From IMG/VR virus record IMGVR_UViG_2681813271_000008: a stretch of DNA of 33,148 nucleotides; one strand, written 5' to 3'. The notes under the pieces are model-generated. The model did no database searches. It was not told the DNA's origin and saw only the letters and a program-made list of their open reading frames with translations. Position numbers and translations under genes: made by a program. Positions within the stretch are counted from its first letter, which is position 1. Each line of letters opens with the position of its first letter. This stretch comes from a virus. Lineage: Duplodnaviria; Heunggongvirae; Uroviricota; Caudoviricetes. Positions 1 to 33,148 of this stretch are shown here, piece by piece.

Positions 1-181
1 CTGGTTGTCTGGAGATTCAGGGGGCCAGTCTACCACCCCTGATGTCAGGTAGGAAAACACCATATGTTTCTGCTCTGTTTTTCCTTAGAAATAGGCATCC
101 TTGCTGGAACAAAGCGAGCAGCTATATTGACTCTATGTTGTGAGTGTGTTGATCCGTTCTGAGTTAATACATTTAAGTTGC

Positions 182-1291
182 TCACTCTGTTTCTGCTATC
201 CATTCCGGGATTTTTGCCTCAAGCTCAAGCTGCGTGGTAAAGCCGCTGTTATCAATGGTGTGCTCGGCTTTTGCAATAATCCAGTCCTGATTATCAATCT
301 CGCTTTTAAATCCTGTTACCGTGCCATGCATTTCGGGGTAGAGTTCTGCACGTCCATGCGCCAGTGTGATGGAGAATGATGCGGCTCCGCGTTGTAGCTG
401 CTGCCACTTTGCCGCCGCTGCACGTCTTGCTGCCTGCTCGTTCTGATAAGTTTTGCGTAACACAAACACGTTGCCTTCCGCACCTTCCATATAGTCGCCT
501 TCCCGGCTGCTGCTTTTCTCCTTTTTTGGTTTTGACGGTTTGCGGCGTTTCACGCTGACTTTTTTCTTTTTCCCGTAATTAAGATCAAGCCAGTAAGCGC
601 GTACCCCCGTATACGCTTCGCGGTCAGCAATGCGGAACTGATGGCGATCGCCGCTGCTGCGTGTGATGGCGAACGAGGGCAACGGCTGGCCCTGTGCGTT
701 CACGCCACCACCGGGCATGATGAATAACAGATTACCGCTTTTTACCGTGGTGATTGCGCCCAGCATTTCCGCCATGCGCGTAAGGAAGGACATGTCGCTT
801 TCTTCGGTCTGGTCGGCGTGGTCGATTTCGATATCCATCAGCATTTCGCTGATTTGCGGTTTCAGACCATACCGATGAGCGATGGCGGATACCACACGCT
901 CAACGGTCACATCATGCCAGGACACCTCACGTTTAACGTTAAATTCAGCCCGAAAATCTGCGCTTCTGGCTGAAACAGTCAGCCTGTCCGGCGGTCCTTC
1001 GTGAGCGATTTCATCAACAATGTAAGTGCCTTTTTCTGTCAGCGGTTCTCCCTTCCAGCCAATGAGAACCGTCAGGCGCGCGCCCCGTGGCGGTAGCTGC
1101 AACTGACCATCCGCATCATCCAGCGTGATGGTGAGCTGGTCCGCCTCAAATCCCCGGTTGTCGGTCAGTGACAGGCTCATCAGGCGCTCTGCCACGCCTG
1201 ACAGCGTTTTACCCTCCGCGAGAATATCAAAATCCGGCATTTTCACGGGGTCTGTGCCCTGACTGAGCAATTGCATGGTGGTGTCGGTCAT
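182..1291 (-). CDS. D: Tail protein D (P2 gpD-like late-control D family)
   Basis: ORF track frame 182..1423; start placed at the internal ATG encoding MTDTT, which is preceded by GGAGGGAG. About 370 aa, lysine-rich internal stretch. Assigned from recalled gpD similarity and position at the end of the tail gene set. Confidence 0.7.
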   Translation of the reverse strand: MTDTTMQLLSQGTDPVKMPDFDILAEGKTLSGVAERLMSLSLTDNRGFEADQLTITLDDADGQLQLPPRGARLTVLIGWKGEPLTEKGTYIVDEIAHEGPPDRLTVSARSADFRAEFNVKREVSWHDVTVERVVSAIAHRYGLKPQISEMLMDIEIDHADQTEESDMSFLTRMAEMLGAITTVKSGNLLFIMPGGGVNAQGQPLPSFAITRSSGDRHQFRIADREAYTGVRAYWLDLNYGKKKKVSVKRRKPSKPKKEKSSSREGDYMEGAEGNVFVLRKTYQNEQAARRAAAAKWQQLQRGAASFSITLAHGRAELYPEMHGTVTGFKSEIDNQDWIIAKAEHTIDNSGFTTQLELEAKIPEWIAETE

Positions 1292-1448
1292 CTGCTCCCT
1301 CCCTGTGTGGCATGGTCGCATGTGCGTGCGGAGGGGGTTACTGCTTTTTGTTGTCGCCGTGGCGGGAGAATGGCGCAGGGGTGAGATTACGCGCGTGGTG
1401 GGTGATGATTGTTGCCGAATCATTTAACGGATACAAGGGGTTGAAGCT

Positions 1449-2633
1449 ATGAGTGAAACTCGTTTTCATGGTGCCCGTGTTACGGAAAATACCGACCTGG
1501 TAACAGCGATTAACGATGTTGATTCCAGCGTTATCGGTATCGTGGCAACGGCGGATGATGCGGACGCGGAGCTGTTCCCGCTGAACAAGCCCACACTGCT
1601 GCCCCGCGTCAATGACGTGCTGGGAAAATGCGGAACAACGGGGACGCTTTATCGTGCGCTTAAGGCCATCGCAGACCAGGTGAGCACAAAGGTGATCGTC
1701 GTTCGCGTGGCTGAACACAAAGAAGAAGACGGAAAAACGCAGGATCAACTGGTTATCGGTGGTTCTGAATCTGACGGCAGCTATACGGGGATGTATGCGC
1801 TGCTTGTTGCAGAGCAGGATGAAAGCATCGGATACCGTCCGCGTATTCTGGCCGCGCCGGAGCTGGACACGGAGGCGGTGACAAAATCCCTGTGCGTGAT
1901 TGCGGGTAAACTGCGCGCGTTTGTGTATGCCTCATGTCATGACTGTAACACGATGGCTGAGGCAATTACCTACCGCCAGAAATTCAACGAACGTGAGGTG
2001 ATGCTCTTATGGCCGGACTTCATCGCCTACAACCCGAAAAGTGGCAAAAACGAAACGTTCCCCGCGCCTGCCTATGCGTGCGGCCTTCGTGCGTACATTG
2101 ACCATGAGCAGGGCTGGCACAAATCGCTGTCCAACGTTCCGGTTAAAAATGTGCTGGGGATGTCCAGGCATGTGTTCTGGTCGTTGCAGGCCGAAGACAG
2201 TGATGCCAACAGCCTCAACAACAAAGAAATCACGACCATTATTCGTCGCAACGGGTTCCGCTTCTGGGGCAACCGCACACCGGAAACGAACGCCTACATC
2301 TTTGAGGTGTATACCCGAACCGCACAGGTGCTGGCTGATTCAATTGCGGAAGCGCAGTTTGAAACCATCGACAGTCCACTGACGCCTGCGAACGTGAAGG
2401 ATGTTATCGGTGCCATCAGGGCAAAACTGGATTCACTGGTTACTGCCGGGAAACTGATTGGGGCGTCGTGCTGGTATGACGTGGTGGATAACGGCACCAC
2501 GAATTTACGTCAGGGGCGCGTGCGTATTCGCTACAAATATACGCCTGTTCCCCCGCTGGAAGACATGGAGCTTTACCAGTCGTTTACTGATGAATTCTTT
2601 GGTCCCGCATTTGCGGTGCTGGGAGGTGCCTGA
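1449..2633 (+). CDS. FI: Contractile tail sheath protein (P2 gpFI-like)
   Basis: 394 aa ORF, AAGGGG RBS upstream; length and position match P2 FI; followed by tube, chaperone and tape-measure genes. Confidence 0.85.
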   Translation: MSETRFHGARVTENTDLVTAINDVDSSVIGIVATADDADAELFPLNKPTLLPRVNDVLGKCGTTGTLYRALKAIADQVSTKVIVVRVAEHKEEDGKTQDQLVIGGSESDGSYTGMYALLVAEQDESIGYRPRILAAPELDTEAVTKSLCVIAGKLRAFVYASCHDCNTMAEAITYRQKFNEREVMLLWPDFIAYNPKSGKNETFPAPAYACGLRAYIDHEQGWHKSLSNVPVKNVLGMSRHVFWSLQAEDSDANSLNNKEITTIIRRNGFRFWGNRTPETNAYIFEVYTRTAQVLADSIAEAQFETIDSPLTPANVKDVIGAIRAKLDSLVTAGKLIGASCWYDVVDNGTTNLRQGRVRIRYKYTPVPPLEDMELYQSFTDEFFGPAFAVLGGA

Positions 2634-3145
2634 TGGCTGTACCAAAACATCTTCGCTTTTTTACGCTGTTTGTGGATGGTGAAAACGAAGTGGGTAAGGT
2701 GACGTCCGTCACTCTGCCTAAGCTGACGCGCAAAACCGACAGCTACCGGGGTGGTGGCATGATGGGAGCGGTAAGTATTGATCTCGGCCTGGATGACTCC
2801 GCGCTTGATGCGAGCTTTGTCATGGGGGGCGCAGTTCGTGAGCTGTTCCTTAAGTATGGCGGCACGATTGACGGTACGCTGCTGCGTTTTGCGGGTGAAT
2901 ACTACACCGACGCTGAAAGCGACCTGTATGAAGTCGAAATGCGCGGACGTGTGACGGAAATTGATATGGGGGAAGCCAAACAGGGCGAAGCCACATCACA
3001 CACTTACGCCATTAAAAACACCTACTACAAGCTGAGTGTTAACGATCGCCCGTTGTGGGAGATTGACCTGCTGAACTTCATTTACCGGAAGGACGGCAGG
3101 GACATTGTGCCCGATCGCATCCGTTCCGCGCTCGGGCTTGGCTGA
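2633..3145 (+). CDS. FII: Tail tube protein (P2 gpFII-like)
   Basis: 170 aa ORF; its ATG overlaps the FI stop (TGATG) and follows GGGAGG; size matches P2 FII. Confidence 0.85.
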   Translation: MAVPKHLRFFTLFVDGENEVGKVTSVTLPKLTRKTDSYRGGGMMGAVSIDLGLDDSALDASFVMGGAVRELFLKYGGTIDGTLLRFAGEYYTDAESDLYEVEMRGRVTEIDMGEAKQGEATSHTYAIKNTYYKLSVNDRPLWEIDLLNFIYRKDGRDIVPDRIRSALGLG

Positions 3146-3199
3146 TAAGTAATATGCAGGCGGCGCAGTGCGTCGCCTCTGACTGAAAGGAGTTTCCTG

Positions 3200-3565
3200 A
3201 TGAAAGAGACGAAAAACATCGATACCGAAAACACGGTCGTTGCTGACACTGTGAAAGAAACCAGTGAGCGTGGCGTAAAACTTACCCAACCAATTGAGCG
3301 AGGCGGCGAAAAAATCACGTATGTGGAGATCACCGGGGCTATTGAGCAGGCTGGATCTCTGCGAGATTTGTCGCTGTCTGATGTGCTGAATTTGAAAGCG
3401 GAATCCATGTTTACGCTGCTGTCACGCGTGACATCACCGCGACTGGATGAAGTGACGATCAAAAAAATGGCATCCCGTGACTTTATTCAGTTATGTGTGG
3501 TTGCCGTAAATTTTTTGAGCGGTGCGGACTCTGGCGAGAAGAACGAACAGGCGACGGAAGCCTGA
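3200..3565 (+). CDS. E: Tail assembly chaperone (P2 gpE-like)
   Basis: 121 aa ORF between tube and tape-measure genes; contains the slippery heptamer used for the E+E' product. Confidence 0.7.
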   Translation: MKETKNIDTENTVVADTVKETSERGVKLTQPIERGGEKITYVEITGAIEQAGSLRDLSLSDVLNLKAESMFTLLSRVTSPRLDEVTIKKMASRDFIQLCVVAVNFLSGADSGEKNEQATEA

Positions 3566-3729
3566 TCACGGTTGTGTGCTTTGAGCACATAGAAGACTTT
3601 GTGGCGGATATTGCCGCCATTTTTAACTGGTCGCCCGCCGAAATCTTCATGATGACGCCCGGCGAAGTGGTTAGCTGGCGTGAGCGGGCGGCACTTCGCA
3701 GCGGGAATGCAGACAATGAAGACTCTTGA
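3200..3729 (+). CDS. Tail assembly chaperone E+E' (predicted -1 programmed frameshift product)
   Basis: Slippery T_TTT_TTG at 3511..3517 sits in the E zero frame (codons TTT TTG); a -1 slip enters the 3493..3729 ORF, which ends just inside the tape-measure start. Analogous to P2 E/E'. Confidence 0.6.
3511..3517 (+). other. Slippery heptamer TTTTTTG for the E/E' -1 frameshift
   Basis: Heptamer read directly; it lies in the overlap between the E frame and the -1 frame ORF. Confidence 0.6.
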
Positions 3730-6523
3730 TATCCGGGTCGCTTTCAGCGCCGTTGACAGGCTGACCCGGCCTGCCGAAAACGCCCGCCGCCTGATGGGGC
3801 AGTTTGGTGACTCCATCCAGCGAACGCAGGGGGCGATCAAAAATCTCGAGCGTCAGGCGCGTTCATTTGAGCGCGCCCGTGACGCTGTCAGTAAAGCGGA
3901 TGCGGGCATCGTGAAAGCACGACGCCAGCTTAACGCCCTTAATCAGTTACAACGCACGGGTACAGTGCTCAGCGAAAAACAACAAAAGCTGATGCAGCAG
4001 TTAAGCACCCGGCTTGAACGCCTGAATGAATCGCGCACACGGGAAATTCAGAAAATGCGGGAACTTGGCGGAGAGCTGAAACGCCACGGCATTTCCCTGA
4101 CAGGCAGCGATAACACCATCCAGCAGGCCATCAGACGCACCGGACAATACAACAACCAGCTTGAACGCGAACGGCGGGCGCTTGCGCGTGTAACGCAGGC
4201 GCGTGAGCGGTATTCACGCGCGCAGGAAACAGCGGGAAAACTGAAAACAGGTGGTGCGCTGGCAACAGGTGCGGCGGCAGCGGGCGGCTATGCTGCCGGG
4301 CGTTTTTTGCAGCCCGCTATCGGGTTCGGGAAAGAGATGTCCCGTGTTCAGGCACTGACGCGAATCGATAAAAACAGCCCGCAGTTTAAGGCGCTGCGTG
4401 AGCAGGCGTTAAAACTTGGCTCTGAAACGCAGTTCACCGCAGGCGATGCCGCCAGTGGACAGGCATTTCTTGCAATGGCTGGTTTCACACCGCAGGCCAT
4501 TCAGGCTGCGCTTCCCGGCGTGCTGAGCATGGCAACGGCTGGCGGTATGGACCTCGGCGAGACGGCGGATATTGGTTCCAATATCCTGACGCAGTTCGGC
4601 CTCTCTGCTGACCAGATGGACCGGGTCGGTGACACACTTACCGCAGCGTTTACCCGTACCAACACTGACCTTCGCGCACTGGGCGAAACCATGAAATATG
4701 CAGGTCCGGTGGCGGGTAAGCTGGGAATATCGCTGGAGCAGGCCGCAGCGATGGCGGGCGTGCTGGCGAAGATGGGTATCAGGGGGAGTGATGCAGGTAC
4801 AGCGTTGCGTAAAAGCCTGGCCAATCTGTCATCACCGCCAAAGGCAGCGGCAGAAGCACTGAAAGAGCTGGGGGTGTCAGTTGCTGACGCCAAAGGCAAA
4901 ATGCGCCCGATGGAGAATGTGCTGGCCGATCTCTATAAAGCCACCCGCAAATACGGGGAGGTTGACCGGGTATCGTTCTTTAAGGACATTGCCGGAGAAG
5001 AGGCTTTCACATCATTTATGGGCCTCGTTGATGCGGCAGGTGACGGCTTCTTAGCCAAACTGAGAAAAGAACTTGAAGGCGCGCGCGGTGAGGCAGAACG
5101 CACGGCAAAGGTTATGGCCAATAACCTTGATGGCAACCTGAAATCACTCGGCAGTGCATGGGAAGGTCTGCGTATTCGCATCAGTGATCTGGTTGACGGT
5201 CCGCTGCGTTCTGTCACGCAGTGGCTCACGCGGGTTGTCTCAAAGGTGACGGCGCTGGCGCAGGCCCACCCGGCACTGACGCGCCAGTTACTGATAGCGG
5301 GAGGCGCACTGCTGGCGACAACAGCAACGGTTGGTTCGTTGTCTCTGGTTATTGGGGTGCTTCACGGGAAGCTGGCTACGTTGCGTCTCGGTTTTTCTCT
5401 CCTGACCGAATCAATGAATGTTGTCAGGGTTCTGCCTGCATTATGGGGAATGGTGACGGGTTCCGTTTCTTTACTTGGTGGCGCTATCGGGGCGCTGTTC
5501 AGTCCGGTTAGTCTTATCGTGGCTGCGCTTGCCGGAGCTGCCGTTCTTATCTGGAAATACTGGGATCCCATCAGGGCATTTTTTGCCGGGGTGTTCAGCG
5601 GGATTATGGAAAGGCTGACCCCGTTGCGCGAAACCTTTGAACGGTTTGGCCCTGTTTTTGATGTCGTGCGCGATGGGATTATTCAGGTCTTTAACTGGTT
5701 TAAATCGCTGCTGTCACCGATGGAGTCCAGCAAGGAAACGCTGGATAAATGTGCCAGTGCTGGCGAGATATTCGGTAACGTTCTTGGCGGTGCGTTACAA
5801 CTTGTTCTGACACCTGCAAAAATGCTACTGGATACGCTGGCGTGGATACTTGAAAAACTTGGCGTCCTTCCGGATGAAGCGGAAAGGGCGCGCAAGAAAA
5901 TCGAAGACGCACAGCGTGCGGCCATTCTTCAGGACAAGGTTGCCTTGCTTCAGGGGGACCTGGCGAAAATCAATCCGCCGAAGCCTGTGGAAAATGGCAA
6001 TGGCACCGGAGGTGATAAACCCAAAGACAACAAACCGCTCACAGACAGCAATACCGGGACGCTACGCAGACTCAGCAAAATTGCTGATAACACAGGTAAG
6101 CTGGTTGATGAGACGAAAAAACGCATTGGCCCCGGCGATATTGTCTTTAAGAACCTGCCCCGCGCACTTGCTGTTCGTGGGGAGTGGCAGGAGCGGAAGA
6201 TTGCGCAGGTCAGTAAGCCTGCCCCCGCAATTAATATCACACCCGTGGTCCCGGCTCCGCTGCCTCCGGCGCTGGTCCCTGTTGTTGCGGCCAGCTCCCG
6301 CCCGGTGGCGGAGGCCATACGCTCTCCAGTGGCATCAGTTCCTGTAACTTCCCGTAACCGGGAGCCTGTTGCCTCCGGATTTGGTGGTGAAATTCATGTT
6401 CATCTGCATAACGTTGTTACGCAGAATCCCCGCGAACTGGCGAAACTGGTCGGTGAAATGGTCAGGGCAGAAATGGAACGGCGCGCCCGTGCCGGGCGTG
6501 GCAGTTTTTACGATAAAGATTGA
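3716..6523 (+). CDS. T: Tail tape measure protein (P2 gpT-like)
   Basis: Long ORF (frame open from 3680), coiled-coil-rich N-terminus and Gly/Ala-rich hydrophobic central segments typical of tape-measure proteins. Start uncertain: ATG at 3707 or 3716, the latter has better GGGA spacing. Confidence 0.85.
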   Translation: MKTLDIRVAFSAVDRLTRPAENARRLMGQFGDSIQRTQGAIKNLERQARSFERARDAVSKADAGIVKARRQLNALNQLQRTGTVLSEKQQKLMQQLSTRLERLNESRTREIQKMRELGGELKRHGISLTGSDNTIQQAIRRTGQYNNQLERERRALARVTQARERYSRAQETAGKLKTGGALATGAAAAGGYAAGRFLQPAIGFGKEMSRVQALTRIDKNSPQFKALREQALKLGSETQFTAGDAASGQAFLAMAGFTPQAIQAALPGVLSMATAGGMDLGETADIGSNILTQFGLSADQMDRVGDTLTAAFTRTNTDLRALGETMKYAGPVAGKLGISLEQAAAMAGVLAKMGIRGSDAGTALRKSLANLSSPPKAAAEALKELGVSVADAKGKMRPMENVLADLYKATRKYGEVDRVSFFKDIAGEEAFTSFMGLVDAAGDGFLAKLRKELEGARGEAERTAKVMANNLDGNLKSLGSAWEGLRIRISDLVDGPLRSVTQWLTRVVSKVTALAQAHPALTRQLLIAGGALLATTATVGSLSLVIGVLHGKLATLRLGFSLLTESMNVVRVLPALWGMVTGSVSLLGGAIGALFSPVSLIVAALAGAAVLIWKYWDPIRAFFAGVFSGIMERLTPLRETFERFGPVFDVVRDGIIQVFNWFKSLLSPMESSKETLDKCASAGEIFGNVLGGALQLVLTPAKMLLDTLAWILEKLGVLPDEAERARKKIEDAQRAAILQDKVALLQGDLAKINPPKPVENGNGTGGDKPKDNKPLTDSNTGTLRRLSKIADNTGKLVDETKKRIGPGDIVFKNLPRALAVRGEWQERKIAQVSKPAPAINITPVVPAPLPPALVPVVAASSRPVAEAIRSPVASVPVTSRNREPVASGFGGEIHVHLHNVVTQNPRELAKLVGEMVRAEMERRARAGRGSFYDKD

Positions 6524-6529
6524 GGAGTC

Positions 6530-7024
6530 ATGGCCATGATGATGATCTACGGCATGTTTGTTTTTGAGCTGCGTACATTGCCGCATCAGCAGTTACAGCA
6601 AAACAAAAGCTGGCGGCATGTGAAAAATGAACGCGTTAACCGTTCGGCAAGCTGGCAGTATATCGGTGCAGGTGATGAGCGCATCGTTCTTTCTGGTGTG
6701 CTTTATCCTGAAATTACAGGTGGCGAAGTGTCGCTGTCGCTGCTGACCACGCAGGCGTATACAGGACGACCCTGGCCTCTGATTGATGGCGTCGGGCAGA
6801 TTTACGGCATGTATGTCCTGACCGAAACGAATACGACCCGCTCCGAGTTTGATCGCTACGGTAAGGCGAAAAAGATAGAATTTTCACTGACTCTTGAACG
6901 CTGTGATGAGGATTTGCGGGAGCGCCTGCAATCCTCATCGTTCAGCGATATGCTGTCCGGCTTCAAAGATAAGGTAACATCATCCCTTAACAGCGCGGCC
7001 AGTTCAGTTAAAGGGTTGTTCTGA
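6530..7024 (+). CDS. U: Tail protein U (P2 gpU-like)
   Basis: 164 aa ORF immediately after the tape measure; N-terminus MAMMMIYGMFVFELRTLP resembles P2 U. Confidence 0.8.
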   Translation: MAMMMIYGMFVFELRTLPHQQLQQNKSWRHVKNERVNRSASWQYIGAGDERIVLSGVLYPEITGGEVSLSLLTTQAYTGRPWPLIDGVGQIYGMYVLTETNTTRSEFDRYGKAKKIEFSLTLERCDEDLRERLQSSSFSDMLSGFKDKVTSSLNSAASSVKGLF

Positions 7025-7036
7025 TTTAACACAAAA

Positions 7037-7070
7037 ACCGCTAATGGTCAGATTAGCGGTTATTTTGTTT
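7037..7070 (+). terminator. Rho-independent terminator after U
   Basis: Stem ACCGCTAAT / ATTAGCGGT with a 6-nt loop, followed by TATTTTGTTT. Confidence 0.6.
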
Positions 7071-7134
7071 CCTGACTCTTCTCTATTGTTCCGATTGATT
7101 CTCCTGCGGGGTGGTAACGATAAATCGTCGATAT

Positions 7135-7454
7135 NNNNNNNNNNNNNNNNNNNNNNNNNNNNNNNNNNNNNNNNNNNNNNNNNNNNNNNNNNNNNNNNNN
7201 NNNNNNNNNNNNNNNNNNNNNNNNNNNNNNNNNNNNNNNNNNNNNNNNNNNNNNNNNNNNNNNNNNNNNNNNNNNNNNNNNNNNNNNNNNNNNNNNNNNN
7301 NNNNNNNNNNNNNNNNNNNNNNNNNNNNNNNNNNNNNNNNNNNNNNNNNNNNNNNNNNNNNNNNNNNNNNNNNNNNNNNNNNNNNNNNNNNNNNNNNNNN
7401 NNNNNNNNNNNNNNNNNNNNNNNNNNNNNNNNNNNNNNNNNNNNNNNNNNNNNN
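7135..7454. other. Assembly gap (320 N) inside the invertase locus
   Basis: Run of N read directly. Confidence 1.
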
Positions 7455-7612
7455 ATTAATTCCTCGCTCCCGTAGTTCCCCGACGAGAGAAATCAGATGT
7501 TTCATGCTTCGCCCGAGGCGATCCAGTTTCCAGACAACCAGCGTGTCACCTTTTTGAAGGCGCTTTAAAGCGCGTTTTAATCCCGGTCGGTCTGTCTTTG
7601 TCCCGCTTAATT
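7455..7612 (-). CDS. Serine DNA invertase (Gin/Cin/Pin family), internal fragment between N-runs
   Basis: Translation [52 protein letters not shown] matches my recollection of Mu Gin residues about 34-85; flanked by N gaps on both sides. Confidence 0.8.
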
Positions 7613-7792
7613 NNNNNNNNNNNACGTGCTGCGGCATAATCCCAATGATTACTCCCTGACAGGGTTCGTAGGCCACTCAATATCAGGTGCAGTTGATGTA
7701 TCAACACGGTTCAGCAACACCCGATACTTTTTCTAGGCTTCCACCACCAGCACGACAAGATGCCGCATACAGTGACCCAGTCAGTCCAGTTT

Positions 7793-7975
7793 TCAGACAA
7801 CCAGTGCGTCACCTTTTTGAAGGCGCTTTAAAGCACGTTTTAATCCAGGTCGGCCTGTCCTTGTTCCGCTTAATTTATCTTCAAATATTTGTTCATATCC
7901 TGCACAAACAAGAGCGTTTCGTTGCAGGTCTGTATTCTGGTCATTTGTTGATACCCTTACATAGCCAATCAGCAC
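7793..7975 (-). CDS. Serine DNA invertase N-terminal fragment (catalytic-serine region), prematurely terminated
   Basis: From a GTG start after [65 protein letters not shown] then a stop; unrelated sequence follows. Confidence 0.8.
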   Translation of the reverse strand: MLIGYVRVSTNDQNTDLQRNALVCAGYEQIFEDKLSGTRTGRPGLKRALKRLQKGDALVV

Positions 7976-8029
7976 GCTGAATCTCCCGTCCAAAAGCGCA
8001 AATCATGCCATGCAGGCCGGAAACGGCCA

Positions 8030-8055
8030 TTATCTAAAACCTCGGTTTACAGGAA
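8030..8055. other. gix-like inversion crossover site (left)
   Basis: TTATCTAAAACCTCGGTTTACAGGAA closely resembles the Mu gix site as I recall it, and is an inverted copy of the site at 11452..11477. Confidence 0.75.
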
Positions 8056-9066
8056 ACGGTAAACAAGGCTGGTAACGCCGTGCAAAAAAATGGCGATACG
8101 TTGTCCGGTGGACTTACTTTTGAAAACGACTCAATCCTTGCCTGGATTCGAAATACTGACTGGGCAAAGATTGGGTTTAAAAATAATTCGGATGCAGACA
8201 CCGATTCCTACATGTGGTTTGAAACAGGCAACAACGGCAATGAATATTTCAAATGGAGACACCGCATCATTGGCACCCGGCCTAAAGACCTGATGAATCT
8301 TAAATGGAATGCTTTGTCTGTTCTTGTTGAAGCCCTTTTCAGCAGTGAAGTGAAAATATCGACAGTCAATGCACTGAGGATATTTAATTCATCTTTTGGT
8401 GCCATTTTTCGTCGTTCTGAAGAATGCCTGCATATCATCCCTACACGAGAGAATGAAGGGGAAAATGGTAATATAGGGCCACTACGCCCCTTTACGCTTA
8501 ATCTCAGAACTGGCCGGATAAGCATGGGGCATGGTCTTGATGTTACAGGGGATATATTTGCAAACCGTTTTGCAATTAACAGTAGTACCGGCATGTGGAT
8601 TCATATGCGTGACCAGAATGTTATTTTGGGACGTAATGCGGTATCCACTGATGGTGCTCAGGCTTTGCTCCGTCAGGACCATGCCGACCGCAAATTTATG
8701 ATTGGCGGTCTGGGAAATAAGCAATTTGGCATCTACATGATTAATAACTCAAGGACAGCCAATGGCACCGATGGTCAGGCGTACATGGATAATAACGGGA
8801 ACTGGCTTTGCGGCTCGCAAGTTATTCCCGGCAACTATGGCAATTTTGATTCCAGATATGTGAAAGATGTTCGACTTGGTTCACAGCAATATTATGGAGT
8901 GAACAACTGGCAAACATGGAATTTTCAGTGCCCGTCAGGCTATGTACTGACGGGGATTAACGTACAGGATACCGGAAAAAACTCTGCCGATAATATTGCA
9001 GGCGTTCATTACAGGCCAGTGCAAAAGTATATAAATGGCACTTGGTATAATGTGGCGAGTATTTAA
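8038..9066 (+). CDS. Alternative tail-fibre C-terminal (variable) cassette, promoterless, in-frame with the crossover site
   Basis: Frame is open from 8038 through the crossover core codons LGL; ORF track calls 8080..9066. Shares [13 protein letters not shown] and INGTWYNV motifs with the C-terminus of H. No independent N-terminal domain. Confidence 0.75.
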
Positions 9067-9488
9067 TATGATGCACTTAAAGAACATAAAAGCAGGTAAT
9101 GCTAAAACAGTGGAGCAGTATGAGTTAACAAAGAAGCACGGAGTCATCTGGCTTTACTCTGAGGACGGAAAAAACTGGTATGAGGAAGTGAAGAACTTTC
9201 AGCCAGACACAATAAAGATTGTTTACGATGCAAATAATATTATTGTCGCCATCACCAAAGATGCCTCCACGCTTAACCCTGAAGGTTATAGCGTCGTTGA
9301 GGTTCCTGATATTACAGCTAATCGTCGTGCTGATGATTCCGGTAAGTGGATGTTTAAGGACGGAGCTGTGGTTAAACGGATTTATACGGCTGACGAACAG
9401 CAACAACAGGCCGAATCACAAAAGGCCGCATTGCTTTCCGAAGCTGAATCAGTCATCCAGCCGCTGGAACGCGCTGTCAGGCTGAATA
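9035..9488 (+). CDS. Tail fibre assembly protein (Tfa / gpG-like), 3' end cut by an N-run
   Basis: About 75% identical to the next Tfa gene and similar to the minus-strand G; overlaps the end of the alternative fibre cassette. Confidence 0.75.
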
Positions 9489-9495
9489 NNNNNNN

Positions 9496-9978
9496 GAACA
9501 ATACCAGCTAACTAAAAAAGCGGGCGTGGTATGGCTCTTTTGCGAAGATGGCAAAAACTGGTATGAGGAACAAAAGAATTTTCAGCCAGACACCATAAAA
9601 ATTGCTTACGATGAGAACAACATCATCGTTGCTGTCAGTAAAGACGTTTCAACTATTAATCCTGAAGGGCTAAGCATAGTTGAAGTTCCTGATATTACGG
9701 CAAATCGTCACGCAGACAATAACGGAAAATGGATGTTTCTGGATGGTAAAGTAGTAAAGAGGGAATATACAGAACAGGAACTGCAACAACAGGCCGAATC
9801 ACAAAAGGCCGCATTGCTTTCCGAAGCTGAATCAGTCATCCAGCCGCTGGAACGCGCTGTCAGGCTGAATATGGCAACAGACGAGGAACGCACACGACTG
9901 GAAGCATGGGAACGCTACAGTGTTCTGGTCAGCCGTGTGGATACGGCAAATCCTGAATGGCCACAAAAGCCTGAATAA
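9496..9978 (+). CDS. Second tail fibre assembly protein (Tfa), 5' end lost in an N-run
   Basis: Frame open from the gap ([15 protein letters not shown]...); the ORF track's GTG at 9526 is internal. Shares an identical stretch of about 88 bp with the 3' end of the previous Tfa. Confidence 0.75.
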
Positions 9979-9983
9979 AAATT

Positions 9984-10003
9984 AAGGCCCGATAGCGGGC
10001 CTT
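9984..10003. terminator. Hairpin between convergent Tfa genes (likely bidirectional terminator)
   Basis: AAGGCCCG ATAG CGGGCCTT perfect 8-bp stem; T-rich run follows on the minus strand. Confidence 0.5.
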
Positions 10004-10006
10004 CTC

Positions 10007-10540
10007 TCATTCTGGTTGTTCGGGAAACGTTACTGGCAGGCTGGAGGTGTCTGTGGATTCAACCTTCTGCGCATAGAGCATCCACTCGGTTAATTTTTGT
10101 TTATTCTCATCGGAAATGATGCCCAGCTGTAGCTGAGAGTCCCACAGCTGGGTTTTATCCCTGACGAGCTGCAGCAGGCTCTGCTTTTCATTTTCCGCTT
10201 GTTGCCTTTGCTCTTCCTCGGTATAAGTTCGCTTTATCACCGCACCATCTTTGAACATCCAGTTGCCCGAAATATCAGCCCGGCGATTTGCTGTAATATC
10301 AGGCAACTCAACGACACTTAAACCTTCTGGATTAATTGCTGATACATCCTTGTCTATAGCAATAATTATTCCCTCAACTGTGTAAGCCAGTTTTATTGTA
10401 TCCTCCTGAAAGTTTTTTAATTCCTCATGCCAATTTTTTCCATCTTCGGACCATAACCAGATAACATCAAAATTCTTTGTTAGCTGGTATTGTTCAACGG
10501 TTTTTGGATTACCTGCGACAATGTTTTTTAAATGCTGCAT
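10007..10540 (-). CDS. G: Tail fibre assembly protein G (P2 gpG-like)
   Basis: 177 aa ORF directly downstream of the tail-fibre gene; homologous to the plus-strand Tfa ORFs. Confidence 0.8.
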
Positions 10541-10542
10541 GA

Positions 10543-10692
10543 TTATACCTGCGATACGTTATACCATGTTCCGTTAATTAACTTTTGTATTGGTCTGAAT
10601 ACTGCCGGATCATCACCATCGACTTCACCGATAATACCAAGCCCCGTGATTACATGGCCTGATTTTTCATACATCACGCCTTTCTTCATGGT
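10543..10692 (-). other. In-frame continuation of tail fibre H beyond an amber codon (49 codons, conserved C-terminus)
   Basis: Same frame as H after the TAG at 10693..10695: [49 protein letters not shown], then TAA 2 nt before the G start. Aligns with the C-terminus of the alternative cassette. Confidence 0.6.
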
Positions 10693-12477
10693 CTAAACAA
10701 CTCGTGTGCCAAGTCTGACATCTCTCACATAGCGGGAATCAAAGTTACCGTAATCCGAGGGATTAACACGTCCCGTAATATTTATGGTTTTATTACTTTG
10801 AATGCTTCCGGAGACAAAGCGCATAACATGGACGTTATTAGCATAAACATCCAGATTACCATCGCCTTTTTGTTTAAAGCCCGTGTCATTATCACCCAAT
10901 ACAATCGAATTACCGCCAAGAGCACTGGATGTTCCGATACCCAGTGCACCATTCAGTTGACCACCAGATAACGGCAGTGCACCAACATCTCCTGCTGAAG
11001 GTTTTCTGGTGGTGTAAAATTCGGACCAGTCGGCTTCAAAACCATAACCATCACGGGCTGAACGATAAAAAATACCGCCATTTTTATAATTAATCCGAAA
11101 CTGAGCTGCAGGACAACTTCCTTCTCCCATATAAAAATGAATAATTAACGTTGATGCACCACTAATAGTTGCGTTATAGGCTCCGCTACTCCAGTTCCAT
11201 CCAACTGCTTTATCATTCGCAACGGTGCTTCCTGTTTTCCCTAAGGCAAACGCACCAACATGACTTGCTTTTAATGTGATATCGGAGGAACCATCAAAAG
11301 CCACATTGCTTATTTTCCTGGCAGTTTTTAATTTTGCAGCTGTAGAAGCATTGCCGGATAGTTCACCAGAAAGGCCACCGCTGAATGTTTGTCGATTAGT
11401 CCAGGTATTCGCTGTACTGAGTAACGGTATTTTCTCCCCGCTTGTGCCGAGTTCTCGTAAACCGAGGTATTCGATAACGGCAGCAACGGTCGATTTCGCA
11501 AGAATATCCCGCCCGACTTTTGTCAGGGTTGCCAGGCTGGCGACATCATTCCCCGTAAAATACGGAAACTTGCCTGCCGCAGTAGTAAGTCCGGCCAGCG
11601 CCGTCAGGGTGGCATCTTTCGGTTGCTTACCCGCAAGCGCGTTAGTCATGGTGGTCGCAAAATTCGGGTCGTTGCCCAGCGCCGCCGCCAGCTCGTTCAG
11701 TGTGTTCAGTGCATCAGGCGAAGAGTCTACAAGTGCGGCAATCGCAGCCATAACGAAAGCCGTGCTTGCGATTTGGGTATTATTCGTTCCCTGTCGCGCA
11801 GTTGGTGTTGTTGGCGTTCCGGTCAGTGCCGGGCTGTTTAATGGGGCTTTCTTGTTCGTTTCATCCATTACTGCCTTAACGGCTTTTGGTGTCGCTGCCA
11901 GCGTTTCAGACGTGCTGTTGGTGGCGTTGCTGAGCTGGACAAGGCCTTTTGCGGTCAGCGAGGCGTCCGGGTGACGTCGTGACTGTTCATGCTCTTTCAG
12001 TTTGTCATCCACGTAATTCACTGTGGCCATCACCATGGTGTTATCCACGGTAAGCGCCACAGTGGCAGTGCTGGATACGGTCAGAATGGTGCGAAATGTT
12101 TGTGCACGTCCGGATCCTTCGGCAACGGTTGGCTTGTAACTTTCGGCAGTATTGCCTACCGCGATCAAATCGCCGTGCTCATCAAACACACCAATTTCCC
12201 GGATCCAGAATCCGCCCGTTTCAGGAGGAATAACCAGCTCCGCAATAATGTGGTTCTGATGTGTTGCGTCCAGGGTGACGCGATTAACGGTATGTCGCCA
12301 CACCTCATGCACAAGACGGGTCTGCTTACTGTCTGGCGTGGGTAAAGTACCGCCGCCGTCACCCACGGCCATATGTGTCAGGCGGACAGGTTTCCCATCT
12401 GGCGCGGTTGCCTGCGCTAATTTTTTTGCACCCGTATCGGTGATAATGGTTTTAAATTTTCGTGTTGTGGTACTCAT
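10693..12477 (-). CDS. H: Tail fibre protein H (P2 gpH-like), interrupted by an in-frame amber codon
   Basis: 594 aa ORF. Constant N-terminal part runs from 12477 to the crossover site near 11452..11477 (EYLGL); variable part follows. Stop TAG at 10693..10695 lies inside a conserved C-terminal region. Confidence 0.85.
   Translation of the reverse strand: MSTTTRKFKTIITDTGAKKLAQATAPDGKPVRLTHMAVGDGGGTLPTPDSKQTRLVHEVWRHTVNRVTLDATHQNHIIAELVIPPETGGFWIREIGVFDEHGDLIAVGNTAESYKPTVAEGSGRAQTFRTILTVSSTATVALTVDNTMVMATVNYVDDKLKEHEQSRRHPDASLTAKGLVQLSNATNSTSETLAATPKAVKAVMDETNKKAPLNSPALTGTPTTPTARQGTNNTQIASTAFVMAAIAALVDSSPDALNTLNELAAALGNDPNFATTMTNALAGKQPKDATLTALAGLTTAAGKFPYFTGNDVASLATLTKVGRDILAKSTVAAVIEYLGLRELGTSGEKIPLLSTANTWTNRQTFSGGLSGELSGNASTAAKLKTARKISNVAFDGSSDITLKASHVGAFALGKTGSTVANDKAVGWNWSSGAYNATISGASTLIIHFYMGEGSCPAAQFRINYKNGGIFYRSARDGYGFEADWSEFYTTRKPSAGDVGALPLSGGQLNGALGIGTSSALGGNSIVLGDNDTGFKQKGDGNLDVYANNVHVMRFVSGSIQSNKTINITGRVNPSDYGNFDSRYVRDVRLGTRVV
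11452..11477. other. gix-like inversion crossover site (right, inside H)
   Basis: Reverse complement TTATCGAATACCTCGGTTTACGAGAA matches the 8030..8055 site at 22 of 26 positions; the core CTC GGT TTA encodes LGL in the H frame and in the alternative cassette frame. Confidence 0.75.
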
Positions 12478-12479
12478 GC

Positions 12480-13010
12480 TTAATCGTCCGGATAAATGGT
12501 AATGACTTCACCGTCGTAAGTTGCTGCTGCCGCGAAAATATCTCCCTGAATCTCCTGAATGATATTCAGCCCTGTCATGTGGCGGCTGACCGGGCGGGCA
12601 TCAGCAATCAACCGCTCCATTTCCAGATACATTTCCTCCGTCACGCCACTGTCCAGCGTGCCAACATCAATCTTGAATGTTCCGGGTTCGCCGTTGAACT
12701 CCCACCACTCAGACACGCGAATGAGGTATCCCAGCGGCTCAATGGCCCGTCGCAGGGCGCTGATGGTTCCTTTGTGTCGGTGTATCAGCCATGCATCACG
12801 AATCACCTGTCGCTTTGTCTCTTCCGGCCAGTTGCGATCCCAGCGGTCAACGGAAAACGCCCAGGCGAGATAAGGCAGCAGATGCACCGGGCAGGTGTCC
12901 GGCGACCACAGCGTGTTGAGGTCTGCCGGAATGTCTGTAATGCGTGTTCCGACGGCTTCGGCACAACGCATGAAATTGCTGGCTGATGGTGGTAACAGTG
13001 AATTACTCAT
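12480..13010 (-). CDS. I: Baseplate/tail-fibre attachment protein I (P2 gpI-like)
   Basis: Start at ATG 13008..13010 (MSNSLLPP) preceded by GGTGG, 2 nt after the J stop; 176 aa, the same length as P2 I. Confidence 0.85.
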   Translation of the reverse strand: MSNSLLPPSASNFMRCAEAVGTRITDIPADLNTLWSPDTCPVHLLPYLAWAFSVDRWDRNWPEETKRQVIRDAWLIHRHKGTISALRRAIEPLGYLIRVSEWWEFNGEPGTFKIDVGTLDSGVTEEMYLEMERLIADARPVSRHMTGLNIIQEIQGDIFAAAATYDGEVITIYPDD

Positions 13011-13899
13011 TACGCCCACCTTCGCTGATGGTGAATGACTCACAGCGCGCCGCCTGTATGTCGCTGATGGCCATATTCTGTGTGGGTTCGATTATCTCCA
13101 CGCGTTGCACACCGTGCACATGCAGTGCGGCAGCAATGGCGGACAACGCCACGTCCTGACCGATAAGCCCCTGCTCAGCCAGCCACTTCCTGAACGACGA
13201 TTCAGCCGCAGCCAGAATAGGTTCGGATTCCGGACCGGGGTAAAAGTACAGTTTTGCATTCAGCCGCCATGTCACGATTCTGGCACTCTGTACGGTCAGG
13301 CGGTCGGCCACCGGGCGGGTATCCTCTGCATTCAGAACGGCGCGAACGGTATTAAGCAACGCCTCCGTTGCTGTGCCGTCGCCCTCAGTGGACAGGATGG
13401 AAACCGTCACATTTGCCGGAGACGGACTGATGGCCCGCGCATCGCGCACCAGACCGCTGGCGCTGCGGGCAAAATACTCGTATGCGCCTGACGGGCCTGC
13501 AACACTCAGGCCGTCATACGCCCGCTGCGCCCGCAGTCTCAGCGAGGTGTCGTTCTCCATCACCACGTCGGTGGTATCCGTTGCCGGAGTGATAACCAGG
13601 CGCTTTGTGTTCATATTGCCCGCGAGGTTGTCCAGGTCTGTTCCGGCGCTGTGGCTCAACATGCAGGCGCGTGCGGCCTCATTGACCCGCTGGCGTAACA
13701 GCATTTCACGAAACGACATGGTTTGAGCGATAACGTTCAGGGGTTCCGATTCCAGTTCCAGTGCGGCGGAGACGACTTCACGCTGTTCGGCGGGATAAGC
13801 TGCAATCATCATGGCCTTTGTGTCAGCCAGAATTGCCTCAAAGTCAGGCTCCGCGATGATGGCGGGTTCCGGTAACTGGGAAAGGTCAACGGCAGGCAT
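13003..13899 (-). CDS. J: Baseplate assembly protein J (P2 gpJ-like)
   Basis: 298 aa ORF in the V-W-J-I order. Confidence 0.85.
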   Translation of the reverse strand: MPAVDLSQLPEPAIIAEPDFEAILADTKAMMIAAYPAEQREVVSAALELESEPLNVIAQTMSFREMLLRQRVNEAARACMLSHSAGTDLDNLAGNMNTKRLVITPATDTTDVVMENDTSLRLRAQRAYDGLSVAGPSGAYEYFARSASGLVRDARAISPSPANVTVSILSTEGDGTATEALLNTVRAVLNAEDTRPVADRLTVQSARIVTWRLNAKLYFYPGPESEPILAAAESSFRKWLAEQGLIGQDVALSAIAAALHVHGVQRVEIIEPTQNMAISDIQAARCESFTISEGGRNE

Positions 13900-13902
13900 G
13901 AT

Positions 13903-14253
13903 TTACTCCCTCAGCGTGATGGTTAATTCAACATTCTGCATGGTCTGCATGACAGTGCCCGACAGCGTCACCCCGGCGTGGCCTCCTGCCTTCCAGACAA
14001 CGTCGATGGCGTTCAGGGCAATGCGTGGTTCCCATCGTGTCAGTGCAATCACGGTAGCACTCATGCATTGCAGACGCGTGGTGTTATTCATGGGTTCGTC
14101 AATCAAATCAGGCACAAGGCTGCCATATTCCCGTCGCATAACCCGGCTTGCCAGCGGGGTGGTCAGGATGTCCCTGACTGACTGTTTCAGGTGCGCCATA
14201 TCGTTCAGGTTTCCCGTCCCGTCCGGGTTCATTCCTGTGTAGCGGGTTGTCAC
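13903..14253 (-). CDS. W: Baseplate assembly protein W (P2 gpW-like)
   Basis: 116 aa ORF between V and J. Confidence 0.85.
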   Translation of the reverse strand: MTTRYTGMNPDGTGNLNDMAHLKQSVRDILTTPLASRVMRREYGSLVPDLIDEPMNNTTRLQCMSATVIALTRWEPRIALNAIDVVWKAGGHAGVTLSGTVMQTMQNVELTITLRE

Positions 14254-14831
14254 TGCGGGCCTCCTGTCGAATCGCTGCCACCTTTAACGCCACCGTGCTT
14301 ATGCGTATGCACTGTGATGCCGTTTGAGGTGAAATCGCCGCCGCTGTGCGTGATATTGCCGCTCATCGTTCCCCCTTTTGTGACGTCAAGCGTCGCTGTT
14401 CTCAGAAGGTCTGTGCATTCCACGACAGGCGTGTTCAGTGTCACGCTGATGGATGCCTGCAAAGTGGCCGTTTTCATGCCGCTTGCGCTCAGTGCGCCTG
14501 CGTCCGCGTCGTAGCGGAACACCGCGCCGTCCGGCGCGCTGACCACGATTTCTTTCAGGCTTTTGCCGGGTGCCGGAATGGCATCACTCCACAGGCTGCC
14601 GATTATCATGGCGGTTTCCGGGTTGCCGCCGATGCAGGCAATTGCCACCTGTTCGCCTGGTGATGGCGGAAACCACACGTTGAAGTCTCCCGCGCGCGTG
14701 GTGTTCCAGCGCAGCCAGCCTGTTTCCAGTTCGCCGCTGCGAACGCGCACGCACCAGGATTCCTCATCAACTTCAGAGATGATCCCGGTGCGGATGATAT
14801 TGCTCAGCAGTCGCATGAGTTCTGCGCTCAT
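14250..14831 (-). CDS. V: Baseplate spike protein V (P2 gpV-like)
   Basis: 193 aa; motifs IRTGII, GEQV, FPDGAV, KGGTM.GNI.H.GG and HTHKH match my recollection of P2 V. Confidence 0.85.
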   Translation of the reverse strand: MSAELMRLLSNIIRTGIISEVDEESWCVRVRSGELETGWLRWNTTRAGDFNVWFPPSPGEQVAIACIGGNPETAMIIGSLWSDAIPAPGKSLKEIVVSAPDGAVFRYDADAGALSASGMKTATLQASISVTLNTPVVECTDLLRTATLDVTKGGTMSGNITHSGGDFTSNGITVHTHKHGGVKGGSDSTGGPQ

Positions 14832-15463
14832 CGTACAGCCTCCGCAATCCGGCCCAGCACCGTGTTATAAATCAGGCGCTCATCTGCCTGGCTGATACCC
14901 AGCAGCTCACGTACCGGGTAATCGGTGAAAATGCCCGGCGCAACCTGATCGCGCTCACCGAACTGATGAACGCGTGCAATACGTGCGGCCACGCCGCTGT
15001 AACCCACCGTCACACCGGAAGCATCTGCACGGGCTTTCAGGTAGCGGGCGGTGCGCAGTTTTACGAACATGGAGACGCGCCTGGTGCTGTCCTGGTTGAT
15101 GCGCCGGGTGCGTATTTCCAGAAAACGGTCGATGTCATCCCGGTAAAACGTGCGGATATTGTTTTTATCCTCATCCCACCCGGTGATGGTTCGCCCGTAT
15201 TTCCCCGTGTCGTGATGCCAGTTTTTCAGCGTGCGTGCTTCGTTATTCCAGATAAAGCGAATGCGCTCCTGTATCCGGGTTACGCGGCGTCTGCGTGGTG
15301 TCCATGCGGTCCCGTCCGGCGCTTTCTGTGACCGGATACGCGCCTGCTGGGCGCGGCGTAAATCCTGTGCCAGCTTTCTGGCGATGTTATTAATGGCCTG
15401 CTGATTCAGGCTGTCGCGGATAGCCTCAAAGGTTTCATCCACGCGGGTGAATGCCTTATCCAT
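14828..15463 (-). CDS. S: Tail completion / virion morphogenesis protein (gpS position)
   Basis: 211 aa ORF between R and V, overlapping both; longer than P2 S (150 aa), so called by position. Confidence 0.6.
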   Translation of the reverse strand: MDKAFTRVDETFEAIRDSLNQQAINNIARKLAQDLRRAQQARIRSQKAPDGTAWTPRRRRVTRIQERIRFIWNNEARTLKNWHHDTGKYGRTITGWDEDKNNIRTFYRDDIDRFLEIRTRRINQDSTRRVSMFVKLRTARYLKARADASGVTVGYSGVAARIARVHQFGERDQVAPGIFTDYPVRELLGISQADERLIYNTVLGRIAEAVR

Positions 15464-15923
15464 CGCTTTCCCCCCACGTCACATCCTGGAATACATGCGA
15501 CCAGTCGCCTTCGGAAGAGGGCAGGCGGGGTTTTGGCTCCGGCAGGTGTTCTGCCTGCGGTGTGCCCTGACTGCTGCGCGTGATGCGAACGCGTTCCCGC
15601 AGGGGGAGCGTAAACAGGAGATCGGCGCTGTCATCGTCATTGATAACGGCGGAAAATTTGATGTCCTGATTACGCTCCGGATTGAGCAACAACTGTGGCT
15701 GATTTTCGGATAACCACGCCAGCAGCGGCAGCGTGAGGTCGTCCAGCTCTCCGGCGTAATCCATGACAAACATCACTATCTGATAGCGGTAAACAAACGA
15801 TGGGGTTTCTCCGGTCGTTTCAATGTTGCCGCTCTCCACGAAAATGGTGAATTTTTCCGGGTTGGCATGACACCACCGGCATGAACGGGTCATGGCTTCA
15901 CGCAGGGAATCAGTTTTCAGCAT
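15456..15923 (-). CDS. R: Tail completion protein R (P2 gpR-like)
   Basis: 155 aa, the same length as P2 R; located after the lysis genes and before S. Confidence 0.65.
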   Translation of the reverse strand: MLKTDSLREAMTRSCRWCHANPEKFTIFVESGNIETTGETPSFVYRYQIVMFVMDYAGELDDLTLPLLAWLSENQPQLLLNPERNQDIKFSAVINDDDSADLLFTLPLRERVRITRSSQGTPQAEHLPEPKPRLPSSEGDWSHVFQDVTWGESDG

Positions 15924-16200
15924 GGTTGTTGTCCTCGTTGTTCAGTCGTTGCAGCCTGCGCTGTTCCAGTAATTCAATGGCCCGCTTATCGGCGTTACAG
16001 GTTTCCAGTGCGTCCATGAGGCTGTCGCTCCATATCCCGATGTTTCCCCATGATGGCGTCACCGGAAACGGCGGGGGAAGTACGGGGGCGGTCAGCCCTT
16101 CCGGGATGAAACGGAACGACGGCGGCGGCGCGGACGCGTTCTGCGTGCTGGTGCAACCGCTCAGTAAAGCGAGCGTCAGGAACAGCGCGGGCACATGCAT
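15910..16200 (-). CDS. Outer-membrane spanin lipoprotein (Rz1 / LysC-like)
   Basis: Signal peptide with lipobox LLSGC, proline-rich mature part; starts inside the i-spanin ORF in another frame and extends past its stop. Confidence 0.6.
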   Translation of the reverse strand: MHVPALFLTLALLSGCTSTQNASAPPPSFRFIPEGLTAPVLPPPFPVTPSWGNIGIWSDSLMDALETCNADKRAIELLEQRRLQRLNNEDNNHAEN

Positions 16201-16468
16201 CTGTCGTGATATCGTTGCGTAGCTGTTCACGTCGGATTTCCCCTTCCTGTTGTCGGTTCTGGCGCGCTGTCATGACGTCACGCAGTACACCGGATGCGGT
16301 GCTGATGATGGTGCCGGCCTCTTTCAGGGTCCGGCTGTAATCGTCCAGTTGCGCCTGTGTATAACGGTTGTGTCCGTCTTCCTGCCCCAGTCTGAATGTC
16401 TGCCAGAGTGTTATGGTCAGCAGCGTGAGGACGGTCAGTGCCATCATCAGGATGTAACGCACTTTCAT
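15995..16468 (-). CDS. Inner-membrane spanin (Rz / LysB-like)
   Basis: N-terminal transmembrane helix (ILMMALTVLTLLTITLW) followed by a charged, helical periplasmic domain; downstream of the endolysin. Confidence 0.65.
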   Translation of the reverse strand: MKVRYILMMALTVLTLLTITLWQTFRLGQEDGHNRYTQAQLDDYSRTLKEAGTIISTASGVLRDVMTARQNRQQEGEIRREQLRNDITTDACARAVPDARFTERLHQHAERVRAAAVVPFHPGRADRPRTSPAVSGDAIMGKHRDMERQPHGRTGNL

Positions 16469-16553
16469 GACTGGCCTCCGGTGTCACGTAAGCACCATGC
16501 ACGAAAATCAGTACGACGGTTAACCAGTCCCTGTGAGCGTTCGCCGCCGCTGT

Positions 16554-17009
16554 TCACGAAGTCAGTCTGTTGCACATGTCAGGCCAGTTGTGCGCCTGTG
16601 CATGTTTCCAGATAGTGGTGCGGTGGTAGTTACGGTTCTTATCCCTGAACCACATAAGATTTCTGCATCCAAGATTAAAGGCGGCATCTGTCATTGCCTC
16701 AAACGCGGACTGTGGCATGGCGTTGCCGCTGAAGTTCTGATTTATGCAGTTTTCTGCATGTTGCATATCATTAACCCAGCGCCCGGCGACTTCCGTTTCG
16801 GTGTACAGACGATTTTCCACATGCCCGGTCGAGCCGCACCCCACGGTCATTACCCCGGCAATATCCCGGTAAGGCGTTGCGCGACAGTCCTCCCATGTGG
16901 CAATGCGGATTTGCGCTTCCGGGCTGGTCCGGAGTTTGTGAGGGGCAATGGAGAACCCCAGCGCCACAATGGCGGCTACGGCGTAACGTTTAACGGGCAG
17001 CTTTATCAT
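16554..17009 (-). CDS. K: SAR endolysin (phage lysozyme, T4-lysozyme-type)
   Basis: Catalytic pattern E-x8-D-x5-T visible in WEDCRATPYRDIAGVMTVGCG; N-terminal hydrophobic signal-anchor-release-like segment AVAAIVALGFSIA. Confidence 0.75.
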   Translation of the reverse strand: MIKLPVKRYAVAAIVALGFSIAPHKLRTSPEAQIRIATWEDCRATPYRDIAGVMTVGCGSTGHVENRLYTETEVAGRWVNDMQHAENCINQNFSGNAMPQSAFEAMTDAAFNLGCRNLMWFRDKNRNYHRTTIWKHAQAHNWPDMCNRLTS

Positions 17010-17292
17010 GTGTATCGTTATCCCGCAGAATGTTCAGAGCCTGACGCTCACTGTCGTGAAGTGGCCGTGCGTCTGACTGCGCCAGGATACTGGCGATGAG
17101 TTCATTGCGACGCTGCATGGCGGTTTCCATCAGGCGGCGATGTCGCCAGGCATGTAATGCAGACAGAGAACCGAGTAACAACCCGGCAAGGGCGATTTTT
17201 TCACTGATGGTCATCACGCCTATTGTGGTGGCTGTGACTGATGCCCAGAAGGTGATCCAGTCACTCACCCGCAGAAAAAAACCTGTTACCAT
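16990..17292 (-). CDS. Y: Holin (probable pinholin partner of the SAR endolysin)
   Basis: About 100 aa from the ATG at 17292; two predicted transmembrane segments; stop overlaps the endolysin start. The ORF track's longer version (to 17499) overlaps X. Confidence 0.6.
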   Translation of the reverse strand: MVTGFFLRVSDWITFWASVTATTIGVMTISEKIALAGLLLGSLSALHAWRHRRLMETAMQRRNELIASILAQSDARPLHDSERQALNILRDNDTHDKAAR

Positions 17293-17483
17293 AGCTGTAT
17301 CATCTCTCGTTGTTTTTTCTTCTCCGGCTCCGGCATTTCCACCTCCTGTCCGGCTTCCAGAAATACCTGTCGGCAGAGTCCGGGGTTGGCATCCAGCACC
17401 TTTTCGGTGACGCCCTGCGTCGTGCCGTAGTACCGGAAACAGAGCGAATCCACGGTGTCGCCTTCCAGTGTCTTCACTTTCAT
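17286..17483 (-). CDS. X: Tail protein X (P2 gpX-like)
   Basis: 66 aa from MKVKTLEGDTVDSL, close to P2 X (67 aa); sits between L and the holin. Confidence 0.7.
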   Translation of the reverse strand: MKVKTLEGDTVDSLCFRYYGTTQGVTEKVLDANPGLCRQVFLEAGQEVEMPEPEKKKQREMIQLW

Positions 17484-17986
17484 CAGCACAACTCCGCAAA
17501 GATTCGCGGGCGGCACAGAATGTCAGAGATGGCCCAGCTCACATCGCGCCACAAATCCGATGTCTGTATATCCAGTGCGTCCGCCCGGCGGTCGCCCTTG
17601 TCCGTTGTGTCCGCATCGCGGTAACGCTCCAGAATCAGGGCGCGTGTGGCGGTATAAACAGCATTGCGCCAGTGCCAGAGATTGACGCTTTCTCCGTTAA
17701 TTACAGGTGCCGGAACATCGGCCAGCGTCTGATGGCCAGCCGCCTGCTGTTCCTGCTGCCATGCTTCCAGCTCGCGGGTAACGTGTGCCACGGCCCCGGT
17801 GGCGGTATGCAGCAGGCGGGAGGTGGTCACGCGGCCCGGCAGTCGTACCGCCAGACGCAGCTCGCGCAGCACAATATCCGGCCAGAATGCACCCGCTGAA
17901 ATACGGGTATCGCCATCTTCGGTGTCGGTGATGTCGTCCTCTGCGGGTCCGGGTTCAGTTCTGGCAACCATACTCATGGGGTTCAC
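17483..17986 (-). CDS. L: Head completion protein L (P2 gpL-like)
   Basis: 167 aa ORF following M in the capsid order. Confidence 0.7.
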   Translation of the reverse strand: MNPMSMVARTEPGPAEDDITDTEDGDTRISAGAFWPDIVLRELRLAVRLPGRVTTSRLLHTATGAVAHVTRELEAWQQEQQAAGHQTLADVPAPVINGESVNLWHWRNAVYTATRALILERYRDADTTDKGDRRADALDIQTSDLWRDVSWAISDILCRPRIFAELC

Positions 17987-18019
17987 TCCTGAAAAAATCG
18001 GGCGGTGGGTGCGCGGTGT

Positions 18020-18093
18020 NNNNNNNNNNNNNNNNNNNNNNNNNNNNNNNNNNNNNNNNNNNNNNNNNNNNNNNNNNNNNNNNNNNNNNNNNN
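18020..18093. other. Assembly gap (74 N) between L and M
   Basis: Run of N read directly. Confidence 1.
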
Positions 18094-18118
18094 CGCCGCC
18101 CGCTGACGGGGTCAGTCG

Positions 18119-18919
18119 TTAACCGCGCTTCGCCTTCTGCGTCGCGGTGGTTTTTCGTGTTGCAGGCTTCCGCGTTGTCTTTTTACTTTCGCTGCTTTCG
18201 TCCTGCGCCTGCTGTGCGCTGGCGTCTTCTGGTGCGGCTGCGGAATCGGCTTTTTTCAGGGCGCGGGAAAGGGTTGCAATCTCGCGTTTCACACCTGCGT
18301 TCTGGTTCAGATGCATCGCTTCGCGCAGCAGCTTCAGTGATGAGGCCATGCTGTCCGCATCGCTCAGGCCACGGCGGGCAAAGGCGCACGCCTTGCATAA
18401 TTTGGCGCGCACTTCGTCCGGCATATCCTGGTTGGCGACAATTTCCCAAAGTGTGTCCAGTGGTTCGATAAAGACGGACAAATCCGCGTCGGCATCCGTC
18501 CCGGCCTGCGTCAGTACCGGATTGCAGATTTCTTCGGTCAGCACTGTGGCAGCAGTACGGCCAAAGTTATCCGGCATGATGAGGTTGTGACGGACCGCAT
18601 ACGCACCAATACGCAGCGCAAGCGGAAGATCGCCGCAGTCAATCGCCCACACCATCAGCGTGGCAATCACTTCGTCCTGTTGCCCGCCGTCAGCCTCCAG
18701 CGTTCCCTCAATCCAGCCGGAAAAGTCCGGCAACAACGCTTTTTTGATGTCGGCTTTCGCGCTTCTGGCCTGTACGCCCTTAAGCCGGGCCTGTGCCAGA
18801 CGCAGACGATACAGCACCTCTTCATGCGCGGTACGCGCGGCGTGGTCCACACCTTCATTCGCCCGGCCTGCGCGCTGTGCCATCACGTTCTGCCAGTGTT
18901 GCTGTGCAGGAGTAATCAT
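18119..18919 (-). CDS. M: Terminase small (endonuclease) subunit M (P2 gpM-like)
   Basis: 266 aa with a basic C-terminal tail; position after the capsid gene N. Confidence 0.8.
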   Translation of the reverse strand: MITPAQQHWQNVMAQRAGRANEGVDHAARTAHEEVLYRLRLAQARLKGVQARSAKADIKKALLPDFSGWIEGTLEADGGQQDEVIATLMVWAIDCGDLPLALRIGAYAVRHNLIMPDNFGRTAATVLTEEICNPVLTQAGTDADADLSVFIEPLDTLWEIVANQDMPDEVRAKLCKACAFARRGLSDADSMASSLKLLREAMHLNQNAGVKREIATLSRALKKADSAAAPEDASAQQAQDESSESKKTTRKPATRKTTATQKAKRG

Positions 18920-18964
18920 TTTTTCTCTCCGTTACAGGCGGGCATGATGCCCGCCGTGAGTTGA

Positions 18965-20017
18965 TTAGCTGTCGGCGAACTTCAGGCCAGTGACCATCGC
19001 GCACTTGCCATAGTCTTCAACGACATAAGCGTCATTGATGGACTGGTAGGTGGCGATGCGGTTGTATTCCGGTTCGTCTTTCATCAGACGACGCATTGAA
19101 CCTTTCTGCCAGTAAATCGACAGGTTGTTGAATGAGGTGATCAGCATCGTTGCATCCGGGAAGAACGGTGCAAGGAACACACCCAGCCCGCCAATGGTGC
19201 GCGATGACAGGATGAGCTGCCCGGCAAGTAATTCCGCATTGGGATTCTGGCCGCTGATGCTGTTCAGCACTGGCAGACGCAGCGAGTTAAACAGGTTGCG
19301 CCCCATAATCACCACGAGGTCGTCAGCTTCCTTGTGCCATTCATCCAGCAGAGATGAGCGCGCGTCCTGTACCAGTGCATCAGGGTTCGCGTATTTACCC
19401 GCGTGCGCCACGGTGTTGTCCATGTTGCGGGAAGTCAGCGTCACGTCATTCATTACGCGCTCGCTGGCATTGGTTCTGATGTGCTCCAGCCACCCCACGT
19501 TAACGTCCTGAAGCAGCTTGTTGGTGCTGAAGTTGGACTCATCCGCGTGAGATGTGCCGTTGAAACCGATCATGATGCGGTCAAGTGCCACCTGTCGGGC
19601 AATCTGTGCGCTGATGCGGGACTGAAAATCGCTGTGTGCCGACCAGGCATCAAGCTGCGGATACGAAATAAACGTGTCGTAGTTCACCTGTTCGCACTGG
19701 TATTTGCGGTTTTTCAGATCAACCACGTTATTCGGGTTACGGCGTTTTGTTCCGTCATAACTGGTATTTGTGCGTGCAATCGGTCCTGTGGTGTCCAGGA
19801 GGATTTTTTCGCCTTTCTGGTCGGTCACGCCGATCACGTTAATTTTTTTTGTAAGTTCGGTGCTATCCTTTGAGGCGTTTTCAAAACGTTGCTGCACCGC
19901 AGGTTCCACGGTAAATCGCGATACCAGTGCAGAAACCGGGATATTGTTAAGCGACGCCTGCTGCGCCATATAGCAACCCAGCTTGTTGCGGGTAATATCT
20001 GACATCACCAGATTCAT
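18965..20017 (-). CDS. N: Major capsid protein N (P2 gpN-like)
   Basis: 350 aa ORF between the scaffold and M; size matches P2 N. Confidence 0.85.
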   Translation of the reverse strand: MNLVMSDITRNKLGCYMAQQASLNNIPVSALVSRFTVEPAVQQRFENASKDSTELTKKINVIGVTDQKGEKILLDTTGPIARTNTSYDGTKRRNPNNVVDLKNRKYQCEQVNYDTFISYPQLDAWSAHSDFQSRISAQIARQVALDRIMIGFNGTSHADESNFSTNKLLQDVNVGWLEHIRTNASERVMNDVTLTSRNMDNTVAHAGKYANPDALVQDARSSLLDEWHKEADDLVVIMGRNLFNSLRLPVLNSISGQNPNAELLAGQLILSSRTIGGLGVFLAPFFPDATMLITSFNNLSIYWQKGSMRRLMKDEPEYNRIATYQSINDAYVVEDYGKCAMVTGLKFADS

Positions 20018-20040
20018 AAAAAATTTGCTCCTTTGTCTTA

Positions 20041-20910
20041 TCAGAAGTCAGCCAGCTGGTCGGAGGCTGCGCCCGTTGCGGTGAACCGGTTCTGCGGATC
20101 GCCGTCCTGCGTGCGCAGTTTTTCCTTCAGTGCTGTCAGCTCCGTGGTCAGTAAAGTGATTTTCTGGCTGTCCTGCTGATGGCGTGTTTCCAGCGCATTA
20201 AAACGGTCGATAATGTCGGCCTGTGACGTTGCGACGCTTTCCACCGCTTCCTGAATACGGGAGAAACTGGCGTCATCCGCTTTGCGGCCACGACCAATAA
20301 TCCCCATTACGCGGTTAAACCACTGGGTGCCTTCTTCCTGGCGTTGTTCTGCCATTTCGATGATTTCAGACTCGATGGCTTCGGAGATAAGCGGTGCTTC
20401 ACCCTGGATACTGTTGAACGTCATCACCGCCTGACGTTGCTGTGCCGTGAATTTCAGGCGCTCAGTGCCCAGGCTTGCCGGGGTGTCGGTCATCGCCAGC
20501 CCGACCAGATAGGCGCGCCCGTTAACGGAGAACTGCGGGTGCAGTTCGATACTGGAATAGATTTTCTTGCCGTCCGCGACAAGCTGCTTCATGCGCTCGG
20601 TCGGTTCGATTTCTGCATACAGCGCAGTACGTCCGGCCAGCGGACCTTCCGTAATGTCTTCCGTACTCAGTGCGGTGACATCGCCCATTGCGGAAAATTC
20701 GCTTGACGGGCATGGCGAGAGATAGTGCTCAACGTTCACGCGGGCAGCGTAAACATCCGGGTTGAAGTTCTCGGCGGCTTCACGCAGATGCACCGGACTG
20801 ATTTCACGGCCATCAACAGTTGATCCGGAGACAGCCACGCGAAACTTTTTGCGGGATGTCTTTTTTTCATTAGCCATAGTTTTTGCCCCTCTGACTGGTT
20901 CTTCAGTCAT
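20041..20910 (-). CDS. O: Capsid scaffolding protein O (P2 gpO-like)
   Basis: 289 aa ORF divergent from terminase P; size matches P2 O. Confidence 0.8.
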   Translation of the reverse strand: MTEEPVRGAKTMANEKKTSRKKFRVAVSGSTVDGREISPVHLREAAENFNPDVYAARVNVEHYLSPCPSSEFSAMGDVTALSTEDITEGPLAGRTALYAEIEPTERMKQLVADGKKIYSSIELHPQFSVNGRAYLVGLAMTDTPASLGTERLKFTAQQRQAVMTFNSIQGEAPLISEAIESEIIEMAEQRQEEGTQWFNRVMGIIGRGRKADDASFSRIQEAVESVATSQADIIDRFNALETRHQQDSQKITLLTTELTALKEKLRTQDGDPQNRFTATGAASDQLADF

Positions 20911-21031
20911 GATGGCAAAGCGTAACAGGCTGATACAAAGGGCTTTTGTTGTAAGAAAACGGCCAGAACAGGGGGTTAAGGAGAACGGTTTCGCGCGCGG
21001 GTAATCTTCCTGTAATTACTCAGGGGGAGCA

Positions 21032-22849
21032 ATGATTCAGGACGCTTTTGTGCGCCAGCGTGCGCGGCAACTTTACTGGCAGGGTTATCCGCCCGCAGAA
21101 ATATCACGTCTGATGGGAATAAACCCGAACACGATTTATGCGTGGAAAAAACGCGACCAGTGGGATGAAACGCCACCCGTGCAGCGTGTCACGCAGTCCA
21201 TCGATGCGCGCCTCATCCAGCTTACTGAAAAACAGAATAAAACAGGTGGTGACTTTAAGGAAATAGANNNNNNNNNNNNNNNNNNNNNNNNNNNNNNNNN
21301 NNNNNNNNNNNNNNNNNNNNNNNNNNNNNNNNNNNNNNNNNNNNNNNNNNNNNNNNNNNNNNNNNNNNNNNNNNNNNNNNNNNNNNNNNNNNNNNNNNNN
21401 NNNNNNNNNNNNNNNNNNNNNNNNNNNNNNNNNNNNNNNNNNNNNNNNNNNNNNNNNNNNNNNNNNNNNNNNNNNNNNNNNNNNNNNNNNNNNNNNNNNN
21501 NNNNNNNNNNNNNNNNNNNNNNNNNNNNNNNNNNNNNNNNNNNNNNNNNNNNNNNNNNNNNNNNNNNNNNNNNNNNNNNNNNNNNNNNNNNNNNNNNNNN
21601 NNNNNNNNNNNNNNNNNNNNNNNNNNNNNNNNNNNNNNNNNNNNNNNNNNNNNNNNNNNNNNNNNNNNNNNNNNNNNNNNNNNNNNNNNNNNNNNNNNNN
21701 NNNNNNNNNNNNNNNNNNNNCGATGTGGAGCTGAAAGGGGGCGATAAAATCATCCTCTCCAACGGCGCAGAGATGCATTTTCTCGGCACTTCTGCTGCGA
21801 CGGCGCAATCTTACACGGGCAATTTTTATTTTGATGAATTTTTCTGGGTCAGTCGCTTTGCTGAACTGCGCAAGGTGGCTGGCGCTATGGCAACCCTCAG
21901 CGGACTGCGGCGCACCTGCTTCTCCACGCCATCCACCGAAACGCACGAGGCATACGCCTACTGGAACGGCGACCGCTGGAACGAGAAAAAGGCCGCGCAT
22001 AAACGCCAGCGTTTTTCTGTGGACTGGAAAACGCTGCATAACGGGCTTATCTGCCCTGACCGGACGTGGCGGCAAATTGTCACGCTGGAAGATGTGGTTA
22101 ATCACGGCTGGAAACACACCGATATTGATGAAATTCGTGATGAAAACACCGAAGACGAGTTCCGCAATCTCTATATGTGTGAGTTTGTCCGCGAAGGGGA
22201 ATCGGCATTTAACCTGAATATCCTGATTGGCTGCGGTGTTGACGGATACGACGACTGGAAAGACTGGAAACCCTTTGCCCCCCGCCCGATGGGGAATCGT
22301 CCGGTATGGATTGGGTATGACGCAAACGGCAGCAGTGGTAACGGCGACAGCGGCGCTGTGTCCGTGGTGGTTCCTCCGGCTGTTCCTGGTGGTCGTTTCA
22401 GAACGGTGGAGACGCGACGCGTTCAGGGGCTGGAATTTGAAGAGCAGGCCAGAGTTATTGAAGAGTTCACGTATCGCTACAACGTGGAACACATCGGCAT
22501 TGATGCGACGGGAGGGCACGGGGATGCCGTCTATCAGATAGTGAAACGGTTTTTTCCCGCCGCCATCCCTTACACCTTCACGCTGTCATCAAAACGGTCG
22601 CTGGTACTGAAAATGCTGCAAATAATGCGTGCCGGGCGGTGGGAATACGATCGCGCCGAACGCGAGCTGGTTGCGGCCTTTAACGCCGTGCGTAAGGTGA
22701 AAACACCGGGCGGTTTTATCACTTACGAAACGGACCGCGCGAGGGGGATCAGCCACGGCGACCTTGCGTGGGCAACCATGCTTGCTGTCATTAACGAACC
22801 GATTGGCGGCGAAGGAGAAAACGAGCGTTTCACGGTTATGGAGTTCTGA
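21032..22849 (+). CDS. P: Terminase large (ATPase) subunit P (P2 gpP-like), interrupted by a 453-N gap
   Basis: 605-codon frame open across the N-run; N-terminal and C-terminal parts present; divergent from O as in P2. Confidence 0.8.
   Translation: MIQDAFVRQRARQLYWQGYPPAEISRLMGINPNTIYAWKKRDQWDETPPVQRVTQSIDARLIQLTEKQNKTGGDFKEIXXXXXXXXXXXXXXXXXXXXXXXXXXXXXXXXXXXXXXXXXXXXXXXXXXXXXXXXXXXXXXXXXXXXXXXXXXXXXXXXXXXXXXXXXXXXXXXXXXXXXXXXXXXXXXXXXXXXXXXXXXXXXXXXXXXXXXXXXXXXXXXXXXXXXXXXDVELKGGDKIILSNGAEMHFLGTSAATAQSYTGNFYFDEFFWVSRFAELRKVAGAMATLSGLRRTCFSTPSTETHEAYAYWNGDRWNEKKAAHKRQRFSVDWKTLHNGLICPDRTWRQIVTLEDVVNHGWKHTDIDEIRDENTEDEFRNLYMCEFVREGESAFNLNILIGCGVDGYDDWKDWKPFAPRPMGNRPVWIGYDANGSSGNGDSGAVSVVVPPAVPGGRFRTVETRRVQGLEFEEQARVIEEFTYRYNVEHIGIDATGGHGDAVYQIVKRFFPAAIPYTFTLSSKRSLVLKMLQIMRAGRWEYDRAERELVAAFNAVRKVKTPGGFITYETDRARGISHGDLAWATMLAVINEPIGGEGENERFTVMEF
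21268..21720. other. Assembly gap (453 N) inside terminase P
   Basis: Run of N read directly. Confidence 1.
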
Positions 22850-23895
22850 TGAGCAGAAAAAATAAAAAAGTGCGCATGAGTTCACGCATTGATCTCGCTG
22901 ATGCGCTCAGGAAAGAATCGTCGCTCAGTGCATTCACATTTGATGGTCCTTACCGCCTGACCGGGCATGACCTGCTGGACAATATGTACTGTGCTGATAA
23001 CGGGCGGTGGTATGAAACCCCGGTGGACTGGTACGGTCTGGCAAGAGCTGCCCGGCAAACGTCCTGGCATCAGTCTGCGCTTTACTTTAAGCGCAATGTA
23101 TTGCTCGGCTGCTATATTCCGCACCCGCTGCTTTCCCGGCAGGATTTCTCGGCGCTGGCGCTGGACTGGTTTGTGTTCGGTAACGCATTCCTTGAGCTTC
23201 GGAGCAATATGCTCGGCGAACCGCTTAAATTACGGCACGCCCTGGCGAAATACATGCGACGCGGAAGCGATCTTGAATCATGGTGGTATGTGCAGGATGG
23301 CAAGGATGCGTTTCAGTTTCGTCCTGGCAAAGTGTGCCACCTGATGAATCCGGATATTAACCAGGAAATCTACGGCATGCCGGAATATCTTGGCGCATTA
23401 CTCTCGGCCAGCCTTTCTCATTCGGCGGACATGTTCAGAAAACTGTACTACGACAACGGATCCCACGCCGGGTGCATCATCTACATCGGTGCAGCGCAGG
23501 TAAACCGCGAAAGCATGGACTCCCTGAAAGAAACGCTACAGGGGGCACGTGGTGGTGGTGCGTTTAAAAACGTGCTCATTCATGCGCCCAACGGGGGCAA
23601 AGAGGGGGTGCAAATTTTGCCGTTCCAGCAGATCACCGCAAAGGATGAGTTCATGAATGTTAAGGCGGCATCCCGTGATGATGTGCTGGCTGCGCACCGC
23701 GTTCCGCCGCAACTGATGGGGGCGATGCCGGGCGAAAAAAGTGCGTTTGGTGATGTGGAGAAGGCCGCGCGGGTTTACGCAATTAACGAGCTGATGCCCG
23801 TCATGGAGGCCATGAAGCACATCAATGACTGGCTTGGCGAAGAGGTGATCCGCTTTAACCCTTACGCACTGTTAGACACCCAGCCCACATCCTGA
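22849..23895 (+). CDS. Q: Portal protein Q (P2 gpQ-like)
   Basis: 348 aa ORF overlapping the end of P; size matches P2 Q. Confidence 0.85.
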   Translation: MSRKNKKVRMSSRIDLADALRKESSLSAFTFDGPYRLTGHDLLDNMYCADNGRWYETPVDWYGLARAARQTSWHQSALYFKRNVLLGCYIPHPLLSRQDFSALALDWFVFGNAFLELRSNMLGEPLKLRHALAKYMRRGSDLESWWYVQDGKDAFQFRPGKVCHLMNPDINQEIYGMPEYLGALLSASLSHSADMFRKLYYDNGSHAGCIIYIGAAQVNRESMDSLKETLQGARGGGAFKNVLIHAPNGGKEGVQILPFQQITAKDEFMNVKAASRDDVLAAHRVPPQLMGAMPGEKSAFGDVEKAARVYAINELMPVMEAMKHINDWLGEEVIRFNPYALLDTQPTS

Positions 23896-23922
23896 CGCGC
23901 TTCGCTTGTCTGCTGCTTCGCC

Positions 23923-23945
23923 GGGGCATAAAAAATTTATGCCCC
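23923..23945 (+). terminator. Stem-loop after portal gene (possible terminator)
   Basis: GGGGCATAAA / TTTATGCCCC inverted repeat 28 nt after the Q stop; no clear U-run, so function is uncertain. Confidence 0.4.
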
Positions 23946-24319
23946 GACTCTCCAGCTCCTGTATCAGTCAGATAATTTCACGACGCTTTCCTGCTGATTG
24001 CCATCATCGACAGTCAGACTCTTACGCAATCCCACCTCGTTGACTGCATATTCTCGCCGTCTCAGTGCGATTTTGACGGCCTTACCTTTCACCCCATCAA
24101 ATCAAAAGCCCTCACGTCTTTTTCACGCTCAGCGTGAGAAATACAGCCATTCTGTTGTATCTCTGCGACATCGTTCAGGGAATGCTATTTACCCCCTGAA
24201 ACGCGGGCTGTTCCCCCGTCACCTGCGCGCAGAAAAAACGCGTTTTTTTGTGCATGCACGGATCCTTGACGGATCCAGCCGCCACGCGGGCCGGAAGGGC
24301 AAAAAGTCGTTCAAAAAAA

Positions 24320-24346
24320 TTGTGCAAATTTGTGCACTATTGTGCA
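24320..24346. repeat. Three direct TTGTGCA repeats at exact 10-bp spacing
   Basis: aTTGTGCAaa tTTGTGCAct aTTGTGCAtt read directly in the non-coding region between Q and the cargo operon. Confidence 0.7.
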
Positions 24347-24386
24347 TTTATAAAATCAACTAAAAAACACCTAGTGTGACTTACCT

Positions 24387-24572
24387 CTACCACTCGATCG
24401 GCACGTAGTCATTAAGTTCCGGAGACCAATTGCACTTTTCACATCTGTGTTTTCCATTCTGGCAGATACATAAACGATAACGGCCACAATGCGGGCACCC
24501 ATTTTCACCATTATCATAATCACCGAGCGACCATTCCTGCATAAGCAGCTCTTCTTCATCATCATTTAGCAT
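24387..24572 (-). CDS. Hypothetical small Cys-rich protein (61 aa, possible zinc ribbon)
   Basis: Strong RBS AGGGGG 5 nt upstream of the ATG; acidic N-terminus, then C-x2-C-x5-C-x-C-x6-C-x2-C. Confidence 0.5.
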   Translation of the reverse strand: MLNDDEEELLMQEWSLGDYDNGENGCPHCGRYRLCICQNGKHRCEKCNWSPELNDYVPIEW

Positions 24573-24586
24573 TAATCCCCCTTGAG

Positions 24587-24826
24587 CTATTTACTCTTCT
24601 CGGCCCTCAAAATCATACGAGAACCATCATCCAGCTCCCAATTAATTTCACCGCCTTCTGCCATGACTAGATGCCAAACGAGTTGAGCGGCCTCGTTGGT
24701 TACATCGCGACCGCGATCATTTCCTACGCGGCGTTTTGTTCCGTCTCCTAAGTCACGCATTTTTGCCAATACGATGGTTTTTGATAGCGGTGAAAAACCA
24801 AGCTGTAGTCGTGCTGAATTACTCAC
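24587..24826 (-). CDS. Hypothetical protein (79 aa)
   Basis: ORF whose start overlaps the stop of the upstream 174-aa ORF by 4 nt; 14 bp ahead of the 61-aa gene. Confidence 0.5.
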   Translation of the reverse strand: MSNSARLQLGFSPLSKTIVLAKMRDLGDGTKRRVGNDRGRDVTNEAAQLVWHLVMAEGGEINWELDDGSRMILRAEKSK

Positions 24827-25347
24827 TGGCTGCCCCCTTTGTACTGTGTTAACTCTTCCTGCTCCTGCATCATGCGATTGACCTGAACGCGTGTGCGTCG
24901 AACGGCAAAATTAAATTGAAACATGAGCCGGAACATTTCTGATGCTTCCGTGTGAGCATCACGGATAGGTGACAGGCGGTACAGTTCTGCCTCCGTAGCT
25001 TGTTGAATCAATGACAGATCAAATTGAAGTGCGGGTCTGGTACATTTTGCACATCTGGCAGCAAGCTCCGGTATTAGTCTCTTAACGAAGGTGTTTTGCA
25101 CCGCTTTGTTGATTTGTGTCTGCATCCAAATCGCAAATTTCAGCGAACGCATAAGTTTGATAGCCTCGGGCAGCGGCAGATAGATCATGCTGGTAGATTT
25201 GGGTGGTTGGTGAACCATCTTCACGGATACGCGATTTCGCAGCGTTCGGAAAATCGTGTTCCCAACAACAGCTTCTACGGATACAGGACAGGGAGCCAGA
25301 CCAGCCCGCAGTGCTTCTTTCATTAGCATGTATTCGTATTTTTTCAT
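24823..25347 (-). CDS. Hypothetical protein (174 aa)
   Basis: ATG preceded by GAGGAA, 60 bp downstream of parR; no family recognised. Confidence 0.55.
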   Translation of the reverse strand: MKKYEYMLMKEALRAGLAPCPVSVEAVVGNTIFRTLRNRVSVKMVHQPPKSTSMIYLPLPEAIKLMRSLKFAIWMQTQINKAVQNTFVKRLIPELAARCAKCTRPALQFDLSLIQQATEAELYRLSPIRDAHTEASEMFRLMFQFNFAVRRTRVQVNRMMQEQEELTQYKGGSQ

Positions 25348-25407
25348 CGTGTTTTCCTCGTGCGGGGCGACAGTGCACCCCGATAAAATTAAAAGCCGTC
25401 AAATTCG

Positions 25408-25719
25408 TCATTCAGGAAATAATGCCCGGATATTCCCTGCTATCTGACTGGTTATCTGTGCGGTTGGTACTGGCTGTGGCACGGGGCGTTCTGTCCTGGT
25501 TTGTGTCACCGATAACGCCTCATCGTCAGCCCATGCAGCCAGTCGGTAAGCCTCTGCTGGATTCATTTTCAGAAGTGCCAGCCCGGCCAGAAAAGCCACG
25601 CGTTGGCCGCTTTTGCGGGCTTCTGGTGTAAGGCTGCCCAGCCAGGCGCATGCTTCGCTTTCGTTCTTGACGGCCGCAGGCTTCAGATAGAAACTTATCC
25701 GTCTGGTTGGTGTCGTCAT
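25408..25719 (-). CDS. parR: ParR-like partition adaptor (DNA-binding)
   Basis: Start ATG 25717..25719 after AGGAG, 5 nt beyond the parM stop; RRISFYLKPAAV...SGQRVAFLAGLALL resembles my recollection of R1 ParR (RRTIAFKLNPDV...NRAALTAGLALY). The longer track ORF overlaps parM. Confidence 0.65.
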   Translation of the reverse strand: MTTPTRRISFYLKPAAVKNESEACAWLGSLTPEARKSGQRVAFLAGLALLKMNPAEAYRLAAWADDEALSVTQTRTERPVPQPVPTAQITSQIAGNIRALFPE

Positions 25720-25723
25720 TGGT

Positions 25724-26683
25724 TTACTCCTTGTCCATTGCGTACAGCCCATTAACCAGAGCAAACTGTGGCACCCCGTCCGCGATGAAAGTCGCATTAA
25801 CTCCGCAGGCTTCGCGGATAGCGGGTGCCACAATCTCCGCCCCTCCACCGACAACCATCACCCGCCCGTAACCCGAAAAACCCGCCAGCGCGCGGATCAC
25901 GCGTTGTTTCAGTGTTTCTTCCTTTTCACGAATAACCGCCATCAGGCTGGCGTAATGCGCGTCATTGTGGATGTGCTGGCGCAGCCAGGCTTCATCATGG
26001 CGATGTTCGATAATGGTATTGGCGATGTGGTGACTGGTGCGCATACCGTTAGTGGCCATCACCGACAGTACGGCATCGGCCATCAGAGAAACGCCTACGT
26101 GTGGATCGCAAAACACCTGGCTGATACCTGCCAGTTGCCCCTGAACCTTTGCCACATCCAGCGTGGTTCCGCCCAAATCCACAATCAGCAGGGATTCAAA
26201 CGGACTCATGTCAGCCAGTGCCTTAAAGCCAGCCGGAATGGATTCAGGCATAACCCGCACGTTACGGATAGTGAATGCTTCGCCGTTCTGGTACTCCACC
26301 GGGCGCATAACGTTCGCTTTTTTGCGGTTGATGTTGGCCATGTCCGGCTGTGCGTTTGTGTCGAAATACTCGCTCAGTGGCAGGGTGACAACCACATCCA
26401 CCTCCTGTGGCGTGATGCCTGATTTGACCAGCGCGTGATGAATGGCAATGACATTTACATCGCTGTACTGGTATTGCGTGTCGGTTGTCTGGACAAAGCG
26501 ATCGCTGACCGGATCAAAACCATAGCGCACGCCATCAAGCATGTAGTTCGCGGGCTGCATGCCACCGAACGGCGCAGACCATTCCGACTTGAAGCTGTTC
26601 GGGCTGATGGCGTTGCGGCGTTCGCCGTTCTCAGTCCATGCCAGCTTGATGTTGGTGGAGCCGTCGTCGATACAAATTTTCAT
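25724..26683 (-). CDS. parM: ParM/StbA-like actin-type partition ATPase
   Basis: 319 aa; actin-fold motifs IDDGSTNIKL, LIVDLGGTTLD, VMVVGGGAEIV and RKKANVM; collinear with my recollection of plasmid R1 ParM along the whole length. Confidence 0.85.
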   Translation of the reverse strand: MKICIDDGSTNIKLAWTENGERRNAISPNSFKSEWSAPFGGMQPANYMLDGVRYGFDPVSDRFVQTTDTQYQYSDVNVIAIHHALVKSGITPQEVDVVVTLPLSEYFDTNAQPDMANINRKKANVMRPVEYQNGEAFTIRNVRVMPESIPAGFKALADMSPFESLLIVDLGGTTLDVAKVQGQLAGISQVFCDPHVGVSLMADAVLSVMATNGMRTSHHIANTIIEHRHDEAWLRQHIHNDAHYASLMAVIREKEETLKQRVIRALAGFSGYGRVMVVGGGAEIVAPAIREACGVNATFIADGVPQFALVNGLYAMDKE

Positions 26684-26705
26684 GTCGCTTTTCCTTATGT
26701 TGATT

Positions 26706-26827
26706 AATTAATCGTTTACGGGATTCTGAAATCCCGTTTTTGCCTGTTTTGTGCGCGCTTCATATATCGCTGCGCGTTTTTTGCTCATTTACGGGATTCG
26801 TGAGTCCCGTTTCTGTCTGTTTTTTGT
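26706..26827. repeat. Two copies of a roughly 42-bp repeat, each with a palindrome ACGGGATT-n4-AATCCCGT, upstream of parM (candidate operator / parC-like region)
   Basis: Palindromes at 26712..26731 and 26791..26810, 79 bp apart; the first overlaps a -35-like TTCAGA of the putative parM promoter on the minus strand. Confidence 0.6.
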
Positions 26828-26959
26828 TTCCACTGGTCAGGCCACCCCGCAGCAGGTCTGCTTTGCGGCGGGCGCGTTCAGTGGTTTCACTGATTCTCTG
26901 TGCGTGCTCTGCGTCGCGGATGGCGCGCAGCATGTCAGAAAGCACGGTAACGGGTGTTT

Positions 26960-29605
26960 TCATGGTGTTCTGGTCCTGCTGAAGTGTGGATGCCAGGCGT
27001 GCGGCGGCTTCANNNNNNNNNNNNNNGCGGCTTCAGGGTCTGATGCCCCCAGCTGTGTCAGATAGCTGGCGACCGGGTTATGGCGGATCTCCGTGCTGCT
27101 TACGCCATGATTACGGCTCAGGCGCTGCCAGAGCTGCGTGATTCGGCTGTCCGGGCGGGTATCCGGTTTGCGTACAATTTCAAATCCCTGCGGTGCAATG
27201 ATGCTGCCGTCAACGTACAGACTGCCGCCCCGTAACAGGTGCTGCATCTGTTGTTCACCGATATGCAGGCCGAGAGATTCAGCAGACTCCCGCCATTCTT
27301 TAGCGAGTAATTCGTGGTTATCAGGCAAAGGCCGCTGCTGTTTGCGGCTCTGTGTCCAGCTCTGCATTTCATCACTGCTGTTTTTTGCCTGTTTGTCACG
27401 AAGCGAACGCATCAGCGCCCGGCGTTCGTGCCGTTTCAGTGAGCGCATCCATTCATCCACATCAACGCCGTCAGGGAGCTGCGGCCACGGTGCTGGCCGT
27501 TCTTCCGGCTGTTCTGTCCCGTTGTTGTCCGTTTCCTGTACACGGGGACAGTTATTGCCACGAGTCCAAGGGGCGGCAGGGCCGCCCTGAAGGTCAAAAC
27601 CATTTTCGCGGGCGCTGTCTTCCGCTTCCGGTTTGCGTCTTACCAGCTTCCAGTTATCCGGATGCGTGCACACACGGGAGGATTCCCCGATGAGTGGTGA
27701 CCAGATCCCGTAAATCTGTACGCTCTGTTCGCCGTAATCGTTCAGCTCATCGGCGAGGTCGTAGGCGGTGCGAATCAGGTAGTCTTTGCGTGGAACAAGT
27801 ACGCCGCCCTGTTTCTCTATGTAGGTGGCAAAACATCCGGCATCAGCGGCGGCAAGAACCGCATCCATTGCGTCATCCTTCAGCCGTTGCGGGCCTTCCG
27901 GGTTGCGTGCCATCTGGCTGGCAAGGCGGCGCAGTTCACGCCATACCTGGCGGGAGGGGATGCCAAAGAACTGGAACTGGCGGACCCGGTGAAGGCGCGC
28001 CCAGCCGATGGCGCGTTCCACGCTCTCGGCCATTGATTTTCCGGTTTCGTGGTCAACGCGTGGCTTGCCCGTTTTCGGGTCGATGCCATCCACGGCGCGG
28101 CTGTCCAGGTTTTTCCCGATGTAGGTGGCGATGTAGCTGGTTGGCGTGCCTTTTGAGCCGTCTACATACTCCGCCTTAAAGCGCGGAGTTATGTCATCGC
28201 CCAGCTCGTGACGATCTTCCTGAATGGCAATATCGCGGGTGTGGGACACAATGGTGTCGATTTCTTCCGGATGAGCAAAGACCATCATATGCCAGTGCAC
28301 GGTGCCGTCATGGTGAGGCTCCGCCGTGCGGATGCCATACCAGCGCAGGCCGTCGCGGTTCAGTTTTTTGCGGACCGTCGCAAAAAACGTGTTAACCAGG
28401 TAATCGCTGGAGTCGCGCATTGTGGCCCCGTTCCATTTGGGATTCGGATGACCGTTCTCCGTTGTGGCGTGGTATTTTGACGGGCAGGTGACAGTCAGAA
28501 ACACCGCTTTGTCGCCACGGGCTTCGGCCAGAAGTTCCAGCCCCTTCATGGTGGCCATCATTTCTGCCTTACGGTGAACCGGGTTACTTACTCCCGCGTA
28601 ATACACCGTCTCGAGATCAATCGTGAACCCGTCTTCATTTTCCAGCATGAAACTTTTCAGGAAATCGCGTGTTTTCTCGCGCTGTGCGCGAAACTCGCTT
28701 AACGCGTCCTGGCTCAGATAGGGCGATGTTTTTCTGGAAACCAGACAGGCGGCGCGAAGTTGTTCTTCTCTCCACTCGCAACGTAACAGCCACAGTTTGC
28801 GTTTCCACCATTCCGCACAGGTCAGGCGAAGGATTGCGCCCGGCAGCAGTTCTGTGTCCGGTTCGTGCCTCCGGTCTTTGTCTGTTGTCAGTGCGTCATA
28901 ATGCGGAGGCATGGCGTGTAAGTGTAACGCCATGCGGGCCAGCATCTGATACGCCTTCAGCGTTACATCCATGGTCAGCTCGCCATCAGTCGCGCCAAAA
29001 CCATCGCAGAGTTTTTCGAAGGTGCTGCTGAACATCGCCGCCGTCATGGTGGCCAGCGTCTGTATCTGGTGTTTGTTGAGTTGCGGCAGGTAAAGCAAAT
29101 CGTCCAGGCGTTCACGTCCGGCAAGGGAGCGATAACCCGGTGTCAGCCAGTGTCCGTCAGTGCGATCCAGACGTTCGAATATTTTGCGCAGGGTTCCGCG
29201 TGCATAGCGTTCCGCCTGCCAGCTCTTTTTGCCTTTCCGGCGATCGGCTTCCTGTTTTTTGCGCAGGAAGGAGAGGTGGCGAATAAGCGGATCGCGCAGA
29301 TAGGACGGCAGCAGGCGCAGCGAGGCCATGGCTTCATCCACCGCGCCGCGTGCCTGTTTTCTGGCGTCTCCTGCCAGTGTGATGGTTTTGTCCTGTTTTT
29401 CCTGTGCGTCCAGGCTTTTATTAATCAGGTTGCCCAGTGGCGTGGCGGAGAACGCCGCATCAGCCATTTCCTGGCGGCGCTCGTTCTCTGCCCGGTGGGC
29501 ATCCAGCCAGGAGGAAAGCGCGGATTCAGGAGCGGGGATCCCCGTTCCTTCACGCCCCACTGCGTGGCGCGGTTGTTGCCAGTCCCTGATGTACTCTGCC
29601 GTCAT
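26960..29605 (-). CDS. A: Replication initiation protein A (rolling-circle, HUH endonuclease; P2 gpA-like)
   Basis: 881-codon frame; HUH-type motif in GTVHWHMMVF and tyrosine motif TSYIATYIGKN; a 14-N run lies near the 3' end, so the C-terminus is uncertain. Confidence 0.8.
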   Translation of the reverse strand: MTAEYIRDWQQPRHAVGREGTGIPAPESALSSWLDAHRAENERRQEMADAAFSATPLGNLINKSLDAQEKQDKTITLAGDARKQARGAVDEAMASLRLLPSYLRDPLIRHLSFLRKKQEADRRKGKKSWQAERYARGTLRKIFERLDRTDGHWLTPGYRSLAGRERLDDLLYLPQLNKHQIQTLATMTAAMFSSTFEKLCDGFGATDGELTMDVTLKAYQMLARMALHLHAMPPHYDALTTDKDRRHEPDTELLPGAILRLTCAEWWKRKLWLLRCEWREEQLRAACLVSRKTSPYLSQDALSEFRAQREKTRDFLKSFMLENEDGFTIDLETVYYAGVSNPVHRKAEMMATMKGLELLAEARGDKAVFLTVTCPSKYHATTENGHPNPKWNGATMRDSSDYLVNTFFATVRKKLNRDGLRWYGIRTAEPHHDGTVHWHMMVFAHPEEIDTIVSHTRDIAIQEDRHELGDDITPRFKAEYVDGSKGTPTSYIATYIGKNLDSRAVDGIDPKTGKPRVDHETGKSMAESVERAIGWARLHRVRQFQFFGIPSRQVWRELRRLASQMARNPEGPQRLKDDAMDAVLAAADAGCFATYIEKQGGVLVPRKDYLIRTAYDLADELNDYGEQSVQIYGIWSPLIGESSRVCTHPDNWKLVRRKPEAEDSARENGFDLQGGPAAPWTRGNNCPRVQETDNNGTEQPEERPAPWPQLPDGVDVDEWMRSLKRHERRALMRSLRDKQAKNSSDEMQSWTQSRKQQRPLPDNHELLAKEWRESAESLGLHIGEQQMQHLLRGGSLYVDGSIIAPQGFEIVRKPDTRPDSRITQLWQRLSRNHGVSSTEIRHNPVASYLTQLGASDPEAXXXXXXKPPHAWHPHFSRTRTP
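27013..27026. other. Assembly gap (14 N) near the 3' end of A
   Basis: Run of N; the same 9-mer GCGGCTTCA flanks both sides, suggesting overlapping contig ends. Confidence 1.
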
Positions 29606-29611
29606 AGTGAT

Positions 29612-29977
29612 TTACTTCGTCATGCCATTCAGGGTGTCGCGGCAGACTGTAGCCAGCCGCTGAATTTCCAGCACGGTGTCTTCTGTGTCGGCATGGCGAT
29701 GTGTGATGCGGATGCTGTCGGCAATCACATCGACGATTGCAGAGGATGGGCGCTGGTAAATGCCAATAACGGACGGGGTGCCACCTTCAATGCGGTAAAG
29801 CCTGTAATTTCCCTCGTGGCTGTCAATCATGTAGCGACCATCAATAACAATCTTTCCGTCAGCGAGCTGCGGTACAGGCAGGGATTTCAGGTACATGTCA
29901 TAACGATCACGCACGCGAGCGGCAAGATCACGCTCTGTGTTGAGCAGGTATTCAAGAAAGTCGTTGGCGAGAATCAT
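29612..29977 (-). CDS. Hypothetical early-operon protein (121 aa)
   Basis: ORF immediately upstream of A on the same strand. Confidence 0.5.
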   Translation of the reverse strand: MILANDFLEYLLNTERDLAARVRDRYDMYLKSLPVPQLADGKIVIDGRYMIDSHEGNYRLYRIEGGTPSVIGIYQRPSSAIVDVIADSIRITHRHADTEDTVLEIQRLATVCRDTLNGMTK

Positions 29978-30118
29978 TGCGGCAATCCTCTTGTTACAGA
30001 TGTGCGAAGGCCTCCCGCCGCAAGGTGCAGGAAAGGCCCGGAACAGGAATTAATGGAGTTTGTTTTGCTGCCGGATGAGCTGCTGAAGCCCGACGTGGTT
30101 TCCGGCAGTTGGAGGTGC

Positions 30119-30364
30119 TCATGCTCTGATTTCCCTCAGTAGCTGGTTGAACATCTGGGTTAGTGGGTTGCTACACCCAAACGGCATCAGGTTTACCTGA
30201 TAAGAAAAGCGACCGCCTGTTTTGCGCTCTTTTCTTGTGACTAAACCGCTGCGCCAGAGACGGCGTAGCTCCGCATTAATGGTTGTGGTTGGTGTATTCA
30301 GTGCTGCGGCGATTTCTCCACTGCTACAACCCGGATTGGCAGCGATGTAGTCCAGAATGGTCAT
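30119..30364 (-). CDS. Hypothetical protein, predicted winged-helix DNA-binding (81 aa)
   Basis: Helix-turn-helix-like segment SSGEIAAALNTPTTTINAELRRLWRSGLV; the upstream ORF's stop overlaps its start. Confidence 0.5.
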   Translation of the reverse strand: MTILDYIAANPGCSSGEIAAALNTPTTTINAELRRLWRSGLVTRKERKTGGRFSYQVNLMPFGCSNPLTQMFNQLLREIRA

Positions 30365-30564
30365 CTGCGTGACTCCTGTACCTGTCTGATAAGATTCACC
30401 TGCACCACGTTGGTGGCGCAGAAGTAAGTGCCGTCAGTGAGATAGATATGATGTGCATCCTTTTCTGAACGGTGTTTGTCGATTGTGGTAATCAGGCGTT
30501 CGTCAACTTCGTATTCACGTCCTCTGGAGGTGAAACGAACGACAGGAAAATGCTTAATTGCCAT
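30361..30564 (-). CDS. Hypothetical early protein (67 aa)
   Basis: Start at the ATG encoding MAIKHF, preceded by AGGAGG; the track's longer version lacks an RBS. Confidence 0.5.
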   Translation of the reverse strand: MAIKHFPVVRFTSRGREYEVDERLITTIDKHRSEKDAHHIYLTDGTYFCATNVVQVNLIRQVQESRR

Positions 30565-30650
30565 TACGCCTCCTTGGCGTGTGCGAATACCTCCGCGAAT
30601 GCGGATTGTTTTCACATTTTCTTATTTAACCTGGGGTCTTATTTGCGCGG

Positions 30651-30764
30651 TTATTCTTCAGTGAAAAAGCGTTCAATCTTTTTTACTGAATTAATAATTC
30701 GCATAATCCCAATGGCGCAGACCACCGAAATAATCAGAACAAGCCATGAAATAAATATACTCAT
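30651..30764 (-). CDS. Small hydrophobic peptide (37 aa), translationally coupled
   Basis: Hand translation gives MSIFISWLVLIISVVCAIGIMRIINSVKKIERFFTEE; its ATG overlaps the TGA of the upstream ORF (ATGA). Below the ORF-track size cutoff. Confidence 0.3.
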   Translation of the reverse strand: MSIFISWLVLIISVVCAIGIMRIINSVKKIERFFTEE

Positions 30765-31006
30765 GCGATATTTCCCAGCTTATACGGTTCAATATGTTCC
30801 CCGCATTCTGCGGCACAGATCAGCTCGGAAAGTTCGTTAAGTGCATCCAGATCATCAGCGTAAAAAGCCACGTCATACAGACTTCGGATTGCTCTGGTCA
30901 ATGAGTCACGGGCCGCACGTTCAGCATGAGCGCCTGATGCACTTAAGCGAAAATAAAAACGCTCAAGTGCTTTGTTAATGAGAGTTTTATATTCTTTGCC
31001 CATCAC
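30761..31006 (-). CDS. Hypothetical early protein (81 aa)
   Basis: ORF in the early operon, same strand as A. Confidence 0.5.
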   Translation of the reverse strand: MMGKEYKTLINKALERFYFRLSASGAHAERAARDSLTRAIRSLYDVAFYADDLDALNELSELICAAECGEHIEPYKLGNIA

Positions 31007-31014
31007 AACGCCCT

Positions 31015-31305
31015 TTAATCTGCTTTCTGTATTTCAGCTTCTGAATCCATACAAATAATTTCGATATAGGGTTCATCGCCATTAACCTGGCGTGCCTTTT
31101 CATCTTCGCTGATGATTTCTCGTACGGTCTGGTACGGAAGTTCCACAAGCAGTCGCGTGCCGTTCAGATAAACGTAAGTGGCTTCGTCGGCTCCGTTTTT
31201 ACCCGCCGGAGTCACTCCGTCAATAGCGGATGCACGTAATAACAGTTCACCGCGAAAATCAATAAAACGGATAAATACACCTTGTGCATTGTCTTTGGTC
31301 ATAAA
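31015..31305 (-). CDS. Hypothetical early protein (about 96 aa)
   Basis: Start moved to the internal ATG (MTKDNAQG) to avoid overlap with the upstream ORF; the track ORF is 31015..31416. Confidence 0.45.
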   Translation of the reverse strand, partial: FMTKDNAQGVFIRFIDFRGELLLRASAIDGVTPAGKNGADEATYVYLNGTRLLVELPYQTVREIISEDEKARQVNGDEPYIEIICMDSEAEIQKAD

Positions 31306-31312
31306 GCACCTG

Positions 31313-31651
31313 TTATAAATCAGCCTGTTTAATAAAACTTTGCCCGCGAAGCAGACGATCAACCGTGCGAAGTGCTTCGTATAATGTGAAATCCTGCCCG
31401 AACTGATTGTCGCCACAGCTCAGTGCAAAAATGCGGTTTCCGGTAAACGGATTGCGTGGGCATTTGTGGATCACGATTCCAGCTTTCTCAATCAGCCAGG
31501 CGTGCTCGCCGATTTGTTTTACTGGGTAGCCATCCGGCGTTGCGTGTGTATCACTCAGGCTGTAGCGGATGTTGCTGCGTGATGCACTGGTAGTGAAACG
31601 GTTAGCGTGGCGTTCTGTTCCGGTACAAAAATTACGGCGTTGCTTCAGCAT
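31313..31651 (-). CDS. Hypothetical early protein (112 aa)
   Basis: ORF in the early operon; contains Cys/His residues but no motif I can assign. Confidence 0.45.
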   Translation of the reverse strand: MLKQRRNFCTGTERHANRFTTSASRSNIRYSLSDTHATPDGYPVKQIGEHAWLIEKAGIVIHKCPRNPFTGNRIFALSCGDNQFGQDFTLYEALRTVDRLLRGQSFIKQADL

Positions 31652-31665
31652 AAAATGACACCTCG

Positions 31666-31944
31666 TTATTTTGTCATCTGCACGTATTTCTCTGCGTTTC
31701 TGATGGTTTTCAGGAAAATTGCGAAGAGATTTACTTTGCGTTTTGTGTTTCTTCCTTCTTGAGTAACGGGAATTACCGATCTATCAGCCTGCCTTCTTAC
31801 AGCGAGAATGCTTTGATTTGTGCGTTTCGCATAATCCTCTAGGCTTTCTTCAAGTACCGGTAGCCCATGTTCATTACGGTATGGGTAGAACGCCGCCAAA
31901 CGCTCAAAATCCGCTTGTTCGTATGTGTTAAGGACTTTTGCCAT
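31666..31944 (-). CDS. First early-operon gene (Cox/Apl position), function unassigned
   Basis: 92 aa ORF divergent from the repressor gene across a 95-bp control region; size is similar to P2 Cox but I see no sequence similarity. Confidence 0.45.
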   Translation of the reverse strand: MAKVLNTYEQADFERLAAFYPYRNEHGLPVLEESLEDYAKRTNQSILAVRRQADRSVIPVTQEGRNTKRKVNLFAIFLKTIRNAEKYVQMTK

Positions 31945-32039
31945 GGTGTGATAACCTATTCAATCTGGTGCTATTTGTGGCTCTTTGTAGCGTCAAGTGG
32001 TACTCAACTGATAACCAATATAGTATTCAGGTGCACACC

Positions 32040-32351
32040 ATGTCAATAGAGATATCAAAGAAGCTAAAAGCAATTCGAGAATCTGAGGGGCTTAGTCAGG
32101 CAAAGTTCGCGGATTCAATAGGTATTGCGGTTGGTACGGTTAAGCAATACGAGACTGGTATTCGAGGTGTGGGAACGGAGGTTTTACTGAAAATCACAAT
32201 GCACCCGGAATTTAAAAAATACACTACGTGGTTGATGAGTAACGAAACAAATGAGGCTGCTGGGCAGATCAGTCCTTCTCTCTCCCCTGATGGGCCAGAA
32301 AACACATCGTCTTCTCAAAAATCCCGCAAGACTGGCACACAGCCCGGCTAA
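32040..32351 (+). CDS. C: Immunity repressor (P2 C-like, XRE-type HTH)
   Basis: 103 aa from the ATG at 32040; helix-turn-helix region LSQAKFADSIGIAVGTVKQYE; upstream of the integrase and divergent from the early operon. The track's longer start lacks support. Confidence 0.7.
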   Translation: MSIEISKKLKAIRESEGLSQAKFADSIGIAVGTVKQYETGIRGVGTEVLLKITMHPEFKKYTTWLMSNETNEAAGQISPSLSPDGPENTSSSQKSRKTGTQPG

Positions 32352-32400
32352 TCATGGAACGCTGGGGGCATGGTGGTCTTGTAACGCTGGGGCTTCACGA

Positions 32401-33148
32401 ATGAGCATAAAATCAATTCCGGGAGGGTATCTTCTTGACATGCGTCCTGAGGGGCGTAAAGGCAAACGCATTCGCAAAAAATTTAAAACGAAATCGGATG
32501 CAGTTTTATATGAGCGGTGGGTGCTGGCGCAACAGCATAACAATGAGTGGAAAGGAAACTCCATTGATCGCCGTCCGCTGTCAGTGCTTATTGACTTGTG
32601 GTGGAAATACCACGGCCAGCTAATGAAGTCAGGGCATAACACGCGCCTTAAATTGCTGCGCTTGAGTGAGGCAATGGATGACCCGTGCGTGCATAAACTT
32701 AATACAACGATGCTCACCGAGCTACGTGTGTCCAGGATAGAGCAGGGGATACAGCCCAGCACCATAAATCGAGAGATTGGGGCGTTAAGCGCGATGTTTA
32801 CCGCACTCATCTCATCCGGCCATTTTCTTAACGATAACCCCGTTCAAGGCCTTAAAGGAATGAAGGTTAACGAGCGTGAAATGGGATATCTGAGTAAGTC
32901 TGAATGTGTTCAGTTGCTGGATGCACTGGCTGAAAATCCCGATGAACGGCTGGCCGTCGAAATCCTTCTGTCGACCGGGGCGCGATGGGGCGAGGTAGCG
33001 GCACTGGAGCAGCGCCGTGTTCTTCATTGTCGAATCACTTTTTCAAAAACGAAGAACAGCAAAAACCGTACCGTTCCTATTTCTGAAAGCCTGTTTGAAA
33101 AGATCAAAAAACGGGGCGGGAAACTGGTGTTTCCGACGCTGGATTATT
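32401..33148 (+). CDS. int: Tyrosine integrase (P2 Int-like), 3' end outside the window
   Basis: Hand translation from the ATG at 32401 gives MSIKSIPGGYLLDMRPEGRKGKRIRKKFKTKSDAVLYERWV..., open to the end of the window. Not in the ORF track because no stop is reached. Confidence 0.8.
   Translation, partial: MSIKSIPGGYLLDMRPEGRKGKRIRKKFKTKSDAVLYERWVLAQQHNNEWKGNSIDRRPLSVLIDLWWKYHGQLMKSGHNTRLKLLRLSEAMDDPCVHKLNTTMLTELRVSRIEQGIQPSTINREIGALSAMFTALISSGHFLNDNPVQGLKGMKVNEREMGYLSKSECVQLLDALAENPDERLAVEILLSTGARWGEVAALEQRRVLHCRITFSKTKNSKNRTVPISESLFEKIKKRGGKLVFPTLDY

What the first reader, a model, noticed from the sequence alone, without database searches (positions are those of the whole stretch)
1292..7134. 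Sheath-to-U tail block is inverted relative to D and to canonical P2 gene order
Everything else follows P2 order on the expected strands, but FI-FII-E-T-U reads on the plus strand, divergent from D, and U is followed by its own terminator. In P2 (as I recall) these genes and D form one operon on one strand. The sequence from 1 to 7134 contains no N, so the D/FI divergence is not explained by a flipped scaffold piece. It is either a genuine rearrangement with D separately transcribed or a chimeric contig.
Basis: partly seen in the sequence, partly recalled or inferred. Interest (0 to 1): 0.5.

Follow-up and report, generated by a model that had tools for sequence, protein, structure and literature searches.

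The report
Lineage-typical inverted tail operon, P88-like prophage
The sheath-to-U tail genes really do face away from gene D, but this is the normal, inherited gene layout of a large, well-sampled group of P2-like phages (phage P88 and relatives, present in a quarter of complete E. coli genomes), not an assembly error or a new rearrangement.

Summary
D (182-1291, minus strand) and FI-FII-E/E'-T-U (1449-7024, plus strand) are divergent, and U is followed by a hairpin terminator.

The layout is not special to this genome.
- Window 171-7132 matches phage P88 (genus Xuanwuvirus) in one colinear piece at 96.4% identity.
- The D/FI junction is contiguous in 1356 of 5426 complete E. coli genomes.
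- The same layout is annotated in Citrobacter phage Shae_phiSM and Salmonella phage SEN5.
- Of 80 loci with a D homologue, all 60 inverted ones have D 59-98% identical to the window's; they span about 29 genera.
- All 16 scorable loci with the P2 order have D at 50-54% identity.
- The inverted loci form one clade in both the D and FI trees, so this was one ancient inversion.

The 157-bp D/FI spacer holds a P2-type late-activator dyad (TGT-N12-AGA, 1352-1369). It sits at the P2 pF distance from FI. Hexamers resembling a -10 promoter element start exactly 35 nt beyond it on both strands, and this is conserved across the clade. I infer one shared Ogr-type site driving two divergent late promoters, as at P2 pP/pO.

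There is no sign of chimerism or of a reversible inversion. Interest is low.

The parts
182..1291 (-). Gene D (tail/baseplate hub, 'late control D'), 369 aa. The start ATG at 1291 is preceded by GGGAGGGAG.
   Evidence: Pfam PF05954. 48% identical to P2 gpD over 370 aa. 99% identical to a protein cluster of 6052 E. coli sequences.
1292..1448 (.). 157-bp divergent D/FI control region.
   Evidence: Sequence. Conserved blocks across 54 non-identical relatives.
1352..1369 (.). P2-type late-activator dyad TGTCGCCGTGGCGGGAGA (TGT-N12-AGA, one mismatch to TGT-N12-ACA). Its centre at 1360.5 is 88.5 nt from the FI ATG and 69.5 nt from the D ATG.
   Evidence: 55 of 60 inverted-layout sequences carry the dyad with at most 1 mismatch (30 perfect), 77.5-89.5 nt upstream of FI. 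The P2 pF site lies 83 nt upstream of FI.
1404..1409 (+). Hexamer GATGAT resembling a -10 promoter element, for the predicted FI-side late promoter. The transcription start is predicted near 1416-1418.
   Evidence: A hexamer with A at position 2 and T at position 6 starts exactly 35 nt after the dyad in 98% of 54 non-identical relatives. P2 pF has the same geometry.
1312..1317 (-). Hexamer GACCAT resembling a -10 promoter element, for the predicted D-side late promoter. The transcription start is predicted near 1303-1305.
   Evidence: The mirror-image position, 35 nt beyond the dyad on the D strand, carries such a hexamer in 89% of 54 relatives.
1449..2633 (+). FI, tail sheath.
   Evidence: Pfam sheath domains. 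45% identical to P2 FI.
2633..3145 (+). FII, tail tube.
   Evidence: Pfam Phage_tube, E 1.9e-46.
3200..3729 (+). E (3200-3565) and E+E' tail assembly chaperones. A -1 frameshift at TTTTTTG (3511-3517) leads into the frame that ends at 3729.
3716..6523 (+). T, tape measure. The ATG at 3716 corresponds to the P88 annotation; the open frame begins at 3680.
6530..7024 (+). U, tail protein.
   Evidence: Pfam Phage_P2_GpU.
7031..7068 (.). Hairpin of a bidirectional intrinsic terminator between U and the convergent invertase gene.
   Evidence: I17; -16.1 kcal/mol, z -3.6.
7083..7676 (-). DNA invertase gene (serine recombinase), interrupted by N runs at 7135-7454 and 7613-7623.
   Evidence: Pfam Resolvase. 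P88 gp43 'DNA invertase'.
8026..11481 (.). The invertible DNA of this region: a tail-fibre segment bounded by inverted crossover sites at 8026-8055 and 11452-11481. The sites match a Gin/Cin-type 26-bp consensus recalled from memory.
   Evidence: I5. (25 and 22 of 26 matches to that consensus). The segment is flipped relative to P88.
20946..20968 (.). The second copy of the same motif (TTGTTGT-N12-AGAA), in the divergent O/P (capsid/terminase) control region.
   Evidence: the only two matches in the window, even with 1 mismatch allowed.

Best explanation
The window is a P88-like (Xuanwuvirus, Peduoviridae) prophage. In this phage lineage the segment carrying the pF promoter and FI-FII-E/E'-T-U was inverted once, long ago, relative to the P2 order. 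D, and ogr beyond it, were left in place. The arrangement has been inherited ever since and is compatible with fully functional phages.

After the inversion the palindromic Ogr-type activator site of pF lay directly upstream of D. I infer that this single dyad now serves two divergent late promoters. One drives FI-U rightwards and ends at the bidirectional terminator after U. The other drives D leftwards (and, in relatives, ogr). This is the design P2 already uses for its divergent pP/pO pair.

Shown: the layout, its distribution, its single origin, and the conserved dyad with symmetric hexamers resembling -10 promoter elements.
Inferred: activator binding, transcription starts and Ogr dependence.
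For: Not an artefact:
- One colinear match of 171-7132 to P88 at 96.4% identity.
- The same gene table in P88, Shae_phiSM, SEN5 and E. coli O111 RM9322.
- The junction is contiguous in 1356 of 5426 complete E. coli genomes.
- P88 and PhiSM are reported as active phages (PMC5285337; PMC6456863).

A single ancient event:
- Among 80 loci with D homologues, all 60 inverted loci have D 59-98% identical to the window's.
- All 16 scorable loci with the P2 order have D at 50-54% identity.
- The inverted loci are monophyletic in neighbour-joining trees of D (62/62) and FI (61/61) rooted on phiCTX, which has the P2 order.
- D and FI identities co-vary, r = 0.957.
- Identities to P2 are alike for the block (FI 45%, U 47%), for D (48%) and for the rest of the virion genes (41-54%).

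Regulation:
- The dyad TGT-N12-ACA (at most 1 mismatch) lies at the pF-like distance from FI in 55 of 60 sequences.
- Hexamers resembling -10 promoter elements start exactly 35 nt beyond the dyad on the FI side in 98% of sequences and on the D side in 89%. All other offsets give at most 17%.
- The same motif occurs at the O/P spacer.
- P2 annotates one activator site for both pP and pO, with transcription starts 55-56 nt to either side.
- TGT-N12-ACA and the four Ogr-dependent late operons are described in PMC3931495.
Against: - No transcript data exist, so the D-side promoter rests on conservation only.
- Its predicted leader is short, about 13 nt.
- The right half-site in the window is AGA, not ACA. 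Five relatives have 2 or more mismatches or a different dyad.
- The loose dyad pattern alone is common in the window (144 matches with at most 1 mismatch). Its specificity therefore comes only from position and cross-species conservation.
- ogr itself is not inside the window: homology to P88 stops at 174.
- The 80 loci were the best-scoring 80 of 421, so the sample is biased towards relatives of this D.
Confidence: 0.85

Rival explanations
1. Assembly artefact: a chimeric contig or a flipped scaffold piece created the D/FI divergence.
For: The window is a scaffold with six N runs, one of them right after U. The N-run lengths do not equal the corresponding P88 lengths, and a 91-nt duplication flanks the small gap at 7613-7623. 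Local scaffolding is therefore imperfect.
Against: The D/FI junction lies inside an N-free stretch. It is identical in layout to complete genomes of isolated phages and to 1356 complete E. coli chromosomes. The N-free stretch also contains the 3' end of the invertase gene convergent with U, as in P88. The sequence after the gap continues colinearly with P88.
Confidence: 0.01
2. The FI-U block is a reversible, invertase-driven switch (phase variation), caught here in one of two orientations.
For: A DNA invertase gene lies directly next to U. An active invertible segment exists 1 kb away and is flipped relative to P88.
Against: - No inverted repeat flanks 1292-7082.
- The best matches to the 26-bp crossover consensus (recalled from memory) at the two junctions are 14 and 15 of 26, within background. 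The fibre-segment sites score 25 and 22.
- Orientation is invariant in all 63 loci and phages of the clade, including many without an invertase gene.
- Orientation is also invariant in essentially all E. coli genomes that carry the junction.
Confidence: 0.02
3. Module exchange: the tail block was acquired from another phage in reversed orientation, rather than inverted in place.
For: P2-like phages are mosaic, and tail-operon rearrangements occur in other P2-like phages such as Smp131 (PMC3931495).
Against: - The block, D and the remaining structural genes are about equally distant from P2.
- The D and FI trees give the same clade, and their sister groups are both made up of P2-order loci that largely overlap.
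- D and FI identities co-vary, r = 0.957.
- The pF dyad-to-FI spacing is retained.
An in-place inversion is the more economical reading. A swap from a very close relative cannot be excluded.
Confidence: 0.08

Closest known systems
Escherichia phage P88 (Xuanwuvirus P88, NC_026014) and close relatives: PhiR44_2, 520873, 500465-2, P884B11, Chuche, Citrobacter phage Shae_phiSM
   Same: 94-97% nucleotide identity over most of the window, with identical gene order and strands. This includes D divergent from FI, the invertase next to U and the invertible fibre segment.
   Different: - The fibre segment is in the opposite orientation, and the fibre and chaperone sequences differ (70-85% identity).
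- Homology downstream of D stops at 174. P88 has an unannotated ogr there. In strains such as O111 RM9322, a PIN-domain cargo gene sits between D and ogr.
- Parts of the early region differ.
Bacteriophage P2 F operon (pF-FI-FII-E-E'-T-U-D, then ogr)
   Same: Orthologous genes at 32-48% identity, the E/E' -1 frameshift, T overlapping E', and an activator dyad about 83-88 nt upstream of FI.
   Different: In P2 the D gene overlaps the end of U and is transcribed with it. Here FI-U is inverted, ends at its own terminator, and D is divergent from FI.
P2 pP/pO divergent late promoter pair with one shared Ogr site
   Same: A single dyad midway between two divergently transcribed late operons, with equal spacing to each side. 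P2 transcription starts lie 55-56 nt from the site centre. Here the hexamers resembling -10 elements lie 35 nt beyond the dyad on both sides.
   Different: The genes served are different (D and FI rather than P and O). The function here is inferred, not measured.
Salmonella phage SEN4/SEN5 (Senquatrovirus)
   Same: The same inverted layout, J I H G | U T E FII FI (reverse strand) | D, in a second ICTV genus. Its D is 62.5% identical.
   Different: No invertase gene lies between G and U, and it is far more diverged. Its paper reports 0% average nucleotide identity to P2 (PMC5261728).

Membership tests
Xuanwuvirus (P88-like P2-type phages, Peduoviridae) | High nucleotide identity and colinearity with P88 across the genome | tested here: met
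   Colinear blocks at 91-97% identity cover most of 174-31615. Lower identity is confined to the fibre segment. Window 171-7132 matches in one piece at 96.4%.
Xuanwuvirus (P88-like P2-type phages, Peduoviridae) | P2-type virion gene set (Q P O N M L X R S V W J I H G FI FII E T U D) | tested here: met
   tblastn with P2 proteins finds all of them.
Canonical P2 F operon | FI-FII-E-E'-T-U-D on one strand, with D immediately after U | tested here: not met
   D is on the minus strand upstream of FI.
Ogr/Delta-dependent P2-type late promoter | TGT-N12-ACA dyad centred about 55 nt upstream of the transcription start | tested here: inconclusive
   The dyad is present with one mismatch at 1352-1369, at the pF-like distance from FI. 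It is conserved in 55 of 60 relatives, with hexamers resembling -10 elements at a fixed offset on both sides. Transcription starts were not measured.
Ogr/Delta-dependent P2-type late promoter | An Ogr/Delta-type zinc-finger activator encoded by the element | tested here: inconclusive
   No ogr lies within the window. It lies just downstream of D on the D strand in 57 of the 60 inverted genomic loci, in P88 (unannotated) and in E. coli RM9322. Here it is probably beyond the left edge of the window.
Ogr/Delta-dependent P2-type late promoter | Activator-dependent transcription late in infection | not testable with these tools
   This needs RNA mapping or reporter assays.
Gin/Cin/Pin-type invertible segment (as a reading of the FI-U block) | Inverted crossover sites at both ends of the segment | tested here: not met
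   No flanking inverted repeat. The junctions match the 26-bp consensus (recalled from memory) at 14 and 15 of 26 positions, which is background. The fibre-segment sites score 25 and 22.
Gin/Cin/Pin-type invertible segment (as a reading of the FI-U block) | Both orientations found among closely related genomes | tested here: not met
   Only one orientation occurs in 63 loci and phages and in about 1356 E. coli genomes.

The most novel reading that the evidence does not exclude
The ancient inversion placed the palindromic pF activator site next to D, and a new leftward promoter evolved there. One Ogr-type dyad would then drive both the FI-U operon and a separate D(-ogr) unit. As far as I could find, this bidirectional late promoter has not been described in text for this clade. 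The layout would also be a clean shared-derived marker for a large branch of Peduoviridae that includes at least Xuanwuvirus and Senquatrovirus.
Probability: 0.6. Interest if true: 0.3.

Novelty: already known. Interest (0 to 1): 0.12.

Why it matters
It matters little for discovery. The layout is the norm in a phage lineage that is already sequenced, classified and present in about a quarter of complete E. coli genomes. The practical value lies in three points.
1. This gene order should not be flagged as a misassembly or used as evidence of chimerism in P2-like prophage calls.
2. The D/FI orientation is a simple, apparently homoplasy-free marker that separates a large clade of Enterobacterales P2-like phages from P2 proper.
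3. The conserved, symmetric control region makes a small, directly testable prediction: how an operon inversion can be tolerated by re-using a palindromic activator site in both directions.

Tried and rejected
- **Flipped scaffold or chimera:** rejected using P88 and complete genomes.
- **N runs as masks of equal length:** the N-run lengths differ from the corresponding P88 stretches (320 vs about 258, 453 vs about 389, 74 vs about 35). They look like estimated scaffold gaps. This does not affect the finding.
- **Invertase-mediated or reversible inversion of the block:** no flanking inverted repeats and no crossover-site remnants.
- **Foreign origin of the block:** rejected on uniform divergence from P2 and congruent D and FI trees.
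- **Longest-ORF start-codon assignment in relatives:** it over-extended in the GC-rich spacers and gave meaningless distances. I replaced it with homology-anchored FI starts and dyad-anchored offsets.
- **Window-only scan for the dyad plus hexamers resembling -10 elements:** not specific, with 144 loose dyads. Only cross-species conservation carries weight.
- **Sigma-70 consensus scan:** it found nothing in the D/FI spacer, as expected for activator-dependent promoters with poor -35 regions.
- **Literature:** the P88, PhiSM, SEN4/5 and a 2026 P2/P4 hotspot paper do not mention the inversion in their text. The xenorhabdicin xnp1 paper (PMC3133312) is not held.
Full report
**Observation**

The window carries D on the minus strand (182-1291). 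FI (1449-2633), FII (2633-3145), E/E' (3200-3565, extended to 3729), T (3716-6523) and U (6530-7024) lie on the plus strand. Pfam assigns Phage_GPD, sheath domains, Phage_tube, PhageMin_Tail, Phage_P2_GpU and Phage_P2_GpE. tblastn with P2 proteins gives the same assignments and strands.

The E/E' -1 frameshift site TTTTTTG lies at 3511-3517, and T overlaps the end of E' as in P2. U is followed by a hairpin at 7031-7068 (-16.1 kcal/mol, z -3.6). It has an A-run before it and a T-run after it, so it is a bidirectional terminator between U and the convergent invertase gene at 7083-7676.

**Is it an artefact?**

No. Window 171-7132 aligns in one colinear piece to the complete genome of Escherichia phage P88 (genus Xuanwuvirus, Peduoviridae) at 96.4% identity. 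It aligns at 93.6-96.4% to eight other phage isolates or induced prophages.

The P88 annotation shows the same arrangement: V W J I H G | G' H' | invertase | U T E' E FII FI on the opposite strand | D. Citrobacter phage Shae_phiSM has it too.

A 1-kb probe across the D/FI junction (900-1900) is contiguous in 1356 of 5426 complete E. coli genomes. One is E. coli O111 RM9322, where the prophage sits next to ihfA.

The N-free stretch also contains the 3' end of the invertase gene convergent with U, as in P88. The sequence after the 7135-7454 gap continues colinearly with P88. P88 is inducible and lytic, and PhiSM is spontaneously active (PMC5285337; PMC6456863). The layout is therefore compatible with a working phage.

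**How old and how widespread is it?**

I aligned D with 11 database homologues and P2 D. I then fetched 80 genomic loci with 10-kb flanks from one genome per species and located D, FI, FII, E, T, U, V, W, J, I, G, ogr and the invertase in each by tblastn.

- All 60 inverted loci have D 59-98% identical to the window's. They come from about 29 genera: Salmonella, Citrobacter, Enterobacter, Klebsiella, Kosakonia, Serratia, Erwinia, Pantoea, Pectobacterium, Brenneria, Symbiopectobacterium, Edwardsiella, Hafnia, Yersinia, Providencia, Morganella, Xenorhabdus, Photorhabdus, Aeromonas and others.
- Their order is ...J I (H G) [invertase] U T E FII FI on one strand, then D and ogr on the other. tblastn found ogr just after D in 57 of the 60.
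- All 16 scorable loci with the P2 order have D at 50-54% identity.
- Salmonella phage SEN5 (Senquatrovirus) also has the inverted order. phiCTX of Pseudomonas has the P2 order.
- In neighbour-joining trees rooted on phiCTX, the inverted loci form one clade with no P2-order member: 62/62 for D and 61/61 for FI.
- D and FI identities co-vary with r = 0.957.
- The block (FI 45%, FII 42%, U 47%), D (48%) and the other virion genes (Q 47%, N 41%, V 46%, J 54%) are about equally distant from P2.

The economical reading is one ancient in-place inversion of pF-FI...U that has been inherited since. It is not a module import and not a recent event.

**Is it a reversible switch?**

No evidence supports this. 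No inverted repeat flanks the block. The best matches to the 26-bp crossover consensus at the two junctions are 14 and 15 of 26, which is background.

The invertible element of this region is the tail-fibre segment. It is bounded by the inverted sites at 8026-8055 and 11452-11481, which score 25 and 22 of 26. That segment is flipped here relative to P88. Many members of the clade lack an invertase gene yet keep the inverted FI-U block.

**How D is probably expressed**

The 157-bp spacer contains TTGTTGT-N12-AGAA at 1348-1370, that is, the dyad TGT-N12-AGA at 1352-1369. The only other match in the window, even with one mismatch allowed, lies in the divergent O/P control region at 20946-20968.

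TGT-N12-ACA is the published consensus of the four Ogr-dependent late promoters of P2 (PMC3931495). P2's own pF and pP/pO sites also have an imperfect right half, CCA.

- Of 60 inverted-layout sequences, 55 have the dyad with at most one mismatch, and 30 are perfect. It is centred 77.5-89.5 nt upstream of the FI ATG, with a mode of 82.5 and 88.5 in the window. The P2 pF site is 83 nt upstream of FI.
- I anchored 54 non-identical sequences on the dyad. A hexamer with A at position 2 and T at position 6 starts exactly 35 nt beyond the dyad on the FI side in 98% of them, and on the D side in 89%. No other offset from 25 to 49 exceeds 17%.
- In the window these hexamers are GATGAT (1404-1409, plus strand) and GACCAT (1312-1317, minus strand).
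- P2 pF has its -10 element 36 nt beyond its dyad.
- P2 annotates a single activator site for both pP and pO, with transcription starts 55-56 nt to either side.

From this I infer that the inversion brought the palindromic pF activator site next to D. It would now serve two mirror-image late promoters: FI-U rightwards, and D leftwards followed in relatives by ogr. The conservation and geometry are shown. Binding, transcription starts and Ogr dependence are inferred.

Several points weaken the inference. The predicted D leader is short, about 13 nt. The loose dyad pattern on its own is common in the window. ogr is not inside the window: homology to P88 and L005 ends at 174. In strains identical over 31-420, a PIN-domain cargo gene separates D from ogr.

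**Comparison with what is known, and verdict**

The element is a member of Xuanwuvirus by identity and colinearity with P88. It fails the test for a canonical P2 F operon because D is on the other strand. It fails both tests for an invertible segment.

The layout is visible in public annotations of P88, SEN4/5 and PhiSM and in thousands of prophages, so it is already known as data. I found no text that comments on it. The shared-activator-site reading may be undescribed, but it is a modest variation on P2 pP/pO.

Interest is low.

Noticed in passing
window 8026-11481: Invertible tail-fibre segment bounded by inverted crossover sites (8026-8055 and 11452-11481) that match a Gin/Cin-type consensus recalled from memory. 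It holds alternative fibre C-termini and two opposed tail-fibre assembly genes (9526-9978 plus strand, 10007-10540 minus strand). It is in the opposite orientation to P88, so the switch has flipped between these genomes.
   Followed up: partly
window 7455-7875: The 5' part of the invertase gene is present twice. Positions 7522-7612 and 7785-7875 are 91% identical direct copies, separated by an 11-N gap and 161 nt absent from P88. This is either a scaffolding artefact (two invertase paralogues collapsed) or a real partial duplication. The invertase ORF may not be intact here.
   Followed up: partly
window 1-181: Homology to P88 stops 8 nt after the D stop codon, at 174. No ogr gene lies in the window. 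Positions 31-420 are 100% identical to E. coli strains in which a 1.5-kb PIN-domain gene lies between D and ogr, a cargo or defence hotspot (O111 RM9322: D, PIN, ogr, hok, ihfA). Positions 1-40 match a widely repeated sequence, annotated as IS2 or near NleG genes in other records.
   Followed up: partly
L004 (P88, NC_026014) 34476-34634; L002 (Shae_phiSM): Annotation slips in public records. P88 has an unannotated ogr homologue just downstream of D. In Shae_phiSM the product names are shifted by one gene: D is labelled 'ogr' and the sheath 'late control gene D protein'. RefSeq labels the tube protein 'head closure'.
   Followed up: no
L006 (NZ_JBQPOM010000071.1, 'Vagococcus sp. WN89Y'): A prophage with D 98% identical to this E. 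coli-type one sits in an assembly labelled as a Gram-positive Vagococcus. This is probably contamination or a mislabelled assembly. It also has about 1.5 kb inserted between D and ogr.
   Followed up: no
window 7135-7454, 18020-18093, 21268-21720: The N-run lengths (320, 74, 453) do not equal the corresponding P88 stretches (about 258, 35, 389). They behave like estimated scaffold gaps rather than exact masks. The runs fall inside the invertase gene, at the M/L boundary and inside terminase gene P.
   Followed up: partly
window 24823-26683 and P88 8856-10131: The lineage carries ParM and partition-like genes after the replication gene A, which P2 lacks. I saw this only in the P88 annotation.
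   Followed up: no

Follow-up and report, generated by a model that had tools for sequence, protein, structure and literature searches.

The window analysed here, 33,148 nt in length, is the entire draft scaffold CXCM01000025.1 of GCA_001256555.1 and represents a P88-like prophage (Xuanwuvirus, P2-family), with 95.7% identity to phage P88 covering 88% of 9.7 kb of late genes. Pfam matches to gpD, sheath, tube, gpE, tape measure, gpU, gpI, gpJ, gpW, gpV, capsid and terminases place it in this group. The genes for gpD, sheath, tube, gpE, tape measure and gpU lie on one strand, and the invertase, the invertible fibre segment and the fibre, gpI, gpJ and gpW genes converge on them; P88 itself and many finished E. 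coli prophages possess an intact 195-aa invertase within the same gene order. Six N-runs interrupt the window, and those of 320 and 11 N bracket the invertase region. Additional gaps fall inside late genes (18020-18093, 21268-21720 and 27013-27026), with the large terminase gene among those affected; low coverage or a second related prophage may account for them.

Within this region the invertase is represented by separate pieces (Table 1). A preliminary description had read the piece at 7793..7975 (fragment B) as approximately the first 60 residues followed by a stop, and that at 7455..7612 (fragment A) as residues 34 to 85 or thereabouts, with some 80 bp present in both copies with few mismatches and N-runs separating them. 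Translation and alignment bear this out, fragment A covering residues 35-86 and the stretch common to both fragments amounting to 91 nt (7522-7612 versus 7785-7875) with eight mismatches (91.2% identity), which extends at lower identity to 137 nt (79%). That description had overlooked the end of the invertase, 24 codons with the stop, which is located beyond the 320-N run. Both fragments match the serine-invertase catalytic domain (Pfam Resolvase, PF00239), with E = 2.6e-17 for fragment A and E = 2.9e-15 for fragment B. The motif YxRVST, which holds the nucleophilic serine, is found in fragment B (GYVRVSTNDQ, including Ser9), and the P88-type gene is assembled over residues 35-86 and its last 24 residues. 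As regards the second domain of such enzymes, HTH_7, the window contains the last 24 invertase residues alone, the rest falling in the 320-N gap, and the stub is devoid of it.

Table 1. Features of the invertase and fibre region, in coordinates of the window.
Feature	Position	Strand	Remarks
P88-type sequence	1-7612, 7998-9488, 11686 onward		by diagnostic positions
Lambdoid-type sequence	7624-7896, 9496-11608		by diagnostic positions
Invertase 3' end	7060..7134	-	residues 172-195 (ISTIYRYHPAGESIGTIEKSQETK); TAA stop at 7060-7062
Scaffold gap, 320 N	7135..7454		stands for 255 nt of invertase (residues 87-171)
Fragment A, 158-nt contig	7455..7612	-	residues 35-86 of P88-type invertase
Probable false join, 11 N	7613..7623		P88-type contig against contig starting in lambdoid-remnant locus
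tfa pseudogene 3' end and downstream sequence	7624..7746	-	...KKYRVLLNRVDTSTAPDIEWPTNPVRE*; from lambdoid remnant
Decayed invertase continuation from codon 61	7747..7792	-	*KLD*LGHCMRHLVV; in-frame stops replace W61 and R65
Fragment B, invertase stub	7793..7975	-	60 codons (7975->7796) and TGA 7793-7795; VLIGYVRVSTNDQ...GDALVV
Exact repeat of both loci, 101 nt	7897..7997		switch from lambdoid-type to P88-type inside
gix-like crossover site (right inverted repeat)	8026..8055		P88-type; pair I3 with 11452-11481
Silent fibre cassette, P88-type	8080..9488	+	Sv' 328 aa (8080-9066); tfa' (9035-9488), ended by next gap
Second probable false join, 7 N	9489..9495		two different tfa' paralogues; left side P88-type, right side lambdoid-type
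Lambdoid invertible segment carried into scaffold	9496..11608		ends in 127 nt of lambdoid-type constant region
tfa'	9496-9978	+	lambdoid segment
tfa, 177 aa	10007-10540	-	lambdoid segment
48-aa ORF	10543-10689	-	lambdoid segment
Variable fibre end	10693-11451	-	lambdoid segment
Exact repeat of both loci, 77 nt	11609..11685		switch back to P88-type inside

To the left of the 11-N run the window follows P88-like prophages throughout. Fragment A is 100% identical to the intact invertase genes of L012 (a gap-free draft contig) and of L006 and L008 (loci in complete genomes), and positions 7000-7134 are 100% identical to L012 (6967-7101) and to L006. Over the longer range, 34-7134 together with 7455-7612 are 100% identical to L012, and 31-7134 together with 7455-7612 match L006 and L008 at 99.99% and 100% identity, respectively. 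The invertase of L012 (195 aa) comprises Resolvase and HTH_7 domains (PF02796, E = 1.6e-13), and the intact 195-aa relative matches the Mu Gin structures 4m6f and 3uj3 (E = 1e-100, residues 1-182). The earlier suggestion that the invertase is disrupted is not upheld: every assembled base of the P88-type gene is 100% identical to the intact gene, and the 320-N gap is of about the right size for the 255 nt that separate its flanks in the gap-free sequences of L012 and L003. P88-type alleles of codons 1-34 are absent from the window, position 7896 being a stub allele; the relatives nonetheless point to an intact P88-type invertase in the source genome. P88-type sequence resumes to the right of the stub, with 7998-9488 identical to L012 save at position 9196 and 8034-9488 99.93% identical to L006. 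The contig 7624-9488 was also considered as lambdoid throughout, a possibility that was discarded on account of its P88-type alleles from 7998 onward, which match L012.

Fragment B and its flank have a different origin. The stretch 7624-8084 matches lambda-like prophage remnants at 98.5-100% identity, and 7624-7997 is 100% identical to L025 (CP026802.1; 0 mismatches in 374 nt) and to the sister draft L015. Fragment B carries lambdoid-type alleles up to 7896, including Y27 in place of C27, and differs from the P88-type gene by nine mismatches at 7793-7896; its protein equals the 60-aa Resolvase ORF of L019, a locus of the complete genome CP032523.1. The roughly 170 bp next to it, previously described as unrelated DNA, do amount to 169 nt (7624-7792), but in the frame of fragment B they comprise decayed invertase codons and, after these, the C-terminus of a tail-fibre-assembly protein; this translation also disposes of the candidate reading of 7624-7792 as a second, diverged recombinase. 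Ordinary tfa genes match 7624-7746 in thousands (most) of E. coli genomes, and the remnant itself is annotated as 'tail fiber assembly protein, missing N-terminus' in JJ1886 and H10407. The junction between stub and tfa remnant recurs in 427 of the 5426 complete E. coli genomes, NCTC86 matching it at 100% identity. The order at the lambdoid locus is partial recombinase, tfa remnant, a 45-aa ORF and a class I SAM methyltransferase gene, with the segment, the stf fibre gene, lom and J on the other flank of the stub; in complete genomes found through the exact 177-aa tfa protein of the window, this locus adjoins trpA. Judging by these matches, fragment B is a real, conserved 60-codon pseudogene of lambdoid prophage remnants.

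The first 11 nt of the lambdoid-type contig, 7624-7634, coincide with the second arm of a perfect 11-bp hairpin, which was recognised with the help of L001, the JJ1886 locus (5981-6000). This hairpin, CCGCAGCACGT-N11-ACGTGCTGCGG, is situated downstream of the methyltransferase gene and is the likely reason for the contig break at 7624. Additionally, the proteins that best match the lambdoid cassette bear the name Shigella sonnei, and several of the finished relatives are rich in IS elements; the source could thus be an S. sonnei strain rather than E. coli.

Diagnostic positions along the scaffold assign it alternately to the P88-type and the lambdoid-type locus, with four switches, of which two coincide with N-runs (7613-7623 and 9489-9495) and two lie inside exact repeats of both loci. 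The 101-nt repeat is flanked by the last lambdoid-diagnostic site at 7896 and the first P88-diagnostic sites at 7998, 8019, 8025 and 8082, and the 77-nt repeat by a last lambdoid-diagnostic site at 11608 and a first P88-diagnostic site at 11686. Between the second N-run and the end of the 77-nt repeat (9496-11685), the window is identical to L025 (0 mismatches in 2190 nt), the equivalent of which in CP026802.1 follows an 875-aa phage_tail_N fibre gene; positions 11482-11608 differ from P88-type sequence by seven mismatches. The two invertase fragments therefore do not constitute one broken gene, since the pieces carry diagnostic alleles of two different loci. Both loci are found, separate and uninterrupted, in finished genomes (L006, L019 and L025), and the complete genome CP032523.1 contains the two of them, L006 at 3.71-3.73 Mb and L019 at 4.26-4.28 Mb, on the same strand and approximately 550 kb apart. 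The other earlier proposal, that the assembler had confused the gene with a paralogue, holds in that alleles of two loci are mixed and both loci are in CP032523.1, but the paralogue is the stub and not a full invertase.

The repeat-internal switches are the signature of an assembly graph that collapses short exact repeats. They are not products of the invertase, because neither coincides with a crossover site: the first lies 33-158 nt from the site at 8030-8055 and the second 128-204 nt from that at 11452-11481. Invertase-mediated recombination between prophages was for this reason dismissed as the origin of the hybrid joins. Furthermore, the two available drafts disagree exactly at the repeats, as L015 attaches the stub to an Sv' of 280 aa, like the natural lambdoid locus L025, and the window has the P88-type 328-aa Sv' in that place.

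The N-runs themselves were compared with gap-free relatives. Besides the run of 320 N, two others overstate the sequence they stand for, 453 N replacing 387 nt and 74 N replacing 34 nt, these being the lengths with which L015 fills 21268-21720 and 18020-18093, respectively. It might be supposed that the N-runs are masks over real sequence and that the layout is genuine, for which the presence of the runs is the sole argument; this is highly improbable, as their lengths are 40-66 nt off the real sequence in 100%-identical relatives and the sequences beside the short runs overlap as paralogues. On this comparison the N-runs are lengths estimated by the scaffolder and not masks over known sequence, because they differ from the real sequence of the gap-free relatives. 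At 7613-7623 the flanks do not abut, overlapping instead as paralogues (91 nt, 91%), and the diagnostic alleles change locus across the run. Similarly, the tfa' paralogues on either side of 9489-9495 overlap by about 385 nt at approximately 71% identity, which is also apparent as a direct repeat in the window (D1, 9113-9412 versus 9496-9795, 71%). The two partial tfa' genes at 9035-9978 stand in tandem across this 7-N run and have an identical C-terminal motif, with ~35 codons missing from the end of the first and 15 from the start of the second; like the fragmented invertase, this tandem is a scaffold artefact.

Switches at N-runs or inside exact repeats, contig ends that overlap as paralogues and two intact source loci in finished genomes are the features of a repeat-induced mis-join, and the fragmented invertase is thus most probably (with a probability of about 0.88) an assembly artefact, in which short-read assembly and scaffolding mixed pieces of two paralogous loci. 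The first locus would be the fibre switch of the P88-like prophage, in which the tape measure and gpU genes are followed by an opposite-strand 195-aa serine invertase of the Gin/Pin type and, beyond it, by a gix-like site, a silent fibre cassette, tfa genes and the fibre gene. The second would be the corresponding part of a lambda-like prophage remnant adjacent to trp, in which the invertase is reduced by decay to a 60-codon stub joined to a tfa remnant, with a methyltransferase gene beyond. Identical stretches of about 77-101 nt or longer are common to both loci, so that contigs would have ended, or crossed over, inside them; the scaffolder would then have placed the overlapping paralogous ends one after another, separated by short N-runs. 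Comparison of the sequences demonstrates to which locus each base belongs, where the switches fall and that the two loci exist separately in a complete genome; we infer that both loci are also present in the source genome, the structure of which was judged from its relatives. Taken literally, the scaffold would represent an invertase interrupted after codon 34 by a 250-nt insertion, composed of the tfa remnant and a partial duplicate of the 5' end. The order of the scaffold pieces is all that speaks for such an event, and it is scarcely credible, given that the inserted piece equals the lambdoid stub locus base for base, with nine diagnostic differences from the P88 gene, that the junction is an N-run, that a tandem layout cannot arise from a single crossover and that the same artefact pattern is seen again at 9489-9495.

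The fibre gene was affected as well. Its 594-aa ORF (10693-12477) is probably chimeric, P88-type in its N-terminal portion and lambdoid-type in its C-terminal one, because the switch of locus falls inside the repeat at 11609-11685. Records of this exact 594-aa product are limited to this scaffold and one sister draft, and the combined arrangement was sought in complete E. coli genomes and found in none. This ORF bears on a further explanation, namely real homologous recombination between a P88-like prophage and the lambdoid remnant within the fibre or invertase sequences common to both, by which the P88 late genes of this lineage would have been joined to the lambdoid segment, the stub and the methyltransferase gene. 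The fibre switch by the late genes would then have a truncated invertase only, the intact one residing elsewhere beside gpU. Consistent with this, L015, a contig free of gaps, connects P88-type late genes with the 594-aa fibre ORF and then with the lambdoid segment and the stub, and extends for 312 nt into the methyltransferase gene, and the switch at 11609-11685 is common to both drafts. However, with the loci on the same strand ~550 kb apart, as in CP032523.1, such recombination needs a 550-kb duplication or an excised circle, and the arrangement is absent from all complete E. coli genomes; moreover, the 7897-7997 switch of the window is missing from L015, and the scaffold links P88 tail genes and invertase pieces to the same region. 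Recombination is accordingly regarded as improbable, if less so than an interrupted gene or masked sequence. The join at 11609-11685 also speaks against an assembly artefact: a random mis-join would not obviously recur in two drafts. The two strains are near-identical, and it is suspected that both drafts came from the same pipeline.

A smaller irregularity in this part of the window concerns 10543-10695 (also 9852-9998 in L025), where the TGA of the fibre gene overlaps the ATG of the 48-aa ORF (ATGA, then six A). The 48-aa ORF is similar to the very C-terminal end of other fibre cassettes, and may be either a frameshifted fibre end or a small gene of its own. The split between fibre gene and 48-aa ORF is real, because complete genomes have it too.

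The invertible segment is bounded by a pair of sites at 8026-8055 and 11452-11481, which are 83% complementary over 30 nt, the second arm lying inside the fibre gene. This corresponds to the inverted site pair of ~26 bp typical of serine DNA invertases, with the qualification that the arms in the window come from two different loci; the sequence TTATCTAAAACCTCGGTTTACAGGAA of the first site occurs once in the window. By homology, the invertase is expected to bind two such inverted sites of 26-30 bp and to be activated by Fis at an enhancer ~100 bp from one of them, and the resulting flip of the segment would swap the C-terminal receptor-binding end of the fibre along with its matching chaperone.

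Truncation of the invertase had been thought to freeze the fibre segment in one orientation, a notion contradicted by complete genomes for the lambdoid segment beside the stub. JJ1886 and U14A, both ST131, have the same remnant at the same chromosomal site with 99.3-100% identity over the locus, and yet the 3.1-kb segment next to the stub has opposite orientations in the two, through a clean inversion (L001 6401-9519 versus L017 5001-8119) with 27-bp overlaps at each end. The inversion end points in complete genomes fall on equivalent 27-bp repeats. Likewise, the segments of L019 (CP032523.1) and L025 (CP026802.1) are in opposite orientations, and in an evenly spaced sample of 60 matches the JJ1886-type orientation was observed in 11 and the flipped one in 17, at 99.4-100% identity. 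A truncated invertase beside a fibre segment does not, as far as these comparisons indicate, necessarily mean a frozen segment, and an invertase supplied from elsewhere is called for, because stub-flanked segments occur in both orientations.

Precedents for such action in trans are available. PinQ and PinR invert the e14 segment (PMC12529663), and the same work cites cross-action of Fin with Hin and of PinE with Mu, Fin acting on the H segment of Salmonella. In the Hin system, a 65-bp enhancer is located ~100 bp from a hix site (PMC3798978); purely by position, a Fis-dependent enhancer may be placed around 7865-7930, within the part that is kept in the stub. The first 60 codons of the stub are open and 95-100% conserved, and the sequence just past them is decayed. 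It is conceivable, although we advance it tentatively and consider it somewhat less likely than the contrary, that the 60-codon stub is a retained cis-acting module (a crossover site with a positional Fis enhancer) and not inert debris, its segment being invertible by the invertase of another prophage, here the P88-like one.

Relatives of the P88-like locus display variation of their own. L006 (11184-12443) and L008 have an IS3-type IS, encoding a 385-aa transposase, within the gix-like site at the equivalent of window position 8040/8041, with a 3-bp AAC duplication and an intact invertase adjoining; this insertion would block inversion of the P88-like segment in both. L006 contains a second IS3-type copy between its two tfa genes. 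Additionally, the P88-like prophages L007, L010, L011 and L013 (about 11190-14200), which have an identical gpU and a 199-aa invertase, possess four to six short Collar-domain ORFs whose order and orientation vary, and this multi-cassette region resembles a shufflon-like fibre system with multiple inversions.

Annotated as it stands, the scaffold would give rise to three wrong calls, namely a disrupted invertase, a locked fibre switch and a new 594-aa hybrid fibre. P2-like and lambda-like prophages have invertible fibre modules in common, and short-read drafts consequently yield interleaved scaffolds of this kind, which can be recognised by short N-runs between overlapping paralogous ends. That segments beside a truncated invertase stub still flip is a modest by-product of the analysis.

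The intact relative of fragment A, a 195-aa protein with Resolvase and HTH_7 domains, is akin to Gin of Mu, Pin of e14, Cin of P1 and Hin, and the gin genes of Mu, D108 and SfMu match the fragments at 93-95% nucleotide identity. The arrangement is also Gin-like, with a gix-like site just upstream of the invertase and its inverted partner in the fibre gene; unlike Mu Gin, the host element is a P2-family prophage and the gene is here seen in pieces. The module is that of P88, comprising tape measure, gpU, opposite-strand invertase, silent cassette, two tfa genes, fibre gene and gpI, and differs from it in that the segment cassettes vary between relatives and part of the segment of the scaffold appears to come from another locus. 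Fragment B and its flank correspond at 98.5-100% to the lambdoid 'recombinase family protein' pseudogene beside stf/tfa (P423_RS27525 in JJ1886 and ETEC_RS31140 in H10407); the sequence is alike, and it is seemingly only the placement in a P88-like scaffold that is wrong. Finally, as with PinQ/PinR on the e14 P segment and Fin of Fels-2 on the H segment, the segments beside the stub would need an invertase from outside.

Follow-up and report, generated by a model that had tools for sequence, protein, structure and literature searches.

A Gin/gix-type invertible tail-fibre segment in a P88-like prophage of Escherichia coli, seen through a gapped draft scaffold

Judged by its sequence, the locus analysed here is a canonical invertible tail-fibre segment of the Din family (Gin/Cin/Pin), carried by a P88-like prophage of the P2 family in E. 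coli. As a DNA switch of the fibre tip of the Mu G-segment type it is of an already known, ordinary kind, and its unusual features, namely a broken invertase gene, an extra tfa gene and a length of 3.4 kb, are most likely assembly artefacts of a gapped scaffold. Switching of fibre tips by Gin-type inversion has been textbook knowledge since Mu and P1. The biological addition is small; such segments are annotated in P88-like phages and have been measured in P2-like prophages of E. coli.

The window, by which we mean the whole stretch of 33,148 nucleotides analysed, is an entire draft WGS scaffold (CXCM01000025.1) whose runs of N are assembly gaps. It represents a P88-like (Xuanwuvirus, Peduoviridae) prophage that is collinear with P88 and has the P88 gene order as annotated in NC_026014. 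Identity to P88 is 91-97% over most of positions 174-31615, with the alignment breaking at the variable segment, at 16250-17288 and 24349-25406, and at a P88-side gap at 30092/30108. The relative L011, which carries a two-cassette segment and an intact 195-aa invertase with Resolvase and HTH_7 domains, is 100% identical to the window at 3000-7134, 7455-7612, 7897-9488 and, from within the constant part of the fibre gene H, 11609-15400. Features of the locus are listed in Table 1.

Table 1. Features of the invertible segment and its flanks, in window coordinates
Feature	Position	Strand	Remarks
Invertase 3' end, last 24 codons (...ISTIYRYHPAGESIGTIEKSQETK) and stop	7060..7134	-	Equals C-terminus of 195-aa invertase of L010 and L011
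320-N assembly gap, for ~255 nt of invertase (end of catalytic domain, most of HTH)	7135..7454	.	
Invertase middle, piece Y, ...ELRERGIN	7455..7612	-	100% identical to L011, 99.4% to P88
Putative artefactual insert within invertase	7613..7875	.	11-N gap, remnant 7624-7784, paralogous copy 7785-7875
Invertase 5' end, GTG start at 7975, VLIGYVRVSTNDQ..., catalytic Ser9	7876..7975	-	In frame once joined to piece Y
Left crossover site, gix-like	8030..8055	+	TTATCTAAAACCTCGGTTTACAGGAA; halves TTATCTAAAACC TC GGTTTACAGGAA; 1 mismatch to Mu gix
Silent alternative fibre C-terminus, Sv'-type cassette ending ...NVASI	8038..9066	+	Without own start codon or promoter
tfa partner of silent cassette, 5' 421 nt	9068..9488	+	Caudo_TAP; 100% identical to L011 up to 9488
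7-N gap and 5' part of paralogous tfa without first ~15 codons	9489..9782	+	
3' end common to '+' strand tfa gene(s)	9783..9978	+	Exact repeat with end of piece Z (7624-9488)
GC-rich terminator-like hairpin between convergent tfa genes	9984..10003	.	
tfa of currently expressed tip, 177 aa	10007..10540	-	Caudo_TAP, E = 5e-34; annotated tfa in relatives
Last 49 codons of expressed tip, own stop, severed from H by amber	10543..10692	-	
Variable C-terminal part of H, present orientation (Hv), inside segment	10693..11451	-	gp37_C domain match
Right crossover site, within H	11452..11477	-	TTATCGAATACCTCGGTTTACGAGAA; halves TTATCGAATACC TC GGTTTACGAGAA read on -; encodes IEYLGLRE
Constant N-terminal part of tail-fibre gene H, P2 gpH-like	11478..12477	-	Phage_tail_fib and Phage_fiber_2 domains

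Crossover sites and the two orientations

An earlier note on this DNA had proposed a Gin/gix-type segment with its crossover inside the fibre gene, the flip of which would swap the C-terminus and its assembly gene, and this central reading is borne out. The two inverted 26-mers on which it rested are present, being identical at 22 of 26 positions with the central TC common to both, and belong to a 30-nt inverted repeat (8026-8055 and 11452-11481, 83% complementary). The note had advised alignment with known sites; relative to Mu gix (record AF083977, where the sequence stands at both G-segment boundaries), the left site has one mismatch and the right site is four bases off. The left sequence is identical in P88, L007, L008 and L011. 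A degenerate consensus matches only these two sites in 33 kb and gave 0 matches in 100 shuffles. With as many as 7 mismatches allowed, a search of all sequenced bases of the window turned up no third crossover site. A chance similarity of the 26-mers, devoid of recombination function, is so improbable that we regard it as ruled out: no point in its favour was found, and it is contradicted by the empty shuffles and the near-match to Mu gix, by the occurrence of sites at the same positions in 10 of 10 relatives examined, and by a segment that occurs in both orientations between them.

Translation of the reading frames confirmed that LGL is in frame on both sides of the crossover. The right site lies at H codons ~334-342 (VIEYLGLRE), and the left site leads into the in-frame cassette peptide directly after a TAA stop. 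The description of the alternative C-terminal cassette as promoterless also holds, as no promoter-like site was found between the left site and the cassette. Inversion in silico joins this silent cassette to H codon 340 and yields an intact 678-aa fibre, so that a constant prefix of 340 aa is followed by either tip, with products of 594 aa or 678 aa; each C-terminal part brings its own co-inverted tfa (10007-10540 on the - strand, from 9068 on the + strand).

E. coli FDAARGOS_943 possesses the flipped fusion as a genuine gene of 678 aa (99% identity), the silent cassette being 99.7% identical to the expressed part of that fibre, and the flipped junction was found in 355 complete genomes. The same segment (99.8%) lies between these sites one way round in L011 and the other way round in FDAARGOS_943, and after inversion in silico L011 gives a single HSP of 10.3 kb with FDAARGOS_943. 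Comparison of relatives thus indicates inversion between the sites for the lineage; flipping in this particular strain is an inference. In the P2-like prophages of EPEC E2348/69 inversion was demonstrated from sequencing reads, and for e14 by PCR (Goldberg et al. 2014, PMC4272514).

The DNA of the silent cassette is 85-91% identical to the Mu, SfMu and P1/P7 cassettes. An index search placed its 328-aa product, matched exactly, in 341 collection blocks; of 9 places, 7 extend into the upstream flank, and all 7 have an intact invertase beside it. In Hv, the expressed tip is ~95% identical to a lambdoid side-tail-fibre of NCTC86 over the variable part of the latter, and an identical copy of its protein was found in only one other assembly. 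It contains a premature in-frame amber codon at 10693-10695, where NCTC86 has CAG and reads through. With this codon, a fibre of full length would be made in this lineage only after the flip, and host-range switching by this copy is doubtful in one orientation.

Invertase, assembly genes and the gaps of the scaffold

The earlier note had placed a serine invertase gene just outside the left site. Pieces of the gene do adjoin the site, but the whole gene is not there as assembled: a 66-codon N-terminal piece is followed by ~160 nt of remnant, an 11-N gap, a 158-nt piece, the 320-N gap and 24 codons. Removal of 263 bp (7613-7875) puts the invertase in frame with Ser9 over 86 N-terminal residues (Pfam Resolvase, E = 6e-29); besides these, 24 C-terminal residues are present and the remainder falls within the 320-N gap, where invertases of this family, of ~190 aa, would have most of their C-terminal HTH_7. 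The first 258 nt thus reconstructed are 96.5% identical to Mu gin at the DNA level. Within the removed stretch, 7624-7784 is a remnant of a lambdoid prophage end (a tfa fragment) and 7785-7875 corresponds to invertase codons ~41-70 in a paralogous copy full of stops; all but one of the mismatches to L011 fall within 7793-7865. P88, L001 and L011 have 255-258 nt at the position of the 320-N gap, and the apparent frame change in the invertase arises because the gap exceeds the relatives by 65 nt. Other N runs differ likewise (74 vs 34 and 453 vs 387, beside 320 vs 255), and every break in homology sits exactly at an N run. The prophage itself most likely carries two cassettes and a complete invertase of 195 aa.

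The segment length and the number of assembly genes that had been proposed did not withstand the same comparison. The interval of about 3.4 kb includes a scaffold gap (9489-9495) and a 376-nt paralogous branch; corrected for these it measures 3039 bp and has two cassettes, in keeping with relatives, eight of which have segments of 2714-3072 bp. The additional assembly gene comes down to two truncated genes: a tfa that lacks its C-terminus and, out of frame with it on the far side of the 7-N gap, a paralogue that lacks its N-terminus. The 89 nt before the gap (9400-9488) recur exactly 383 nt downstream, at 9783-9871, which points to a collapsed repeat. Once spliced, the tfa ORF is in frame, with 175 aa and a Caudo_TAP match (E = 1e-37); the true 3' end of the gene starting at 9068 is most likely 9872-9978, and 9783-9875 is identical to L011. 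The intervening tfa sequence (9489-9782) is only 71% identical to 9113-9412 and is found identical in the draft contig FUDN01000043, there after a different, 280-aa cassette. It is either an extra branch of a second locus or a silent cassette whose fibre part is absent from the scaffold.

A second gix-bearing locus in the same genome probably accounts for these features. Its branches would have been threaded into the scaffold at an exact 167-nt repeat common to P88-type and remnant-type loci (7897-8063, comprising the invertase 5' end and the left site) and again at an exact repeat of 89-93 nt at the tfa 3' end. This second locus would be the end of a lambdoid prophage in which the invertase is truncated. 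Lambdoid ends with a truncated pin consist of a tfa fragment, a recombinase N-terminus of 60-66 aa, a gix site and a silent cassette. The Rac-type lambdoid end of E. coli NCTC86 is 99% identical to window 7624-8050 and is annotated in NCTC86 as a partial tfa and a partial recombinase; CT30 matches the whole of piece Z (7624-9488) at 92%. In complete genomes, unlike in the scaffold, such ends stand beside gpJ-lom-stf and never beside P88-type T, U and invertase genes, and none of the 5426 complete E. coli genomes contains the junction of piece Y with piece Z. We infer the connectivity across the three gaps.

Some observations do not sit easily with an artefact. The remnant is joined to the left site both in FUDN01000043, which is gap-free and independent, and in piece Z. 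No exact repeat explains where piece W begins on the left, at 9496; the invertase HTH, most of which lies in a gap, is only presumably intact in this strain, and the amber codon in the expressed tip hints at decay. The two joins might instead reflect a real rearrangement between prophages in this lineage, in which the P88-like prophage and a lambdoid end exchanged DNA in or beside their gix sites, whether through Gin-type recombination in trans or through homologous recombination over the 167-nt core. The truncated invertase remnant would then truly flank the H side, with the intact invertase elsewhere and acting in trans; two prophages of one chromosome would have traded the sequences around their invertible segments, a large chromosomal inversion would split the P88-like prophage, and switching of the fibre would need an invertase in trans. 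Piece Z, which leads without a break out of the remnant, across the left site and on to a P88-type cassette, is consistent with such an event, as are the switch of homology at or near the sites and the order in FUDN01000043, a contig of another assembly with an identical H, where the remnant is followed by the segment and then by P88-type late genes. We nevertheless consider it unlikely, given that neither type of junction stands beside P88-type genes in the 5426 complete genomes, that an exact repeat of 167 nt is long enough to mislead short-read assemblers, and that the scaffold has P88-type invertase pieces immediately leftward.

It is very improbable that the scaffold is literally correct and depicts a decaying prophage, with a 263-bp insertion or duplication in the invertase two assembly genes fused out of frame, and a segment that could flip only if a further Pin-type invertase were supplied in trans. 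The sequence as it stands and the amber codon in H would fit, and decay is known from the left sites of related prophages. Both junctions, however, are at N runs, whose lengths are unreliable; the overlap of 89 nt is exact, the flanks are 100% identical to an intact relative, and the junction is in no complete genome. The preferred explanation remains misassembly, and it bears on other drafts: short-read scaffolds interleave paralogous loci precisely at invertible, multi-copy phage cassettes, and whoever meets an apparent 'broken invertase', 'extra cassette' or oversized segment in a draft genome should compare it with N runs and closed relatives before interpreting it.

Proposed inversion and relation to known systems

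In this family a recombinational enhancer with two Fis sites acts in cis and lies in the 5' part of the invertase gene; by homology to gin, its expected place here is presumably the invertase 5' end at 7876-7975. The small serine invertase, transcribed leftward from 7975, would bind as dimers at both inverted 26-bp sites. With host Fis on the enhancer, a tetramer would form and cut both sites at the central TC/GA, one dimer would rotate by 180 degrees, and religation of the ends would leave ~3.0 kb flipped. The 340 constant codons of H would thereby be joined to the present tip or to the silent tip, each served by its own tfa, and exchange of tips would change receptor specificity. Catalysis and the role of Fis and the enhancer are suggested by near-identity to gin, for which, as for Hin, the mechanism has been described (PMC3575834, PMC3798978).

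The Mu G segment is similar in its sites, which keep the central TC, in having the crossover within the fibre gene and the invertase gene just outside one site, and in its two convergent pairs of tip and assembly gene totalling ~3.0 kb. Mu Gin shares 80.5% protein identity with the full-length invertase of the relative, and Mu Sv/U/U' are ~85% identical in DNA to the silent cassette and tfa genes. The locus differs from Mu in its host element, a P2-family prophage, in a P2 gpH-like constant part of 340 aa rather than the 169 aa of Mu Sc, and in an expressed tip that is not Mu-like in DNA and carries the amber codon. The C segment of P1/P7 (Cin) and the P segment of e14 (Pin) share the Fis-dependent invertase family and the switching of fibre tips but have different phage backbones; 37% of the query aligns with the P7 C segment, at 85.6% identity, and that segment natively has several assembly genes (U', Ua, Ub).

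A surplus of alternative assembly genes, as the earlier note proposed, would suggest the kind of system represented by Min of p15B and the three-site shufflon of the EPEC P2-like prophage. A shufflon-like arrangement has at least three sites bracketing more than two cassettes, whereas the sequenced bases of the window hold two sites. A multiple-inversion system is improbable on this count, the extra tfa being explained by the collapsed repeat.

Close parallels are also the P88-like prophages (P88, 503458, 520873) and the P2-like prophages of EPEC E2348/69, which share the order T, U, invertase, silent tip, tfa, tfa, H, I, J, W. They have identical sites and 96-100% DNA identity outside the cassettes, and a 'DNA invertase' is already annotated in their records. 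Unlike them, the window pairs an L011-type silent cassette with a different expressed tip. IS-disrupted left sites occur in related prophages; such loci do decay.

Crossover sites and inversion in relatives

The window of 33,148 bases is the complete WGS record CXCM01000025.1 (assembly GCA_001256555.1). For the greater part of its length it runs collinearly with coliphage P88 (Xuanwuvirus, Peduoviridae) at 91-97% identity, with interruptions at the variable segment and at a few stretches without a match. P88 and phages 503458/520873 share the gene order around the segment and already carry the annotation 'DNA invertase'.

Two inverted gix-like 26-mers are present, as the earlier note had claimed, and agree at 22 of 26 positions with a common central dinucleotide TC (left, TTATCTAAAACC-TC-GGTTTACAGGAA; right, minus strand, TTATCGAATACC-TC-GGTTTACGAGAA). 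They form part of a 30-nt inverted repeat (8026-8055 / 11452-11481) that is 83% complementary. A degenerate consensus scan of the window returned these two sites only, with 0 matches in 100 shuffles, and the same sites occupied the same positions in all ten relatives examined. Alignment to the gix site of Mu placed the left site one mismatch from TTATCCAAAACCTCGGTTTACAGGAA, which the Mu record contains at both annotated boundaries of the G segment. The core observation is correct and far beyond chance.

The right site lies within the tail-fibre gene H, where it encodes IEYLGLRE, while the left site leads in frame into the silent cassette (a 328-aa alternative fibre C-terminus), whose coding stretch comes immediately behind a TAA stop. 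Inversion in silico at the central TC produced a 678-aa ORF whose first 340 residues are as in the present 594-aa H, confirming a crossover inside H with LGL in frame on both sides. The stretch from the left site to the silent cassette contains no promoter-like site, in keeping with the cassette's description as promoterless. The two assembly genes are convergent, with a GC-rich hairpin between them.

Evidence for recombination at these very sites in nature is direct and comes from relatives. FDAARGOS_943 carries the segment of L011 (AAUVNX010000034, a relative with an intact invertase) at 99.8% identity in the opposite orientation, and L011 flipped in silico matched FDAARGOS_943 as one 10.3-kb HSP. 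The flipped junction of the window, between the constant part of H and the cassette, is contiguous in 355 complete genomes, in one of them at 99.0%. The proposed Gin-type inversion, swapping fibre tip and assembly protein, is borne out for the lineage by these opposite orientations and by the flipped ORF. In EPEC E2348/69, Goldberg et al. detected orientations that coexist for two P2-like prophages, of which one is a three-site system (PMC4272514).

Because of the near-identity to Gin/gix, we assigned the Fis-dependent DNA invertase mechanism (PMC3575834, PMC3798978). Invertase dimers would bind each site and synapse with a Fis-bound enhancer, probably located, by homology, in the 5' end of the invertase gene; both sites would then be cleaved at the central dinucleotide with covalent serine linkage, and one dimer pair would rotate by 180 degrees before religation. 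In its working the system corresponds to the Mu G segment, and site sequence, invertase sequence and architecture all place the two in one family. The backbone is that of a described phage genus, and the locus offers nothing new in kind.

Scaffold gaps and the invertase gene

Three of the six N runs exceed the P88 sequence that they replace by 40-66 nt (320 vs 255, 74 vs 34 and 453 vs 387), indicating scaffold gaps of estimated size. Length-preserving masks were ruled out by these discrepancies against P88 and L011, and by the window being a WGS scaffold record. The gaps at 18020-18093 and 21268-21720 exceed their P88 counterparts by 40 and 66 nt, and the latter falls within a region collinear with the P88 terminase large-subunit gene. 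ORFs spanning either of these gaps or that at 27013-27026 are unreliable.

Coordinates of features and N runs in the window
Feature	Position	Strand	Remark
Tape measure	3680-6523	+	
gpU-like tail protein	6530-7024	+	
DNA invertase, then segment, then H, I, J, W		- (invertase, H, I, J, W)	right of gpU-like gene
N run	7135-7454		
Invertase middle piece	7455-7612		158 nt
N run	7613-7623		
Invertase N-terminal piece	7793-7993	-	66 codons; downstream continuation riddled with stops
Left crossover site	8030-8055	+	
Silent cassette	8038-9066	+	
N run	9489-9495		
Amber TAG ending H	10693-10695	-	
Tip codons beyond amber	10543-10692	-	49 codons, in frame
Right crossover site	11452-11477	-	
N run	18020-18093		
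N run	21268-21720		
N run	27013-27026		

The serine invertase reported outside the left site is represented there by recognizable pieces, but is not whole as assembled. Leftward from the N-terminal piece follow about 160 nt without invertase homology, 11 N, the middle piece, 320 N and the last 24 codons. L011 is 100% identical to the window over 3000-7134, 7455-7612 and 7897-9488, and mismatches of the piece 7624-9488 against it fall only at 7793-7865 and 7896. L011 has 255 nt in place of the first gap, and its middle piece overlaps positions equivalent to 7785-7875. Without 7613-7875, the invertase lies in a single reading frame (VLIGYVRVSTNDQ...ELRERGIN) with Ser9 present; this repaired part (258 nt) is 96.5% identical to Mu gin, and C27Y is all that distinguishes it from the L010/L011 invertase, which is intact at 195 aa. 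Resolvase and HTH_7 domains are both present in this full-length protein of the relatives, which shares 80.5% identity with Gin. Pfam searches covered six proteins. A further contig, L016, found in at least 20 samples, differs from L011 only in one gene call. The exact 328-aa cassette is indexed in 341 blocks of a public collection; all nine places returned were P88-like prophages, and the intact 195-aa invertase stood beside the cassette in 7/7 of the places that included the upstream flank, sometimes with an IS element between.

Positions 7624-7784 were ruled out as a degenerate invertase continuation, being 100% identical to a tfa-fragment remnant (tfa, fibre assembly-protein gene) at lambdoid prophage ends. 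Identity to the Rac-type lambdoid prophage end of E. coli NCTC86 is 100% over 7624-7800 and 99% over 7624-8050, the counterpart there being annotated as partial tfa and partial recombinase adjoining a gix site; in strain CT30 the same remnant motif adjoins gpJ-lom-stf. Draft contig FUDN01000043 has the remnant preceded on its reverse strand (289-323) by a hairpin with an 11-bp stem (CCGCAGCACGT TCTTGCTTAAG ACGTGCTGCGG); window position 7624 coincides exactly with the start of the 3' arm, and the preceding N run is 11 long, equal to the loop length.

A remnant that truly flanks the segment would imply that two prophages had actually exchanged sequence at their gix sites or close to them, a reading that we consider unlikely. 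The piece 7624-9488 and FUDN01000043 do literally show the remnant joined to the segment, but the FUDN01000043 arrangement, with the remnant next to a P88-type H, occurred in 0/5426 complete genomes, and its best complete-genome matches all start at the common invertase core and have the full recombinase, which favours a shared mis-join. The invertase 5' end and left site (7897-8063) constitute an exact 167-nt repeat between P88-type and remnant-type loci, a length at which a short-read assembly graph can fuse them. A scaffold correct as it stands, with a decayed locus, is more improbable still, indeed very improbable; the junction of the invertase middle piece with the remnant was found in 0/5426 complete E. 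coli genomes, and the exact 7612/7624 junction pattern had no match in genome-contig or viral-contig collections.

Segment size and a probable cassette replacement

The tfa gene starting at 9068 ends at the 7-N gap after ...ERAVRLN, beyond which the sequence resumes, out of frame, some 15 codons into a paralogous tfa of 71% identity. The 89 nt immediately left of the gap (9400-9488) recur with 100% identity at 9783-9871; joining 9488 to 9872 yields a Caudo_TAP protein of 175 aa in frame, as L011 has. This carries the signature of two paralogues converging on a common repeat with one branch left dangling, and the additional assembly-protein gene of the earlier note is most likely a scaffold branch. 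Its segment of about 3.4 kb likewise shrinks to a site-to-site distance of 3039 bp without the extra branch, against 2714-3072 bp in eight relatives measured, Mu included; the literal 3422 bp would be an outlier. No third crossover site, as in a shufflon that could account for the extra tfa, was found at up to seven mismatches. The piece right of the gap begins at 9496, 45 nt into a tfa gene; among other tfa copies of the window and FUDN01000043, the longest exact repeat that might account for this start was only 18 nt, and this end may be a gap-filling product.

From 11609 rightward the scaffold is 100% L011-type. Positions 9496-11608 carry a tip and tfa other than those of L011, identical to FUDN01000043 except at two positions and matching the NCTC86 lambdoid fibre at about 95%. 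The constant part of H shows seven differences from L011, all of them in 11482-11608, within 130 nt of the right site, and identity beyond is 100% for at least 3.8 kb. These differences mark the right edge of a probable cassette replacement reaching slightly beyond the crossover site. The simplest model would be an L011-type prophage in which the expressed cassette (tfa 3' end, tfa and variable part of H) was replaced by a patch, with a second gix-bearing locus in the genome supplying the stray branches 7624-7875 and 9496-9782; about three gix-bearing places are typical of an E. coli genome. The oddities (invertase, extra tfa) are all located at gaps, and the earlier reading is right in kind and wrong in three details that probably derive from the scaffold.

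An amber codon in H and insertions in relatives

An amber codon in frame terminates H at a position where the NCTC86 homologue reads CAG, and the conserved C-terminal tip codons beyond it are still intact. FUDN01000043 shares the amber and is the only other assembly with an identical truncated 594-aa H. As the amber truncates the expressed tip, only the flipped state would encode a full-length fibre.

Five related P88-like prophages (L012, L013, L014, L018 and L019), of which three are from closed genomes, carry an IS3-family element between invertase and silent cassette that has taken the place of the outer 7 nt of their left gix site (ACACCTCAAACC TC GGTTTACAGGAA, at 5951-5976, 865-890 or 590-615 in those loci). 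Such an insertion should lock the segment, suggesting one route by which switches of this type become fixed. In L012, L014 and L018 the tfa on the minus strand contains another copy of the IS.

Follow-up and report, generated by a model that had tools for sequence, protein, structure and literature searches.

In the window, which is the whole stretch of 33,148 nucleotides analyzed in this study, tail-fibre gene H of a P2-like (Peduovirus-type) prophage is closed by an in-frame amber codon shortly before its conserved 3' end. The explanation that we consider likely is a heritable CAG-to-TAG change in the stf cassette of a decayed Shigella sonnei prophage, which has probably been mis-assembled onto the P2-like H. 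In particular, the attachment of the TAG cassette to H is probably a chimera generated in assembly, scaffolding or gap closing. The window, in which the prophage is read mostly on the minus strand, has the sequence of contig CXCM01000025.1 of GCA_001256555.1, a gapped short-read draft scaffold, and the six runs of N that interrupt it (7135–7454, 7613–7623, 9489–9495, 18020–18093, 21268–21720 and 27013–27026) are present in the public record itself.

The amber codon and the orphaned 3' end of the fibre cassette

Gene H starts at an ATG at 12477 on the minus strand, and its coding sequence (12477..10696) specifies 594 amino acids ending in DVRLGTRVV, directly before the TAG at 10695..10693, which arose by nonsense mutation from an ancestral CAG (Gln). 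Past the TAG, the H frame stays open for 49 sense codons up to a TAA at 10545..10543, which is followed by two nucleotides (TC) and the ATG of gene G at 10540; this arrangement is correct in every detail given in the preliminary description, which had been made from the sequence alone. The orphaned 3' end (10692..10543, minus strand) also holds a 48-aa ORF, starting at the ATG at 10689, 3 nt after the TAG. Because 49 consecutive open codons are expected by chance with a probability of approximately (61/64)^49 = 0.1, the open frame is by itself weak evidence for a continuation of the gene, and the decision falls to homology. Over 43 residues, the 49-residue tail shares 47% identity with the C-terminal end of the alternative cassette (8080..9066; E = 2e-10), bearing out the likeness that had been proposed between the two ends, and an alignment that included 40 upstream residues gave E = 5e-19. 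Moreover, the tail is 100% identical to the same stretch in uninterrupted fibre genes elsewhere. The crystal structures of phage Mu fibre protein S can be aligned with the H frame across the stop and up to their own C-termini (residues 424–502 of 504 in 5yvq_A and 422–486 of 488 in 8ju3_A), the part beyond the TAG matching their final ~50 residues.

The Mu chaperone Tfa attaches to the fibre's distal part (PMC9608196). By analogy, the region of Mu gpS that matches the lost residues would be the distal fibre tip, the place where Tfa docks, and loss of the 49–50 C-terminal residues would be expected to abolish both folding of the tip and receptor binding. Judging from the sequence, the truncated fibre is probably non-functional. 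Genes for fibres of the P2 gpH type are uninterrupted ORFs that reach the INGTWYNV ending just before tfa and have a cognate assembly gene immediately downstream. In the window the TAG closes the ORF 49 codons too early, while G (10007..10540, minus strand), a tail-fibre assembly (chaperone) gene matching PF02413 (E = 4.8e-34), lies immediately downstream. When the stop was repaired in silico, H matched PF12571 (E = 2.3e-54) and PF03406 (E = 1.7e-20), both of which are also precomputed for the 594-aa product.

Ancestral codon and spread of the TAG allele

Two uninterrupted homologues came closest, a fibre gene of Escherichia coli NCTC86 (98.9% identical in nucleotides) and gene H of Yersinia phage L-413C (87.6%). 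Both carry CAG (Gln) at the position of the stop and run on to the same TAA before tfa, and one C>T transition separates the two codons. When IMG/VR was scanned for the exact pattern with either C or T at the codon, 14 loci were returned, 6 with TAG and 8 with CAG. CAG cassettes exist (L012 and L013) that are 99.8–99.9% identical to the window cassette. The comparison with intact homologues that had been recommended for finding the ancestral codon thus gives CAG, Gln, in NCTC86, in L-413C and in all 8 of these IMG/VR loci.

The distribution of the allele was evaluated in several collections. The 61-mer containing the TAG had no exact match in any of 5426 complete E. coli genomes, and the exact-pattern scan with C or T allowed gave no match in a contig collection holding one genome per species, where not even the window's own cassette was found. 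A 258-nt query spanning the stop matched 88 records of a phage collection, and in 55 of these the match covered at least 80% of the query's length; the records listed have a single annotated feature under the match, which is 'tail fibre protein' where it is named. In the protein collection, the 48-aa ORF is entered as 'putative tail fiber protein (GpH) [Shigella sonnei]', and the 594-aa H product likewise bears an S. sonnei name. At least 1000 contigs and 2201 index blocks with S. sonnei names carry the 48-aa ORF, among them chromosomes of 4.8–5.0 Mb. The TAG allele is therefore genuine and inherited, and it is all but confined to S. sonnei.

We found no prior description specific to the S. 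sonnei TAG lesion in a literature search. It is an ordinary pseudogene allele, whose small ORF is already annotated in public records, and it has the marks of a nonsense pseudogene, namely a one-base change relative to near-identical CAG copies, homology beyond the stop, restriction to one lineage and the presence of further lesions. Selection on the 49 downstream codons could be assessed with no statistical power, since the copies are 99.8–100% identical.

The invertible segment and its invertase

The cassette that bears the TAG is one half of an invertible segment bounded by an inverted pair of 26-bp gix/cix-like sites, as in switches of the Gin/Cin/Pin type. The right site lies at 11452..11477, where the minus strand reads TTATCGAATACCTCGGTTTACGAGAA, and the left site at 8030..8055 reads TTATCTAAAACCTCGGTTTACAGGAA. 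Between the right site and the TAG lies the variable fibre part (10696..11451, minus strand), which is of the lambdoid type, and outside the site lies the constant N-terminal part of H with its tail-collar domain and fibre repeat (11686..12477, minus strand), which is of the P2 type and 99.5% identical to closed-genome P2-like prophages. The opposed, alternative cassette (8056..9488, plus strand) is the native P2-type one; it consists of the fibre part Hv' (8080..9066, 328 aa) and the first ~140 codons of its tfa (from 9068), and is 99.9% identical to the closed genomes L034 and L031. A second tfa gene, of the lambdoid type, is represented by its C-terminal ~150 codons (9496..9978, plus strand) and is interrupted by a scaffold gap.

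Inverting the segment in silico between the two gix centres gave an uninterrupted H of 678 aa, which is identical at 676 of 678 residues to that of the closed genome L030; the claim that the alternative orientation is intact was thereby confirmed, the other cassette joining in frame. Fusion in frame to either cassette also occurs in nature in both orientations, as H of 656 and 678 aa and Stf of 875 and 918 aa in closed genomes.

The invertase gene in the window is mostly N, and what can be read of it is only fragments between the gaps and a truncated lambdoid pin'. The P2-type serine invertase fragments (7083–7134 and 7455–7612, within 7083..7623, minus strand) are 100% identical to closed genomes, where the protein has 195 aa. 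In the adjoining lambdoid remnant (7624..7896, minus strand), the pin' ORF (7993..7793) breaks off at 66 aa, and a C-terminal tfa remnant comes next; the same pin'/tfa remnant is annotated in the NCTC86 record. In relatives of the P2-like prophage the invertase is intact at 195–201 aa, and the intact copy in the independent draft L015 matches PF00239 and PF02796. In the Gin and Hin systems, the Fis-dependent recombinational enhancer lies in the invertase gene.

The TAG cassette resides in a decayed lambdoid prophage of S. sonnei

In 10 long or closed S. sonnei records, the TAG cassette with its 48-aa ORF was located in a lambdoid prophage remnant beside the trp operon, where its neighbours are trpA, IS1 and IS3-family copies, a methyltransferase gene and a ~60-aa resolvase fragment. 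The J gene at this locus is broken into two ORFs, and an IS has taken the place of the stf constant part in several strains. In most of the 10 records the TAG cassette stands next to the truncated invertase, that is, in the unexpressed orientation. In CP044151.1 (L027), the cassette is joined to stf and yields an 875-aa product ending at the TAG, while in the other orientation stf encodes 918 aa (L023, L025 and L028). Exact protein matches put the 875-aa Stf on 72 contigs, and for the 918-aa Stf the number is 277; since both forms are found, the segment has flipped within S. sonnei. The invertase at this native locus is truncated to 60–66 aa, so flipping there probably relies on an invertase supplied in trans, in which case the occurrence of both orientations would illustrate, on a small scale, how inversion acts in trans in nature.

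When the window was set against L027, whose segment is turned the same way, there were 0 mismatches over 9496–11685 and one homopolymer indel at 9601; G, too, lies within this block and is of the lambdoid-locus type. The assignment of the TAG cassette to gene H in the preliminary description is consequently probably wrong, as these positions are a lambdoid stf cassette with one indel, and closed genomes carrying the P2-like prophage have an H of 656 or 678 aa. Both loci can be seen on one chromosome in CP044191.1, where an intact P2 H of 656 aa (L034) is accompanied by the lambdoid TAG cassette (L028) elsewhere. The proposed dependence of the fibre on orientation holds in part: one orientation is truncated and the other is not (875 versus 918 aa), but at the lambdoid locus and not at P2 H.

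We propose that the CAG>TAG change hit one of the two C-terminal cassettes between which an invertible stf gene alternates. With the TAG cassette joined to stf, translation would stop 49 codons early and give the 875-aa product, whereas after a flip of the segment stf would read into the other cassette and give 918 aa. The mutation would represent a neutral step of gene decay devoid of any recoding signal, because the native prophage is degraded and the cassette is usually unexpressed there. In the window, assembly, scaffolding or gap closing most likely crossed from the P2-like H into the lambdoid stf inside a 77-bp stretch that is identical in both.

The window scaffold switches between two prophages

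In closed genomes with an identical gpI, the layout is I, H, tfa, opposed tfa, opposed fibre cassette, 195-aa invertase and U; H has 656 or 678 aa, the two cassettes are intact, and the TAG cassette is never present. Some of the closed-genome P2-like prophages carry added IS elements. The window was compared with closed or long P2-like and lambdoid records by BLAST, and its best match alternated between the two prophages. The P2-like prophage was the best match at 13010–11457 (99.5%), 9488–8034 (99.9%) and 7612–7455 and 7134–6900 (100%). The lambdoid locus matched at 11481–9496 (99.85%) and 8050–7624 (99.3%), and the former of these stretches matched the P2 prophage's own cassette in parts only, at 70–87%. 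The first paralog switch lies within 11609..11685, 77 bp that are identical in the P2-type and lambdoid-type constant regions: all 7 informative sites at 11482–11608 are of the lambdoid type, and all from 11686 upward are of the P2 type. The second lies within 7897..7997, 101 bp that are identical in both paralogs in the N-terminal coding region of the invertase, with 95 informative sites of the lambdoid type at 7624–7896 and 33 of the P2 type at 7998–8138. Site-specific recombination at gix was considered as the origin of these P2/lambdoid junctions and is disfavoured, because neither switch is at a gix core (they lie 130–210 bp and 33–133 bp outside gix) and both are inside exact repeats.

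The N runs disclosed further inconsistencies. The flanks of the 7-N run at 9489..9495 overlap in homologous tfa coordinates, P2-type tfa aa 1–140 abutting lambdoid-type tfa aa ~25–175, and across 7613–7623 lambdoid pin' aa 1–66 with the tfa remnant abuts P2 invertase aa ~34–85. Such abutments cannot belong to one molecule. In addition, the native second cassette of the 656 type is missing from the window scaffold. A comparable case was observed in L015, in which a whole lambdoid contig has been placed between the P2 invertase-gix end and the P2 H by joins at single Ns (5233 and 10309) with homologous coordinates duplicated, showing that scaffolders confuse the P2-like and lambdoid loci at exactly these repeats. 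The 594-aa fusion H was found on only 2 contigs, both drafts of 20–50 kb. Switches inside exact repeats, inconsistent abutments across N gaps and the lack of any closed genome with the join are together what an assembly chimera leaves behind, and they point to the join being an artefact.

The principal alternative is that the join is real and arose by homologous recombination between the P2-like H and the lambdoid stf within the 77-bp identical stretch, and that the fibre of a P2-like prophage is truncated in one orientation and intact at 678 aa in the other. We regard this as unlikely, although part of the evidence agrees with it. The junction between the P2-type constant part and the TAG cassette is gap-free both in the window (9496–18019) and in a second assembly, FUDN01000043.1 (L018, no N), with 2 mismatches in 3515 bp between the two, and a crossover in the 77-bp stretch would give an identical gap-free sequence. 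In a further locus (L010), a constant region, a gix site and the TAG cassette occur with 0 mismatches; an intact invertase exists in the P2-like prophage family, and the simulated flip restores the 678-aa H. However, the fusion is confined to 2 contigs, against 1250 index blocks with gpI, and no closed genome with identical gpI shows it. The lambdoid pin'/tfa remnants abut P2 invertase fragments across N gaps in a way that is impossible for one molecule, the single lambdoid pin' flank would need one partner in L018 and another in the window, and L015 joins the same two loci artificially. The full scenario, in which a real exchange onto an intact P2-like prophage created a switch between tip-less and complete fibres and the cryptic segment, whose own invertase is truncated, was flipped in trans by the P2-like invertase, is a shade less probable again. 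Should the join be real, a nonsense-bearing receptor-binding cassette would have moved from a cryptic lambdoid prophage to an intact P2-like one.

Readthrough and base-call error

It is also conceivable that the fibre stays functional, either by readthrough or suppression of the TAG or by re-initiation at the 48-aa ORF, whose product would complement the truncated fibre. Every TAG copy has kept the 49 codons beyond the stop undamaged, and an ATG directly follows the stop, but intact codons are to be expected anyway because the copies are 99.8–100% identical, and no obvious Shine-Dalgarno sequence was seen before the ATG on inspection of the sequence. A programmed readthrough site would have a conserved stop, whereas CAG stands at this position in NCTC86, L-413C and the 8 IMG/VR loci; since the stop is absent from relatives outside S. 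sonnei, it is no conserved recoding site. A tRNA scan found no tRNA gene in the window that could supply a suppressor, and in most of the closed genomes shown the cassette is unexpressed inside a decayed prophage. We consider this explanation very improbable. Of the preliminary statement that the fibre is truncated unless the codon is suppressed, the truncation stands, and the need for suppression falls away with a stop that is not conserved outside S. sonnei and a window that holds no tRNA gene. A base-call or consensus error in a single assembly, which might be suspected in a draft short-read scaffold with six N runs, has next to no likelihood and is not supported, because the TAG recurs in 6 IMG/VR loci and on at least 1000 S. 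sonnei contigs, closed chromosomes included.

Comparison with known fibre switches and significance

The segment resembles the invertible fibre segments of Mu (G segment, S/U versus S'/U', Gin), P1 (C segment, Cin), e14 (P segment, Pin) and Shigella boydii (pinB/B segment). As in those segments, inverted 26-bp sites of the gix/cix type bound the segment here, a serine invertase gene lies next to it (in the window, as fragments), the constant N-terminal part of the fibre joins in frame with whichever of two opposed C-terminal cassettes is turned towards it, and each cassette comes with its own Tfa chaperone. The C-terminal sequence of the cassette is homologous to Mu S and P1 S. In Mu, one fibre is expressed at a time (PMC11821841). 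Unlike the segments of Mu, P1 and e14, one cassette here carries a nonsense codon, and the invertase of the native lambdoid locus is cut to 60–66 aa. Compared with H-G of Yersinia phage L-413C (Peduovirus), the cassette is 87.6% identical in nucleotides and has the same protein end, with tfa following a few nucleotides later, but H of L-413C is an uninterrupted ORF with CAG at the codon and is found without an inversion system.

Hendrix and Duda are said to have described in 1992 a frameshift in stf of the laboratory phage lambda PaPa. In both cases, a lambdoid stf is inactivated by a point lesion and the downstream coding sequence and tfa are still recognisable; unlike that frameshift, the nonsense codon described here is fixed in a natural clonal pathogen and lies inside an invertible cassette.

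Gene decay is a known trait of the Shigella sonnei lineage, and a further prophage pseudogene there has little biological weight, although the TAG allele could serve as a simple marker of the lineage. The wider message is one of caution: when invertible fibre segments of co-resident prophages share long exact repeats, short-read assembly and scaffolding thread them wrongly, so junction features in such segments need confirmation from closed genomes or at the level of reads.

The FI-U block, which is convergent with H-G and divergent from D, was also considered as an invertase-linked rearrangement. This idea was rejected, the order being normal in the P2-like group; the D/FI junction recurs, at 95–99% identity, in 1356 complete E. 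coli genomes.

Inversion of the lambdoid stf segment

Across Shigella sonnei assemblies, the invertible stf segment of the lambdoid prophage was seen in both orientations, and Stf of 875 and 918 aa was found in 72 and 277 contigs, respectively. In closed S. sonnei chromosomes (L020–L029), the invertase gene adjoining this segment was cut to 60–66 aa, and the same truncated-invertase remnant lies at 7793–7993 of the window. Since the segment's own invertase is truncated, these results imply that flipping relies on an invertase provided in trans; a possible source is the P2-like prophage with its 195-aa enzyme. The homologous lambdoid stf of E. coli NCTC86 (L002, 3157–5961) retains CAG and is annotated as split into an N-terminal pseudogene and a 442-aa 'tail fiber protein', and the invertase at this locus is likewise truncated; the locus is decaying independently in NCTC86 through other lesions.

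Regarding the P2-like prophage, some closed genomes (L034 / L031: CP044191.1, CP032523.1) bear an IS3-family element between the alternative opposed cassette Hv' and the invertase gene, at a position equivalent to window ~8034–8040, inside or beside the left gix site. Inversion is probably disabled in the IS-carrying strains. In these closed genomes, a second IS copy shortens the fibre-assembly gene tfa from 177 to 137 aa.

Scaffold gaps and a chimeric viral record

The public scaffold record itself contains six N runs (7135–7454, 7613–7623, 9489–9495, 18020–18093, 21268–21720 and 27013–27026), three of which fall within the invertase and invertible region and one of which interrupts the terminase gene; the pieces flanking the first three runs have overlapping homologous coordinates. 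L015, an IMG/VR viral contig derived from an isolate genome, is itself a chimeric public 'viral genome', in which single-N joins at 5233 and 10309 splice the lambdoid locus (methyltransferase, the truncated invertase gene pin', both cassettes and a portion of stf) into the P2-like prophage.

Lysozyme gene and gene order

The phage lysozyme ORF (16554–17009, minus strand) encodes 151 aa, whereas its counterpart in the nearly identical FUDN01000043.1 prophage encodes 182 aa, and the two frames part after codon ~150 (window ~16559). The divergence would fit a 1-nt indel, which may be either a genuine frameshift or an error in a homopolymer.

Set against each other, the blocks 182–7024 and 10007–16000 show the FI-FII-E-T-U tail operon running towards H-G and away from D, an arrangement that differs from the gene order of P2. 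The same D/FI junction was found in 1356 complete E. coli genomes, indicating that this layout is standard for a widespread P2-like prophage group.

What the first reader, a model, noticed from the sequence alone, without database searches (positions are those of the whole stretch)
25408..26960. Plasmid-type ParM/ParR partition cassette inside an integrase-carrying P2-like prophage
An actin-type ParM and a ParR-like adaptor sit directly after replication gene A, where P2 carries tin/old (as I recall the P2 map). Upstream of parM are two copies of a palindrome-containing repeat, one overlapping a -35-like element, which look like an operator or centromere. A type II partition locus is unexpected in a phage that integrates. 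It could reflect an episomal lifestyle, a stabilisation module, or partition-mediated exclusion of plasmids sharing the centromere.
Basis: partly seen in the sequence, partly recalled or inferred. Interest (0 to 1): 0.6.

Follow-up and report, generated by a model that had tools for sequence, protein, structure and literature searches.

The report
Partition module in P2-like prophage

Summary
On the minus strand, parM (25724-26683) and parR (25408-25719) follow replication gene A. Both are strong family members: Pfam StbA_N 3e-82 and ParM C-domain 1e-68; Plasmid_stab_B 2e-23; about 50% identity to R1 ParM. Two 20-bp palindromes lie 73 bp apart upstream of parM. The distal one is inside the 3' end of gene A. 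The "67-aa ORF" is A's C-terminus, split off by a masked N-run.

It is not new. The cassette is 95-99% identical in phage P88 and its relatives. It occurs in 1308 of 5426 complete E. coli genomes, and 1454 of 1456 copies are chromosomal. Rousset et al. [quoted passage not shown]

New here:
- ParM is under strong purifying selection (dN/dS about 0.08).
- The cassette is nearly fixed in one gene-A lineage.
- Its closest ParM relatives, from Plesiomonas, Hafnia, Serratia and Enterobacter, also lie between gpA and the portal gene of P2-like prophages.
- The two-site geometry (GGG-N10-CCC twice, 72-73 bp apart) is conserved in three lineages, which argues for ParR operator/centromere sites.
- No plasmid in PLSDB shares this ParR, which argues against plasmid exclusion.

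The most likely role is segregation of the phage's extrachromosomal circles. That role is inferred, not shown.

The parts
25724..26683 (-). parM: actin-like segregation ATPase, 319 aa
   Evidence: Pfam StbA_N 2.7e-82 and ParM C-domain 1.3e-68. About 50% identical to R1 ParM over the full length, E=8.5e-93, with the nucleotide-binding motifs conserved. 99.7% identical to P88 ParM. Median dN/dS 0.08.
25408..25719 (-). parR: adaptor protein, 103 aa. N-terminal DNA-binding part (residues 1-63), hypervariable linker (64-95), invariant C-terminal tail NIRALFPE.
   Evidence: Pfam Plasmid_stab_B 2e-23. PHROG 2515 2e-56. Allele alignment A1. The C-terminal N-x-x-x-LFP motif is shared with an IncL/M plasmid ParR and with ParRs of distant P2-like phages. 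The AF2 monomer model has low confidence: helices at 20-29, 32-52 and 54-61, low-confidence (probably disordered) 65-85, C-terminal helix 87-100.
26718..26737 (.). Proximal palindrome ACGGGATT-CTGA-AATCCCGT. Putative ParR operator and centromere half, overlapping the -35 position of the putative parM promoter.
   Evidence: Exact pattern match. Its position, -53 from the ATG, and the YGGGW-N8-WCCCR geometry are conserved in the Plesiomonas and Hafnia loci.
26791..26810 (.). Distal palindrome ACGGGATTCGTGAGTCCCGT, 73 bp from the proximal one, inside the 3' coding end of gene A. Putative second ParR site.
   Evidence: Spacing of 72-73 bp is conserved in three lineages.
26712..26753 (.). Proximal 42-bp direct-repeat unit containing the palindrome and its A-rich flank
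   Evidence: 34/42 identical to 26785-26826.
26785..26826 (.). Distal 42-bp direct-repeat unit
26700..26708 (-). ATTAATCAA, a -10-like element upstream of the parM RBS, partly within the 12-bp palindrome GATTAATTAATC (26702-26713)
   Evidence: The same 9-mer precedes the RBS in the Plesiomonas and Hafnia loci, where ParM is only 62-63% identical. It did not pass the consensus promoter scan.
26760..29605 (-). Replication gene A (rolling-circle initiator). Its reading frame is broken by the masked N-run at 27013-27026, which makes its last 67 codons look like a separate ORF.
   Evidence: Pfam Phage_GPA 5.5e-131. The 67-aa ORF matches PHROG 6857 positions 789-855. Collinear with P88 A, 5957-8779.
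24387..25347 (-). Three co-oriented cargo ORFs downstream of parR: 174 aa with no family hit, 79 aa DUF7446, 61 aa zinc-ribbon-like. This is the variable part of the hotspot and is not part of the par module.
   Evidence: This stretch differs from P88 and most relatives.
24322..24337 (-). Terminator-like hairpin followed by a T-run after the last cargo ORF. Possible end of the transcription unit.
   Evidence: a consensus scan only.

Best explanation
This is a complete type II (ParMRC-type) DNA-segregation module. It belongs to a branch of the family that travels with P2-like phages, and it is nearly fixed in the P88/Xuanwuvirus lineage, next to that lineage's gene A.

Proposed mechanism:
1. 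ParR dimers bind the two GGG-N10-CCC palindromes, which are 73 bp apart.
2. The proximal site covers the -35 position of a weak parM promoter, so ParR also represses the operon.
3. The flexible linker presents the conserved C-terminal tail (N-x-x-x-LFP) to ParM.
4. ParM filaments capture ParR-bound DNA and push copies apart.

The substrate is the phage's extrachromosomal circular DNA. That form exists after infection or excision, when gene A-driven rolling-circle replication makes monomeric circles. Segregation would distribute copies to both cell halves or daughters, so the element is not lost while it is off the chromosome. This is the logic shown for srpMRC of SXT/R391 ICEs. In the integrated prophage the module would be idle or autorepressed.

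Shown here: the identity of both proteins, their conservation, and the conservation of the site architecture. Inferred: ParR binding to the sites, ParR-ParM contact, and the biological role.
For: Identity.

Functional constraint: median ParM dN/dS is 0.08. ParR N-terminus is 0.34. The linker ranges from about 0.4 to 1.

Sites: there are two exact palindromes and chance is excluded. The same two-site geometry, 72-73 bp spacing and proximal position (-53 to -60) occur in the E. coli, Plesiomonas and Hafnia loci. The inner 8 nt have diverged there and the hairpins are weak, -3 to -7 kcal/mol, with no T-tails. That pattern fits protein-binding sites rather than RNA hairpins.

ParR ends: the putative beta-strand segment RRISFYLKP and the C-terminal tail are invariant across alleles that differ by about 46% overall. 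The tail motif is also present in a true IncL/M plasmid ParR.

Linkage to the replication module: this A allele occurs in 1322 genomes and the cassette in 1278. The gap is 76 bp in every locus aligned.

Phage association: all four ParMs with 54-63% identity that I examined lie between Phage_GPA and the portal gene in P2-like prophages. ParMs at 52% or below are next to plasmid Rep genes. In the tree, the E. coli + Plesiomonas + Hafnia clade has 100% bootstrap support.

Expression: the scan found no terminator-like site on the coding strand between A and parM, and only a weak promoter is present. This is compatible with expression together with the early replication operon.

Precedents: srpMRC stabilises an integrating element (PMC4489591). 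AlpAC acts on excised prophage DNA (PMC4446434).

Episome: one complete E. coli assembly holds a whole P88-like phage as a 34.5-kb circular replicon.
Against: - No experiment exists for this module in the literature I could search.
- 1454 of 1456 copies in complete E. coli genomes are chromosomal, so any episomal phase is transient or rare.
- The single 34.5-kb 'plasmid' record starts exactly at the att core. It may simply be an excised form or an assembly-graph loop.
- The centromere has only two sites. R1 parC has about ten iterons (my own knowledge, not checked here).
- The ParR fold prediction has low confidence.
- A lytic role, in which the module organises replication or packaging, would fit the same data.
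Confidence: 0.5

Rival explanations
1. Lytic-cycle organiser. ParMR positions or spreads the replicating phage circles during productive infection, as AlpAC does for CGP3. In this reading it raises replication or packaging efficiency and does not serve inheritance.
For: The scan found no terminator-like site on the coding strand between gene A and parM, and only a weak promoter match, so the genes may be read with the early lytic operon. AlpA and AlpC are early-induced and are needed for efficient CGP3 replication (PMC4446434). The cassette is linked to a specific replication-initiator allele.
Against: ParM here is an R1-type protein (about 50% identity). The known activity of that type is bipolar pushing of paired plasmids, which is my own knowledge. 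There are no data on burst size. P2 itself and other P2-like phages do without the cassette: Rousset et al. report it in only about a quarter of E. coli P2-like phages.
Confidence: 0.2
2. Facultative plasmid-prophage. These phages can persist for long periods as low-copy plasmids, and ParMRC is their maintenance system, as speculated by Rousset et al. 2022.
For: The speculation is published (PMC9122126). pZ1323PEC0009-2 is a circular 34,461-bp replicon carrying a whole P88-like genome including int. The phage-plasmid D6 uses a ParM that is 48% identical.
Against: Only 2 of 1456 copies in complete genomes are on plasmid records. No intact attP was found in any other record. The only recognisable replication initiator in the window is gpA, which drives rolling-circle replication from the repressed early operon in P2 (my own knowledge), and I found no plasmid-type copy-control module in the ORFs examined. 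Integrase and repressor are retained.
Confidence: 0.12
3. Incompatibility or exclusion device. The prophage-borne ParR and centromere interfere with the partition of plasmids or incoming related phages that share the centromere.
For: The cassette lies in the gpA-gpQ hotspot, which is rich in exclusion and defence genes. ParR has several alleles.
Against: No plasmid in PLSDB encodes this ParR apart from 7 records that match the same phage-type cassette, and none matches the centromere region at blastn sensitivity. There are no PADLOC hits. The DNA-reading N-terminus and the sites are the most conserved parts, which is not what diversifying specificity would produce. The cassette is fixed in one A lineage and is not shuffled like hotspot cargo.
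Confidence: 0.05
4. The palindromes are intrinsic terminators for antisense (+ strand) transcription, not ParR sites.
For: On the + strand both palindromes form 8-bp stems of about -10 kcal/mol followed by T-rich tails, and they top the terminator scan.
Against: The scanned stretch shows no promoter-like site on the + strand upstream that they would serve. One of them lies inside the coding sequence of A. In the Plesiomonas and Hafnia loci the same positions keep GGG-N10-CCC and the 72-73 bp spacing but lose hairpin stability (-3 to -7 kcal/mol) and the T-tails.
Confidence: 0.08
5. Decaying relic of a plasmid-phage recombination with no current function.
For: None beyond the lack of experimental data.
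Against: ParM dN/dS is about 0.08. Both ORFs are intact in all 11 loci analysed, and the cassette is widespread in E. coli genomes. Divergent orthologues occupy the same position in four other genera.
Confidence: 0.02

Closest known systems
The same cassette in Escherichia phage P88 and other Xuanwuvirus-type P2-like phages; Rousset et al. 2022, P2 gpA-gpQ hotspot
   Same: 95-99% nucleotide identity over parM, parR and the upstream region, with the same A-76 bp-parM junction. GenBank and RefSeq already name the genes 'plasmid segregation protein ParM' and 'plasmid partitioning/stability family protein'. The paper reports the system in about a quarter of E. coli P2-like phages.
   Different: Only the cargo downstream of parR, the immunity/integrase module and the tail-fibre region differ from P88 and the other relative compared.
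ParMRC of plasmid R1 (type II partition)
   Same: ParM is about 50% identical over the full length, with the same ATPase motifs. The gene order is sites-parM-parR. ParR belongs to the same Pfam family.
   Different: The ParRs are too diverged for pairwise detection: there is no PDB sequence hit and no PLSDB plasmid ParR hit. The phage ParR is short, at 103 aa. The centromere is two palindromes 73 bp apart in a 76-bp gap plus the end of gene A. R1 parC is an array of about ten direct iterons (my own knowledge). The host replicon is an integrating phage.
srpMRC of SXT/R391 integrative conjugative elements (PMC4489591)
   Same: An actin-type partition system on an element that normally sits in the chromosome. 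[quoted passage not shown] It was shown to reduce loss of the excised, replicating form, which uses a relaxase for rolling-circle-type replication.
   Different: SrpM and SrpR are only distantly related to R1 ParMR, and SrpR has no ParR homology. Here the ParM is a close R1 relative. The element is an ICE, not a phage.
AlpAC of Corynebacterium prophage CGP3 (PMC4446434)
   Same: An integrated prophage encodes an actin-like protein and an adaptor. The adaptor binds sites in its own promoter region and links circular phage DNA to the filaments.
   Different: AlpC is a distant actin-like protein. The gene order is adaptor first (alpAC operon). The demonstrated role is efficient replication after induction.
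StbA/StbB of the phage-plasmid D6 (P1-like)
   Same: ParM is 48% identical. The ParR N-terminus is 35% identical over 49 aa. The D6 annotators noted similarity to P88 StbA.
   Different: D6 is a plasmid prophage. Its upstream region is about 266 bp long and, by my reading, carries many short repeats.

Membership tests
Type II (ParMRC) partition system | Actin-fold ATPase of the ParM/StbA family | tested here: met
   StbA_N 2.7e-82 and ParM C-domain 1.3e-68, both far above the gathering scores. E=8.5e-93 to R1 ParM structures.
Type II (ParMRC) partition system | Intact nucleotide-binding and hydrolysis motifs in ParM | tested here: met
   IDDGSTNIK, MPESIPAG, DLGGTTLD and GGGAE align identically or near-identically with R1 ParM. 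dN/dS is about 0.08.
Type II (ParMRC) partition system | Small adaptor (ParR) encoded immediately downstream of parM | tested here: met
   A 103-aa ORF starts 4 nt after the parM stop. PF10784 Plasmid_stab_B 2e-23, cut-off 25 bits, score 82.
Type II (ParMRC) partition system | Ribbon-helix-helix DNA-binding N-terminus in ParR | tested here: inconclusive
   The AF2 monomer model has pLDDT 57. It shows helices at 20-29 and 32-52 after an unmodelled N-terminal segment whose sequence, RRISFYLKP, is invariant. This is consistent with beta-alpha-alpha, but a dimer was not modelled and there is no PDB sequence hit.
Type II (ParMRC) partition system | C-terminal ParR tail that contacts ParM | not testable with these tools
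   The extreme C-terminal N-x-x-x-LFP motif is invariant in 18 phage alleles and is shared with ParRs from an IncL/M plasmid and from distant P2-like phages. A C-terminal helix is predicted at 87-100. Binding was not tested.
Type II (ParMRC) partition system | Repeated ParR-binding sites (parC) upstream of parM, overlapping its promoter | tested here: inconclusive
   Two palindromic sites are present, are non-random, and have an architecture conserved in three lineages. Binding is untested, and the promoter match is only 8 of 12.
Type II (ParMRC) partition system | R1-style array of many direct iterons | tested here: not met
   There are only two sites in about 115 bp, and the intergenic gap is 76 bp. 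By my reading of the sequences printed, the D6 and IncL/M parM upstream regions are about 240-270 bp long and carry many short repeats.
Type II (ParMRC) partition system | Stabilises a low-copy replicon | not testable with these tools
   This needs a plasmid-stability assay.
P2-like phage (Peduoviridae, P88/Xuanwuvirus type) | P2-type gene set and order (GPD, sheath ... terminase, portal | hotspot | GPA ... cox, C, int) and high identity to P88 | tested here: met
   Pfam GPA, portal, GPD, integrase and HTH repressor. 88-97% nucleotide identity to P88 and relatives over the early region and 95-99% over the cassette.
P2 gpA-gpQ variable hotspot (old/tin locus) | Located between replication gene A and portal gene Q, next to cos | tested here: met
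   A ends at 26760, and Q is at 22849-23895. The locus definition is from PMC9122126.
Known anti-phage defence systems | Match to a defence-system protein model | tested here: not met
   No PADLOC hit for ParM, ParR or the three downstream ORFs.

The most novel reading that the evidence does not exclude
A large, old branch of 'integrating' P2-like phages across Enterobacterales has a genuine plasmid-like phase. A phage-specific ParMRC with a minimal two-site centromere, partly embedded in the replication gene, would be required to inherit or distribute the monomeric circles made by gpA. These phages would then be facultative phage-plasmids, and loss of the module would measurably lower lysogen establishment or prophage retention.
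Probability: 0.2. Interest if true: 0.55.

Novelty: already known. Interest (0 to 1): 0.25.

Why it matters
As an observation it adds nothing new. The genes are routinely annotated, and the presence of the system in about a quarter of E. coli P2-like phages is published with the same hypothesis.

What stays open is why a phage that lysogenises by integration keeps a strongly conserved actin-type segregation machine next to its replication gene. A direct test in P88 would be a knockout combined with a stability assay. It would show whether transient episomal phases of integrating prophages are actively partitioned, as they are for SXT/R391 ICEs. This branch, with only two putative sites and a 103-aa adaptor, could also serve as a small ParMRC model.

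Tried and rejected
- Literature searches for a functional study of ParMR in P2-like phages found only annotation-level mentions and the one sentence in Rousset et al.. Word-start matching of 'ParM' mostly returned 'Parma' and 'Parmley' noise.
- The PDB sequence search for ParR found nothing. NCBIfam gave only sub-threshold ParM hits.
- tblastn of ParR against plasmids found only 7 records that match the same phage-type cassette. I therefore dropped the shared-centromere plasmid-exclusion idea.
- PADLOC gave no hits, so I dropped the defence-system reading.
- I tested for episomes with an attP-spanning query built from the 34.5-kb 'plasmid'. The result was uninformative for that record, because the record is linearised exactly at the att core, and no other record showed an intact attP.
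- The AF2 model of monomeric ParR was too poor for a fold search, so I ran none.
- The genome-contig scan with the ParR alignment returned only three species representatives. Distant relatives had to be reached through ParM instead.
- I considered the terminator reading of the palindromes and judged it unlikely on comparative grounds.

Full report
WHAT IS THERE

All genes in the region run on the minus strand.

parM lies at 25724-26683 and encodes 319 aa. It matches Pfam StbA_N (E=2.7e-82) and the ParM C-terminal domain (E=1.3e-68). It matches PHROG 691 'partition protein'. It aligns end to end with the solved R1 ParM structures (E=8.5e-93, about 50% identity), and the nucleotide-binding motifs are conserved.

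parR lies at 25408-25719 and encodes 103 aa. It starts 4 nt after the parM stop. It matches Pfam Plasmid_stab_B, the StbB/ParR family (E=2e-23), and PHROG 2515.

Upstream of parM are two exact copies of ACGGGA-N8-TCCCGT, at 26718-26737 and 26791-26810. Allowing one mismatch, the window has 3 matches where 0.04 are expected by chance. The palindromes sit in 42-bp direct-repeat units that are 34/42 identical and 73 bp apart.

CORRECTIONS TO THE ANATOMY

The 67-aa ORF at 26760-26963 is not a separate gene. It matches the last 67 positions of the gpA PHROG. It is base-for-base collinear with the end of gene A of phage P88. The apparent stop at 26960 is produced by a masked 14-N run at 27013-27026, which lies in a short tandem-repeat region where the window is 23 bases longer than P88.

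Gene A therefore ends at 26760. The A-parM gap is 76 bp, and the distal palindrome lies inside A's coding sequence.

The window is a P2-like prophage. It has GPD, portal, GPA, an HTH repressor and a tyrosine integrase, and the integrase is cut by the window end.

IS IT ORDINARY? YES

- The cassette is 95-99% identical in phage P88, Xuanwuvirus P884B11, Citrobacter phiSM and several other P2-like phages, where it is already annotated as parM and a partition protein.
- Among 50,697 phage records, tblastn finds this ParM type only in those phages and, at 48% identity, in the phage-plasmid D6.
- It occurs in 1308 of 5426 complete E. coli genomes. Of 1456 copies, 1454 are chromosomal, and all but one listed row lie beside 'replication endonuclease'.
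- Rousset et al. 2022 define the gpA-gpQ region as a hotspot, the locus where P2 has old and tin. [quoted passage not shown] Their tables list StbA + Plasmid_stab_B arrangements.
- The phiSM paper lists the gene only as a 'fitness' gene (PMC6456863).
- I found no functional study.

WHAT THE ANALYSIS ADDS

(1) The module is under selection. Median pairwise dN/dS is 0.08 for ParM. It is 0.34 for the ParR N-terminus, and from about 0.4 to 1 for the ParR linker.

(2) ParR comes in alleles that differ by up to about 46%, while ParM stays 98-99.7% identical. The invariant parts of ParR are the N-terminal segment MTTPTRRISFYLKP, helix 2, and the extreme C-terminal motif NI[RQ]x[LFM]FP. The AF2 monomer model has low confidence, but it places helices at 20-29, 32-52 and 54-61, a low-confidence and probably disordered 65-85, and a C-terminal helix at 87-100. 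The same C-terminal N-x-x-x-LFP tail ends an IncL/M plasmid ParR and the ParRs of distant P2-like phages. From memory, the ParM-binding helix of R1 ParR is also at its extreme C-terminus. I treat that as a lead, not a test.

(3) The cassette behaves as backbone, not as shuffled cargo. The linked A allele is found at 80% or greater coverage in 1322 genomes and the cassette in 1278. The junction is 76 bp in every locus aligned. The genes downstream of parR vary.

(4) The association with P2-like phages is old. The nearest ParMs outside the E. coli group come from Plesiomonas (63%), Hafnia (62%), Serratia (58%) and Enterobacter (54%). All of them lie between Phage_GPA and the portal gene, each followed by a Plasmid_stab_B gene. 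ParMs at 52% identity or below sit next to plasmid Rep genes. In an NJ tree, the E. coli + Plesiomonas + Hafnia group has 100% bootstrap support and Serratia + Enterobacter has 98%. All phage ParMs together have only 56%.

(5) The two-site architecture is conserved. The E. coli, Plesiomonas and Hafnia loci each have two YGGGW-N8-WCCCR sites 72-73 bp apart. The proximal site lies at -53 to -60 from the ATG and is followed by a shared ATTAATCAA and the RBS. The inner 8 nt differ between lineages. In the two distant lineages the hairpins are weak (-3 to -7 kcal/mol) and have no T-tails. The E. coli sites resemble antisense terminators (about -10 kcal/mol with T-rich tails). Conserved arms and spacing without conserved hairpin stability fit protein-binding sites. 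The Serratia/Enterobacter clade uses a different, long-range inverted repeat.

(6) The adaptor is specific to the phage lineage. tblastn of ParR against 72,556 plasmids finds only 7 records, all of which match the same phage-type cassette. No plasmid matches the centromere region at blastn sensitivity.

HOW IT MOST LIKELY WORKS

By homology this is a ParMRC machine. ParR would bind the two sites, and the proximal site would occlude the -35 position of a weak promoter. My best hand match to a promoter is 8 of 12, and the scan found none with 9 or more of 12. The ParR tail would recruit ParM filaments, which push ParR-bound DNA molecules apart.

The scan found no terminator-like site on the coding strand between A and parM. 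Expression with the early replication operon is therefore plausible.

From my own knowledge, P2-type replication yields monomeric circles, which are plasmid-like substrates. The best-supported role is therefore segregation or distribution of the phage's extrachromosomal circles after infection or excision. This parallels srpMRC, which reduces loss of the excised, replicating SXT/R391 ICE and also has a small centromere (PMC4489591).

A lytic, AlpAC-like role (PMC4446434) fits the same data nearly as well.

A stable plasmid-prophage lifestyle is less likely. Almost all copies are integrated. The one 34.5-kb circular 'plasmid' that is a whole P88-like phage is linearised exactly at the att core, which suggests an excised form or an assembly loop.

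Plasmid exclusion, defence and relic readings are disfavoured.

VERDICT

The feature is already known and routinely annotated, and only its biological role remains untested. Interest is low to moderate.

Noticed in passing
window 27013-27026: A masked 14-N run sits inside gene A, in a CCTGAAGCCGC-type short tandem repeat where the window is 23 bases longer than P88. It breaks the A reading frame and creates the spurious 881-aa and 67-aa ORF pair.
   Followed up: yes
window 7135-7454, 7613-7623, 9489-9495, 18020-18093, 21268-21720: Five further masked N-runs. The last one lies inside the large terminase gene. ORF calls across them are unreliable.
   Followed up: no
window 24387-25347 (-): The variable hotspot cargo downstream of parR has three ORFs. 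A 174-aa ORF has no hit in Pfam, NCBIfam, PHROGs or PADLOC. A 79-aa DUF7446 gene shares 80-91% nucleotide identity with unrelated lambdoid, Yersinia and Salmonella phages and looks like a mobile moron. The third is a 61-aa zinc-ribbon-like ORF (phrog_24897).
   Followed up: partly
window 25408-25719; loci L004-L011: ParR exists as several alleles with a hypervariable linker of about 30 residues and conserved ends. The adjacent ParM stays 98-99.7% identical, which makes a sharp divergence boundary about 18 codons into parR.
   Followed up: partly
L002 (NZ_CP148288.1, pZ1323PEC0009-2): This 34,461-bp circular 'plasmid' in a complete E. coli assembly is an entire P88-like phage with integrase. 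The record is cut exactly at the att core, next to where chromosomal copies join pdxB-side DNA.
   Followed up: partly
L009 (NZ_JBQPOM010000071.1): A 226-kb contig labelled Vagococcus sp. carries this Enterobacteriaceae-type P2-like cassette, with ParR 91% identical. It is probably a contaminant or a mislabelled contig.
   Followed up: no
window 31615-33148: The repressor/integrase end of the window has no megablast match to P88 or to the 34.5-kb episome, although the early genes next to it match at 88-97%. The immunity/integration module is mosaic.
   Followed up: partly
L016 7450-8084; L017 7411-8757: In the Serratia and Enterobacter P2-like prophages, the genes right after parR are a HicAB toxin-antitoxin pair and a KAP-family NTPase. 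These are likely hotspot defence or addiction cargo.
   Followed up: no
proteins P0164, P0189: ParMs about 50% identical to the window's ParM that cluster with the R1/plasmid group in the NJ tree lie on contigs of 4 to 6 Mb in Mangrovibacter and Dickeya. Other chromosomally integrated elements may therefore also carry type II partition genes.
   Followed up: no
L001 (P88) 34928-35068; L002 1291-1431: P88-type phages also carry a Hok/Gef family toxin gene near ogr, outside this window. This is a second plasmid-style stabilisation element in the same phage lineage.
   Followed up: no

What the first reader, a model, noticed from the sequence alone, without database searches (positions are those of the whole stretch)
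26706..26827. Paired palindrome-bearing repeats upstream of parM that also fold as plus-strand hairpins with T-runs
Two copies of ACGGGATT-n4-(A/G)ATCCCGT lie 79 bp apart, each followed by a T-rich tract. They could be ParR operator or centromere sites, or tandem terminators blocking antisense transcription into gene A. The second copy overlaps a 67-aa ORF (26760..26963) whose start is coupled to the A stop, so it is unclear whether that region is coding.
Basis: seen in the sequence. Interest (0 to 1): 0.4.

Follow-up and report, generated by a model that had tools for sequence, protein, structure and literature searches.

The report
Two-site parC-like element before prophage parM
Two matching palindromes just upstream of an actin-like partition operon (parM-parR) in a P2-family E. 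coli prophage are most likely the DNA sites where the ParR adaptor protein binds; they are not terminators or a replication origin, and the 67-codon ORF over one of them is an assembly artefact.

Summary
The repeats are real. A 42-nt unit occurs twice (26712-26753 and 26785-26826, 81% identical). Each unit carries a 20-bp palindrome (26718-26737, 26791-26810). The start-to-start spacing is 73 bp, not 79.

The window is a P88-like (Xuanwuvirus, P2 family) prophage. On the minus strand the gene order is replication gene A, parM, parR.

The 67-aa ORF is not a gene. It is the C-terminal tail of gpA, cut off by an assembly gap (14 N plus a duplicated 9-mer, 27013-27035). The distal repeat therefore lies in the last ~22 codons of A, and the proximal one lies in the 76-nt A-parM spacer.

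Four prophage lineages were compared (E. coli, two Hafnia, Plesiomonas; ParM 100-62% identical).
- Flanking DNA is unalignable between the distant lineages.
- The upstream gene, reading frame and hairpin strength all differ.
- Exactly two GGG-N10-CCC sites persist at about -125 and -52 from the parM ATG, 72-73 bp apart.
- The ParR ribbon-helix-helix strand (TRRISFYL) is conserved with them.
- None of 31 plasmid-type parM loci has such a site.

Best reading: a bipartite, palindromic parC-like ParR site (confidence ~0.6; binding untested). The plus-strand terminator look is specific to the E. coli and closely related Hafnia lineage. The P2-type ori nick site lies about 770 bp away.

The parts
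26785..26826 (-). Distal 42-nt repeat unit. It lies inside the last ~22 codons of gene A. It contains the 20-bp palindrome 26791-26810 and the core GGG-N10-CCC at 26793-26808 (-125 from the parM ATG).
26712..26753 (-). Proximal 42-nt repeat unit, in the A-parM intergenic spacer. It contains the perfect 20-bp palindrome 26718-26737 and the core GGG-N10-CCC at 26720-26735 (-52 from the parM ATG).
26754..26784 (-). 31-nt spacer between the two units. It holds the true stop codon of gene A (26760-26762) and a GC-rich imperfect inverted repeat (CGCGC...GCGCG).
26702..26713 (.). Perfect 12-bp palindrome GATTAATTAATC between the proximal site and the ribosome-binding site. Its ATTAAT core is conserved in all four lineages that carry the paired sites. 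Possible weak -10 element or an extra protein site (unresolved).
25724..26683 (-). parM, an actin-like segregation ATPase of 319 aa. Shine-Dalgarno AAGGAA at 26691-26696.
   Evidence: StbA_N E 3e-82, ParM C-terminal domain E 1e-68
25408..25719 (-). parR, 103 aa, Plasmid_stab_B family. N-terminal ribbon-helix-helix strand TRRISFYLKP. Conserved C-terminal tail NIRALFPE.
   Evidence: (profile hits pB171 ParR, PDB 2JD3, E 7e-13)
26760..29605 (-). Gene A (P2-family replication endonuclease). It appears as 881-aa and 67-aa ORFs only because of the gap artefact. Its 3' end overlaps the distal site.
27013..27035 (.). Assembly artefact: a 14-N run plus a duplicated GCGGCTTCA. These 23 extra bases frameshift gene A.
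27548..27596 (-). Homologue of the P2 ori nick region (GCGGCCCTGCCGCCCCTTGGACTCGTGGCAATAACTGT; predicted nick near 27567). It is included only to show that the origin is elsewhere.

Best explanation
The two palindrome-bearing repeats are the cis-acting site of the prophage's type II (ParMRC-like) partition cassette. They form a bipartite parC-like element made of two GGG-N10-CCC sites, extended in this lineage to ACGGGATT-N4-AATCCCGT. The sites are 73 bp apart, about seven helical turns, so they face the same side of the DNA.

Inferred mechanism:
- Each 16-20-bp site is bound by ParR through its N-terminal ribbon-helix-helix beta-strand (TRRISFYL), probably as a dimer of dimers.
- The two occupied sites, separated by A-tract-rich DNA, fold into a small partition complex.
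- The conserved ParR C-terminal tail (NIRALFPE) couples that complex to ParM filaments.
- The filaments then move or position circular, excised or replicating, phage DNA.
- The same binding may damp par expression.

Shown here: the sites, their statistical reality, their tight association with parMR across genera, nucleotide-level (not protein- or hairpin-level) conservation, and the family membership of ParM and ParR.

Inferred, not shown: ParR binding, its stoichiometry, complex formation, regulation, and the biological role in an integrating phage.
For: (1) Position. The sites lie directly upstream of parM, where parC lies in R1-type loci. ParM and ParR are intact family members.

(2) Deep conservation of the sites but not their surroundings. 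Lineages compared: E. coli, Hafnia1, Hafnia2 and Plesiomonas prophages, with ParM 100, 94, 62 and 62% identical.
- There are exactly two GGG-N10-CCC sites in each, at -125/-52, -124/-51, -128/-55 and -131/-59.
- Spacings are 73, 73, 73 and 72 bp.
- Flanking DNA is unalignable between the distant lineages. The background rate of the motif is 0.27 per kb.

(3) The sites follow parMR, not gene A. In Hafnia2 a non-homologous 167-aa ORF lies directly upstream. The distal site sits in three different reading frames, inside unrelated protein tails.

(4) Specificity. Among loci with ParM at least ~88% identical, 156 have both sites and 52 have the distal site with a one-base variant of the proximal one. 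Among 31 plasmid-type parM loci (45-55% identical), which carry classic iteron parC sites instead, none has the motif within 200 nt upstream.

(5) Match with the DNA-reading part of ParR.
- The beta-strand TRR(I/V)SFYL is shared by the four lineages with the sites.
- It is invariant in 135 distinct E. coli-type loci, even where the C-terminal half of ParR drops to 54% identity.
- Serratia and Enterobacter prophage ParR (NRKISFYL) and plasmid ParRs (other strands) go with different site architectures.

(6) No Rfam family matches the region.
Against: - No binding data exist.
- There are only two sites, whereas characterised parC centromeres have 4-10 or more iterons (established knowledge; compare L006).
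- Within the E. coli population the palindromes are no more conserved than their flanks. About a quarter of loci carry CCC to CCT in the proximal site.
- No consensus promoter is embedded in or next to the sites, so the autoregulatory operator role typical of parC is unsupported.
- The co-variation between ParR strand and site type rests on few independent lineages.
- The function of a partition system in an integrating P2-like phage is unknown.
Confidence: 0.6

Rival explanations
1. The repeats are tandem Rho-independent terminators on the + strand. They would stop antisense or read-through transcription (for example from the late P-Q operon across cos) before it enters gene A. This could be the sole function or a second function of the same DNA.
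For: - Both sites are called terminator-like: 8-bp stems, 4-nt loops, -10.2 kcal/mol, and 8 T in the next 12 nt.
- The same shape is present in Hafnia1.
- The scan finds no + strand terminator-like site between the end of Q (23895) and the par genes, so read-through from the late operon is conceivable.
Against: - No + strand gene ends near here; the nearest, Q, ends 2.8 kb upstream.
- In Hafnia2 and Plesiomonas the sites keep position and spacing, but only 3-4-bp stems remain, with 2-5 T of 12 downstream.
- Stem changes in the population are single transitions with no compensatory pairs. Both copies and all lineages keep the same GGG/CCC letters, which a hairpin alone does not require.
Confidence: 0.15
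2. The sites bind a protein other than ParR, for example gpA as an accessory origin element, a phage regulator (C, Cox, Ogr) or a host nucleoid protein.
For: - The distal site lies inside gene A, and P2-family origins lie inside A.
- The palindromic geometry fits many dimeric DNA-binding proteins.
- ParR binding is untested.
Against: - The homologue of the P2 nick region lies at 27548-27596, about 770 bp away.
- P2, which lacks parMR, has no such pair at the end of A.
- In Hafnia2 the sites sit behind a different gene yet remain directly before parM.
- No other copy of the palindrome occurs elsewhere in the prophage, for instance at regulatory regions.
Confidence: 0.1
3. The element has no selected function. 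It would be a local 42-nt duplication, or a recombination scar at the boundary of the par cassette, that hitch-hikes with parMR.
For: - Within-population diversity in the palindromes equals that of the flanks.
- A common haplotype breaks the proximal CCC.
- The region is a known mosaic hotspot, with variable cargo and a mosaic parR.
Against: A neutral scar would not keep two GGG-N10-CCC sites at the same positions and spacing in lineages whose surrounding DNA, upstream gene and reading frame have all changed.
Confidence: 0.1
4. The element acts as an RNA hairpin on the par-sense (minus) strand, affecting stability, processing or translation of an A-parM transcript.
For: The hairpins also form in the minus-strand RNA (-8.7 and -10.7 kcal/mol). 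Some variants (A to G at position 1, C to T at position 18) keep G-U pairing on that strand.
Against: Other variants favour the opposite strand, so there is no consistent strand signal. The hairpins are lost in Hafnia2 and Plesiomonas. There is no Rfam match.
Confidence: 0.05

Closest known systems
parC of the R1/pB171 type II (ParMRC) plasmid partition loci
   Same: - The cis site lies immediately upstream of parM, and the gene order is parM then parR.
- ParM is actin-like (StbA_N and ParM domains).
- ParR is a Plasmid_stab_B ribbon-helix-helix protein homologous to pB171 ParR (2JD3), with the conserved C-terminal tail.
- The layout is bipartite, two repeat blocks with a spacer, recalling the 5+5 iteron layout of R1 parC (seen in L006).
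   Different: - There are only two units, each an inverted repeat (GGG-N10-CCC), 73 bp apart. R1-type sites have arrays of 10 or more direct 6-11-bp iterons.
- No recognisable promoter lies between or within the units.
- The distal unit lies inside the coding end of the upstream gene.
- The host replicon is an integrating P2-family prophage, not a low-copy plasmid.
- ParM is only about 47-52% identical to the plasmid proteins.
AlpA/AlpC/alpS of the Corynebacterium glutamicum prophage CGP3 (PMC4446434, PMC5539076)
   Same: An integrated prophage encodes an actin-like filament protein and a DNA-binding adaptor. The adaptor binds repeats in the promoter-proximal region of its own operon. The proposed role is to move or position excised phage DNA, and loss of either protein roughly halves phage copy number.
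   Different: The actin-like family is different and the gene order is reversed (adaptor first). alpS consists of 24 short TTAAnnG repeats. The host is Gram-positive. The proteins show no sequence relationship to the ones here.
StbA/StbB partition locus of plasmid-prophage D6 (P1-like), annotated as similar to P88 StbA
   Same: ParM is 48% identical, the parM-parR order is the same, and repeats lie upstream of parM.
   Different: D6 is a true plasmid prophage. Its upstream repeats are about 11-bp (A/T)TTCTCAAA-type iterons, and its ParR beta-strand differs (RKKVMIYL). It has no GGG-N10-CCC sites.
Intrinsic (Rho-independent) terminators
   Same: In this window each site is a GC-containing 8-bp hairpin followed by a T-run on the + strand.
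   Different: There is no transcription unit to terminate on that strand. The hairpin and T-run are not conserved where the sites are. Sequence is conserved, rather than pairing.

Membership tests
Type II (ParMRC) partition locus: parC centromere/operator | The cis site lies directly upstream of parM in a parM-parR operon | tested here: met
   The sites are at -125 and -52 from the parM ATG, and parR follows parM.
Type II (ParMRC) partition locus: parC centromere/operator | Actin-like ParM ATPase present and intact | tested here: met
   Pfam StbA_N E 3e-82 and ParM C-terminal domain E 1e-68, both full length.
Type II (ParMRC) partition locus: parC centromere/operator | ParR adaptor with an N-terminal ribbon-helix-helix fold and a C-terminal ParM-binding tail | tested here: met
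   Pfam Plasmid_stab_B E 5e-23. The profile matches pB171 ParR, PDB 2JD3, at E 7e-13. The tail N-I-x-x-L-F-P is conserved. The fold itself was not modelled.
Type II (ParMRC) partition locus: parC centromere/operator | Array of multiple (typically 4-10 or more) direct iterons bound cooperatively by ParR | tested here: not met
   Only two units are present, and each is an inverted repeat. No further copies or half-site enrichment were found. Plasmid relatives show iteron arrays. The element is therefore filed as a variant, not a canonical parC.
Type II (ParMRC) partition locus: parC centromere/operator | par promoter embedded in the site and autorepressed by ParR | tested here: inconclusive
   No consensus sigma-70 promoter is found upstream of parM in any of six lineages. 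A conserved ATTAAT lies at about -25. Transcription was not measured.
Type II (ParMRC) partition locus: parC centromere/operator | The site co-varies with the ParR DNA-binding specificity | tested here: inconclusive
   TRR(I/V)SFYL goes with GGG-N10-CCC in four lineages. NRKISFYL and the plasmid strands go with other sites. Independent lineages are few.
Type II (ParMRC) partition locus: parC centromere/operator | ParR binds the site, and the site confers ParMR-dependent stabilisation in cis | not testable with these tools
   Requires EMSA or footprinting and plasmid stability assays.
Rho-independent terminator (+ strand) | Stable GC-containing hairpin followed at once by a U-tract | tested here: met
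   8-bp stems, -10.2 kcal/mol, 8 T of 12. This holds in this window and Hafnia1 only.
Rho-independent terminator (+ strand) | Lies at the 3' end of a transcription unit on that strand | tested here: not met
   All genes from 24387 to 29605 are on the minus strand. The nearest + strand gene ends at 23895.
Rho-independent terminator (+ strand) | Pairing, rather than sequence, is maintained among relatives | tested here: not met
   There are no compensatory changes. Stems and T-runs are lost in Hafnia2 and Plesiomonas while the GGG/CCC letters and spacing persist.
P2-family origin of replication (gpA nick site) | Sequence homologous to the P2 nick region GCGCC/TCGGAGTCCTGTCAATAACTGT inside gene A | tested here: not met
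   The homologue lies at 27548-27596 and encodes GGPAAPWTRGNNC. It is about 770 bp from the repeats.

The most novel reading that the evidence does not exclude
A very common family of integrating P2-like prophages uses a minimal two-site palindromic centromere with ParM and ParR to actively position or segregate its excised or replicating circular genome. The family carries this region in 1371 of 5426 complete E. coli genomes, and parMR cassettes occupy the same hotspot in Hafnia, Plesiomonas, Serratia and Enterobacter. The system could act during lytic growth or in a transient episomal carrier state. The centromere is written partly into the coding end of the essential replication gene.
Probability: 0.3. 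Interest if true: 0.6.

Novelty: new variant of a known kind. Interest (0 to 1): 0.4.

Why it matters
If ParR binds these sites, they define a much simpler centromere than the iteron arrays of R1, pB171 or pSK41: two inverted-repeat sites seven helical turns apart. That gives a compact test case for how few ParR contacts suffice to capture a ParM filament.

It also gives a concrete way to ask why an integrating phage found in about a quarter of sequenced E. coli genomes keeps a plasmid-type segregation machine. Mutating the two sites is a clean cis-acting knock-out that leaves parM and parR intact, apart from the last codons of gene A.

Practically, the result corrects the annotation here. The 67-aa ORF is not a gene, and gene A is intact.

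Tried and rejected
- Origin of replication at the repeats. Rejected, because the homologue of the P2 nick region is at 27548-27596.
- Independent 67-aa gene. Rejected, because it is an N-gap frameshift artefact.
- Known RNA family. No Rfam match at E up to 1.
- Similar palindromes upstream of plasmid parM genes (IncL/M, IncF, IncK, R1-like) and phage D6. None found, only iteron arrays.
- More diverged lineages.
  - The genome-contig scan gave only 3 near-identical loci.
  - Two IMG/VR scans and the metagenome scan were swamped by P88-like copies.
  - The ParR search from Plesiomonas found only itself.
  - The contig for ParR P0031 (62% identical) starts inside parM, so its upstream region is missing.
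- Population-level footprinting within E. coli. It gave no extra conservation of the palindromes, and site variants do not correlate with ParR variants.
- Compensatory-change test for a hairpin. Only single transitions were seen, favouring neither strand.
- Consensus promoter search on the par strand in six lineages. Nothing was conserved.
- Literature. The searches found no paper on a P88 or P2-like parMR cis site. Liu and Haggard-Ljungquist 1994 on the P2 nick site is not held in the library, so the nick position was taken from the NC_001895 annotation.

Full report
**Context.** The window is a P2-family prophage of the P88 type (genus Xuanwuvirus).
- The 1.6 kb around the finding is 95-99% identical to 14 phage records, including Escherichia phage P88.
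- A 413-nt query across the finding matches 1371 of 5426 complete E. coli genomes, almost always on the chromosome.
- The minus strand carries, in order: replication gene A (Pfam Phage_GPA, E 6e-131); parM (StbA_N E 3e-82, ParM C-terminal domain E 1e-68); parR (Plasmid_stab_B, E 5e-23); and three small cargo genes. The cos region and the portal and terminase genes follow.

**Checking the observation.** The repeats are real.
- A 42-nt unit occurs at 26712-26753 and 26785-26826, 81% identical.
- Each unit carries a 20-bp palindrome: 26718-26737 (perfect 8+8 arms with a 4-nt centre) and 26791-26810 (one mismatch).
- The palindrome pattern with up to three mismatches occurs nowhere else in the 33 kb. 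The chance expectation is 0.16, and no shuffle gave two hits.
- The single half-site is not enriched elsewhere.
- The start-to-start spacing is 73 bp, not 79.
- On the + strand both palindromes are followed by T-rich tracts and are called terminator-like by the consensus scan.

**The 67-aa ORF is not a gene.**
- It matches the last 67 positions of the gpA family profile (phrog_6857 positions 789-855 of 855, E 4e-42).
- Compared with a finished O104:H4 chromosome, the window has 23 extra bases: a 14-N run at 27013-27026 and a second copy of the flanking 9-mer GCGGCTTCA at 27027-27035.
- This is an assembly-gap artefact, and it shifts the frame.
- Removing it restores one 940-aa gpA with a single stop at 26760-26762, 98.2% identical to P88 gpA.
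- RefSeq and the P88 record end gene A at this position, 76 nt before parM.
- So the distal repeat lies in the last ~22 codons of A, and the proximal repeat lies in the A-parM spacer.

**Is it the origin?** P2-family origins lie inside gene A, so this was tested.
- The P2 record marks the nick at 29892.
- That region (GCGGCATCGCCGCGCC/TCGGAGTCCTGTCAATAACTGT, encoding SGIAAPRSPVNNC) aligns to window 27548-27596 on the minus strand (GCGGCCCTGCCGCCCCTTGGACTCGTGGCAATAACTGT, encoding GGPAAPWTRGNNC).
- The origin nick is therefore about 770 bp from the repeats.
- P2, which has no parMR, has no comparable site pair at the end of A.

**Comparative evidence.**
- Plasmid ParM relatives are only about 47-52% identical (IncL/M, IncF, IncK, R1-like), as is ParM of plasmid-prophage D6. 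Their upstream regions show classic iteron arrays flanking a promoter, and none has this palindrome.
- Searches of the protein collection with ParR and ParM found parMR cassettes in the same place, between gene A and the ogr/portal genes, in P2-like prophages of other genera:
  - Hafnia1 (ParM 94% identical)
  - Hafnia2 (62%)
  - Plesiomonas (62%)
  - Serratia (58%)
  - Enterobacter (54%)
- In E. coli, Hafnia1, Hafnia2 and Plesiomonas there are exactly two GGG-N10-CCC sites upstream of parM. They lie at -125/-52, -124/-51, -128/-55 and -131/-59, with spacings of 73, 73, 73 and 72 bp.
- The surrounding DNA of the distant lineages cannot be aligned, and the motif's background rate is 0.27 per kb.
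- In Hafnia2 the gene directly upstream is a 167-aa ORF unrelated to A.
- The distal site sits in three different reading frames: ACG GGA in E. coli, CGG GAT TCA TGA in Hafnia1, and GGG ATT in Hafnia2. It lies inside non-homologous protein tails.
- The constraint is therefore on the DNA letters, not on a protein.
- Across all fetched loci:

| ParM identity to the window | Loci | GGG-N10-CCC sites within 200 nt upstream |
|---|---|---|
| at least ~88% | 156 | both sites |
| at least ~88% | 52 | distal site only; proximal site has CCC to CCT |
| 45-55% (plasmid type) | 31 | none |

**Hairpin or protein site?**
- In E. coli and Hafnia1 the sites fold well on either strand (-7 to -10.7 kcal/mol). 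On the + strand they are followed by 8-9 T in 12 nt.
- In Hafnia2 and Plesiomonas only the GGG/CCC triplets can pair (3-4-bp stems with 10-nt loops), and only 2-5 T follow.
- Within the E. coli population, changes in the arms are single transitions. Some would keep G-U pairing on one strand and some on the other, and none are compensatory.
- Conserved letters, conserved spacing and unconserved pairing fit a protein-binding site, not a terminator or a structured RNA.
- No Rfam family matches.

**Link to ParR.**
- A profile of these ParR proteins matches the solved pB171 ParR (PDB 2JD3) at E 7e-13. From the published description, which was not re-checked here, that protein is a ribbon-helix-helix dimer.
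- By that homology, the N-terminal strand is the DNA-reading element.
- The strand is TRRISFYLKP in the window. It is TRR(I/V)SFYL in all four lineages with GGG-N10-CCC sites.
- It is invariant in 135 distinct E. coli-type loci, even where recombination has replaced the C-terminal half of ParR (54-83% overall identity).
- Serratia and Enterobacter prophages have NRKISFYL and a different layout: GGGAAC-GAAATAGAAAAAT with inverted partners 45-60 nt away. They still share the 17-mer AACAGGCAAAAACGGGA.
- Plasmid ParRs have other strands and iteron sites.
- The C-terminal tail N-I-R-A-L-F-P-E is conserved across the family. In R1 this tail is the ParM-binding peptide; that is established knowledge, not tested here.

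**Most likely mechanism (inferred).**
- Each 16-20-bp site binds ParR, probably as two ribbon-helix-helix dimers on GGG and CCC half-sites in neighbouring major grooves.
- The two sites are seven helical turns apart on the same face and are separated by A-tract-rich DNA. Together they would form a small partition complex.
- That complex would present ParR tails to ParM filaments.
- This is a bipartite layout like R1 parC (5 iterons, spacer, 5 iterons), reduced to 1 + 1 palindromes.
- The DNA being moved would be the excised or replicating circular phage genome. The AlpA/AlpC/alpS system of the integrated prophage CGP3 is a precedent (PMC4446434).

**Weak points.**
- Binding is untested.
- Two sites are far fewer than in any characterised parC.
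- Population diversity in the palindromes equals that of the flanks, and a common haplotype weakens the proximal site.
- No consensus sigma-70 promoter lies upstream of parM in any lineage. parMR may be co-transcribed with A from the early promoter, and the operator role is unsupported. A conserved ATTAAT inside a 12-bp palindrome GATTAATTAATC (26702-26713) is the only promoter-like feature.
- A lineage-specific terminator role on the + strand cannot be excluded. The scan finds no other + strand terminator-like site between the end of the late gene Q and this point.

**Verdict.**
The terminator idea is not the conserved function.
- The element is best described as a new variant of a known kind: a palindromic, two-site, partly intragenic parC-like element of prophage-borne ParMR cassettes.
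- My literature searches found no description of it.
- Interest is moderate.

Noticed in passing
window 7135-7454, 7613-7623, 9489-9495, 18020-18093, 21268-21720, 27013-27026: There are six N-runs in the window. The one at 27013-27026 is flanked by a duplicated 9-mer (GCGGCTTCA) and adds 23 bases relative to finished genomes, which falsely splits gene A. ORFs next to the other runs may be similarly distorted.
   Followed up: partly
window 27548-27596 (minus strand): Clear homologue of the P2 origin nick region inside gene A. It encodes GGPAAPWTRGNNC, and the predicted nick is near 27567.
   Followed up: yes
window 25408-25719; proteins P0019-P0060; loci L093-L103: parR is mosaic in E. coli prophages. 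The N-terminal ~45 residues are nearly invariant, while the middle and C-terminal part falls to 54% identity. The cargo genes downstream differ between loci (167-aa ORF, 351-aa ORF plus ASCH, Rrf2, IS fragments). This suggests a recombination breakpoint inside parR at the edge of the variable hotspot.
   Followed up: partly
L104 (Plesiomonas), L105 (Serratia), L106/L107 (Enterobacter), L096/L097 and L108/L109 (Hafnia): parMR cassettes occupy the same A-to-ogr/portal hotspot in P2-like prophages of several genera. They sit alongside typical hotspot cargo: HicAB, a KAP NTPase and methyltransferases. Why integrating phages keep a partition system is unexplained.
   Followed up: partly
L105 -133..-24 and L106 -128..-22 relative to the parM ATG: Serratia and Enterobacter cassettes have a different cis layout: GGGAAC-GAAATAGAAAAAT with inverted partners 45-60 nt away, plus a third ATGACCC copy. 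They still share the exact 17-mer AACAGGCAAAAACGGGA with the E. coli proximal unit. Their ParR strand is NRKISFYL.
   Followed up: partly
window 26702-26713: Perfect 12-bp palindrome GATTAATTAATC between the proximal site and the parM ribosome-binding site. Its ATTAAT core is conserved in all four lineages with the paired sites. Function unknown (weak -10 element, or another protein site).
   Followed up: partly
window 24387-25347 (minus strand): Three small cargo genes follow parR: a 174-aa ORF with no family, a 79-aa DUF7446 protein (phrog_1578) and a 61-aa Cys-rich zinc-ribbon-like protein (phrog_24897). All are of unknown function.
   Followed up: no
L008 (Salmonella IncHI2 plasmid NZ_CP110658.1); L010 (contig labelled Vagococcus sp. 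WN89Y): A whole P88-like prophage segment (A, parM, parR, portal, terminase) sits on a 272-kb IncHI2 plasmid. A ParM 98% identical to the window's occurs on a contig labelled as Vagococcus, a Firmicute, which may be contamination or mislabelling.
   Followed up: no
L100/L101 4309-4437: In some E. coli loci a 42-aa ORF with a weak StbA_N match follows parR. It looks like a leftover fragment of a second parM, and so a trace of past cassette recombination.
   Followed up: no
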